Below are positions 1 through 64,000 of a stretch of 64,000 bases of DNA, piece after piece. This DNA comes from Eledone cirrhosa. Taxonomy: Eukaryota. Made by a program: the position numbers and the translations under genes. The DNA is taken from contig OZ024749.1 in NCBI GenBank assembly GCA_964016885.1, positions 10,602,001-10,666,000 on the forward strand, written 5' to 3'. How positions within the stretch are numbered: position 1 is the first letter of the stretch; every line of letters begins with the position of its first letter. The notes beneath the pieces were generated by a model. The model was given only the letters and a program-made list of their open reading frames with translations. It made no database searches and was not told where the DNA came from.

Positions 1-841
1 TCACTGACACTTCTAATATCAATTTTCTCTGAACATCTACTGCATATAAAGTTTTCACTACCTGTTAGTTTGCCTACTATCCCACTACACCTCTTGTGTA
101 CCCAAGATCTGTATTGGGTACATTCTATAGAGTTTATGCCAACTCCTTTTCTAAATATCGAGCATGGCCATTTCCATGATGGAATCAGATTCTTGTCCTC
201 TTTCCTACTTATCAACACTTTAGTCTTTGCTAGGTCCATTCTCAGTCCTCTTGATTCCAACTTCTGTTTCCATAGCCAGAATTGATTCTCTAGCTCTTCT
301 ACAGATTCTGCTATAAGTACCAGATCGTCAGCATAGAGAAGTTCCCATGGGCAGCCAATCTGAAGCTCCTCTGTTATGGCTTAGAGAACTATAATGAACA
401 AGAGTGGGCTGAGGACCAAACCCTGATGAACTCCTACTTGTATCTGGAATTCCTCACGAGACTCCATTCCTACTCTTACTTTACTGACAGCTCCTCTGTA
501 CATAGCTTGCACTGTCCTCACAAGCCATTCCTCTACACCTAGTTTCCTTAGGGACCACAAGATGACAGATCGGGGTACTCTATCAAAGGCCTTCTCTAGG
601 TCAACAAAAGTTAAATATAGTGGATTATTCTTCTCTAAGAACTTCTCTTGTAGTTGTCTCACTAAGAAGAGGGCTGTTGTACTTTTCCCAGGCACAAAAC
701 CAAACTGCATCTCATCTAATTTGACTCTTTCTCTAATTAGTTGTGCTAGCACTCTTTCTGTCATTTTCATAACCTGATCCATCAGTTTTATGCTCCTATA
801 ATTGCTCCTCTCCAGAGCATCCCCTTTACCTTTGTAGCAAT
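1..841 (-). mobile_element. RTE-clade LINE reverse transcriptase fragment (degenerate)
   Basis: NYRSIKLM, QFGF, FVDLEKAFDRVPR, GVHQG..LSPLLF, then PWELLYADDL near 325-350 after an in-frame stop. Confidence 0.92.
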
Positions 842-1700
842 TTACAAGACCTGGACACAATGCAGCAATGGATCACAGACTGGCAACTGAAGCTGGCTGT
901 GGACAAGTGTACCACCATGCATTTTGGGAGGAAAAATCCAGCGTCCACATACTCCCTCCACAACACTGATATCAAGAAGTCCTCTTGTGAACGTGACCTG
1001 GGCTTTACTGTCAGCAGCAATTTGCGTTGGACAAAGCATGTCTCTAAGATTGTCAAGAAGGCTGAGGGTGTCTTGGCATCACTCAGCAAGACCTTTGTTA
1101 GCCGCTCTCCAGCCATCTATTTGAAGCTGTATACAGCTATGGTACGACCACACTTGGAATTCGCATCATCAGTCTGGAACCCCTATCTTGCTCAGAACAT
1201 TTACCTCCTGGAAACTGTTCAGAGACGTGCAACCAAGCGCATACCCTCCATCAGACACCTACCATACTCTGAACGCCTTGCTTCCCTGGGCATGGATTCA
1301 ATGAAGCTCCAACGTCTGGCAATGGACTCAGTAAATACCCACAAAGTTATTAACCATCTCGCCAACAACAACTCTGAGCACCTTTTTGATCTCCATGTGT
1401 CTAACACACGTGGACATGCCTACAAAATCAGAAAACAGCACAGCTCCCATGACTTTCGGAAACATTTTTTCACGCTCAGAGTTGCTGAAGCATGGAACAA
1501 ACATTTGCGTCAGTTGTTAGCTGCTGAGACACTGCATCCTTTAAAACCTCCATGGAACAAACTGCCTGCATCAGTTGTTAGCTGCTGAGATATTGCATCC
1601 TTTAAAACCCTCATGCTTCACAAAATTCACCAAAACTACACCTGATGTACCCCTTCCAGACACATGCACACGTGTATATCATGACTCATGCACTGTTCAT
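842..1700 (+). mobile_element. CR1/L2-type LINE ORF2 C-terminus and 3' end
   Basis: W..DWQL.L...KC, ERDLG, LYTAMVRPHLEFASSVWNP, LETVQRRATK, TRGH..K, FF..RV...WN motifs. There is a local duplication at about 1490-1610. Confidence 0.9.
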
Positions 1701-1709
1701 TATTTTAGC

Positions 1710-3118
1710 CTCAAGCTAGGCATGAAAATCGGATTGCCTTCCAAACACACCCTGCTCTTCCAGCTTGATGTACGCCCAAAGCTATGTGCTGCAGTTTCCT
1801 TAAACCTCAACTCAGCACAATATGAAAGCTTCAGCCTATGTGATGATGGGCAGATATGGAAGTTTATTAAGGCTGGTGAAACATAGAAAAGAGATTCCAG
1901 CTGGTCTTAAAACACTGTATCAACAACTGGCAATAAAAAAACTGGAAAAACTCTGCGAAACTAAATGAGAACAACTTGCCATCCCCTGCACATCGTCATA
2001 GACTGAAATCAAGGTATAAATTGTTGTCCTTAAATGCATGTAGTCTATGCAATAAGATACATCTTTTTTGATTCCTATGTCAAAAGTATCAATCCTGACT
2101 TCATTAGTCACGGAAACATGGGCTCATTCCTTACTCTGTGATGGGGATTTCAGCTTAGCTAGCTACAACTTGTTTCGTAAAGACCGCATTAATCATTGTG
2201 GTGGTGGTGTAATGGTCTACGTTTGTTCAAACTTTTCAGCAATTCCTTGCGTTGATTTGAACCAATCACAGCAAGAAGTATTTTCTGCGATATACGTATG
2301 ACCGTGTCAACACTGCTACTTGGAGTTGTTTACCGCCCCCTATATTACCATCAGGACACTCAGCTTTGTGATATCCTCAGAGCTGCTGCCAGAGAAACAG
2401 CCACTTATGTTTTTATTGCAGGGGACTTCAATCACCCTGAAATTTACTGGGAAACCTTTTGTTGAGCTAGTGCTGGACTCGAACTGGTCCCAAGTAGTTA
2501 CCTCCCCAACAAGAGGTGACAACACTTTGGATCTACTCTTCACCACTACTCCTGAAACGGTTATTAGTGTTACTACTGAGGAACCTTTAGGTGACTCTGA
2601 TCATGCTATGATCATTGCCAATCTGTCCCTCATGGGCAGTAACAAAAACCACAACCATCTCCAAACTGCTCACTTTGACCGGAATAAAGCGGACTGGAAC
2701 TGTTAAAGCACTGAGTTGCAACGTCCAAACTGGCTTGAGTTTTACGACCCTGGAGATGTCAACACTGTACTCCAGAACATCCTGAACTCAATATGGACAG
2801 CATGTGCAGCATCGGTGCCATGTAAGCAAAAAAAACATCCCAAAAGTGCAATTTGGGAGACTGCAGCAGTCCATCTTGCCAGGAAAGAACGTTGTAACGC
2901 TGAATGTGAGTACAGACTGCATAAATCAGCTATCAATAGGATAAAGCGAAATAAATCATCCAACCATTTCAAGCAGGTGACAAAAAAGGCAGTGCTTGAA
3001 TTTGAACAGCGCATAGCAACCAACCCTGACAGTAAGGTGTTCTGGAAATATGTACACTCAAAGCAGATGCCTCACTCTCCAGTTGGTCCTCTTTGCAATC
3101 CCCACACAAGCCAGATTG
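1710..3118 (+). mobile_element. CR1/L2-type LINE 5' portion with an APE endonuclease domain (frameshifted, 3'-truncated)
   Basis: LLSLNACSLCNK, VTETW, FRKDR..GGGV, GDFN, PTRGDNTLDLLF, LGDSDH, NPDSKVFWKYV and VGPL motifs across shifting frames. Confidence 0.85.
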
Positions 3119-3159
3119 CTTCATTCTGCCTTGTTTGCTGTTGTAGAGAAAAGTTATGC
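3117..3159 (-). CDS. ECM29: Probable 5' part of ECM29 exon 6 (K-HNFSLQQQTRQNEA), apparently truncated by LINE sequence
   Basis: Good acceptor tatttttcttaaag|G and correct phase (AA+G = Lys). The peptide loosely resembles human PYG-YVLNESQSRQN. It then runs into antisense CR1-like sequence with a TGA at 3072-3074. Confidence 0.55.
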
Positions 3160-3410
3160 CTTTAAGAAAAATACACAAATATAGATAAAAATGTATCCCA
3201 AGTGTGTCAACTGATAAAGAAGGGAGATGTAGTCATATTAAACTACTAATTTTTAATGTAATGTAATAGTGCTGTTTTGTAGTTTTTAAAAAATGTGTTG
3301 CTAATACAGTTTTATGCAGTATAGGACGTGTATTCTTAACATCCTATACTGCATAAAACTGTATTAAATACACATCTGTCGTGTTGTTGTGTATCAGTAT
3401 GGTTTTCGAG

Positions 3411-6400
3411 ATACTTGTAAGGTAACAACACATCCATTACATAGTCCTAGACATACTTGTAAGGTAACAACAACACATCCATTATTTAGTCCTAGACTTA
3501 CTTGTAAGGTAACAACGTACATTACATAGTCCTAGACATACTTGTAAAGTAACAACAACACATCCATTACACAGTCCTAGACATACTTGTAAGGTAATAA
3601 CAACACATCCATTACATAGTCCTATAAATACTTGTAAAGTAACAACAACACATCCATTACATAGTCCTAGACTTACTTGTAAGGTAACAACAACACATCC
3701 ATTACACAGTCCTAGACATACTTGTAAGGTAATAACAACACATCCATTACATAGTCCTATAAATACTTGTAAAGTAACAACAACACATCCATTACATAGT
3801 CCTAGACTTACTTGTAAGGTAACAACAACACATCCATTACACAGTCCTAGACATACTTGTAAGGTAATAACAACACATCCATTACATAGTCCTAGACTTA
3901 CTTGTAAGGTAACAACAACACATCCATTACACAGTCCTAGACATACTTGTAAAGTAACAACAACACATCCATTACATAGTCCTAGACTTACTTGTAAGGT
4001 AACAACAACACATCCATTACACAGTCCTAGACATACTTGTAAGGTAATAACAACACATCCATTACATAGTCCTAGACTTACTTGTAAGGTAACAACAACA
4101 CATCCATTACACAGTCCTAGACATACTTGTAAGGTAATAACAACACATCCATTACACAGTCCTAGACATACTTGTAAGGTAATAACAACACATCCATTAC
4201 AGAGTCCTAGACATACTTGTAAGGTAACAACAACACATCCATTATTAAGTCCTAGACTTACTTGTAAGGTAACAACACATCCATTACATAGTCCTAGACT
4301 TACTTGTAAGGTAACAACAACACATCCATTACACAGTCCTAGACATACTTGTAAAGTAACAACAACACATCCATTACACAGTCCTAGACATTACTTGTAA
4401 GGTAACAACAACACATCCATTACATAGTCCTAGACTTACTTGTAAGGTAACAACAACACATCCATTACATAGTCCTAGACTTACTTGTAAGGTAACAACA
4501 CATCCATTACACAGTCCTAGACTTACTTGTAAGGTAACAACAACACATCCATTACACAGTCCTAGACATACTTGTAAGGTAACAACAACACATCCATTAC
4601 ATAGTCCTAGACTTACTTGTAAGGTAACAACAACACATCCATTACATAGTCCTAGACTTACTTGTAAGGTAACAACAACACATCCATTACATAGTCCTAG
4701 ACTTACTTGTAAGGTAACAACAACACATCCATTACACAGTCCTAGACATACTTGTAAGGTAACAACAACACATCCATTACACAGTCCTAGACATACTTGT
4801 AAAGTAACAACAACACATCCATTACACAGTCTTAGACATACTTGTAAGGTAACAACACATCCATTACATAGTCCTAGACTTACTTGTAAGGTAATAACAA
4901 CACATCCATTAGGTAGTCCTAGACTTACTTGTAAGGTAACAACAACACATCCATTACATAGTCCTAGACTTACTTGTAAGGTAACAACACATCCATTACA
5001 CAGTCCTAGACTTACTTGTAAGGTAACAACAACACATCCATTACACAGTCCTAGACATACTTGTAAGGTAATAACAACACATCCATTACATAGTCCTAGA
5101 CTTACTTGTAAGGTAATAACAACACATCCATTACATAGTCCTAGACTTACTTGTAAGGTAATAACAACACATCCATTACACAGTCCTAGACTTACTTGTA
5201 AGGTAACAACAACACATCCATTACATAGTCCTAGACTTACTTGTAAGGTAATAACAACACATCCATTACACAGTCCTAGACTTACTTGTAAGGTAACAAC
5301 ACATCCATTACATAGTCCTAGACTTACTTGTAAGGTAACAACAACACATCCATTACACAGTCTTAGACATACTTGTAAGGTAATAACAACACATCCATTA
5401 CATAGTCCTAGACTTACTTGTAAGGTAACAACAACACATCCATTACACAGTCCTAGACATACTTGTAAGGTAATAACAACACATCCATTACACAGTCCTA
5501 GACTTACTTGTAAGGTAACAACACATCCATTACATAGTCCTAGACTTACTTGTAAGGTAACAACAACACATCCATTATTAAGTCCTAGACTTACTTGTAA
5601 GGTAACAACACATCCATTACATAGTCCTAGACTTACTTGTAAGGTAACAACAACACATCCATTACATAGTCCTAGACTTACTTGTAAGGTAACAACAACA
5701 CATCCATTACATAGTCCTAGACTTACTTGTAAGGTAATAACAACACATCCATTACATAGTCCTAGACTTACTTGTAAGGTAACAACAACACATCCATTAC
5801 ACAGTCCTAGACATACTTGTAAGGTAACAACAACACATCCATTACATAGTCCTAGACTTACTTGTAAGGTAACAACACATCCATTACATAGTCCTAGACT
5901 TACTTGTAAGGTAACAACACATCCATTACATAGTCCTAGACATACTTGTAAGGTAACAACAACACATCCATTACATAGTCCTAGACATACTTGTAAGGTA
6001 ACAACAACACATCCATTACATAGTCCTAGACTTACTTGTAAGGTAACAACACATCCATTACATAGTCCTAGACTTACTTGTAAGGTAACAACAACACATC
6101 CATTACATAGTCCTAGACTTACTTGTAAGGTAACAACACATCCATTACACAGTCCTAGACTTACTTGTAAGGTAACAACAACACATCCATTACACAGTCC
6201 TAGACATACTTGTAAGGCAACAACAACACATCCATTACATAGTCCTAGACTTACTTGTAAGGTAACAACAACACATCCATTACACAGTCCTAGACATACT
6301 TGTAAGGTAACAACAACACATCCATTACATAGTCCTAGACTTACTTGTAAGGTAACAACAACACATCCATTACACAGTCCTAGACATACTTGTAAAGTAA

Positions 6401-9400
6401 CAACAACACATCCATTACATAGTCCTAGACTTACTTGTAAGGTAACAACAACACATCCATTACACAGTCCTAGACATATTTGTAAGGTAACAACAACACA
6501 TCCATTACACAGTCCTAGACATACTTGTAAGGTAACAACAACACATCCATTACACAGTCCTAGACTTACTTGTAAGGTAACAACAACACATCCATTACAT
6601 AGTCCTAGACTTACTTGTAAGGTAACAACAACACATCCATTACACAGTCCTAGACATACTTGTAAGGTAACAACAACACATCCATTACACAGTCCTAGAC
6701 TTACTTGTAAGGTAACAACAACACATCCATTACATAGTCCTAGACTTACTTGTAAGGTAACAACACATCCATTACATAGTCCTAGACTTACTTGTAAAGT
6801 AACAACACATCCATTACATAGTCCTAGACTTACTTGTAAGGTAACAACAACACATCCATTACACAGTCCTAGACTTACTTGTAAGGTAACAACAACACAT
6901 CCATTACACAGTCCTAGACTTACTTGTAAAGTAACAACACATCCATTACATAGTCCTAGACTTACTTGTAAGGTAACAACAACACATCCATTACATAGTC
7001 CTAGACTTACTTGTAAGGTAACAACAACACATCCATTACACAGTCCTAGACATACCTGTAAGGTAACAACAACACATCCATTACATAGTCCTAGACTTAC
7101 TTGTAAGGTAACAACAACACATCCATTACATAGTCCTAGACTTACTTGTAAGGTAACAACAACACATCCATTACATAGTCCTAGACTTACTTGTAAGGTA
7201 ACAACAACACATCCATTACACAGTCCTAGACATACCTGTAAGGTAACAACAACACATCCATTACATAGTCCTAGACTTACTTGTAAGGTAACAACAACAC
7301 ATCCATTACACAGTCCTAGACTTACTTGTAAGGTAACAACACATCCATTACACAGTCCTAGACTTACTTGTAAGGTAACAACAACACATCCATTACATAG
7401 TCCTAGACTTACTTGTAAGGTAACAACACATCCATTACACAGTCCTAGACTTACTTGTAAGGTAACAACAACACATCCATTACACAGTCCTAGACATATT
7501 TGTAAGGTAACAACAACACATCCATTACACAGTCCTAGACTTACTTGTAAGGTAACAACACATCCATTACATAGTCCTAGACTTACTTGTAAGGTAACAA
7601 CACATCCATTACATAGTCCTAGACATACTTGTAAGGTAACAACAACACATCCATTACATAGTCCTAGACTTACTTGTAAGGTAACAACAACACATCCATT
7701 ACACAGTCCTAGACTTACTTGTAAGGTAACAACAACACATCCATTACACAGTCCTAGACATACCTGTAAGGTAACAACAACACATCCATTACATAGTCCT
7801 AGACTTACTTGTAAGGTAACAACACATCCATTACACAGTCCTAGACTTACTTGTAAGGTAACAACAACACATCCATTACATAGTCCTAGACTTACTTGTA
7901 AGGTAACAACACATCCATTACACAGTCCTAGACATACTTGTAAGGTAACAACAACACATCCATTACATAGTCCTAGACTTACTTGTAAGGTAATAACAAC
8001 ACATCCATTACATAGTCCTAGACATACTTGTAAGGTAACAACAACACATCCATTACACAGTCCTAGACATACTTGTAAGGTAACAACAACACATCCATTA
8101 CATAGTCCTAGACTTACTTGTAAGGTAATAACAACACATCCATTACATAGTCCTAGACTTACTTGTAAGGTAACAACAACACATCCATTACATAGTCCTA
8201 GACTTACTTCTAAGGTAACAACAACACATCCATTACATAGTCCTAGACTTACTTGTAAGGTAACAACAACACATCCATTACATAGTCCTAGACTTACTTG
8301 TAAGGTAACAACAACACATCCATTACACAGTCCTAGACTTACTTGTAAGGTAACAACAACACATCCATTACACAGTCCTAGACTTACTTGTAAGGTAACA
8401 ACAACACATCCATTACACAGTCCTAGACTTACTTGTAAGGTAACAACAACACATCCATTACACAGTCCTAGACTTACTTGTAAGGTAACAACACATCCAT
8501 TACACAGTCCTAGACTTACTTGTAAGGTAACAACAACACATCCATTACATAGTCCTAGACTTACTTGTAAGGTAACAACAACACATCCATTACATAGTCC
8601 TAGACATACTTGTAAGGTAACAACAACACATCCATTACACAGTCCTAGACTTACTTGTAAGGTAACAACAACACATCCATTACATAGTCCTAGACATACT
8701 TGTAAGGTAACAACAACACATCCATTACACAGTCCTAGACATACTTGTAAGGTAACAACAACACATCCATTACATAGTCCTAGACTTACTTGTAAGGTAA
8801 CAACAACACATCCATTACATAGTCCTAGACTTACTTGTAAGGTAACAACAACACATCCATTACACAGTCCTAGACATACTTGTAAGGTAACAACAACACA
8901 TCCATTACATAGTCCTAGACATACTTGTAAGGTAACAACAACACATCCATTACACAGTCCTAGACTTACTTGTAAGGTAACAACAACACATCCATTACAC
9001 AGTCCTAGACTTACTTGTAAGGTAACAACAACACATCCATTACATAGTCCTAGACATACTTGTAAGGTAATAACAACACATCCATTACATAGTCCTAGAC
9101 TTACTTGTAAGGTAACAACAACACATCCATTACACAGTCCTAGACATACTTGTAAGGTAACAACAACACATCCATTACATAGTCCTAGACATACTTGTAA
9201 GGTAACAACAACACATCCATTACACAGTCCTAGACTTACTTGTAAGGTAACAACAACACATCCATTACATAGTCCTAGACATACTTGTAAGGTAACAACA
9301 ACACATCCATTACATAGTCCTAGACTTACTTGTAAGGTAACAACAACACATCCATTACACAGTCCTAGACATACTTGTAAGGTAACAACAACACATCCAT

Positions 9401-12400
9401 TACATAGTCCTAGACATACTTGTAAGGTAATAACAACACATCCATTACATAGTCCTAGACTTACTTGTAAGGTAACAACAACACATCCATTACACAGTCC
9501 TAGACATACTTGTAAGGTAACAACAACACATCCATTACATAGTCCTAGACATACTTGTAAGGTAACAACAACACATCCATTACACAGTCCTAGACTTACT
9601 TGTAAGGTAACAACAACACATCCATTACACAGTCCTAGACTTACTTGTAAGGTAACAACAACACATCCATTACACAGTCCTAGACATACTTGTAAGGTAA
9701 CAACAACACATCCATTACATAGTCCTAGACATACTTGTAAGGTAACAACAACACATCCATTACACAGTCCTAGACATACTTGTAAGGTAACAACAACACA
9801 TCCATTACATAGTCCTAGACTTACTTGTAAGGTAACAACAACACATCCATTACATAGTCCTAGACTTACTTGTAAGGTAACAACAACACATCCATTACAT
9901 AGTCCTAGACATACTTGTAAGGTAATAACAACACATCCATTACATAGTCCTAGACTTACTTGTAAGGTAACAACAACACATCCATTACACAGTCCTAGAC
10001 ATACTTGTAAGGTAACAACAACACATCCATTACATAGTCCTAGACTTACTTGTAAGGTAACAACAACACATCCATTACACAGTCCTAGACATACTTGTAA
10101 GGTAACAACAACACATCCATTACATAGTCCTAGACTTACTTGTAAGGTAACAACAACACATCCATTACATAGTCCTAGACTTACTTGTAAGGTAACAACA
10201 ACACATCCATTACATAGTCCTAGACATACTTGTAAGGTAACAACAACACATCCATTACATAGTCCTAGACTTACTTGTAAGGTAACAACAACACATCCAT
10301 TACATAGTCCTAGACATACTTGTAAGGTAATAACAACACATCCATTACATAGTCCTAGACTTACTTGTAAGGTAACAACAACACATCCATTACATAGTCC
10401 TAGACTTACTTGTAAGGTAACAACAACACATCCATTACACAGTCCTAGACATACTTGTAAGGTAACAACAACACATCCATTACATAGTCCTAGACATACT
10501 TGTAAGGTAATAACAACACATCCATTACATAGTCCTAGACTTACTTGTAAGGTAACAACAACACATCCATTACACAGTCCTAGACTTACTTGTAAGGTAA
10601 CAACAACACATCCATTACATAGTCCTAGACTTACTTGTAAGGTAACAACACATCCATTACACAGTCCTAGACTTACTTGTAAGGTAACAACACATCCATT
10701 ACACAGTCCTAGACTTACTTGTAAGGTAACAACAACACATCCATTACACAGTCCTAGACATACCTGTAAGGTAACAACAACACATCCATTACATAGTCCT
10801 AGACTTACTTGTAAGGTAACAACAACACATCCATTACATAGTCCTAGACTTACTTGTAAGGTAATAACAACACATCCATTACACAGTCCTAGACTTACTT
10901 GTAAGGTAACAACACATCCATTACACAGTCCTAGACTTACTTGTAAGGTAACAACAACACATCCATTACACAGTCCTAGACATACTTGTAAGGTAATAAC
11001 AACACATCCATTACATAGTCCTAGACTTACTTGTAAGGTAACAACAACACATCCATTACACAGTCCTAGACTTACTTGTAAGGTAACAACAACACATCCA
11101 TTACACAGTCCTAGACTTACTTGTAAGGTAACAACAACACATCCATTACACAGTCCTAGACTTACTTGTAAGGTAACAACACATCCATTACACAGTCCTA
11201 GACTTACTTGTAAGGTAACAACAACACATCCATTACACAGTCCTAGACTTACTTGTAAGGTAACAACACATCCATTACACAGTCCTAGACTTACTTGTAA
11301 GGTAACAACAACACATCCATTACACAGTCCTAGACTTACTTGTAAGGTAACAACACATCCATTACACAGTCCTAGACTTACTTGTAAGGTAACAACACAT
11401 CCATTACACAGTCCTAGACTTACTTGTAAGGTAACAACAACACATCCATTACACAGTCCTAGACATACTTGTAAGGTAACAACAACACATCCATTACACA
11501 GTCCTAGACTTACTTGTAAGGTAACAACACATCCATTACACAGTCCTAGACTTACTTGTAAGGTAACAACAACACATCCATTACACAGTCCTAGACTTAC
11601 TTGTAAGGTAACAACAACACATCCATTACATAGTCCTAGACATACTTGTAAGGTAACAACAACACATCCATTACATAGTCCTAGACTTACTTGTAAGGTA
11701 ATAACACATCCATTACACAGTCCTAGACTTACTTGTAAGGTAACAACAACACATCCATTACATAGTCCTAGACTTACTTGTAAGGTAACAACACATCCAT
11801 TACATAGTCCTAGACTTACTTGTAAGGTAACAACAACACATCCATTACATAGTCCTAGACTTACTTGTAAGGTAACAACAACACATACATTACACAGTCC
11901 TAGACTTACTTGTAAGGTAACAACAACACATCCATTACATAGTCCTAGACTTACTTGTAAGGTAACAACAACACATCCATTACATAGTCCTAGACTTACT
12001 TGTAAGGTAACAACAACACATCCATTACATAGTCCTAGACTTACTTGTAAGGTAACAACAACACATACATTACACAGTCCTAGACTTACTTGTAAGGTAA
12101 CAACAACACATCCATTACATAGTCCTAGACTTACTTGTAAGGTAACAACACATCCATTACATAGTCCTAGACTTACTTGTAAGGTAATAACAACACATCC
12201 ATTACACAGTCCTAGACTTACTTGTAAGGTAACAACAACACATCCATTACATAGTCCTAGACATACTTGTAAGGTAATAACAACACATCCATTACACAGT
12301 CCTAGACTTACTTGTAAGGTAACAACAACACATCCATTACATAGTCCTAGACATACTTGTAAGGTAATAACAACACATCCATTACACAGTCCTAGACTTA

Positions 12401-15400
12401 CTTGTAAGGTAACAACAACACATCCATTACATAGTCCTAGACTTACTTGTAAGGTAACAACAACACATCCATTACATAGTCCTAGACTTACTTGTAAGGT
12501 AACAACAACACATCCATTACACAGTCCTAGACTTACTTGTAAGGTAACAACAACACATCCATTACACAGTCCTAGACATACTTGTAAGGTAACAACAACA
12601 CATCCATTACATAGTCCTAGACTTACTTGTAAGGTAACAACACATCCATTACATAGTCCTAGACTTACTTGTAAGGTAACAACACATCCATTACATAGTC
12701 CTAGACTTACTTGTAAGGTAACAACAACACATCCATTACATAGTCCTAGACTTACTTGTAAGGTAACAACACATCCATTACATAGTCCTAGACTTACTTG
12801 TAAGGTAACAACAACACATCCATTACATAGTCCTAGACTTACTTGTAATGTAACAACAACACATCCATTACATAGTCCTAGACTTACTTGTAAGGTAACA
12901 ACAACACATCCATTACATAGTCCTAGACTTACTTGTAAGGTAACAACAACACATCCATTACATAGTCCTAGACTTACTTGTAAGGTAACAACAACACATC
13001 CATTACACAGTCCTAGACTTACTTGTAAGGTAACAACAACACATCCATTACACAGTCCTAGACATACCTGTAAGGTAACAACAACACATCCATTACATAG
13101 TCCTAGACTTACTTGTAAGGTAACAACAACACATCCATTACATAGTCCTAGACTTACTTGTAAGGTAACAACACATCCATTACACAGTCCTAGACTTACT
13201 TGTAAGGTAACAACAACACATCCATTACATAGTCCTAGACTTACTTGTAAGGTAACAACACATCCATTACATAGTCCTAGACTTACTTGTAAGGTAACAA
13301 CAACACATCCATTACATAGTCCTAGACTTACTTGTAAGGTAACAACAACACATCCATTACATAGTCCTAGACTTACTTGTAAGGTAACAACAACACATCC
13401 ATTACACAGTCCTAGACTTACTTGTAAGGTAACAACAACACATCCATTACATAGTCCTAGACTTACTTGTAAGGTAACAACAACACATCCATTACATAGT
13501 CCTAGACTTACTTGTAAGGTAACAACAACACATCCATTACACAGTCCTAGACATACCTGTAAGGTAACAACAACACATCCATTACATAGTCCTAGACTTA
13601 CTTGTAAGGTAACAACACATCCATTACATAGTCCTAGACTTACTTGTAAGGTAACAACAACACATCCATTACATAGTCCTAGACTTACTTGTAAGGTAAC
13701 AACAACACATCCATTACACAGTCCTAGACATACCTGTAAGGTAACAACAACACATCCATTACATAGTCCTAGACTTACTTGTAAGGTAACAACAACACAT
13801 CCATTACATAGTCCTAGACTTACTTGTAAGGTAACAACAACACATCCATTACACAGTCCTAGACATACCTGTAAGGTAACAACAACACATCCATTACACA
13901 GTCCTAGACATACCTGTAAGGTAACAACAACACATCCATTACATAGTCCTAGACTTACTTGTAAGGTAACAACAACACATCCATTACATAGTCCTAGACT
14001 TACTTGTAAGGTAACAACAACACATCCATTACATAGTCCTAGACTTACTTGTAAGGTAACAACACATCCATTACACAGTCCTAGACTTACTTGTAAGGTA
14101 ATAACAACACATCCATTACATAGTCCTAGACTTACTTGTAAGGTAACAACAACACATCCATTACATAGTCCTAGACATACTTGTAAGGTAACAACACATC
14201 CATTACATAGTCCTAGACATACTTGTAAGGTAATAACAACACATCCATTACACAGTCCTAGACTTACTTGTAAGGTAATAACAACACATCCATTACATAG
14301 TCCTAGACATACTTGTAAGGTAACAACAACACATCCATTACACAGTCCTAGACATACTTGTAAGGTAACAACAACACATCCATTACATAGTCCTAGACTT
14401 ACTTGTAAGGTAATAACAACACATCCATTACATAGTCCTAGACTTACTTGTAAGGTAACAACAACACATCCATTACATAGTCCTAGACTTACTTGTAAGG
14501 TAACAACAACACATCCATTACACAGTCCTAGACATACTTGTAAGGTAACAACAACACATCCATTACACAGTCCTAGACTTACTTGTAAGGTAATAACAAC
14601 ACATCCATTACACAGTCCTAGACATACTTGTAAGGTAACAACAACACATCCATTACACAGTCCTAGACATACTTGTAAGGTAACAACAACACATCCATTA
14701 CATAGTCCTAGACTTACTTGTAAGGTAATAACAACACATCCATTACATAGTCCTAGACTTACTTGTAAGGTAACAACAACACATCCATTACACAGTCCTA
14801 GACATACTTGTAAGGTAACAACAACACATCCATTACATAGTCCTAGACTTACTTGTAAGGTAATAACAACACATCCATTACATAGTCCTAGACTTACTTG
14901 TAAGGTAACAACAACACATCCATTACACAGTCCTAGACATACTTGTAAGGTAACAACAACACATCCATTACATAGTCCTAGACTTACTTGTAAGGTAATA
15001 ACAACACATCCATTACATAGTCCTAGACTTACTTGTAAGGTAACAACAACACATCCATTACACAGTCCTAGACATACTTGTAAGGTAACAACAACACATC
15101 CATTACATAGTCCTAGACATACTTGTAAGGTAACAACACATCCATTACATAGTCCTAGACATACTTGTAAGGTAACAACAACACATCCATTACATAGTCC
15201 TAGACATACTTGTAAGGTAACAACAACACATCCATTACACAGTCCTAGACATACTTGTAAGGTAACAACAACACATCCATTACATAGTCCTAGACTTACT
15301 TGTAAGGTAACAACAACACATCCATTACACAGTCCTAGACTTACTTGTAAGGTAACAACAACACATCCATTACACAGTCCTAGACATACTTGTAAGGTAA

Positions 15401-18320
15401 CAACAACACATCCATTACATAGTCCTAGACATACTTGTAAGGTAACAACAACACATCCATTACACAGTCCTAGACTTACTTGTAAGGTAACAACAACACA
15501 TCCATTACATAGTCCTAGACTTACTTGTAAGGTAACAACAACACATCCATTACATAGTCCTAGACTTACTTGTAAGGTAACAACAACACATCCATTACAC
15601 AGTCCTAGACATACTTGTAAGGTAACAACAACACATCCATTACATAGTCCTAGACTTACTTGTAAGGTAACAACAACACATCCATTACATAGTCCTAGAC
15701 TTACTTGTAAGGTAACAACAACACATCCATTACACAGTCCTAGACATACTTGTAAGGTAACAACAACACATCCATTACATAGTCCTAGACTTACTTGTAA
15801 GGTAACAACAACACATCCATTACATAGTCCTAGACTTACTTGTAAGGTAACAACAACACATCCATTACATAGTCCTAGACTTACTTGTAAGGTAACAACA
15901 ACACATCCATTACACAGTCCTAGACATACTTGTAAGGTAACAACAACACATCCATTACATAGTCCTAGACTTACTTGTAAGGTAACAACAACACATCCAT
16001 TACACAGTCCTAGACTTACTTGTAAGGTAACAACAACACATCCATTACACAGTCCTAGACTTACTTGTAAAGTAACAACAACACATCCATTACATAGTCC
16101 TAGACTTACTTGTAAGGTAACAACACATCCATTACATAGTCCTAGACTTACTTGTAAGGTAACAACAACACATCCATTACACAGTCCTAGACTTACTTGT
16201 AAGGTAACAACAACACATCCATTACACAGTCCTAGACTTACTTGTAAGGTAACAACAACACATCCATTACATAGTCCTAGACTTACTTGTAAGGTAACAA
16301 CAACACATCCATTACATAGTCCTAGACTTACTTGTAAGGTAACAACAACACATCCATTACACAGTCCTAGACATACTTGTAAGGTAACAACAACACATCC
16401 ATTACACAGTCCTAGACTTACTTGTAAAGTAACAACAACACATCCATTACATAGTCCTAGACTTACTTGTAAGGTAACAACACATCCATTACATAGTCCT
16501 AGACTTACTTGTAAGGTAACAACAACACATCCATTACACAGTCCTAGACTTACTTGTAAGGTAACAACAACACATCCATTACACAGTCCTAGACTTACTT
16601 GTAAGGTAACAACAACACATCCATTACATAGTCCTAGACTTACTTGTAAGGTAACAACAACACATCCATTACATAGTCCTAGACTTACTTGTAAGGTAAC
16701 AACAACACATCCATTACACAGTCCTAGACATACTTGTAAGGTAACAACAACACATCCATTACACAGTCCTAGACATACTTGTAAGGTAATAACAACACAT
16801 CCATTACACAGTCCTAGACTTACTTGTAAGGTAACAACAACACATCCATTACACAGTCCTAGACTTACTTGTAAGGTAACAACAACACATCCATTACACA
16901 GTCCTAGACTTACTTGTAAGGTAACAACAACACATCCATTACTCAGTCCTAGACTTACTTGTAAGGTAACAACAACACATCCATTACACAGTCCTAGACT
17001 TACTTGTAAGGTAACAACAACACATCCATTACACAGTCCTAGACTTACTTGTAAGGTAACAACAACACATCCATTACATAGTCCTAGACTTACTTGTAAG
17101 GTAACAACAACACATCCATTACACAGTCCTAGACTTACTTGTAAAGTAACAACAACACATCCATTACATAGTCCTAGACTTACTTGTAAGGTAACAACAC
17201 ATCCATTACATAGTCCTAGACTTACTTGTAAGGTAACAACAACACATCCATTACACAGTCCTAGACTTACTTGTAAGGTAACAACAACACATCCATTACA
17301 CAGTCCTAGACTTACTTGTAAGGTAACAACAACACATCCATTACATAGTCCTAGACTTACTTGTAAGGTAACAACACATCCATTACATAGTCCTAGACAT
17401 ACTTGTAAGGTAACAACACATCCATTACATAGTCCTAGACATACTTGTAAGGTAATAACAACACATCCATTACATAGTCCTAGACTTACTTGTAAGGTAA
17501 CAACACATCCATTACATAGTCCTAGACATACTTGTAAGGTAATAACAACACATCCATTACACAGTCCTAGACTTACTTGTAAGGTAACAACACATCCATT
17601 ACATAGTCCTAGACATACTTGTAAGGTAACAACACATCCATTACATAGTCCTAGACATACTTGTAAGGTAATAACAACACATCCATTACATAGTCCTAGA
17701 CTTACTTGTAAGGTAACAACAACACATCCATTACACAGTCCTAGACTTACTTGTAAGGTAACAACACATCCATTACATAGTCCTAGACTTACTTGTAAGG
17801 TAACAACAACACATCCATTACATAGTCCTAGACTTACTTGTAAGGTAACAACAACACATCCATTACATAGTCCTAGACTTACTTGTAAGGTAACAACAAC
17901 ACATCCATTACACAGTCCTAGACTTACTTGTAAGGTAACAACAACACATCCATTACACAGTCCTAGACTTACTTGTAAGGTAACAACACATCCATTACAC
18001 AGTCCTAGACTTACTTGTAAAGTAATAACAACACATCCATTACATAGTCCTAGACATACTTGTAAGGTAACAACAACACATCCATTACATAGTCCTAGAC
18101 TTACTTGTAAGGTAACAACAACACATCCATTACACAGTCCTAGACTTACTTGTAAGGTAACAACAACACATCCATTACATAGTCCTAGACTTACTTGTAA
18201 GGTAACAACAACACATCCATTACATAGTCCTAGACTTACTTGTAAGGTAACAACAACACATCCATTACATAGTCCTAGACTTACTTGTAAGGTAACAACA
18301 ACACATCCATTAGGTAGTCC
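3411..18320. repeat. 45/42-bp tandem satellite, roughly 330 copies, derived from the ECM29 exon 5 end and splice donor
   Basis: Unit on + strand is ACTTACTTGTAAGGTAACAACAACACATCCATTACAYAGTCCTAG. The copy number is estimated from span divided by unit length. Confidence 0.99.
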
Positions 18321-18434
18321 AAAAATAGTTGGCTGACATTTGGTCTTTCTGACAACTGATACGTTTCTTCAAGTTTGGAAGGACTGCTGGGAGTTTTCAC
18401 ATACTGTAGAGCTGGCACCAACAGTTGTAATAGG
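18285..18434 (-). CDS. ECM29: ECM29 coding exon 5 (SLLQLLVPALQYVKTPSSPSKLEETYQLSERPNVSQLFLDYLMDVLLLPY)
   Basis: tctctcccag|C CTA TTA ... CCT TAC AA|GTAAGT, 150 nt, phase 2/2. Matches ECM29 SLMHLLIPTL...LLLDFMLDVLLMPY. Its 3' end is the founding unit of the large satellite. Confidence 0.93.
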
Positions 18435-18584
18435 CTGGGAGAGAAAGGAAAAGAAATCTTATTAAGGATATGTAGAGCAGGGAATGAATTATTGAAACGT
18501 TGGATATAATGCTTGGCTTTCAGGTAACTGTTCTGGATTTCTGTTGTCTGTGTTGAAGTTCTATTGAGGTCAAGATAGGAGCAG

Positions 18585-21500
18585 GACCCATGACTATTTA
18601 CAGGGTCTCTGTGACTAGTGAGAGGGAGGGAGGGACAGAACCCATGACTATTTACAGGGTCTCTGTGACTAGTGAGAGGGAGGGAGGGACAGAACCCATG
18701 ACTATTTACAGGGTCTCTGTGACTAGTGAGAGGGAGGGAGGGACAGAACCCATGACTATTTACAGGGTCTCTGTGACTAGTGAGAGGGAGGGACAGAACC
18801 CATGACTATTTACAGAGACTGTGACTAGTGAGAGGGAGGGACAGAACCCATGACTATTTACAGAGACTGTGACTAGTGAGAGGGAGGGACAGAACCCATG
18901 ACTATTTACAGGGTCTCTGTGACTAGTGAGAGGGAGGGACAGAACCCATGACTATTTACAGAGACTCTGTGACTAGTGAGAGGGAGGGACAGAACCCATG
19001 ACTATTTACAGAGACTCTGTGACTAGTGAGAGGGAGGGACAGAACCCATGACTATTTACAGAGACTCTGTGACTAGTGAGAGGGAGGGACAGAACCCATG
19101 ACTATTTACAGGGTCTCTGTGACTAGTGAGAGGGAGGGACAGAACCCATGACTATTTACAGAGACTCTGTGACTAGTGAGAGGGAGGGACAGAACCCATG
19201 ACTATTTACAGGGTCTCTGTGACTAGTGAGAGGGAGGGACAGAACCCATGACTATTTACAGGGTCTCTGTGACTAGTGAGAGGGAGGGACAGAACCCATG
19301 ACTATTTACAGGGTCTCTGTGACTAGTGAGAGGGAGGGACAGAACCCATGACTATTTACAGAGACTGTGACTAGTGAGAGGGAGGGACAGAACCCATGAC
19401 TATTTACAGGGTCTCTGTGACTAGTGAGAGGGAGGGACAGAACCCATGACTATTTACAGAGACTGTGACTAGTGAGAGGGAGGGACAGAACCCATGACTA
19501 TTTACAGGGTCTCTGTGACTAGTGAGAGGGAGGGACAGAACCCATGACTATTTACAGAGACTGTGACTAGTGAGAGGGAGGGACAGAACCCATGACTATT
19601 TACAGAGACTGTGACTAGTGAGAGGGAGGGACAGAACCCATGACTATTTACAGGGTCTCTGTGACTAGTGAGAGGGAGGGACAGAACCCATGACTATTTA
19701 CAGAGACTCTGTGACTAGTGAGAGGGAGGGACAGAACCCATGACTATTTACAGAGACTCTGTGACTAGTGAGAGGGAGGGACAGAACCCATGACTATTTA
19801 CAGAGATTGTGACTAGTGAGAGGGAGGGACAGAACCCATGACTATTTACAGGGTCTCTGTGACTAGTGAGAGGGAGGGACAGAACCCATGACTATTTACA
19901 GGGTCTCTGTGACTAGTGAGAGGGAGGGACAGAACCCATGACTATTTACAGGGTCTCTGTGACTAGTGAGAGGGAGGGACAGAACCCATGACTATTTACA
20001 GAGACTGTGACTAGTGAGAGGGAGGGACAGAACCCATGACTATTTACAGGGTCTCTGTGACTAGTGAGAGGGAGGGACAGAACCCATGACTATTTACAGA
20101 GACTGTGACTAGTGAGAGGGAGGGACAGAACCCATGACTATTTACAGAGACTCTGTGACTAGTGAGAGGGAGGGACAGAACCCATGACTATTTACAGGGT
20201 CTCTGTGACTAGTGAGAGGGAGGGACAGAACCCATGACTATTTACAGAGACTGTGACTAGTGAGAGGGAGGGACAGAACCCATGACTATTTACAGGGGCT
20301 CTGTGACTAGTGAGAGGGAGGGACAGAACCCATGACTATTTACAGGGGCTCTGTGACTAGTGAGAGGGAGGGACAGAACCCATGACTATTTACAGAGACT
20401 GTGACTAGTGAGAGGGAGGGACAGAACCCATGACTATTTACAGAGACTGTGACTAGTGAGAGGGAGGGACAGAACCCATGACTATTTACAGGGTCTCTGT
20501 GACTAGTGAGAGGGAGGGACAGAACCCATGACTATTTACAGAGACTGTGACTAGTGAGAGGGAGGGACAGAACCCATGACTATTTACAGAGACTGTGACT
20601 AGTGAGAGGGAGGGACAGAACCCATGACTATTTACAGGGTCTCTGTGACTAGTGAGAGGGAGGGACAGAACCCATGACTATTTACAGAGACTGTGACTAG
20701 TGAGAGGGAGGGACAGAACCCATGACTATTTACAGGGTCTCTGTGACTAGTGAGAGGGAGGGACAGAACCCATGACTATTTACAGGGGCTCTGTGACTAG
20801 TGAGAGGGAGGGACAGAACCCATGACTATTTACAGAGACTGTGACTAGTGAGAGGGAGGGACAGAACCCATGACTATTTACAGGGTCTCTGTGACTAGTG
20901 AGAGGGAGGGACAGAACCCATGACTATTTACAGGGTCTCTGTGACTAGTGAGAGGGAGGGACAGAACCCATGACTATTTACAGGGTCTCTGTGACTAGTG
21001 AGAGGGAGGGACAGAACCCATGACTATTTACAGAGACTGTGACTAGTGAGAGGGAGGGACAGAACCCATGACTATTTACAGAGACTGTGACTAGTGAGAG
21101 GGAGGGACAGAACCCATGACTATTTACAGAGACTGTGACTAGTGAGAGGGAGGGACAGAACCCATGACTATTTACAGGGTCTCTGTGACTAGTGAGAGGG
21201 AGGGACAGAACCCATGACTATTTACAGGGGCTCTGTGACTAGTGAGAGGGAGGGACAGAACCCATGACTATTTACAGGGGCTCTGTGACTAGTGAGAGGG
21301 AGGGACAGAACCCATGACTATTTACAGGGTCTCTGTGACTAGTGAGAGGGAGGGACAGAACCCATGACTATTTACAGAGACTGTGACTAGTGAGAGGGAG
21401 GGACAGAACCCATGACTATTTACAGAGACTGTGACTAGTGAGAGGGAGGGACAGAACCCATGACTATTTACAGGGTCTCTGTGACTAGTGAGAGGGAGGG

Positions 21501-23875
21501 ACAGAACCCATGACTATTTACAGAGACTGTGACTAGTGAGAGGGAGGGACAGAACCCATGACTATTTACAGAGACTGTGACTAGTGAGAGGGAGGGACAG
21601 AACCCATGACTATTTACAGAGACTGTGACTAGTGAGAGGGAGGGACAGAACCCATGACTATTTACAGAGACTGTGACTAGTGAGAGGGAGGGACAGAACC
21701 CATGACTATTTACAGGGGCTCTGTGACTAGTGAGAGGGAGGGACAGAACCCATGACTATTTACAGGGTCTCTGTGACTAGTGAGAGGGAGGGACAGAACC
21801 CATGACTATTTACAGAGACTGTGACTAGTGAGAGGGAGGGACAGAACCCATGACTATTTACAGAGACTGTGACTAGTGAGAGGGAGGGACAGAACCCATG
21901 ACTATTTACAGAGACTGTGACTAGTGAGAGGGAGGGACAGAACCCATGACTATTTACAGAGACTGTGACTAGTGAGAGGGAGGGACAGAACCCATGACTA
22001 TTTACAGGGGCTCTGTGACTAGTGAGAGGGAGGGACAGAACCCATGACTATTTACAGAGACTGTGACTAGTGAGAGGGAGGGACAGAACCCATGACTATT
22101 TACAGAGACTGTGACTAGTGAGAGGGAGGGACAGAACCCATGACTATTTACAGGGTCTCTGTGACTAGTGAGAGGGAGGGACAGAACCCATGACTATTTA
22201 CAGAGACTGTGACTAGTGAGAGGGAGGGACAGAACCCATGACTATTTACAGAGACTGTGACTAGTGAGAGGGAGGGACAGAACCCATGACTATTTACAGG
22301 GTCTCTGTGACTAGTGAGAGGGAGGGACAGAACCCATGACTATTTACAGGGGCTCTGTGACTAGTGAGAGGGAGGGACAGAACCCATGACTATTTACAGG
22401 GGCTCTGTGACTAGTGAGAGGGAGGGACAGAACCCATGACTATTTACAGGGTCTCTGTGACTAGTGAGAGGGAGGGACAGAACCCATGACTATTTACAGG
22501 GTCTCTGTGACTAGTGAGAGGGAGGGACAGAACCCATGACTATTTACAGAGACTGTGACTAGTGAGAGGGAGGGACAGAACCCATGACTATTTACAGGGT
22601 CTCTGTGACTAGTGAGAGGGAGGGACAGAACCCATGACTATTTACAGGGGCTCTGTGACTAGTGAGAGGGAGGGACAGAACCCATGACTATTTACAGGGG
22701 CTCTGTGACTAGTGAGAGGGAGGGACAGAACCCATGACTATTTACAGGGTCTCTGTGACTAGTGAGAGGGAGGGACAGAACCCATGACTATTTACAGGGT
22801 CTCTGTGACTAGTGAGAGGGAGGGACAGAACCCATGACTATTTACAGAGACTGTGACTAGTGAGAGGGAGGGACAGAACCCATGACTATTTACAGAGACT
22901 GTGACTAGTGAGAGGGAGGGACAGAACCCATGACTATTTACAGGGTCTCTGTGACTAGTGAGAGGGAGGGACAGAACCCATGACTATTTACAGAGACTGT
23001 GACTAGTGAGAGGGAGGGACAGAACCCATGACTATTTACAGGGTCTCTGTGACTAGTGAGAGGGAGGGACAGAACCCATGACTATTTACAGGGTCTCTGT
23101 GACTAGTGAGAGGGAGGGACAGAACCCATGACTATTTACAGAGACTGTGACTAGTGAGAGGGAGGGACAGAACCCATGACTATTTACAGAGACTGTGACT
23201 AGTGAGAGGGAGGGACAGAACCCATGACTATTTACAGAGACTGTGACTAGTGAGAGGGAGGGACAGAACCCATGACTATTTACAGGGTCTCTGTGACTAG
23301 TGAGAGGGAGGGACAGAACCCATGACTATTTACAGGGTCTCTGTGACTAGTGAGAGGGATGGACAGAACCCATGACTATTTACAGAGACTGTGACTAGTG
23401 AGAGGGAGGGACAGAACCCATGACTATTTACAGGGTCTCTGTGACTAGTGAGAGGGAGGGACAGAACCCATGACTATTTACAGAGACTGTGACTAGTGAG
23501 ATGGAGGGACAGAACCCATGACTATTTACAGGGTCTCTGTGACTAGTAAGAGGGAGGGACAGAACCCATGACTATTTACAGAGACTGTGACTAGTGAGAG
23601 GGAGGGACAGAACCCATGACTATTTACAGGGTCTCTGTGACTAGTGAGAGGGAGGGACAGAACCCATGACTATTTACAGAGACTGTGACTAGTGAGAGGG
23701 AGGGACAGAACCCATGACTATTTACAGGGTCTCTGTGACTAGTGAGAGGGAGGGACAGAACCCATGACTATTTACAGAGACTGTGACTAGTGAGAGGGAG
23801 GGACAGAACCCATGACTATTTACAGGGTCTCTGTGACTAGTGAGAGGGAGGGACAGAACCCATGACTATTTACAT
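18585..23875. repeat. 50/48-bp tandem satellite, roughly 105-110 copies, in ECM29 intron 4
   Basis: Unit GAACCCATGACTATTTACAG(GGTCT/AGACT/AGA/GGGCT)CTGTGACTAGTGAGAGGGAGGGACA. The first three units are 54 bp. Confidence 0.99.
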
Positions 23876-24425
23876 GGGCTCTGTGGGAGGGAACGAGAGG
23901 AAGTGGATACATGGCTGTGAATGTCTGCAAGAGAGGGGACTCCATTGCTGGTACCTGTGTCAATTGGTTAAACTGGGAAGTTGGGACGGACCTCCCCAAA
24001 ATAATTAACATTTTAATGTAAAATAGAATAGAATGGATCTTCACCAGTTTCAAGGATAAACATTCCAGTTGTTTTATCAATGGAACAACCTGCTTTTGAC
24101 AATGTGCAAGTGGCTGAGTATTCCACAGATATGTGTACCCTTAATGTAATTCTCAGAGAGATTCGGCAAAGATTTGACTCACTATTTTTCCAGCGGAATA
24201 GACTGGAGAAATGTGCAGTAAAGTGTCTTACTCAAGGACACTACGCACCATTGGTAATTGAACTCATTACCATACTATTGTGGAACATTCTAACCATTAA
24301 ACAACATGCTATCACACTAGGCCACACACCTTTACACGCAGCAAGTTTGATATATTTGATAAAGTTGATCTTGAATATGACCTTTGATCAGTTGAGTGGG
24401 GTGAGAAATGGTTTGCTACCTTTAA

Positions 24426-24838
24426 CCCTTTAACATTTACATTACTCTATATTTATTATTATATTTTTGCGTAAAAGCTTTATCTTACATAATATCTCAC
24501 ATAATATCAAATCTGAGATTTTGATGTTATTTATTTTGAGAGCGGTGGATTGGCAGTATCGGTAGAGGGTCAGACACCATGCTTTCCAGCATAGTTACGT
24601 CCCTTTACGATCTGAGTTCAAATCCCGCTGAGGTTGACTTTGCCTTTCATCCTTACGGGGTTGATAAAATAAAGTACCAATAATGCACTGGGTGATTGCT
24701 GGCCTTGTGCCTAAAGTAGAAACAGTTATTTATTTTGAGAACAATACTTTAACATCAGAATGAGTGGCTAGTTACAGCTAGTTTGAACAGAAAGAGGTGA
24801 GAGAATTCTGGCCGGATACAGGTTTAAATGCTAAAGAG
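24426..24838. mobile_element. piggyBac-like MITE carrying a nested SINE
   Basis: TTAA-CCCTTTAACATTTA ... TAAATGCTAAAGAG termini. Same family as 34795-34995 and 38030-39793. Confidence 0.7.
24542..24724 (+). mobile_element. tRNA-derived SINE with a 16-bp target-site duplication
   Basis: A-box-like TGGCAGTATCGG, B-box-like GAGTTCAAATCC and a central GCCTTTCATCCTTACGGGG..ATAAAATAAAGTACC. GTTATTTATTTTGAGA is duplicated at 24526-24541 and 24725-24740. Confidence 0.88.
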
Positions 24839-25080
24839 CTAATGCATCTAAGACTAAACTGCTATCTTTTATTGACCACAGAGAACTACTTTAGCTTTCC
24901 ATTAGTATGGCTGATCATATGCCTTCATTGTCTGACATTTACCATTGATTTAAGCCGGAATAATTACATCACATTGAATGTTAAGTCTGCTACCCCAAAA
25001 AATTAATTCACTCTGTCGTGCCAGAAAATTGATCACACCTGAAAATATGTTTTATCTTTATAAATCAAATTTTCATCATT

Positions 25081-25650
25081 GTATTGAATACTGTTGCCAT
25101 ATCTGGTCTGGTGTTTCTGTTGAGCACCTCGAGTCTAGATAATATGTATAGAATGTATTGAGTATAGTTGCCACGTCTGGTCTGGTGTTTCTGTTGAGCA
25201 CCTTGAGTCTAGATAATATCTATAGAATGTATTGAGTATAGTTGTCACATCTGGTCTGGTGTTTCTGCTGTACACCTTGAGTCTAGATAATATCTATAGA
25301 ATGTATTGAGTATAGTTGTCACATCTGGTCTGGTGTTTCTGTTGAGCACCTCGAGTCTAGATAATATCTATAGAATGTATTGAGTATAGTTGTCACATCT
25401 GGTCTGGTGTTTCTGTTGAGCACCTCGAGTCTAGATAATATCTATAGAATGTATTGAGTATAGTTGTCACATCTGGTCTGGTGTTTCTGTTGAGCACCTC
25501 GAGTCTAGATAATATCTATAGAATGTATTGAGTATAGTTGTCACATCTGGTCTGGTGTTTCTGTTGAGCACCTCGAGTCTAGATAATCTCTATAGAATGT
25601 ATTGAGTACTGTTGCCACATCTGGTCTGCTGCTTGCCGTGCACCTTGAGT
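25081..25650 (+). repeat. 74-bp minisatellite (7-8 copies) inside a CR1/L2 LINE 3' remnant (about 24850-25990)
   Basis: Unit GTATTGAGTATAGTTGTCACATCTGGTCTGGTGTTTCTGTTGAGCACCTCGAGTCTAGATAATATCTATAGAAT. The last copy reads IEYCCHIWS and continues into NKIQRRINIIGPD. Confidence 0.88.
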
Positions 25651-26166
25651 GTCAGAATAAGATCCAAAGAAGAATCAACATTATTGGTCCTGACTCATCA
25701 TGTCAGCATCACCATCATACCATTGAAATGTTGCCACTTTGGCTCTTTTATATTTTCATAGGTATTATTCTAAGCTTTCCTGTTCATTGCCTCGTCTTCG
25801 CAGGTTTAAATGAAGTACCAGATTGGTGGCTATGTCTCATCCATTCACAGTCGAAGTTCCTAAATGTAATCCCAAATTCTATTTTCATAGTTTCTTCCAT
25901 CATACATTATAGCTGGGGAATTCTCTTCCCGGTTTTTGCTTTCCTCACCACAACAATTTGTTCTCTCTGTCTTGACCTCTCATCTCAGTAACCCCTTGAA
26001 TTTTTGTTGCTTTATTGCTTCGCTTAGGGTTAGCAAAAAAACAAAAAAACAACAACAACAAAGCTCACACAGACATACACATAAACACACACACACACAC
26101 ATACATACATAAAGCTATACAGCTACACACAAACACATACAAACAACAGCACAGACACACACATAC

Positions 26167-26285
26167 CTGTCTTGCTGTGGCTGTGGTCGTCCTTCAATGC
26201 AATTTAACAGGATTGGTATAAATTCTGCTTGTTGACTAGACTCTAATCGTGGGTAACCTTTCTTTATGTAAAGCATTGTAAAATT
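26167..26285 (-). CDS. ECM29: ECM29 coding exon 4 (NFTMLYIKKGYPRLESSQQAEFIPILLNCIEGRPQPQQD)
   Basis: ctttcag|AAT TTT ACA ... GAC AG|GTATGT, 119 nt. Matches ECM29 NFTIIYVKMGYPRL...EGKPQPQQDS. Confidence 0.95.
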
Positions 26286-26354
26286 CTGAAAGGAGACAAC
26301 AAATATAAAAAATCAGTATTTAATATTGCATTTAAAAATCAAGAGACCTATATA

Positions 26355-27603
26355 CAGGGTGCGGACGGTATTTGAGGACAGATTTATGGTTTAAAAAAAG
26401 CGCTTATATAATAACAGAAAAAAAACAGTATTCTTATAAAAATAACAAACATAAAGCTAAATTATCAATTTAATAATTTCATTCAATAAAACCAGCATAA
26501 GCATCAATAACTACCTCTACGCGGGGTCGAAATCTTTTACAAGCTCAGATTAAGTGGTCCTTGTTCATATCGGACATGACTCGAATTATGGTGGCTTTCA
26601 AAGAATCTTTGGTGCTATGGGGGTGTTCATTGACATTTTTCTCAACAGTGCTCCATACATAGTAATCCAGTGGATTGAGATCTGGAGGATTAGGAGGCTA
26701 AGTGTTGGGGGTGATGTGATCATGCAAATTGTCAGCCATCCATTCTTGTCATTTGAGCCTTGTGTGATGGTGCCGAATCTTGTTGAAAGACATAAGGCCT
26801 TCCATTGCATACACTGTTGATCCAAGGCTTAACAACTTTATCCAGAACCTCAATATATGCAGCAGCATTCACCCTAAGGCCTTGTGGAAAAAAGTGAGGA
26901 GGCATCACATGTCCTTCATTCCTAACAACACCCAAAACCATGACACTTGCAGGAAAATGTGTGCATTACTCTTGTAACCTCAGAAGGGTCTGCACATAGC
27001 CACCTGTCATTTCTTCTGTTAGTTTTCTGGTCCTGGTCAAAGTTTTTTTCATCTGAGAAAAACCAAATCACACCATTTTCTGATGGATTTTTAAGTTAGT
27101 TTAAAAGTCTTTGGGATCTGATTAAACACTTTTCTTTTGTTTTTTCTGACATGAATTGACCTCGTCTCATCACGTAAGATTTGTATCTGATGTCTTCATG
27201 CACAACATTTCTGATTGTTTTTTCTGACACACCAACATTTTTTGCAATTGACCTCATTGATTTTCCTGGATTGTCATCAATGTTTTGCTTAACTTCCTGA
27301 ATAAATTCAGGTGTCCTGATACAATCAGAGCGTTTGGAATGTTTTTTACATTTTGATACAGGTAATACACTTCCAAGTTCTTTCTCTAACTCACACCGAA
27401 TCTTGTGAACAAAAGATCTTGCAACTTTCAGAAAACGAGAAATTTCTAAATCCCCATGCTTAGCCTTCAAAGCCACAATCACATCATGCCTTTTCATTTC
27501 ATTAGTAAGCATAGTTATTTTCAATGTTACTTTCTGAATAAAAATTAGTCAAATAAAACAATGACTAAAAGTACACGTGTCCTCAAATACTGTCTGCACT
27601 CTG
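26355..27603 (-). mobile_element. Full-length but decayed Tc1/mariner transposon of the DD37D (maT) family
   Basis: 26-bp TIRs CAGGGTGCGGACGGTATTTGAGGACA / TGTCCTCAAATACTGTCTGCACTCTG (3 mismatches) with TA flanks. HTH ORF at 27096-27524, then FSDEK, FQQDSAPSH and PDLNPLDYYVW. About 37 residues lie between the last two Asp after repairing a frameshift. Confidence 0.92.
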
Positions 27604-27604
27604 T

Positions 27605-27660
<56 letters not shown>

Positions 27661-27998
27661 CTAGATTTACCATCTTTCTAGCGGGTCCGGGTATGCTTTT
27701 TACATTCATTTGATGTATTGATTTATTGATATTTTATCTGAGTGTCCCGAATCTTCCATATCGCAATTTTTCGGTCGTATGGTTGATTGTAGACATATTC
27801 TATGTGTGACGGTATTTTAACGATAGTTATAGCTCTGATTTATCTGAATTATTGAGCCCCGCTCATATCGAATTTTGTTTATCGTGAACTCGTGCGCCGA
27901 TTTTTCGATACTCGATTATTCTACTATATATATATATATATATATAAAGTACCAGTAATGTACTGGGTAATTGCTGGCCTTGTGCCAAAAGTAGAAAC

Positions 27999-28041
<43 letters not shown>

Positions 28042-28139
28042 AAAGTTTTATTTAAAATTGTTGGGTTACAACGAGTAAATATTTTATAACTGATATAAAA
28101 GCACTCAACAAGTTATATATATATATATATATATACATA

Positions 28140-28313
28140 CAGTGAAATTCCATTATAACAAAATTCATGGGGTATAAAAAAATATTTGTAACAAAAAATT
28201 CTTTATAACGAGATCACCTGAAACACATCAAGTGTGTGGCCAGGGATTCAAAAAAATTTCGCTATACTGAAAAATTTGTTATAATGGTATTCATTATAAC
28301 GCAATTTTACCAC
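28140..28313. mobile_element. pogo/Tigger-like MITE remnant
   Basis: TA-CAGTGAAATTCCATTATAAC start, imperfect ATTATAACGCAATTTTACCAC end, and repeated subterminal TTATAAC motifs. Confidence 0.55.
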
Positions 28314-28865
28314 ATTACCATAACAGAAATCCGATGAGCTTTTGATTCCAGAGTCAGACCCGATCGATACAGATCGAACCTGGAGCTGATCAATCGCGAA
28401 ATGCGTCACACCTCAATAAATGTAATCAAACTTTAACACCGCATCCATTTTATTATAATATATATATATATATATATATAATCATTAACATCATTTAATG
28501 TCTGCTTTCTCTGATAGCAATGGTTAAACGGGTTTTCTTAGAGCAAGTCAGCACTGAAGCAGGACTACTGTCCTACCAGCCAGGCTGAGAGATCTCACTT
28601 ACATATGGCCCCATGCTCTACTTGGCGTATTTTATTGTGCTACCAGATGTTGCCATGTTCTTCACTGAACGGTCCACACTGTTTGGAAAGCTCTTCAAGT
28701 AATGTAGAATTATACTTCTACCAACTCTCTGTTTAGTCTACTAATATACTTTACTATTTCAGGTATTTTAATATTGTTCTGGTTTTAAAGGTTCACCAGT
28801 CCTCGTGTCAGTAGTTTTCCTATGATTTTCAATCAAAACTCAAAAATATTCATCCCCCATTTTCC

Positions 28866-31245
28866 CAGAGGTGAGGTTGTAGAGATGCTTGAACAAAAGA
28901 AAGTTGATCTATGCTGTGTACAAGAGACTAAATGGAGGGGGGGGGGGGGGGGGCTACATTCCTTGTGGGAAAAAAATGAGGATACACATTTTTCTCAGTG
29001 GGAAATAACAGGCTGGGTGGAGTAGGGTTCTTGTTAGGAGAAAAATGGATAGATTGCTGAAAATAGATTGAATGAATCATTAAAATCAGACTAATACTAA
29101 ACAAAACAACCATGTCAATTATAACTGCTTATGCAACCCAGTCTGGTCTACCAGACATTATAAAAGACAGGTTCTATGAGTCCTTAATGCACACTACTTC
29201 CCAAATAAATAATAATGACTTCATAATTATTGCTGGCAACTTTAATTGGACAATATTGCGATGGCTTTGACGGGATCCATGGAGGTTATGGATTTGGTAC
29301 TAGAAATGAGGAAGGTTTCAGGATCCTGGAATTCTGTGATGCCAATGAGCCATCAATCTGTAACACAAACTTAAAAAAACGAAACAATCACTTGATCACT
29401 TATACCAGCCAGATAGATTTTATCCTTACTAGAAGACAAAACAAAGTTCCTCCCTGGTGAAGAATGTACCTCCCTAATAATTAGGGACCTTATAGTTAGG
29501 GCTAGATGAACCTGAAGACAGAGGACAACCTGGAGGAGAGTGTGGAAGTTAAAGGACCTCACAGCCAGTAACAAATTTAGATGTTGCTTGATGCTTTCGA
29601 CAGTAAGGAAGAGCAAATAGAGAAGTAGAATACAGAGAAGTGGAAATTCCTGAAAGATAACCTACTGAAGAAGACAAACAAAATCTGTACTTGGAGAAGA
29701 CCTCTAGGGAGAAGGAGAGTGACTTGGTGGTGGAACAGTAGGGTGGAGGAGACATCATCATCATCATCATCATCATTTTACGTCCGCTTTTCCCTGCTTG
29801 CAAGGGTGGGACAGGAACTGATTCTGGCTTGATTTCTACAGCTGGATGCCCTTCCTAACACCAACCTCATTTACAGTGAGTGCTGGGTGCTTTTTTGCCG
29901 TGGCACCCCCACGACCACTTTGCAGTGGAATGATAGGGACCCCAGTCCCTATCATCTCATTTCTACAGCTGAGTAAACTGGAGCAATGTGAAATAAAGTG
30001 TCTTGCTCATGGAAACAACACATCACCCAGTCTGAGAATTGAACTCACAACCTTTCGATTGCAAGGCCAATGCTCTAACCACTAAGCCATGTGCCTCCAT
30101 AACAATTAAGACCTAAAGACAGGCATGGAAAGAATTGCAGGATGGGGAAGTAGAGAACACTACCAGGAGATGAGGAGAGAAGCTAGACGACAAGTGTACT
30201 TTGCAAGAAGGGAAGCAGAAAAATTTAAGCCTGTTTTGTAGTGTGAGGACGAAAGGTGTGAGGTGTTCGGGATCATGAGGGAATGTCTTAGAGAAAATTA
30301 TGATGTCATTGGGGCGAAGTGAGTCGATGATGATAACAGAGTACTTGCCCTCACTGATGCTGAAAAGAAGGTAGCATGAAAGTGCCATTATGAAAGACTA
30401 CTAAAAGAGGAGAATGAATGGGATGTAGATATTTTGCCCCAAGTTGACCCAACAGAGGGACCGGCTGTGCAAGTTAGGAGTAGTATAGTAAGTAAGGCAA
30501 TCAAAGATATGAAGACAGGCAAAACAGCTGGACCTTCAGGGATAGTTGCTCAGGTGTTGAAGGCATGGTGCAAATGAACTGAGAGAGAAATTGAGCATAA
30601 GAGGGATCAGATACAGTGTGAAAGAGAGGAGATTGCATTGGTATGGTCATGTGATGTGTATGAAGGATGAAATATGTATAAAAAGGTGTAGGGTGATCAA
30701 AGTTGATGGAAGCTATGGAGTAGGAAGACCTAGGATGAGGTAATAAAAGCTGACCTTGCACAATTGCACCTCTCAAATCAATGACACAGGATTGAGATCT
30801 TTGGCGTTATTCAGTAATACAGAAGACCTGCTTTCCCATGTGCATGGAGTAAAGCATACATCTAGTATGAACCTCTTAACCACTATCCTCCCTCCTTCTT
30901 CCATACACCTCCCATGCCCTAACACCCCACTCACATCTGATCATACCACCCTTCTCCCATGCCATTACACCCTTGCCTCAATCCCCAGCCCACACTATAA
31001 AGTGGTCGTGTAGGTTTCACAACAAAAAGCACAAAGCCCACACTTTAAAGAAGTTGTGTAGGTGTCACGACAAAAGGTATCCAGCCCACACTGTAAATGT
31101 GGTTTGCATTATAAAAGGCATCCAGCCATAGAAACAGTTGTGTGTGAGCAAGACATGATCACCTGACCTGACTTACCTGAAATGGGACAACCCGTCTAAC
31201 CCATGCTGGCGTGGAAAAAGACGTTAAACAATGATAATGATGGTG
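28866..31245 (+). mobile_element. Fragmented RTE LINE (endonuclease, linker, 3' end) with nested SINE/RTE-tail insertions at about 29755-30100
   Basis: VDLCCVQETKW, HGGYGFGTRNEEG..ILEFC, SQIDFIL, IKDMKTGK..GPSG. The tail is CCCATGCTGGCGTGGAAAAAGACGTTAAAC followed by (GAT)n-like repeats. Confidence 0.8.
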
Positions 31246-32245
31246 ACACACTCTCTCACATACAAACACACATATATGTGATCAAATCTCTGAGTTTATA
31301 AGTCTTAAAGATTTTTTCTTTTATTTAACCTTTTTCTTATATTTCTAATGAAAGACACTACCTATTATTTTCAAATCACTTTGAAAATAATCAAGAATTT
31401 CAAGGGATTTAGTAATATAACAAACTTTCTCATTATTAAACTGATATTTGAAGCATAAGTGAACAAAACTTCCTATATAAAATTATGATAGAAGGTTTTT
31501 AAATAAATAGAGACACTTTAAAACAAAGAGTTTTGCTTTGATAAACGAGGGGCAGTTTCAGGCAGGTATCAAAGAGTTTTGCTTTGATGAACGAGGGGCA
31601 ATTTCAGGCAGGTATGAAAAAGGGCAACCAAATTCCAGTGAAAAGGCATTGGTAGCCCCAAAGCTAGAGCAGAAGAAACTTGTTTAAGGTACTGTGCTGT
31701 GCTGTGAGAGTGAACCTGGAATTACATGATTGTGAAACAATTCTTAAACCACACAGCCGTGGCTGTGCTCTTTACAATGATCTGGCAACCCATTGATGGA
31801 TCAATGAGAAAATATCAATCTATTGATTCTATTATACATGTGGCCGATAAATAAAATATTCAATGCAAAAGAGCATCTGTCATCAATATCTGTGGTATTG
31901 ATCTGTATAAAACCAATCTGTTGTTAACAACAACATTGCTATTCATTTTATTGTCTAGATTGTTTCATGTTTGCATAATTAATGGGATCACCACGGCAAC
32001 TGTAGAGAATGATAATGAGAACCAGTATACATGTGTGTGTGTGTGTACATCCACACACACATATATATCATCATCATCATCACCGTTTTATGTCCATTCT
32101 TCCATGGGTTAGCATGGGTTAGACGGGTTGTCCTGTTGTGGGCAGTGTCCAGTCGGTTGACCATGCCTTGCTCATACGGGAACTGATTCTGGCTTGATTT
32201 CTACAGCGGGATGCCCTTCCTAACACTATATATATATATATATAT

Positions 32246-32750
32246 ATCTTGCCTAAGTACAAAGCGAAACCTAGTCAGTAGGCACCTCTTAACCAAAAAT
32301 ACACCCCCATCCCACTACCCCTACCCCCACCCCCATCAACACCACCCCTTTCTATGTAAAGATATGTTGGTACCACAACATCAGTCCTAAATAAATGAGG
32401 TTGTGTAGGTGTCATGACAAAAAACACAGTCCACTCTGTAATATGTCCGTGTAGGTAACATGGTAAAAACCTCCCAGTCCACACTGTAAATGTGGTTGGT
32501 GTTAGGAAGGGCATCCAGCCGTAGAAAACCCGCCAGACAGTCCACGCTGTAATATGTCCGTGTAGGTAACATGGTAAAAACTTCCCAGTCCACACTGTAA
32601 ACGTGGTTGGTGTTAGGAAGGGCATCCAGCCGTAGAAAACCCGCCAGACAGTCCTATACGAGCAAGACAACCACTCTTGCCTCAAGTGGGACAATTCCCG
32701 TCTAAACCCATGCTAGCGTGGAAGATAGACGTTAAACGATGATGATGATA
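32246..32750 (+). mobile_element. RTE 3'-end element with an internal ~111-bp duplication
   Basis: Near-identical to 44470-44840 and 60835-61203. Contains GTTAGGAAGGGCATCCAGCCGTAGAAA and GACGTTAAAC(GAT)n. Confidence 0.8.
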
Positions 32751-32761
32751 TATATTAGTGA

Positions 32762-32880
32762 AGGCGTGTGGCTGAGTGGTTAGATAGTTGGATTCGCAAT
32801 CGTGAGGTTGTGAGTTCGATTCCCGGACCGGGCGATGCGTTATGTCCTTGAGCAAGACCTTTTATTTCATGTTGCTCCTT
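32762..32880 (+). mobile_element. tRNA-derived SINE head (CORE-like body)
   Basis: GGCGTGTGGCTGAGTGGTTAG ... GAGTTCGATTCC ... GTCCTTGAGCAAGAC. Related copies at 53532-53845 (+) and about 29960-30098 (-). Confidence 0.75.
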
Positions 32881-33419
32881 CTACCTGGAGTTGCCACCAA
32901 TAGGTAGTCTTAGCAATTGGAAAGACCATTGGAAACATCGTTTTCTAGGTCCGATTTGAGGAAAGTTGATTGATTGACTGTAGAGAGAGAGAGAGAGAGA
33001 CGGGGCGGGGACGAAATGGCAGAGAAGGAGTCAGTGGGCAGATCTTACAGGCAAAGCCAACAGGCAGAAGACCCAGGGCAAGATGGTTGCATAACATCAA
33101 TGAGCTCAGCTGGTCTAACTCGGGGACCCAGCGGATCAGTCACAAGGCCAACAGGAAGGCATGCTTGAGGATTCCGTCCCCAACAACTCTACCAGGAATA
33201 AGTGGAAGGAGAAGTGGTAGAGAACATTGGATAAAATACTTTGTTGTATTCATTCCAGCTCTTTGAAGGTTGATGAAATAAAGTACCAGTCACATACTAG
33301 GGTAAATTTAACCAATTTTCCCACTCCTTTTGATATGTTTCAAACAACTTAATGAAAATATTAATCATATTGCAAAATCCTTTCAAAATCTTGATTATCT
33401 TCAGAATTATTTGAAAAAT

Positions 33420-34420
33420 CATAGACAATGAAGCGGAGATGTATTTGTTTTGGAAGGTTTTTGATATGAAATTGTGTGTTGAAGCTGAACTATATACAGC
33501 ACTTCATCAATCGTATGCAGTTCTCTGGCTATAACCAAATAGACAGGATCAGGGTGTACAAAGGAGTTACAGCGAAATACAAGACTCTCACAGAGATGGA
33601 CATGAAATGGATTTGCCCGCAAATCATAGAATAGCATAGATAGGACTCGGCAAAAGATAGGGAAAGCCAACTCATGGTACATCAACCAAAGTGTCATGTT
33701 CATGAATGCAACCCCTGGAGGTGGACTAGTTAACCAATTTAGAAAGGCCCTAAGAAAAACCTATTTAAATATTAAAGTGGTAGAAAAGCCAGGAACTACC
33801 ATAAAATCCCTGATCAGTAAAACTTAACCCTTTAAGAAAACCCGTTGCACAAATAAGAAATGTGTAATATGTAAAGTCTACAAATAAATTATAAAACTAA
33901 AAATGTAGTCTATAGCATAAGATGTACAGGGGGTGCCTGTAGAAACATGACAACGACATACATAGGTGAGACAGCTCGAAGCATAGGAGAGAGAATAGAC
34001 CAACACTGGGAGGAACTAAAACGACAAAAAGACGGTTCGGTACTATATCAACACATCAGACTAAGACATGATGGTAATATAGACAACATAGAAATTAAAA
34101 TATCTAAACATAGAAACGACTTAAAAATTAGACAAATTATGGAGGCTACAGAAATAGAATTAAGAAAACCTAGGCTGAACAGAAAACATGAATGGAATAA
34201 CAACAATACACAAACACACACTAGTGATCTAAGATAGAATATAAATATACACAGATGCAATAACGGAAGGAATCATGATAATCACTGAAGATGTCACAGA
34301 TGTGTGTGTCAAAAGAACTTTGAGTAACAATACTCATATTTATATTTTTAACTGTTGGTCAATCAATGATAAACATTGATTGCCAGCTAAATTATTTATA
34401 GAAATATAAAACTATACTGA
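33420..34420 (+). mobile_element. Penelope-like retroelement 3' remnant with GIY-YIG endonuclease
   Basis: KNVVYSIRC ... YIGETARSIGERIDQH ... RQIMEATEI...PRLN. A degenerate hammerhead-like core follows at 34285. Confidence 0.85.
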
Positions 34421-34794
34421 TGTGAAAACCAAACCAATCAGTGAGTGCATTTTACAAAATTTTTCTGGCAATAATAGGACAACATGACCCTCCCCAAATA
34501 TAACATAGACAATGTATTTTATTAGAAATAAGGTAACGAAATATTGAAATCAAACTCTCAGTTTTATGCAATAACATCTTATTAATCTATGTCCCAAAGA
34601 TTGGCAGAATTGGTAGAGCATTGGACAAAAAGGTATTGCAGTATTTGTTCTGGCATTTTAAGTTCCAATCCCACCAAGGTCAACTTTGCTTTTTGTCCTT
34701 CCAGGGTCAATAAAATAAAGTATCAGTACAGTCAAGTACTTGGATTGATTTAATCAACTTTACCCAACCTCTAAATCTGCTGACTTGTGTCTAA

Positions 34795-34995
34795 CCCTTT
34801 ACATTACTCTATATTTACTATTATATTTTCACGGTAAAGGCTTTATCTCACATAATTTTGAATCTATGAGATTTTGATATTATTTATTTTGAGAACAATA
34901 CCTTAACATAAGTATGAGCAACTGGTTACAGCTGGTTTGAACAGAAAAAGGTGAGACAATTCTGGCCGGATATGGCCAGTTTAAATGCTAAAGGG
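34795..34995. mobile_element. piggyBac-like MITE (uninterrupted copy)
   Basis: CTAA-CCCTTTACATT ... AAATGCTAAAGGG-TTAA. Confidence 0.7.
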
Positions 34996-35029
34996 TTAAA
35001 TTAGAATACAATATTTGTTCCAAACAACT

Positions 35030-35360
35030 AAATGTTAAGTCATACCACCACATGTTAAGTCATACCAACACATGTTAAGTTATACCACAACATGTTAAAT
35101 CAACACATGTTAAGTCATACCACCACATGTTAAGTCATACCACCACATGTTAAGTCATACCACCGCATGTTAAGTCATACCACCACATGTTAAATCATAG
35201 CACAACATGTTAAGTCATACCACAACATGTTAAATCAACACATGTTAAGTCATACCACCACATGTTAAATCATACCACAACATGTTAAGTCATAACACAA
35301 CATGTTAAGTCATACTACCACATGTTAAATCATATCACCACATGTTAAGCCATACCACAA
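35030..35360. repeat. 20/21-bp minisatellite (CATGTTAAGTCATACCACCA)n
   Basis: About 16 direct tandem copies are visible. Confidence 0.92.
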
Positions 35361-36144
35361 AATCTTTCCAAATTCTTGATTTTTTTTTGAAAATTATTTG
35401 AAATAGCACAGACAGTGTATTTTAGTAGAAATATGGTCATGCCATAGAAAGGGGGGTTTCTATCTTGATTTACACTCATATTGCCAATTTTAATACTAGA
35501 CATATGAGAATGCATGGCAGTCTTTGATACTACTTTGTAGTTTGGTGGCATTGAAAGATGCAAGAATGGAAATGGAGAAGGAAAGTAAAAGAAAAAAAAA
35601 TCAATGTTTATTATTTCATATTCTTTAGCAACAGTATTCTCTTTCCAGACTGCATTGGCAGATATATGCCAAATTATTAGTAGCTTTTTTAGTGTGTGTA
35701 TATATATATATATATATAATACATATATATATGTATATATATATATATAATACACATGCTCACACACATACACACAAACACACATATATATATATATATG
35801 TGTATATAATACACACGCACACATATATACATATAATACACACACACACATATATATAATACACACGCACATAAATACATATATATATATTTAATACACA
35901 TGCACACACATATTTAATACACATGCACACACATTTAATACACATGCACACACATACATATATTTAATACACATGCACACACATACACACACACATATAC
36001 ATACATACATACACACATACAGACATACATACATATATATGGTTCCTTTACAAAAGTTCTATATTAAGAACGTTGCAGTAGGAAATTTGTTTTGATAAAG
36101 AAACTTGGCAGTCTTATTCTTGGGAGCAACAGAATCATCAGCAA

Positions 36145-36975
36145 CACACTTACCACCACTACCACTACCACACCACCACTACCACTACCACACCACCACT
36201 ACCACTACCACACCACCACTACCACCACTACTACTGCTACTACCACCACACCACTACTACTACCACCACCACCACCACCACTACTACTACTACCACCACT
36301 ACCACCACTACTACTGCTATCACCACCACTACCACCACTACTACTACCACCACACCGCCACCACTACACCACCACCACCACCACTACTACTACCACTACC
36401 ATCACACCGCCCCCACTACCACCACCACCACACCACCACTACTACTACAACCACCACTACCACCACATCACCACTACCACCACTACTACTGCTATCACCA
36501 CCACTACCACCACACCACCACTACCACCACTACTACTGCTATCACCACCACTACCACCACCACACCACTACTACTACCACCACACCACCACCACCACCAC
36601 TACTACCACCACACCACCACTACCACCACACCATCAACACTACCACCACCACCACACCACCACTACCACTACTACCACACCACCACCAACACTACTACCT
36701 CGACCACCATCACTGCACCCACCACCATTACTACCACCATCACCACACCCACCACTACCACCACCACCACCATCACTACACCCACCACTACCACACCACC
36801 ATCACTACACCCACACCCACCACCACTACCACACCACCACCACCACCATCACTACACCCACCACCACCACACGCACCACTACCACACCACCATCACTACA
36901 CCCACACCCACCACTACCACACCACCATCACCACACCCACCACTACCACACCTCTACTACCCTTAGCACCACTGC
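36145..36975. repeat. (CAC/TAC)n low-complexity trinucleotide tract
   Basis: About 830 bp of C/A-rich, nearly G-free repeats. Confidence 0.95.
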
Positions 36976-37235
36976 CACTACTAGTACCATTAACAAATAA
37001 TTGACTTTCCCCTCCCCTAAATGCCTAAACCAGAAACCATTATTATTTTAAATCTGTTTCTTCCATGCTTGTATGTGTTGGACATCCCATCTCCATCATA
37101 GCCTGCCTCGTGTTTCATCGTCTCCTCTCTGATGTTCAGCATTTGAAGATCAGCTCTCACCACCTCTGCCCAGGTCTTCCTCTACTGCAGCTTCTTTCCA
37201 CTGATACATTTTGGCACTTCTTCACCCAATGATCA

Positions 37236-37841
37236 TCTATATTTATAAAACTGAGGATGTCTGTGTGTGTGTGTGTGAGTTTGAATCCCTAAAACTCGAG
37301 AAGTACCCAACCGACTTTTTTCAAACTTTACATGTGTATTACTTATGTTTCAGGGAGTGTTATGCACATAAAAATTCAACTTTTTGATCACCTAGGGCCC
37401 GCATTAGTTGAAAAACTGCGTTTTTTCAGGTTTTTAGAGCTTTTTGAGTCGTTACGTCAGACTGATTTCCTTGAAATTGTAACTATGTATTAGTCAGTCT
37501 CTTCACATAGTGAGGAAAGAAAATCCAACTAGGTGAAAACTTCATTTTTTCAGCTTTTTAGGGCTTTTTTGAGGCGTTACGTCCAGCCGATTTTCCCGAA
37601 ATTTCAAGGCATATTATGCACATAAAAAATTCATTTTCTTCATCCCCTAGGGCCTGCATTAGGTGAATATTGCATTTTTCTTGCTTCATCGAGGAAAATC
37701 TTAAAGATTATCCAGCCATCAGAGTATTCAGTTTATTTTCTTTACATATTGTCTACACATGCAGTTTTTCCACGATTAGGTCTGTTGGTGGCCCGCGTTC
37801 CAAAATACCTTATCCCGTGCAATGCCGGGTACCACTGCTAG
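37236..37841 (+). mobile_element. Non-autonomous Helitron-like element
   Basis: 5' TC (A|TCTATATTTATAAA), internal (GT)n and imperfect repeats, subterminal hairpin CCCGTGCAATGCCGGG and 3' CTAG|T. It is inserted between A and T with no TSD. Confidence 0.8.
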
Positions 37842-38029
37842 TCATCTATAAACAACACAAGTCAATACCAGCACAGTCAGTCTTCTCTTGTACAGTATAT
37901 CTGTATATCCAGTTTTCTCTCTCTCAGTTCACACGTTTCACCATTTATATATAATAGGTCCTTCATCAGTTTCAGCGATGAGCATTCACTTGCTCAATCA
38001 ACAGAACAATTTCTTCTATTCAATTTTAA

Positions 38030-39793
38030 CCCTTTAGCATTTACATTACTCTATATATACTATTATACTTTCGTGGTAAAGGCTTTATCTCACATAATAT
38101 CTCACATAACATTTACATTACTCTATACTAGCTGACGTACCCAGCTTCGCCCGGGTAAACAGATGATAAGAGAAGACAGGTAAAAGAGAAAATGACTGTA
38201 TTGGATGTTTGTCTGGTTACAGTATGAGGCGAGTCCGTGGTGTCTGTGTGATACAGAAAACAGTAAAAAAAAATTTTCCAGATATACCAGATTCTTCGTT
38301 GTACCGTTTGTGCATAGTATATGCACAATTCTAGGTGCTCCCACCTAGAATAGTGACCTCTAGGAGATGGTTCATCTTCTGCCTGACTGTAAAACGTGTA
38401 CCATTGCATAGACGTGGTTGTTCCACGTTTCTCAAAAGGATGATGGAAGTTCCAATCTTTTATATTATATGTAAATATAGATATAGATAATTAATATAAA
38501 AGATGATGCTCAGCCAGTTCGTCTTCAACCATTGCAGCATGCCATCGCTGCTTGGCTCCGGTGTTTCGTTGGCGTTGTTCAGCCAGCTCCCCTTCATTCA
38601 TGGCGGCACGTCTTCGCCTCTGAAGTTCGGCGTTCCGATGGTGCTGTTCAGCCCGTTTTTCTTCATTCCTGGCTGCACACCGTCGCTGCTGTAGTTCACT
38701 GTTTGATAAAGTCGAATTGCTTTTATCATCAGTATTCATTTCGAGCAATTGTCAAAAAATGACACAATAATAAATATAAAAGATGTCCGTCAATGTAAAA
38801 AAAGGTCCCTATTTACTCCCTTCACAACTCTGTGTATGTTAGACTGACAGACAGGCACACAGACAGATAAACTGCGTGGCGATTGTGGAACGCCCCACGT
38901 ACACACACATACACGCATGGAAACGCGCACATGCACGCAAATTTACACACGCACCCGTGCACTAACACATGTTGATAGTTTTTACTTTCTGTGGAATGCT
39001 GCACGCATGCACACAGACATAAACATACGCGCACGTACATAAACACGCACACATGGTAATAGTTACAGCATTCACTTTGCCTCTCTGTTTCTTACTCTCC
39101 CCTCTCACTCCCTCATTGGCATTATACGTATTAATTTAAGTTTGGCGTTACTCTATATATACTATTATATTTTCATGGTAAAGGCTTTACCTCACATAAC
39201 ATTTACATTACTCTATATATACTATAATATTTTCATGGTAAAGGCTTTACCTCACATAATATCTCACATAACATTTACATTACTCTATATTTACTATTAT
39301 ATTTTCATGGTAAAGGCTTTACCTCACATAACATTTACATTTCTCTATATATACTATTATATTTTCATGGTAAAGGCTTTACCTCACATAACATTTACAT
39401 TACTCTATATATACTATAATATTTTCATGGTAAAGGCTTTACCTCACATAATATCTCACATAACATTTACATTTCTCTATATTTACTATTATATTTTCAT
39501 GGTAAAGGCTCTACCTCACATAACATTTACATTACCCTATATATACTATTAAACTTTCATAGCAAAGGCTTTACCTCACATAACATTTACATTACTCTAT
39601 ATATACTATTGTATTTTCATAGTAAAGGCTTTACCTCACATAAATATCTCACATAATATCGAATCTGTGAGAAGTCAATATTTATTTTGAGAACAATACC
39701 TTAATGTCAGTATGAGCAGCCAGTTACAGCCAGTTTGAACAGCAAGAGGTGAGAAGATTCTGGCCAGTTACAGCCAGTTTAAATACTAAAGGG
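38030..39793. mobile_element. piggyBac-like MITE expanded by a nested Helitron-like element and a 60/72-bp internal tandem array
   Basis: TTAA-CCCTTTAGCATTTA ... TAAATACTAAAGGG-TTAA. The tandem array lies at 39145-39655. Confidence 0.75.
38128..39147 (-). mobile_element. Helitron-like element remnant
   Basis: The + strand reads A-CTAG-CTGACGTACCCAGCTTCGCCCGGGTA, the reverse of a hairpin + CTAG 3' end. The charged repetitive ORF 38491-38748 (QRRRAAMNEGELAEQRQRN) resembles the N-terminal repeats of Helitron RepHel proteins. Confidence 0.6.
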
Positions 39794-42301
39794 TTAATAC
39801 ATTACAGTTTACTTACCTTAGCCTTTATTCTGTACACACACATATGTACATATACCAACACATGTACTCACACACACATATATACATGTACCCCCACACA
39901 TACTGCCATACAATAACCTGCTACATACACGCACCCCTACACACACACACATACCCATACAACCATCCGCCACATATTCACCCAACCCCCTACACACACA
40001 CTCATACAACCACATGCATGCACACAATCCCCTACACACATACATACAACCACACACACACAACCCCCTACAACCACATGCATACACACACAACCCCTAC
40101 ACACACAACCCTCTCTCTCTACACACACACACACACAACCCCCTACGCACTCATACACCCATTCATCCGATTCGTTCTAAACACTGTAATTAAGATCTAA
40201 TCAGGATGAAATACCATTTAATTAAATTCATTGTTTTCATTGTTTGAAATAAATTAAATATTAAATTTGGGAAAATAAGATTCTATGGAAGATTTCCTGA
40301 ACGACTGCTTTTTAAATACCTACATCTCATTATATTAGTCTCTCATTTATTAGACTGGGGCCATTCTGAGGCACCACTTTTAGTCAACAGCATCAACCCC
40401 AGTATTTTCAAGTCTGGGACATATTTGATCAATTTCTTTTGTGTCATTTATGTACTTTATATGTATATTGTGTATTATGTAGTACATGTACATCAGCATC
40501 ATCGTTTAACATCTATCTTCCACGCTAGCATGGGTTTAGACGGGAATTACCCCACTTGAGGCAAGATTGGTCGTCTCGCTCGTGTAGGACTGTCTGGCAG
40601 GTTTTCTACGACTGGATGCCCTTCCTAACACCAACCACGTTTACAGTGTATAAGTATATATATTATTTATAAGTATATAAACCGAGTGCAGCCCACACCA
40701 TAAGTGGGGTTTTGTGCTTCGGAAGAGTACCCAACCAAAACATGATCCCAATAAGAGCAAGGCACGGCACGGCCAACTGGCCAGAATTGCCTCATAGTAG
40801 GACCAAACAGTTCCACACAGTAAACGGGGTTGATGTTAGAAAGGACATCCATCAAATGTAAAAACCCAGCCAAAACACAATCTTGCTATGAGCAAGATAT
40901 GGTGCAGCTAATTTGCCAGATCTCCCTCATAATAGAACTACCCAGCTCCCAAAATACAGTTCTACTATGAGCAGGGTATGACGTGGCCAACTGCCTCATA
41001 ACAGTGCCACTCTCTGTTCTACACTGTGAATATGGTTGGGTGTTGGGAAGGGCATCCAACAACTTAGCCTAAACGAGGTCCTGTTATGAGCAAGGTACAG
41101 TATGCTCAACTGGTCAAACTTGTATCCTAACATGGACGACCCGTGGTTCAATAGACGTTGGTGATATGTCAAACTGTCATAAAATGCTGATTAATCAGTG
41201 AATAATGATGCAATTAGATTCAAGTACTCAACGTCACATATATCCTTCCAAATGTGATTTGTTTGTCCATGACAGAATTCACAAACAATAATAGTTTCTT
41301 ATATAGGGACAAGGCCTGCAATTTTAGGGGAGGGGAAAGTCGATTAAATCGAACCCAGTGCTTGACTGGTACTTTATTTTATCGACCGCGTAAGGATGAC
41401 ACAAACAATAACGATAATTGTGAACGCCAGATGTAAATAGTTGTAATTCATTTATCCATAACCAGCCATAATACATATTTCTATGGTGTTTATGATTATG
41501 TGATGCTGTGATCTTGCACCCATCTACATGACTTCATCAGACAGCATCTTAAGTATAAGGTTGTTTTGTAAAATATTGCTAATGCAATAAAAGCTATGGA
41601 AAAGTTTGATGCTTCTCTTGGACAAGTCTGATGATTGCCACAGAAATATGTTGGCAGAGTGGGATTTACGTATAAGCTAAACAAGCTATAGCTTAGGGCC
41701 CCCACTTTCTTGGGGCCCGAAAAAATTGAAAAAAACGGTGTGTACATTTCCAAAATATAAGATAAAAAAAGAACTAAAATAATGCAATAGTTTTAAACAG
41801 TTTTCTGCTTTAATATTGAACGTTTTGCAGTTTTTATAACATCTTTTAAAACATATAAAGGGCCCCATTATCTCAAATAGCTTAGGGCCTCATCAAATCT
41901 AAATCCAGCCCTGTATGTTGGCATGGGTTGGACGAGATATTTTGAGGCAATGTTTTACAGCCAGATGCCTTTTCCTTACATCAACCCTTTTAGTCACTTC
42001 TTACAACACACAACAATATGGTTTACAAAATTCCACGATCCATCCAGAAGACATTGACCAAGCCGAGACTTACAGTAGAAGATACTTTAAGTCAGCAATG
42101 AGAAAAATATTTGCTCTAGGGTTCTTACATATTTGATATATATTTATCCTTATTGAGCCCTCTTTGGATATTAGTCATCACATTTATTATTATTACTAAT
42201 TAAATATATATATATATATAACAAAGGAATTGTGGTAAGGAACCAAATGGACCATAACGCACCAGAGTACTCAATACTTAGGGTAGTAGAGTGGGAAATA
42301 G

Positions 42302-42408
42302 GAAAAAGTATGACCTCGACGGCAGAGTTCAAGCCGTTTCGACGGCTATTTCTGGACGAAATAGCCGTCGAAACGGCTTGAGCTCTGACGTCGGGGTCAT
42401 ACTTTTTC
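42302..42408. repeat. 107-bp near-perfect palindrome between (TA)n tracts
   Basis: GAAAAAGTATGACC...GGCTATTTC tggac GAAATAGCC...GGTCATACTTTTTC. Confidence 0.92.
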
Positions 42409-42929
42409 ATATATATATATATATATATATAATTTTGCCCAAGATGACACAAAGTAGGACTGAACGTAAAACCACATGGTTGTGAAGTGAATGCCTGTGT
42501 CCTGCGTGGTTAATGTCTCTTTTCCTTAATAATTACCATAATGATTAGGAAGTTATCTATTGTTTTTCCAAAGGTGATTGATTAAAAATTAAAAAAACAT
42601 AAACAATAACAAACCCAGAAACCAAATTAATCTAATTTAATTATGTCTATTGAGTAAAAATAATAAACATTTGTAGAAATATTTGCTTAATTATAAAAAT
42701 TACAGACATTTACAAAAAGTAGTAGAAAAAATAGTTTTAACAAACAAATAAAGAAACTAATTAAAAATAAATAAAATAAATATGTGATTAAATAAATAAA
42801 TAACTGAACTTGTGGAAGAAAGTTATGTAAATATTTTAAACATTTGTTTAAATTATTGATTAAATTTGATTTGATTTGATTGGTTGTACAACAGACTGTT
42901 GCTAAACTTCTTAACTCTGGGTGTGGATG

Positions 42930-44367
42930 CGTCTGAGCATTGATGTGTGTATGGGTGTGTGAGTATTGATGTGTGTGTGTATCGATGGATGGATGTGTAT
43001 AGATGTGTGTGTATCTATGTGGATGTGTGGGTGTATGTGTGCAAAAGAGAAAGTGTGTGATTTAGAGGCACACAGTGCAGGTGTATGTGTGTATGTATGG
43101 ATATATGTGAGAGAGACAGTGTGTATGTAAATGTGTGAGAGAGACAGTGTGTATGTAAATGTATGCGTGCGTGTGTGTATGGATATGTGTGAGAGAGAGA
43201 CAGTGTGTATGTAAATGTATGTGTGTGTGTATGGATGTGTGAGAGAGACAGTGTGTGTATGTAAATGTATGTGTGCATGTATGTATGGATATATGTGAAA
43301 GAGACAGTGTGTGTATGTAAATGTATGTGTGCGTGTGTGTATGGATATATGTGAGAGACACTGTGTGTATGTAAATGTATGTGTGCGTGTGTGTATGGAT
43401 ATATGTGTGTGAGACAGTGTGTATGTAAATGTGTGTGTGTGTGTGTGAGAGACAGAGTGTATGTAAAGGTATGTGTGCGTGTGTGTATGGATATATGTGA
43501 GAGAGACAGTGTGTGTGTAAATGTATGTGTGTGTGTGTATGGATATATGTGTGTGAGAGAGACAGTGTGTATGTAAATGTATGTGTGTGTGTGTGTATGG
43601 ATAGTGTGAGAGAGAGAGTGTGTATGTAAATGTATGTGTGTGTGTGTGTGTATGGATATATGTGAGAGAGAGACAGTGTGTGTATGTAAATGTATGTGTG
43701 CATGTGTGTATGGATATATGGGTGAGAGACAGTGTGTATGTAAATGTATGTGTGCGTGTGTGTATGGATATATGTGTGTGAGAGAAACAGTGTGTGTATG
43801 TAAATGTATGTGAGCGTGTGTGTATGGATATATGTGTGTGAGACAGTGTGTATGTAAATGTATGTGTGCGTGTGTGTATGGATATATGTGTGAGAGACAC
43901 AGTATGTATGTAAATGTATGTGTGTGTGTGTGTATGGATATATGTGTGTGTGTGTATGGATATATGTGTGTGAGAGACAGTGTGTATGTAAATGTATGTG
44001 TGCATGTGTGTATGGATATATGTGTGAGAGAGACAGTGTGTATGTAAATGTATGTGTGCGTGTGTGTATGGATATATGTGTGTGAGAGACAGTGTGTGTA
44101 TGTAAATGTATGTGTGCATGTGTGTATGGATATATGTGTGTGAGTGAGACAGTGTGTGTATGTAAATGTATGTGTGTGTGTGTGTATGTAAATGTATGTG
44201 TGTGTGTGTGTATGGATATGTGTGAGAGAGACAGTGTGTGTATGTAAATGTATGTGTGTGTGTGTGTATGGATATATGTGTGTGAGAGAGAGAGTGTGTG
44301 TATGTAAATGTATGTGTGTGTGTGTGTATGGATATATGTGTGAGAGAGACAGTGTGTATGTAAATGT
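42930..44367. repeat. Complex GT-rich minisatellite (~55-60 bp unit with GAGACAGTGTGTATGTAAATGTATG...TATGGATAT)
   Basis: More than 20 variable-length units built on (GT)n. It produces the spurious His/Thr ORFs in the track. Confidence 0.95.
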
Positions 44368-44841
44368 GGACGACTTGATAAATTCCGACCTCACACACTT
44401 ACACCTCTCCAAGACAATGTCACTGGACCGAGATCGTTGGCGCTACGCAGTAATACAGAAGACCCGCCTTGCCTAAGTACAAAGCGAAACCTACAGTCAG
44501 TAGGCATCTCTTAACATAAATACACCCCCGCCCCACCCTTTCAATGTAAAGTTATGTTGGTACCACAACATCCAGTCCGAAACAAATGAGGTCGTGTAGG
44601 TGTCACGACAAAAAAAACACAGTCCACGCTGTAATGTGGCCGTGTAGGTAACACGGTAAAAACCTCCCAGACCCACACTGTAAACGTGGTTGGTGTTAGG
44701 AAGGGCATCCAGCCGTAGAAAACCCGCCAGACAGTCCAATACGAGCAAGACAACCAATCTTGCCTCAAGTGGGAAAACTCCCGTCCAAACCCATGCTAGC
44801 GTGGAACATGGACGTTAAACGATGATGATGATGATGATGAT
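44368..44841 (+). mobile_element. RTE LINE 3' end
   Basis: ORF2 end (MSLDRDRWRYAV), 3' UTR and (GAT)n tail. Confidence 0.82.
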
Positions 44842-45589
44842 GTGTGCGTGTGTGTATGGATATATGTGTGTGAGAAAGAGTGTGTATGTAAATGTGTGTG
44901 AGTATGGATATGTAAATGTATGTGTGCGTGACAAGAGAGACAATCCGTGTGTGAGTGTGTGTGGATGTGTGTGAGGGTATGGATGTATGCCAAGACTGTG
45001 TGTGGATTTACTGTGTATAGACAGCAAAATGAAACAGTTAAGAAATACAGCAACCATAAGACCTGAGGTTGACTCCCACTGTATCTTGGGCAAATATTTC
45101 AACCTTAGGTTGACCCAACACTTGGGTTATTCCAGTTTTTAGAATAGATATACCTGCATGTTCTATGAGGTGAGTAAAAGGGTGGGTGGTGTCAGGGAGG
45201 GCATTAAATTGTATAACATTGTTCCAAAACAGCCCCTACAACTCATGCCACCATATATATATATATATATTAGGGAGAGAGAGAGAGATAGGGAGAAAAA
45301 AGTTAGTTCCACAACAGTTAGTAAACTATTTTCAAGGATGCACATTTTATTTTGCAGATTTTCAGCTGTAGAAATGAGATAGGACTGGGGTCCCTACCAT
45401 TCCACTGCAAAGTGGTCGTGGAGGTGCCATGGCAAAAAAAGCACCCAGCCCACACTGTAAACGAGGTTGGTGTTAGGAAGGGCATCCAGCTGTAGAAATC
45501 AAGCCAGAATCAGTTCCCGTCCCACCCTTGCAAGCAGGGAAAAGCGGACGTAAAAATGATATATATTAAATTAACCTATATCTGTTACC

Positions 45590-46585
45590 ATGACAATATC
45601 CCTTTAAAAAGAAAAGGAAGTGTCGTCTTCCCTCTCTTCAACTATTATCTGCTAGTACAGCATTCCTCCACCCCCTCTGACTGCCATATTAGCATTTACT
45701 CTTCCCCCATTTCCTATCTCATCTTGCAGAAAGAGGTACATGAAATTCTATGATCCATTAATTCTATCTTATGTACACGAAGAGATGACAACAACCTCTG
45801 TCTGAATTTCATAAACGTTTTCCCCACCCTTCCACCCCTACTCACCACCTTAATGTAGTCCAATGAAAACATAGGAGAGTGACATTTTGTCAACGTAATG
45901 CCATAACCTACACACCTAAGACTATGGGTGATGCCTGCACCACCTTCACACACACCTTAACACTTCCCACAAAGACCTGGACTACTAATATCCCCTTCTA
46001 CCATAACTGGCTGCTAAGAAATATTCATAATAAACAAGGTCACAATGTGAACACCCACACCGACCCTCTCCTCCTTTTCAGACATGAAAAGCTAACCCCA
46101 AGTCATCCTCCACCACCAACACCACCAGGCGCACAGTATCGGCTCCCCGAGATTTCAGAGCCGCAGCCATCAATGTGCACTGAGATGTAGGTCAGGTGAG
46201 ATTGTGGAGATGCTTGAACAAAAGAATGTTGATGTATGCTGTATACAAGAGACCAGGCGGAGAGGAGAATCTTCCAGACTCCTAGTAGACAGAAAACAAT
46301 GTTTTAAATACTTCTGGAAGGCAATGACAGTGTGCTAGGAGGTGTAGGTATTATGCTAGCAGAAAAATGGTTGGACAAGGTAATCACAGTAATAGAATAA
46401 ATGACAGAATCATTAGTCTTGGGCTCATCCTAACTAGAATAATGGTATCAACCATGCCTGTCTATGCACTCCAATCTGGTCTGCCAGATGAACAAAAAGA
46501 CTTCTTCTACGAGTCCCTAATAAGTGCAACCCCCCAAACCAGAAACGCTGACTTCACCATTATTGCAGGTGATTTCAATGGGATC
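45590..46585 (+). mobile_element. RTE LINE 5' region and endonuclease fragment
   Basis: EIVEMLEQKNVDVCCIQETR, GGVGIML, VYALQSG and IIAGDFNG. Confidence 0.75.
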
Positions 46586-46954
46586 GCTGTCTGGATAACG
46601 ACCATCAGTCAGAAACAGTCGACGGTCGGCAGATTACCAGCTTCTGCTACTGGTGGAATCCACCTGGTGGCACTAGCCATCAGCTTCCAAAATTCATAGT
46701 TAAAAGGCTTTCAAATGTTTATTCGTAAACATACCGTATATTATCAGATATACAAATACACATACCTGTATGTATACAGCTACTTTGGAGTGAATACCTT
46801 AATATTAAGGTGACACTGAAAGTGGCGATGACTACTGTAATGGCAATTCCCTACCAAATACAGTGGGCTGGTGTTTTTGACCTGTTCAGAGGAGGCTAAC
46901 TCCCCGTTGATGAACCTACTCTTAGCCGATTGAGTAATGTTTAATAGCATTATT

Positions 46955-47135
46955 GGATTGGCAGTATCGGTAGAGGGTCGGACACGATGCTTTGATGTAT
47001 AGAGTTACGTCCCTTGCCATTCTGAGTTCAAATCTCGCCGAGGTTAACTTTGCCTTTCAACCTTACGGGGTCGATAAAATAAAGTACCAGTAAAGCACTG
47101 GGTAATTGCTGGCCTTGTGCCAAACGTAGAAACCA
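46955..47135 (+). mobile_element. tRNA-derived SINE (same family as 24542)
   Basis: TGGCAGTATCGGTAGAGGGTCGGAC ... GAGTTCAAATC ... GGGGTCGATAAAATAAAGTACCAG. Further copies at 47452-47615, 34600-34790 and 50322-50500 (partial). Confidence 0.85.
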
Positions 47136-48458
47136 TTATCTAATTTCTGTGCATGCCAGTCCAAAATGGACTGTTGCCAGCAGATGGGGTAATAGAAACT
47201 AGTGCCTAGTCTGGGTACAGCGAATTAAATTCTCTACCCACACAAAATGGTTTCTCTCACTATTAACATATAAGTATGCACTCTGCTTTCCTTTCTGGTT
47301 GTTCTCAACCTCTCTCGCAAACTATATCATTTAACTAATAGAGTCTGACACTAAGGTACACAACCTAATGGAGTATAATAGTCAAGGCAACCTCTTATAA
47401 CTTTAAGAAGTAGTGTCAATTATGTCTGATGAAAGCATATTATATTATATGGGCAGTGAATTGGCAGTATCGGTAGAGGGTCGGACATGCTTTCCAGCGT
47501 AGTTACGTCTCTTTACAATCTGAGTTCAAATCCCGCCGAGGCTAACTTTGCCTTTCATCCTTACGGGGTCGATAAAATAAAGTAACAGTAATGTACTGGG
47601 TAATCGCTGGCCTTGTGCTCACCTCATGTACTTAACAATAGGGCAGAAACTGTAATAAATTGCCAACATACTCTTTCTTTAACAGGACATTTGACCCAAT
47701 GTAACCCTCTTATTCTCAACCTTTTCTCTCCTCTCTCAACCATAAAACCCCTATTAGCTACCTCTTATAGATTAGCCAGATTATCTAAATCACTACTGCT
47801 TATTAAACAACTTTCCAAACATTTTTTTTTCTAAATGCAACATAGTTACGTCCCTTAGATTATTACACCCCTTTGTAACCGCCATTTTTATTTACAAATT
47901 AAACTCATTCGATTTCATCTTCGTGAGCTATGTATTTTGATGTATATTTACCTCTGCTTTAAAGGAATTTTTGTTTGGTTTTAAACGTATTACCTTCTCC
48001 TCCATTTATTCTGCTTATACTTGCTTTGCTTACATTCGTCATTAAATATTAACTCTTCTTTAATATTTAACACTGCACCCCTAAGCATTGAGCACACCTC
48101 GCTTCGGCTATTGGCCTCTAGTATACAGTAGTACACTTTTTTCTCACTCCTTTCTTATGATACATATCTCCTCTTTATATATATATGTTCGCATGCCAAC
48201 ATAAGAGCAAGATTCTACTGACATGGCTATAAAATTGAGGCTTGCATAATTGCAAACGAATCGAATGTTATTATTAATATTAAAAAAACTCAGATTACAT
48301 TTATTGTATTCAGCCATGTAGAACGAAATTTTCTTTTGCATATATACACATATATATATATGTATAAAACAGGCGAGGTATGCAAGACACACGCCTTGTC
48401 CATTCCCTGGTCGTTTCAATTTGGATTGCTTCGGGAACGTAACCTTATTATATAAGAA

Positions 48459-48533
48459 GCTGTCTGATGATGTCATGGCACTGGGTACTCGGAGTTGTGT
48501 GGCCACTGTTGTCATTGAAATAAGTATCATAGC
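48459..48533 (+). ncRNA. Degenerate type I hammerhead-like motif
   Basis: Stem I GCTGT/ATAGC, CTGATGA at 48464-48470, GAAA at 48517-48520, stem III ATA-ag-TAT, and AUC. The base of stem II is imperfect. Confidence 0.5.
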
Positions 48534-48601
48534 ATTTTCAATAAAGGACTTTAACATCTGAAACTACTTTGCATTTTCTTATTCTCTCTCTCTATATATA
48601 T

Positions 48602-48891
48602 ATATCACAGAAAAAAGAGAATCAGTGTTGCGACGAAAGGAATTTATTGGGCATATTACAAATGTTTCTCGGGCGACCAGCTCGAGGCACGATCGATATG
48701 GTGATCAAACCTGACTCTGAAATCAACACGGTCGTCAGATACATCTCGATTCTACGAAGCAGATTTTCCATAGGAAAATCTGCTTTGATCACCATATCGA
48801 TCGTGCCTCGAGCTGGTCGCCCGAGAAACATTTGTAATATGTCCAATAAATTCCTTTCGTCGCAACACTGATTCTCTTTTTTCTGTGATAT
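48602..48891. repeat. Long inverted repeat: 108-bp arms, 74-bp spacer
   Basis: 48602-48709 is the reverse complement of 48784-48891 with one visible mismatch. Confidence 0.93.
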
Positions 48892-51119
48892 CATACTCTG
48901 CTCTACGAGGGCATTGAGTGCTCATACGGCCTACCCCATACGGTTGCTTTAAGCATCCAACACCAATTATATATATATATATATGGACTTCCTCAGTTTC
49001 CATCAACCAGATATAACATTTTAACATTTCATTAAACCTTTCATTACCGTATTTCTAATTCCAACCCATGCAACACCTCTCTTGTCCAACCCATGCATAG
49101 AAGGCCAGAAAGCTGGACACGCTCCCCACAATACTGCTGAAATGGTTAAAAGCTCCCAATCCATCCTGTGAGGTGGTCATGCTGGTGACACAATAAAAGC
49201 CCCTAGTCACCATGTAAGGTACTCATTCTAGTGAAAGAGCATCCAGCCCACTCTGTAAGGTGATCATGTTGGTGACGCGACAAAAAGCACCCAGTCCGTC
49301 CTGTAATGTGGTTGACGTTAGGAAGGGCATCCAGCTGTAGAAACCAAGCCAGAAACAATTCTGTATGAGCCAAACACAGTCACCTGATCTGACTCGTCTC
49401 ACAACAGGAGAACGTATCTAACCCATGCTAGCATAGAAAAGTAGACGTTAAACAGAGATGATGATGATATGTGTTTCAATTAATTTTGAAAAGAACTAAA
49501 GCTGTATGTCATGTCCAAGGCCAAGCTGGAGGTCAGTGGTTCTACTTGACTACTGACCAGTCTGTGATGACATGTCCAACCTTTACCAGTAGAGAATAAA
49601 TGTTAAATCATATATAATTATATATATATATAATTATAATATGTTTACATACCAAAATTAAAAGTTTAAGACATTTAATTACTGACAATTGTTTCTTCCC
49701 ATAGGAATGTACCTCCAACAGCAAGTTATTTTATTTAAGAATTTGCAATCAGTTAGCACAAACCATAGGAATCATCAGAGTTTATTAAAATCCAAAATGA
49801 TTAATATAATATCAAGTCAAATCACTCAAGAACAAAAGATAATGTATATCACTTATCTAATTAAATAGCAGGTGAACAGTTGTCAGATGTATTACAATAG
49901 TTAAATGTTATTTAGAAGTGTAATAACTTTCTGGTTATGAACTGAAAGTTGTATAGTTTTATCAAAGCAATATACATAGAAGAAATCCATCAGAGGCAAC
50001 AGATTTAAAATTAAAATATATTTACTGCAGAATTAATATATCAGAAAGCATGAATGTATACAGAGTGAATATATATAAATAAAGAAGTTATTTATTTTAA
50101 TGCTTATATTGTTGAAGAGATGTTATACAGACTATAATAATTATTAAGTAATCAATAATATTTAATTAGATGTAAAAAGAAATTAAGGAATATAGTAATA
50201 TAAATAAATATATTTTTAAATTTATTTTTAAATTTACGTTTTTATTTATTTTTAAATTTACATCAGACAAGGGAGGTAATTCAAAGGATTATACCGGTGT
50301 TGAAATGTTAAGGTATATTATAGTACCAGTAATGTACTGAATATTTGCTGGCCTTGTGCCAAAAGTAGAAACAATTATTAATTTTGCAGAGTTCAAATCC
50401 CACCGAGGTTAACTTTGCCTTTCATCCTTACGGGATCAATAAAATGAAGTACCAGTAATGCACTGGGTAATTGCTGGCCTTGTGCCAAAAGTAGAAACAA
50501 TTATTAATTTTGCATTACCAAAGTATTATTGCTAAGTATATAAAGTTAAATTTATACGTATTTATCATACATACTTATCTAATAAATATCTAACTTATAT
50601 ACTTATCACATATATCGCAATGAGATATATGTGGGTGAGATATTTAAGAAAATTAATAAAATGAAATATCAATAGTAATTATAGTGAAATAAATTATTAA
50701 TTGAGCTAAAATACACCTAGTAAATAAGTAAAACCTATTCTTTACTCTTATAAATATTATTATTATTAATTATATTTATATATATACTAGGATTTTCTTC
50801 AATACACTGACGCATGTGTGTGCATATACACACATTCATAGGCATGAGTATATAAATATAAACGTTCAAATAAACAGACTTACAAAAATACACACTCAGA
50901 CATATACACAGCTTAGCAAATGGAACAGTAGCCATTATTTTGCTGTAGTTTTTTCACCACCACCTTCCTTCCTTTTATACACACATACATTCACGCAGGC
51001 AGCAGATGTAAAGAGAGAGGAGTAGTATGAGGTAGTGAAATTACTCCTTTCTCTTTACTTGTTATGAGAGAATTGCAAAAATTCATATATAGATATGCAC
51101 TGTAAAGTTATGTTTATAT

Positions 51120-51810
51120 CACAAAAAGCATCCAGTCCACACTGTAAAGTGGGCATGATGGCGACATGGCAAAAAGTACCCAGCCCACACTGTAACGTGG
51201 TCGTGTAGGTGTCATAACAAAAAGCACCCAGCCCACACTGTAAAGTGGTCGTGTAGGTGTCATAACAAAAAGTACCCAGCCCACACTGAAACATGGTCGT
51301 GTAGGTGCCATAACAAAAAGTACCCAGCCCACACTGTAACGTGGTTGTGTAGGTGTCATAACAAAAAGTACCCAGCCCACACTGTAACGTGGTCGTGTAG
51401 GTGTCATAACAAAAACCACCCAGCCCACACTGTAACGTGGTCGTGTAGGTGCCATAACAAAAAGTACCCAGCCCACACTGTAACGTGGTTGTGTAGGTGT
51501 CATAACAAAAAGTACCCAGCCCACACTGTAACGTGGTCGTGTAAGTGTCATAACAAAAACCACCCAGCCCACACTGTAACGTGGTCGTGTAGGTGTCATA
51601 ACAAAAAGCACCCAGCCCACACTGTAAAATGGTCATGTAGGTGTCACAACGAAAAGCACCTAGCCCACACTGTAGAGTGGGCATGTAGGTGTAGAAATCT
51701 AGCCAGAAACTTCTATATGAGCAAGACACAGTCACCGCATCTAACTTGCCTCAACTGAAACAACCCGTCTAACCCATGCTAGCATGGAAAGTGGACATTA
51801 GACGACGACA
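51120..51810 (+). repeat. 51-bp tandem array inside an RTE-tail element (~11 copies)
   Basis: Unit CCCAGCCCACACTGTAACGTGGTCGTGTAGGTGTCATAACAAAAAGYA-like. It ends in the RTE 3' terminus at about 51810. Confidence 0.92.
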
Positions 51811-51855
51811 TATATATATATATATATATATACATATACACACATACATACAAAT

Positions 51856-52125
51856 ATTTTGACAAAGTACCCGATGCCATAATCTGGTGGGCCCTTAGAA
51901 AACTAGGAGTAAATGAGTGGCTGGTGAAGGCTGTACAAGCCACAGTCAGCAAAGTTAGGATTTATAATGACTATAGCGGGGAATTTAGTATACAGGTTGG
52001 CGTCCACCAGGGCTCTGTTCTTAGCCCTCTCCTGTTTATTATCATATTGCAAGCTATAACAGAGGAGTTTAAGACTGGCTGCCCATGAGAACTCCTTGTA
52101 CGTGGATGATCTTACACTCATAGTA
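51856..52125 (+). mobile_element. RTE RT fragment
   Basis: FDKVP, VGVHQGSVLSPLLF and LLYVDDL. Confidence 0.8.
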
Positions 52126-52149
52126 GAATTAGCAAGCGGAGTTGCTGCT

Positions 52150-52760
52150 CACGCAACATAACAGGGTTCAATCTTCCTGACAATGCCAAAGTCACCACAC
52201 CAATTGGGAAGATTTTCTTCAAACTTCTCAATCAATACTTCCTATCACATCTTCAGCAAAAGCACAATTAAACTGTCTTACAACAGCACACCCCACTACA
52301 CACAAATTATCGCATCCTCAAACACTGCCAATCTCAATTCTAACAGACTCCATTCTGACCTCAGTGAGGAGGTATCAAGGTAATGTAATTGCATAGATAA
52401 AACACTTTGTCCTTTAAACAACAAGTGCCGGCAATACAACCTTGTGTACAAGCGCATTCCAACAAAGCCTACATCGGATTGACCGCCTGCAAATTCAAGA
52501 CAAGGTTTTATCAATACATTAAGAAACTGGCCTGAAGAAACACTACAGCACTATCTAGCCATATTTGGGATCTCCACGACAACAACATCACCTATGAACT
52601 GAATTGGAGCCCCTTGTACAAGGCCAAACTGTATACAGGAGGATGCTGCCCGTGTAATTTATGCTCTGAGGAGACAATCCAAACATTGTTCACCAAGGAA
52701 CAATTATTAATTAAAAAGGATGAACTCATCACCTCATGCTAACACCAGATTTACAAAACA
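52150..52760 (+). mobile_element. Penelope-like GIY-YIG endonuclease remnant
   Basis: IKLSY, NC..K..CPLNNKC...NLVY, YIGLTACKFKTRF, TALSSHIW, CNLCSEE and ELITSC motifs across frameshifts. Confidence 0.8.
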
Positions 52761-53864
52761 TCTCAATTTCACACCTTCTCACGATCCAGGAGGGTAAGAC
52801 AATTTTCCCAACTTTTATTGTACATATCCACACTGCAATAGACACCCTAGGTTATCATAGTACATCTGCACACAATATTATGTATCCAAACTGGCAAACA
52901 CATTCCTAAGTCTAAAGAGAACATACGCACAAGCGTGCACAACTCCACACAAAGTTCAATAGCAGACTAACAGCAACCAGGAAATAACACAGAACTAGCG
53001 CTTACGGTCAAACAACCACTACTCCACACAAACTTCATCGGCAAGCTTCAGTAGCACCCATAAATACACACAAAAGCATTTATAGAAGCACATGAGTCGA
53101 CAGTGTCACATCAAAACACACATACCATCACTAAACAAAATTATTAGCATATGAAACCAGTACATAAGCAGCTCATCTTGCCCCTACCCGAGCTGCACAT
53201 CCAACCCTTCAGCCACATAAACATACCCCATAAGAGGCACTTGCAACATCTTTTTTACGATAGCGGCATTAAAGAGACTACACCTACACTAGCACTCCAC
53301 TACAAAAATATCAATACCTGTTTGCACGTGGACACCCTCCGCAACCCCCATTGTAACATACATACGTACCTAGAAAAACACAAGCCCTTACAGTGCATAA
53401 TAAATAGTTATCACCCTCTCCACCTATTCCACTATAAATACATGAAATATAATCTCCACCACAAACTCACTAGTACCACGAAATCTACACTCCTAACGAT
53501 AATTCTTAGGGACTTAAGTACTAGAGTGTGCAGGCGTGTGGCTTTGTGGTTAGAGTATTCGGTTTACAATTATAAGGTTGTGAGTTCGATTCCTGGCAGC
53601 ACGGCATGTCCTTGAGCAAAGCACTTTATTTCACATTGCTGCAGTCCACTCAGCTGGCAAAATTGTATCTGTAATTCGAAGGGCCAGCTTTGTTACATTC
53701 TGTGTCATGCTAAATCTCCCTGAGAACTATGTTAAGTGTACGCGTGTCTACGGAATGGTCCGCCACATGTGCGTTAATTTCACAAGCAGGCCGTTCCATT
53801 GATTAGATCAACTGGAACACTCGTCATTGTAAGCAACAGAGTGCCTTCCTTCCTCCATCACTAG

Positions 53865-55825
53865 TCATCATCATCATCATTACTGTTTAACAGCCATTTT
53901 TCCATGCTAGCATGGGTTAGACAAGTTGTCCTGTTGTGAGCAATGCTAGGCCAGGTGACCATGCCTTGTTCAAACAGAACTGATTCTGGCTTGATTTCTA
54001 CAACTGGATGCCCTTCCTAACACCAACTTCATTTACAGTGAGTACAAGGTGCCTTTTGTTGCAGAACCTACACAACCACTTTACAGTGTGGACTGAGTGC
54101 CTTTTGTTGCAGAACCTACACAACCACTTTACAGTGTGGACTGGGTGCTTTATGTCGTGAGACCTACACAACCATTTTACAGTGTGGACTGGGTGCTTTT
54201 TGTCGTGAGACCTACACAACCACTTTACAGTGTGGACTGAGTGCTTTTTGTCGTGACACCTACACGACCACTTTACAGTGTGGACTGGGTGCTTTTTGTC
54301 ATGAGACCTACACGACCACTTTACAGTGTGGACTGGGTGCATTTTGTCGTGATACCTACACGACCACTTTACAGTGTGGACTGGGTGCATTTTGTCGTGA
54401 TACCTACACGACCACTTTACAGTGTGGACTGGGTGCATTTTGTCGTGATACCTACACGACCACTTTACAGTGTGGACTGGGTGCTTTTTGTCGTGATACC
54501 TACACGACCACTTTACAGTGTGGACTGGGTGCTTCTTGTTGTGATACCTACACCGACCACTTTACAGTGTGGACTGGGTGCTTCTTGTTGTGATACCTAC
54601 ATGACCACTTTATAGTTTGGGCTAGGTGCTTTTTGCCAGTCACCATCACCCCCACTTTACAGTGTGGACTGAGTGCTTTTTGTTGTGAGACCTACACAAC
54701 CACTTTACAGTGTGGACTGGGTGCTTTTTGTTGTGATACCTACACGACCACTTTACAGTGTGGACTGGGTGCTTTTTGTTGTGATACCTACACGATCACT
54801 TTACAGTGTGGACTGGGTGCTTTTTGTTGTGATACCTACACAACCACTTTACAGTGTGGACTGGGTGCTTTTTGTCGTGAGACCTACACAACCACTTTAC
54901 AGTGTGGACTGGGTGCTTTTTGTTGTGATACCTACACGACCACTTTACAGTGTGGACTGGGTGCTTTTTGTCGTGAGACCTACACAACCACTTTACAGTG
55001 TGGACTGGGTGCTTTTTGTTGTGATACCTACACGACCACTTTACAGTGTGGACTGGGTGCTTTTTGTTGTGATACCTACATGACCACTTTACAGTGTGTA
55101 CTGGTAGCTTTTTGTTGTGATACCTACACAACCACTTTACAGTGTGGACTGGGTGCTTTTTGTCGTGAGACCTACACAACCACTTTACAGTGTGGACTGG
55201 GTGCTTTTTGTTGTGATACCTACACGACCACTTTACAGTGTGGACTGGGTGCTTTTTGTTGTGATACCTACACGACCACTTTACAGTGTGGACTGGGTGC
55301 TTTTTGTCGTGAGACCTACACAACCACTTTACAGTGTGGACTGGGTGCTTTTTGTTGTGATACCTACACGACCACTTTACAGTGTGGACTGAGTGCTTTT
55401 TGTTGTGATACCTACACAACCACTTTACAGTGTGGACTGGGTGCTTCTTGTTGTGATACCTACACCGACCACTTTACAGTGTGGACTGGGTGCTTCTTGT
55501 TGTGATACCTACATGACCACTTTATAGTTTGGGCTAGGTGCTTTTTGCCAGTCACCATCACCCCCACTTTACAGTGTGGACTGAGTGCTTTTTGTTGTGA
55601 CACCTACACGACCACTTTACAGTGTAGACTGGGTGCTTTTTGTCGTGAGACCTACACAACCACTTTACAGTGTGGACTGGGTGCTTTTTGTTGTGATACC
55701 TACACGACCACTTTACAGTGTGGACTGGGTGCTTTTTGTTGTGATACCTACACGACCACTTTACAGTGTGGACTGGGTGCTTTTTGCCATGTCACCATCA
55801 CGACCACTTTACAGTGTGGACTGGA
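53865..55825 (-). repeat. RTE-tail element with a 51-bp tandem array (~35 copies), inverted relative to 51120-51810
   Basis: Unit ACCTACACGACCACTTTACAGTGTGGACTGGGTGCTTTTTGTTGTGAT-like. The (CAT)n tail is at about 53866. Confidence 0.93.
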
Positions 55826-56732
55826 GGCTTCACTGGATCTATACTTCAGCCTGTCCTCATGGGAGATGTATGGGAGTGAGTGGGGTGGTGCATACTATAT
55901 ATATATGTGCTTCAGCTTCAGCCTGTGCCTTTGGGATGTCAGGTCTTCTGTATTACTGCGTAATCCCAGAGATCTCGGTCCTGTGTCATCACCTTTGAGA
56001 GGTGCAATAGGGCAAGGTCAGCTTTTATCACCTCATCCCAAGTCTTCTTGGGTCTCCCCACTCCGTGGCTTCAGTTGACTGAGTGCTCTGCACCTTTCAT
56101 ACGCATCAGCTGTCATCTTCCATACGCATCACATTGTGTAACAAGGCTGTCACCTTTAATCACAGATACAATTCATTTTCACCAGTTGAGTAGACTGAAG
56201 CAATGTGAAATGAAGTGTCTTGCTTAAGGATACAATGCATTGACTAGTCAGTGTAACAACAATAGTCATTTAATTTACAATTAAACAACCATCATGTTAC
56301 TAAACTAACTCATAAATTATTAGTAACCTAATTAATACTAAACTGAAGTGAATCTCAAACAGGCATGTTATATTACAAATAGCACCATATGTTTTTAATG
56401 GCTGTATCACACTGATATGTTACAAATAGCACATTAGTAATGAAATAGTTAATAATTTTAATAAATCCTTCCAAATTCTTCATTAATTGATTTACAGTGT
56501 TTAATTAGAAATATGTTAACAAAGAGGCTGAAAATGGATGGCTTTTTTTTTTCATAGAACCAGAGTTGATTTTGACAGGGTTTGTAACAAAAGGGCCAAG
56601 ATGCCTAGAAAGGTGAAGAAACAAAAGGTAGAAAACCAAGAGATATAAGTTTCTGGCAGCTGTTATCTTTAGAAAGTAGAATCATTTCACAAATGCAGAG
56701 AAAAATGAAATAATTAAAAAAGGTATATTTAC

Positions 56733-56849
56733 GGTTATAAATGGTGATGCTGAAGGATCTTGGTATTGTGTAAGTAAGGACTGTACTGGTAGCTTGACTT
56801 TGGGACGAGATTTTAAGCGTTTGTTGATATGAACCAACAGTTCCATCAC
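56733..56849 (-). CDS. ECM29: ECM29 coding exon 3 ([39 protein letters not shown])
   Basis: tttag|GTG ATG GAA ... ACC|GTAAAT, 117 nt, phase 0/0. Matches ECM29 [22 protein letters not shown]. Confidence 0.95.
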
Positions 56850-57304
56850 CTAAACAAAAGAAAACAGAATTATAGCACGTTAACCTCTCTAGTGTTGAGG
56901 ATCTACATGATAAATACACCCAGCACACTCTTTAAAGTGGTTGGTGGTAGGAAGGGCAACCAGCCATAGAAAACTGGCCAACAAAGAGTCAAGAGGATTC
57001 TACAGTTGTGTCATAGACATGACAACCTCTCTTGTATTGGTGATCTACATAAATACACCCAGTACACTCTGTAAAATGGTTGTTGATAGAAAGCACATAG
57101 AGAAGCAGTACAAAACCTGCCAAACAAAGGGTGAGGAAGACCCTTCAGATATGCCAAGGACACATCTTCCCTGGCGTTGGTGCTATGATAAAATGCACAT
57201 GGCCTGTGATGACATACATGCCTAACCCTTGCTAGCAGGGAAAAAAGATGTTAAACAATGCTGATATCTGTACAAGCCTTGTAACACAAAAAATAAATGT
57301 AGTA

Positions 57305-58200
57305 AGTAACCAGAGGTTAGTGTTAGTGATTGAACAGATGAAGCGACAGGAGGTTACAGCGCTGGAACTGAACAGATGTAGTGACCAGAGGTTACAGTAC
57401 TGGTAACTGAACAGATGTAGTGACCAGAGGTTACAGTACTGGTAACTGAACAGATGAAGTGACGAAAGGTTACAGTGCTGGTGACTGAACAGATAAAGTG
57501 ACCAGAGGTTACAGTGTTGGTAACTGAACAGATGAAGTGACCAGAAGTTACAGTACTGGTAATTGAACAGATGAAGTGACCTAAGGTACTGTACTGGTAA
57601 CTGAACAGATGTAGTGACCAGATGTTACAGTGCTGGTAACTGAACAGATATAGTGACCCGAGGTACTATACTGGTAACTGAACAGATATAGTGACCAGAG
57701 GTTACAGTGCAGGTGACTGAACAGATGTAGTGACCAGAGGTTACAGTGCTGTTAATTGAACAGATGAAGTGACCTGATGTAATGTACTGGTAACTGAACA
57801 GATGTAGTGACCAGAGGTTAGTGCTGGTGACTGAACAGATGTAGTGACCAGAGGCTACAGTGCTGGTGACTGAACAGATGTAGTGACCAGAGGTTACAGT
57901 GCTGTTAATTGAACAGATGAAGTGACCTGATGTAATGTACTGGTAACTGAACAGATGTAGTGACCAGAGGTTAGTGCTGGTGACTGAACAGATGTAGTGA
58001 CCAGAGGCTACAGTGCTGGTGACTGAACAGATGTAGTGACCAGAGGCTACAGTGCTGGTGACTGAACAGATGTAGTGACCAGAGGCTACAGTGCTGGTGA
58101 CTGAACAGATGTAGTGACCAGAGGCTACAGTGCTGGTGACTGAACAGATGTAGTGACCAGAGGTTAGTGCTGGTGACTGAACAGATGTAGTGACCAGTGC
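57305..58200. repeat. 39-bp minisatellite (~22 copies)
   Basis: Unit CAGATGTAGTGACCAGAGGTTACAGTGCTGGTGACTGAA. An isolated copy lies at about 58955-58992. Confidence 0.93.
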
Positions 58201-58950
58201 TGAAGTATTCTTATACAGCACTTGTGATGACAGCCAAGGAAAACTCAGACCTATTCTCCATTGATACCAGAATCCTCCAAGCAGATCCTCTGACACCTTT
58301 CCTTTTTGTGATATGCCTTGATTATGCACTGTATAATGCTATTGCACCATCAGACAAAATAATGCTGAAAAATCAAAAAAGCACCCAACAACCAGAGAAA
58401 GTGCTACCTGAAATGGTTTACGTAGATGACATAGCTCTCCTGGAAAACACCTGCAAAAGAGCTGAGAAAGTGCTAGAGAGTGGAAGCTGCAGCAGTCCAT
58501 TGGACTCTTCTTAAATGCTGGCAAAATAAAATTCATGCACCTCAATGTAACATCAAATAAACAAATGCATGCGCTGGATGGTTCAGGGATTGGGGAAGTT
58601 GATGACTTCTTGTATCTTGACAGTTTTATTACAACAGAGCACAATGTGGACACTAGGATTGGAAGGGCATGAGGGACTCTCAACTCCCAATCAAAAATGA
58701 GGCTATTCAAAGCAATGGTTGAGTCCATTCTCCTGTAGGGATGTGAGTCATGAACACTGACAATGCCACATTCCCCAGAATATTGAGAAAGGGCCAGAAC
58801 ATATTCCTTGATGTGTGCAGGAGACCAATCACAACACTGAAAGATGTTCTTGAAGATGATACCAGGTTAGAGGCAGGGGAACATTCAGACAACAATGCTA
58901 AACAGGGTGAATTGGAGGAGGAACTTCATCGTGGCACCAGTAATGGATGT
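58200..58950 (+). mobile_element. Degenerate non-LTR RT fragment
   Basis: ILQADPLTPFLFVICLDY, YVDDIALL, DFLYL and RLFKAMVESILL motifs. Confidence 0.75.
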
Positions 58951-59522
58951 ACAGAAGATGTGACCAGAGGTTACAGTGCTGGGGATTGAACAAAGGCAAT
59001 ATAGAGTTTGTCAAAGAGGGCTAACATAATCTTTATAGGTTCTACTTAACTAGAAAGTTAGTTATGTTACTAAATCAATTTTTGGTTATTTTGAAAATTA
59101 TTTTAAAATCATATCCAGTGTGTTTCATGAAGAAGGAAATGGTTAAATATAAAAGGTAAATGTATGCAGAAGATATGATGAGGTGGTCATGTATTGGGAG
59201 CGAGAGTTTAGGACAAAATCTTTTATACTCTGAATTCAACTTTGCCTTGGGCGGGGATAAAATAATATTGTTTGATAGAGCATGGGATACTTTGTGGTAT
59301 TTGTACCAGCAGCTCTTTTAACAGCCTATGCTTGCATAGATCAGACAAGTCTTGTCCAGTACAACTTCCCTCCCACTTGTATTTTGGGGTTGTCCCAGGT
59401 CAGTCTTCCTTTACACTACCCTCCACTTGAAACTCATGGCACTTCTTCTCCCAACAGTCAACAACCATATGCATCATGTGTCCCTAACATAAGAAATTTA
59501 AAAAAAAAACCCATGAACATAC

Positions 59523-59653
59523 CTTTTTCCTGACATCTTCTTGTGGACTAGAAAGTCTTGACAAAACAGGAGCGAGAAACTTTCCAAGGGCAACTTCAAC
59601 ATCCGCATCAGTATCTGCAGAAGCTATACACAAAAATACACGCTCCAAGCGCA
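59523..59653 (-). CDS. ECM29: ECM29 coding exon 2 (RLERVFLCIASADTDADVEVALGKFLAPVLSRLSSPQEDVRKK)
   Basis: ttttag| ... AAG|GTATGT, 131 nt. Recognisably similar to the ECM29 N-terminus [43 protein letters not shown] (human sequence recalled from memory). Confidence 0.95.
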
Positions 59654-59989
59654 CTAAAACAAGAAAAAATAATAAAAATAAGGATAAGAGAGTATTGAAG
59701 TTTGTTTGAAGCATTGTGGAATAATAAGATATATTTTCTTTAGGTCGTTTTGGAAGCCTCAACAATGCAGATGGGTAATTCTCCGGGTAACGAGATCCGG
59801 TGGTGAAGAGAGAGATGTAAGTGAATGTAGAATGAGATGTATAGTGTGTAGAGGAACGTAGGAAAGAGCGTAAAAAATAAAAATAATAACACGAGATAGA
59901 GTTACCTTGGGAGAGATTTAATTGTCCCAGCACTTGGCATCAAACCTATTGAGTGCATGTCGGATATCACCTTCTGTCGAGTTAAGTAA

Positions 59990-60603
59990 CACCATGTTGT
60001 CTTTAAATTCCAGTTGACTGAAATAACACCCACCAGTCATGATACCACTTCCAACCCAGCTGCGTTATGTCAATCCTGTTCATGTAAATAATGGAGAGGT
60101 GACAGAACGCACCCTTAAAAGAGTCCGACTCCCTCATTGAATGGTTTTGATTTAGCACCATTTATCTGAACACAAATTCTTGGGCATTTATAGAGACATC
60201 AGAGCAGCAAGAAGCTGACCATTGATCCCATACTCCTGCAGAACCTTCCACAGCAGGTCCCGAGGAATGCGGTCATATGCCTTTTCAATGTTGACAAAAC
60301 AAGAATATACATCTTGGCAATACTCCCAGTACTTTCTCAAAGACCTGCTTCGGTGTGAATATTTGATCAGCTGTGCTGCGTCCGGGGCTAAAACCACACT
60401 GTTCATCAGATAGCTTGGATTCAACAATCTCCCTGCATCTCTTTGTCATACACTTAGCATAGACTTTACCAGGGAGGCTTAACAAGGAGATCCCTCTGTA
60501 ATTGGAACAATCTCTCTTGTCCTCCTCTTTGAAAATTGGGATTATCACTCCTGACTGCCATTGCTTAGGTGCCTTTCCAGAGATCCAGGCCACCCGGCAC
60601 ACA
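59990..60603 (-). mobile_element. RTE-clade (Expander-like) RT fragment
   Basis: W..GVIIPIFK, CSNYRGISLLSLPGKVYAK, EQCGFSPGRST.DQIF and FVNIEKAYDRIPR. Confidence 0.85.
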
Positions 60604-60639
60604 TAGGGCAGTCAGCGACTGATCGGGTTTATAGATCAG

Positions 60640-61203
60640 CAAAGTATGGTCATGTGATGCGCATGAAAGACGACAGCAGTATAAAAAAGTGCAGGGCAAT
60701 CAAAATTGATGTAAATTCCGGAGTAGGTAGACCCAGCGAAAACCTGGGACGATTTGATAAATTCCGACTTTACACACACCTCTCCAAGAGAATGTCACTG
60801 GACCGAGATCTTTGGCGCTACGCAGAAGACCTGCCTTGCCTAAGTACAAAGCGAAACCTACAGTCAGTAGGCACCTCTTAATCAAATATACACCCCCCTT
60901 TCTCTGTAAAGTTATGTTGGTACCACAACATCCAGTTCTAAATAAATGAGGTCGTGTAGGTGTCACAACAAAAAAACACAGTCCACGCTGTAATGTGGCC
61001 GTGCAGGTAACACGGTAAAAACCTCCCAGTTCCACACTGTAAATGTGGTTGGTGTTAGGAAGAGCATCCAGCTGTAGAAAACCCGCCAGACAGTCCTATA
61101 CGAGCAAGACAACCACTCTTGCCTCAAGTGGGAAAACTCCCGTCCAAACCCATGCAAGCGTGGAATATGGACGTTAAACGATGATGATGATGATGATGAT
61201 GAT
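60640..61203 (+). mobile_element. RTE LINE 3' end
   Basis: YGHVMRM, GVGRP, MSLDRDLWR, 3' UTR and (GAT)n tail. Confidence 0.82.
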
Positions 61204-61428
61204 ATACATACACACACACACACTGTGGTCTACCTATCGTGGTCGGATCTATACCATAGTTAGTATGTAATTCAGTGAGATCCAGAGATTGGTTACAAGT
61301 TTCGCTGAGTCAATCTTTCAGATACAGTATCTGATATATTACATATGAATGAAATATGTAAAATAACTTGCCTTTGTTATCATTGTTAAATAATATATAT
61401 TTGTGTGTGTGTGTGTGTGTGGGTATGT

Positions 61429-61494
<66 letters not shown>

Positions 61495-62415
61495 ATGTTT
61501 GTTTGTCAGGTCACCAGTTGGTGCTACTGGTAACATGTATCCCAGTACAACCTGTCCCATGCTCGGGTCGTTGGCGACTAAACTGGCAACCCCACCAGGG
61601 TTTCTTGGTGAGGAGGGTGACTTTGAACATCCTGCAGGACTAAAGACAAAACCTGTCAAAAGGCAAAGGTGCTCTTAAGAGTCAATGGCCATCCAAAATC
61701 ACCGGGCGAGATGACCCCTTAGCCTTTGTCAAGGCAGAATTCTAGAAGGAAAACTCTGATATAACACCTGCAACCCTGATGGTATCCAATGATGTTGACT
61801 TGTTCTTCTTTTTGGTAAATATCATCTTGGTTAAGAGAGTGGGACTGGCTTTGTGCAATGCCTTTGCTCACTATAAAAGCTTCACGGTACAGGCATTGCT
61901 TTATATCTGGAGATCTCTCTGCACTTGTCATCACATGGTACCATGGGCCCAGCACTATGTATCAATAATTGTCACAAGTGTACTGTTTGTACCAGAGTTT
62001 TCAAGTCGCTGGCTGGACTAAAAAGTCACACTCGTTCAGCGCATCGGTAGGGGTTCTCCTACATGGATATAAAGTAGTGGCCGTACTCGAAAACGAGTTG
62101 GCAGCCACCATGTATGTATGTATGTATGTTGTGTTTCTTTTTTCCCGTTAATAAATTGAATAATAATTGAATAATTCTAAAGCACCGGACTAATGTTAGG
62201 AACTTTCCCTTTATTTCAATAAAAATAAATGAACAGGTTGTGGTCTGGAATATAAACACATCAATACAAGCCACCAAAATGAGAGAACTAACAAGAAATC
62301 CGACCAGTGTGACAACCGATATATTTTAGAAAGTGTTTTCTAGTAATTTAAATGTAATTATAGGTATGTTTAGTAAGGTGTAATGAACAATAGGTATGTT
62401 TAGTAAGGTGTAATT

Positions 62416-62609
62416 GATAATTGTTTCTACTTTAGGCACAAGGCCAGCAATTATACCAGTGTATTACTGGTACTTTATTTTATCGACCCCGTAAGGATGA
62501 AAAGCAAAGTTAACCTCGGCGGGATTTGAACTCAGACCATAAAGGGCCGTAACTCTATGCTGCAAAGCATGGCGTCCGACCCTCTACCGATACTGCCAAT
62601 CCACCGCCC
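62416..62609 (-). mobile_element. tRNA-derived SINE with a 12-bp TSD
   Basis: Reverse complement of the 24542 family. TAAGGTGTAATT is duplicated at 62404-62415 and 62610-62621. Confidence 0.88.
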
Positions 62610-62768
62610 TAAGGTGTAATTAATAATAAACTCTATTCCATCTCTAAAACAACGATGTGACACTCTTACTAAAGTTATTCTGTAAACTGTTTACACATGA
62701 CAAACATTTGTAGCGATGTTATAGACTTCGACTAGCTTCGTAAACCTATATATATACACACACGTTCA

Positions 62769-62800
<32 letters not shown>

Positions 62801-63027
62801 CCAAAGATTAATATGGTTCATTGATTACTCAATGAATATAGTTTTACAATAGATTAAAAGCACTCTACAAGATAGTTTTCTGGAGTTATTAATATTATTC
62901 AAAATATTAATAAATGAAGACATTCACGTAATCAAAATATATGTTTTATTATATATATTTCGAAGGTAATACTGCCAATACTGGAATTGAACCATCAAGA
63001 CAGTTGAGGTATGTCATACATCAATTC

Positions 63028-63099
63028 ATATATTTTATCTGACGAGGACGTACTGGAAAAACAGCACAGTACCTTCGAAATATATATCATAAAACATAT
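63028..63099 (+). ncRNA. Minimal type I hammerhead ribozyme (Penelope-type)
   Basis: Stem I TTTTAT/ATAAAA. Core CTGACGA at 63039-63045. Stem II GGACGTACTG/CAGTACCTTC. GAAA at 63077-63080. Palindromic stem III ATATATAT. Cleavage triplet AUC with C at 63088. Confidence 0.75.
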
Positions 63100-63579
63100 A
63101 TTTTGATTATGTGAATGTCTTCATTTATTAATATTTTGAATAATATATATATATATATATATTTATGTATATATATATGTAAATAAATACTTGGGGGGAG
63201 GGGGCATGCTGCCATTAAAAACACATAACGTGTGTATATATATATATAATATATAATATATATATAATATATATATATATATAATATATATATAATATAT
63301 ATATATACTCACTTTGTGTGTGTATCTTAATTTTGTAATTAATGTCCCAAGCTAGTTAGAGCAGTCAATTGGAGGGGCAAGATGTGTTATACAGTGATTT
63401 ATTACACTAATAGATACGTCTTGTATCTGTTAGTAATAATATATATGTATATACGTGTGTGTGTAATAACTATATGTAGATAGGAGGAAGATGTCTTCTA
63501 AAACTAAACAAATTATCAATAATAATGTCAGTAACTAATATAGGGTCTTACTTGGTATTTTTTGTTAGGAAATACTTAC

Positions 63580-63601
63580 TTAAATCGTCTTCGCCTGACA
63601 T
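63580..63601 (-). CDS. ECM29: ECM29/ECPAS first coding exon (MSGEDDL + 1 nt)
   Basis: ATG TCA GGC GAA GAC GAT TTA A|GTAAGT. The 22 nt phase-1 end joins the next exon in frame (A+TG CGC TTG GAG = M-R-L-E). A polypyrimidine/AG acceptor near 63647 suggests an upstream non-coding exon. Confidence 0.75.
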
Positions 63602-64000
63602 TCTAGCTTCGCTTTAATTAATTGGTAAAGTGATAATTAACTTCTGCTAAGAGATACAAACCAAAAACAGATTCCTACAAACACACGGCTGTTGCAAAAC
63701 TAACGAAAATGAGTTTGACTGTTGTAAATCAATCCTAAGCATGAAAACCTTAGTAAGTTTAGTCTGATTTCTGGTATTTCCATTTTCCAAATAAAAGAAA
63801 TAAATGCTATTTTTTTAATTGTAAGGTTAATAAAAATGAAAATATAATATATATGTAGCTATTAAAGATATTATTTAGTTTCCTTTTTTTTAAATATTCA
63901 TTTATGTGTATGAATATAAAGACACAGTTAAAAGCATAATGAACATGTTAGGCCCACCTCGAGGTGAGCGGTTCAGCTTGAGTACTGACCGGTCTGTGGA

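Follow-up and report, generated by a model that had tools for sequence, protein, structure and literature searches.

Structure of the ECM29 locus

The analysed window, a stretch of 64,000 nucleotides from Eledone cirrhosa, carries coding exons of ECM29 and two large minisatellites (Table 1). ECM29 is a single-copy, intact gene with 50 exons, which encodes 1,828 amino acids and has GT-AG boundaries at all introns; the protein is 82% identical to O. vulgaris ECM29. A pseudogene or a second gene copy was rejected. The identity of exon 5, which ends in frame with LDYLMDVLLLPY, had been proposed from the letters of the sequence, as had a repeat unit spanning its donor; both were confirmed, since Pfam (ECM29_N), the 50-exon model and a census of the units agree, and the exon number is also that of the model. 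An initial homologue search with exon 5 gave no match and a search of PDB nothing relevant, while a search of representatives matched homologues that carried no names. The 50-bp minisatellite of intron 4 ends 148 nt before the exon 5 acceptor and touches no splice site.

Table 1. Features of the ECM29 locus; positions are those of the window, except for exon 6
Feature	Position	Strand	Basis
Rest of intron 5, non-array, with LINE-like pieces by eye; continues 2,570 nt past the window start	1..3411	-	
45-bp minisatellite, 334.9 copies	3412..18320	-	TRF, unit census
Lone interior unit with the two-base variant of the exon (Tyr-Leu instead of Tyr/Cys-Val codons)	4906..4919	-	
Authentic 5' splice donor, first of 333; cut 18285/18284	18279..18287	-	5,644-nt X2 contig
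Coding exon 5, 150 nt; its final 36 nt belong to the first repeat unit	18285..18434	-	Pfam ECM29_N, tblastn to O. vulgaris ECM29, gene model, transcript contig
50-bp minisatellite, 107.6 copies, intron 4; unrelated to the 45-bp array	18582..23885	-	TRF
Exon 4	26167..26285	-	Gene model; joined to exon 5 in X2 contig
Exon 3	56733..56849	-	Gene model
Exon 2	59523..59653	-	Gene model
First coding exon, ATG to donor, 22 nt	63580..63601	-	Gene model
Exon 6	G000:C9:10599429, ~2.6 kb outside the window	-	Homology, gene model, transcript contig

The original prediction placed the next acceptor at position 3160 (AG at 3161-3160), which would leave about 250 bp of unique intron, and described a 60-fold expansion of a small intron. 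Neither statement held. A short exon 6 starting there has no homology to octopod ECM29 and is skipped in the transcript contig, and the ECM29 proteins of O. vulgaris and Argonauta pass without a break from exon 5 to the exon at G000:C9:10599429. With exon 6 outside the window, intron 5 measures 20,855 nt, including 5,982 nt outside the array; its growth was therefore about 3.5-fold.

Composition of the array

TRF found a period of 45 with 334.9 copies and 95% matches (window 3412-18320), close to the predicted 330 copies in about 15 kb. By the unit census, 281 units have 45 nt and 51 have 42 nt, besides one of 46 and one of 40. The first unit consists of 36 nt from the 3' end of exon 5 and 9 nt from the 5' end of intron 5 (equivalent to 35+10, a single boundary G being assignable to either side), a composition which supports the proposal that a segment across the exon-intron junction was amplified in tandem.

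The array contains 333 GT donors. Their 9-mers read CAA/GTAAGT in 232 cases, identical to the authentic donor, CAA/GTATGT in 87 and CAG/GTATGT in nine; five are others. A stop appears at codon 1 or 3 of the exon frame in 334 of 334 units, so that the frame is open from the first donor only. The picture of a pre-mRNA with hundreds of U1-type sites, just one of them in an open frame, was thus supported. The array yields more than 150 protein-level matches to the end of exon 5.

Open frames of 4,636 codons on the sense strand and 4,657 codons on the opposite strand run through the array. They result from the 45-nt unit together with 3-nt indels and were treated as chance, not as coding: in the commonest units the sense frame lacks an ATG, and splicing removes the stretch. 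An exonised coding tandem repeat is ruled out by the stops in every unit and by the removal of the array in the transcript contig. An array of ratchet points for recursive splicing was likewise rejected: none of the three AG of the commonest unit is followed by GT, and its lone YAG lacks a pyrimidine tract. The nine variant units do read CAG/GT, preceded by a GT-rich, not a pyrimidine-rich, stretch.

Use of the first donor

A transcript contig of 5,644 nt from run X2, a run of unrecorded kind which was read as RNA because the contig is spliced, joins exons 4, 5 and 6 at donor 1 with a depth of 24. It departs from the window at 18285, where the initial 30 nt of exon 6 follow. The donor joined to exon 6 is thus the first one in this single contig, minor forms being invisible in contigs. 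No joint of a later donor to exon 6, and neither a joint nor a loose end at donor 2, was found among the contigs listed; the stretch used for this comparison comprised donors 1 and 2, and contigs drop rare forms. Words of the array had a depth of 5.27 in X2, summed over about 143 copies, or about 0.15% of the mRNA depth per copy. Minor use of later donors, with removal of the products by nonsense-mediated decay, is compatible with these contig data.

In predicted strength, the CAG/GTATGT donor of nine copies exceeds 38 of the 47 other ECM29 donors and the authentic donor exceeds 31 of 47. Donors 1-5 have unpaired probabilities of 0.39-0.44 in the predicted RNA fold, and all of 200 shuffles fold better than the array RNA, which rules out a structure hiding the later donors. 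Since these are equal or stronger and equally accessible, position, and not sequence or structure, must decide. Their sequences suggest that the downstream pseudo-sites would work if the first donor were destroyed.

Interpretation

The most probable explanation (about 0.74) is an intronic minisatellite which spans a donor and has no function itself, the product of runaway growth which is tolerated by the gene. A 45-bp slippage duplication would by chance have straddled the donor of exon 5, and unequal exchange and replication slippage could have brought the number of copies to about 335, in a gene region prone to array growth. The spliceosome would take the first donor after the exon 5 acceptor, in a 5'-to-3', first-come mode as deduced from experiments with human F7; those experiments concerned 5-9 copies in mammalian cells, whereas the present case is a mollusc with 333. 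Splicing from any of the later donors brings in an immediate stop codon, and the product would probably be cleared by nonsense-mediated decay. Two things would make the array tolerable: the first donor prevails, and each of the others leads to a stop. Selection would hold only the first copy in frame, and the remaining units could drift and homogenise, exchanging sequence now and then with the exon copy.

Some observations do not sit easily with an array lacking function. It is the longest of 57 in the gene, and the donors of exons 5 and 6, which are consecutive, are both affected, with similar intronic breakpoints. The RNA evidence is one run in the form of contigs, where decay would hide products of later donors.

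A more far-reaching proposal is that the end of exon 5 is itself one unit of a recombining array, the intron being an unselected reservoir which exchanges with the coding copy, and array length perhaps modifying expression. The array keeps the Val codon of O. vulgaris and Argonauta, where exon 5 of Eledone has Leu, and the exact two-base variant of the exon recurs in one array unit about 298 copies away. This lone unit probably records a past exchange of sequence between exon and array; the proposal as a whole appears unlikely. If it were true, with exchange from array to exon and a few per cent of the transcripts going to decay, such arrays would be coding mutators and length-tunable modifiers of expression, present at perhaps 1% of the donors in the Eledone genome.

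A U1 sink, a competition array or an expression dial had been suggested originally. These functions remained without support, the contig being spliced at donor 1 and the overlap of arrays with junctions being at the chance rate. A dial would work by splicing part of the transcripts at later donors, with loss of these products to nonsense-mediated decay, or by slowing them through local U1 loading; array length would in this way tune ECM29 output. The exon-frame stop in each unit is the layout needed for such a switch of unproductive splicing, and nine copies outscore the authentic donor. According to the available text of the sources, human 6-16 and CBS employ two pseudo-sites besides the authentic one (PMC1557585), and many human repeats tie their length to splicing (PMC10078293). 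An in-frame stop is, however, usual for intron sequence; the contig runs unbroken through the junction of donor 1 and a later-donor joint is absent among the contigs listed; and under first-come choice the nearest few copies would count, 300 more adding nothing. We therefore regard the dial as quite unlikely.

Minisatellites in ECM29 and at other exons

ECM29 contains 57 minisatellite clusters, which make up 34% of the gene length; 55 of them span no donor. The next donor, that of exon 6, has its own 41-bp array in intron 6 with 113 donor copies. Much as in the intron 5 array, one of its units is identical to the exon, and the others differ at 6 of 30 exonic bases. Random placement would give 0.62 donor-spanning arrays where two are seen (P(>=2)=0.13), so two in one gene fit chance.

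Perhaps 5' splice sites themselves favour the birth of such arrays, in that U1-linked polymerase pausing or R-loops seed duplications which end just past the nucleotides bound by U1, at a rate above chance in this lineage. The arrays at donors 5 and 6 are alike (33-36 exonic and 8-9 intronic nt per unit), and the gene has arrays across 2 of 49 donors and 0 of 49 acceptors. An intronic breakpoint shared at 8-9 nt past the cut would occur in about 1 in 100 cases if breakpoints were uniform, a figure calculated post hoc. Moreover, the median distance between array and splice site is 444 nt, compared with 1,020 nt under uniform placement (0 of 1,000 simulations as low); this proximity to exons may, on the other hand, stem from later transposon insertions which stretched the intron middles. 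The 7-nt microhomology seen by eye at the breakpoints of the intron 6 unit suffices for ordinary slippage.

Other exons were sampled from 304 of 383 Pfam matches in five families, recent duplicates and long single-exon matches being among those set aside; removal of 6 with less than 300 nt of flank gave 298 exon contexts. For these, splice sites come from predictions by an ECM29-derived matrix instead of from RNA, and some matches at score 30 are low-complexity noise (shuffled pairs gave 5 of 600). Tandem repeats across the donor, a search for which elsewhere in the genome had been suggested originally, occurred at 2 of 245 sampled donors outside ECM29, one of them a long array. A third clean donor-spanning case, L298, is an aldehyde dehydrogenase exon with at least 18.6 copies; it would favour a bias towards junctions, but its unit has 41 intronic nt. 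The first sample likewise pointed to donors (7/122 duplicated, versus 1/117 acceptors), an asymmetry which was not replicated in the second (3/122 versus 3/114); pooled, the numbers are 10/244 and 4/231 (Fisher P=0.18), and a donor-over-acceptor excess was rejected. Junction-spanning copies nearby were found for 10 of 244 donors and for 51 of 639 stretches of adjacent intron DNA; duplication thus affected donors half as often as intron DNA at a distance of 30-60 nt. Birth of the arrays by a bias of the splice site is very doubtful on these grounds.

Locus specificity and assembly support

The 32-nt unit pattern has 162 exact matches in the genome, all 162 in the window, and the flank of exon 5 has one genome match. 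Judged on exact copies, the array is a locus-specific minisatellite; a dispersed satellite family is ruled out for such copies.

That an assembler inflated a short repeat is highly unlikely. Unit 31-mers in short-read contigs reached 108-124 times the single-copy depth in two of three DNA-like runs, where 143 would be expected from the assembly; in the third the value was 439, at a shaky single-copy depth of just 2.35. Depth in the two runs corresponds to 0.75 and 0.87 times the assembled size, which may indicate some inflation, and the DNA-like runs, kept as short-read contigs, are from one sample, possibly the assembled one. Nevertheless, the depth of unit words exceeds that of the single-copy flank more than 100-fold, the window is without N, and variant units are interleaved in such a way that no repeated block exceeds eight units, unlike a copied-out collapse. 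The far end of the array is joined to unique flank in short-read contigs.

A mammalian nucleus contains roughly a million U1 particles, whereas two alleles with few polymerases each would offer at most a few thousand sites. Titration of free U1 by the nascent intron, with effects on other genes, is thus extremely improbable, although 333 near-consensus donors at 45-nt spacing in RNA predicted to be unstructured make local loading plausible, since U1 accompanies transcribing polymerase II (PMC12216098, available text): array RNA shows no pile-up in the one run X2, and a motif scan found neither AATAAA nor ATTAAA in the arrays for U1 to shield.

Comparison with known systems

In open-licence full texts, supplements excluded, no report of a splice-donor intronic minisatellite in cephalopods was found; octopus repeat surveys among such texts held nothing specific to these arrays, nor was there a report on a VNTR/UPF3A splice-donor repeat unit. 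The giant introns of Y-linked Drosophila genes resemble intron 5 as introns of working genes enlarged by tandem repeats. In the available text of PMC6508621 and PMC11207136 they are of megabase size, whereas the ECM29 intron has 21 kb and its unit is a 45-bp copy of its own junction; unlike for the Drosophila introns, nothing indicates a dedicated expression programme.

Closer relatives are the arrays reiterating a donor in five human genes, F7, CBS, 6-16, LMNB2 and PDGFA, as far as they are described in the available text of PMC1557585. The ECM29 array is of this kind, with 13-60 times more copies, and not a new kind of element: its first unit lies across the exon-intron boundary of a real gene, 232 of 333 donors are identical to the authentic 9-mer, and the most upstream one is used in one contig of depth 24, where minor forms would be invisible. 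Intron 2 of 6-16, intron 13 of CBS, LMNB2 and intron 4 of PDGFA have 10-26 copies (PMC1557585); ECM29 exceeds them 13-30-fold and has arrays at two consecutive donors of one gene. LMNB2 and PDGFA use the authentic site only, as in the ECM29 contig, while 6-16 and CBS add two pseudo-sites (PMC1557585), of which none was seen in ECM29 contigs.

The 37-bp VNTR in intron 7 of human F7 is similar in its boundary-spanning first unit, in the reiteration of identical donors and in the use of the most upstream one (Borensztajn et al. 2006, PMC1557585). It differs in having 5-9 copies instead of about 335 and a unit of 4 exonic and 33 intronic nt instead of 36 and 9, and the competence of its pseudo-sites was established by mutation in a mammal, whereas those of the octopod ECM29 were judged from sequence. 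The many protein-level matches of the array to an exon end call for caution in annotation. Should alleles differ in length, the locus would permit a direct measure of the mRNA cost of decoy donors. The array puts 5' splice-site choice to a natural stress test, the donor used being the first among 333 that are equally strong or stronger. The F7 result, obtained with fewer than 10 copies in mammals, is extended to hundreds of copies in a mollusc, and this twice within a single conserved gene.

Structure of the array and the ECM29 gene model

The donor of ECM29 exon 5 lies within a single minisatellite array of period 45, with 334.9 copies and 95% matches (Tandem Repeats Finder, TRF), in agreement with the original prediction of about 330 copies of an exon end plus donor. 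The repeat unit consists of the final 36 nt of exon 5 and the initial 9 nt of intron 5; on the minus strand, the array starts inside the exon. Splitting yielded 334 units, with lengths of 45 nt (281 units), 42 nt (51 units, with one GTT triplet fewer), 46 nt and 40 nt (one each). A GT donor was present in 333 units, and in 232 of these it was identical to the authentic 9-mer. In the exon frame a stop occurred at the first codon in 234 units and at the third codon in 100; as predicted, only the first donor is in an open frame. Open frames of 4,636 codons (sense strand) and 4,657 codons (opposite strand) occur within window 3412-18284, a likely consequence of the 45-nt unit length combined with indels of 3 nt. 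Exact matches to a 32-nt unit pattern numbered 162 in the 3.0-Gb genome and 162 within the window, which spans G000:C9:10602001-10666000, so exact copies of the unit are locus-specific and not dispersed; the unique portion of exon 5 had one genome match.

Coordinates of the donor-spanning arrays and of exon 5
Feature	Position	Strand	Basis or content
Intron 5 minisatellite	window 3412-18320	minus	Tandem Repeats Finder
ECM29 exon 5, 150 nt	window 18434-18285	minus	Pfam ECM29_N match
Intron 6 array	G000:C9:10596695-10599244 and 10591760-10594013 (loci L005, L006)		exon 6 end + intron 6 start

Octopus vulgaris ECM29 (86% over exon 6) and Argonauta ECM29 (82%) were the closest proteins, which makes an octopod the most likely source. 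Mapping of the O. vulgaris protein on the window and 200 kb beyond gave 50 exons, all GT-AG, which upheld the number 5 for the exon; the model comprises 5,487 nt and 1,828 aa with no stop, at 81.7% identity to the O. vulgaris protein. A Pfam search of the genome returned the ECM29 locus alone (4 of 4 matches). The next acceptor had been placed near 3160; both octopod proteins, however, pass directly from exon 5 to exon 6 at C9:10599429, 2.6 kb past the window start. Intron 5 measures 20,855 nt, of which 5,982 nt are non-array, an expansion of about 3.5-fold instead of the supposed 60-fold. Intron 3 contains a decayed Tc1/mariner-like transposase frame (window 26480-27510; recognised by eye).

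Splicing and array size in sequencing runs

Exon 5 was present in four runs of one study (X1-X4), none recorded as RNA, whose short-read contigs were compared with window 18235-18581. One X2 contig (5,644 nt, depth 24) covers 18285-18437; on one side it continues into exon 6, whose first 30 nt follow directly, and on the opposite side into the end of exon 4. It is a spliced transcript of about full coding length, in which donor 1, the authentic one, is used. Exon 5, about 260 non-repeat bases isolated amid 20 kb of two unrelated arrays (18582-23885 and 3412-18320), is still included in this transcript. Among the X2 contigs listed for 18235-18581, none had a joint or loose end at donor 2. A 75-nt X2 array contig had a depth of 5.27; divided over ~143 copies, each copy stands at 0.15% of the depth of the mRNA, and mRNA selection alone could suffice for this low value. 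Minor use of later donors may go unseen here, since rare forms are dropped from contigs and decay would remove their products. The X2 transcript contig and one X4 DNA contig each had one mismatch to the assembly within 18285-18437, which could be an exon 5 allele.

X1, X3 and X4 span intron sequence and represent one sample, perhaps the one assembled. Their commonest unit words reached 124x, 108x and 439x flank depth, compared with 143x expected, the 439x ratio being based on a flank depth of only 2.35; in each run the far array end was joined to unique flank. The array is real and of about the assembled size.

Donor choice

Later donors were equal to donor 1 or higher in strength, equally accessible and unstructured, and every one leads to a stop. 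Donor choice is probably first-come after the exon 5 acceptor, in parallel to human F7, where this was demonstrated by mutation (PMC1557585); decay would clear any slips to later donors, and the array, near-invisible to selection, would grow like its 56 neighbour clusters. A U1-mediated local effect on the polymerase is also conceivable (PMC12216098). The proposed U1 sink, taken as a global effect, fails on numbers: the sites on offer would not exceed a few thousand, whereas U1 particles number about a million. No poly(A) hexamer for U1 to shield occurs in the intron 5 array or the first intron 6 block.

A second donor array and chance placement

The exon 6 donor also lies in an array, with a 41-bp unit (not a multiple of 3), ~62 + 55 copies and 113 donor copies, 112 of them identical in the 9-mer. 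It is split by a 2.7-kb insertion (L005:1996-4720). The 554-nt direct terminal repeats of the insertion are 98.4% alike, its target duplication is apparently 4 nt long, and it lacks a long reading frame. The insertion resembles a non-autonomous LTR element and, being inside the array, gives that array a minimum age.

Over the 235 kb of ECM29 (G000:C9:10430852-10665601), 57 minisatellite clusters, at least 12 of them over 2 kb, account for 34% coverage. Several 46-48-bp arrays share a motif with an interspersed SINE-like repeat (by eye). Intronic copies of the junction were found for 2 of the gene's 49 donors and for none of its 49 acceptors; a TRF cluster across exon 48 proved to be two arrays, one on each side. 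When each array was reduced to one unit and placed randomly, the mean number of donor-spanning arrays was 0.62, with a probability of 0.13 for two or more and of 0.47 for one or more. The first array had been picked for spanning a donor, so the second is unsurprising. Arrays lie nearer to splice sites (median 444 nt) than under uniform placement (1,020 nt), and this proximity can only increase the number of overlaps due to chance.

Other exons of the genome

The sample of 298 exon contexts was drawn from myosin, kinase, kinesin, DEAD and aldehyde dehydrogenase genes, with predicted splice sites (304 of 383 listed Pfam matches taken, 6 removed for short flanks). Junction-spanning copies occurred downstream of 10/244 donors and upstream of 4/231 acceptors (Fisher P=0.18; first set 7/122 vs 1/117, second set 3/122 vs 3/114), as compared with 51/639 and 45/571 control intron positions 30-60 nt away and 5/600 shuffled pairs. 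A TRF repeat crossed 2/245 donors and 0/236 acceptors. One of those two donors belongs to an aldehyde dehydrogenase exon (L298; G000:C18:34850504, minus) and lies in a clean array with an 82-bp donor-spanning unit (41 exonic + 41 intronic nt) in at least 18.6 copies, 96% alike, extending off the locus. Minisatellite cover near exons was 24% in ECM29 vs 7.6% in the sample (TRF thresholds 60 and 50). From these counts and cover, donor arrays are recurrent in the genome at no more than background rate, and ECM29 lies in a repeat-rich region.

Exon ends with their donors were also seen as duplicates, either old or of low copy number, at L172 (C1:322459184), L149 (C17:38574337), L147 (C22:284716), L043 (C6:96149997), L052 and L045, in ERK-like, CHK1-like, PKG-like and myosin genes (named by eye from translations). 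At L172, a decayed array of 36-bp units is located ~250 nt inside the intron.

Possible exchange between exon and array

At one codon the array units encode Val, as in O. vulgaris and Argonauta, whereas exon 5 encodes Leu; on the simplest reading of the sequences, the array would be older than this change. One unit, at 4906, carries the exact two-base variant of exon 5, and the intron 6 array contains one exon-identical unit among units with 6 mismatches to the exon in 30 bases. Both units suggest sequence exchange between exon copy and array, in one direction or the other, and among the loose ends this one holds the greatest interest.

Comparison with known systems

No cephalopod report of such a donor array was found in open-licence texts. 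The same arrangement, with 5-26 copies, is described for F7, 6-16, CBS, LMNB2 and PDGFA (PMC1557585). The ECM29 intron 5 array probably works like these, agreeing in all three features tested: a first unit across an exon-intron boundary, a reiterated donor and main use of the most upstream donor; it belongs to an already known arrangement and is notable for its size and for two consecutive donors.
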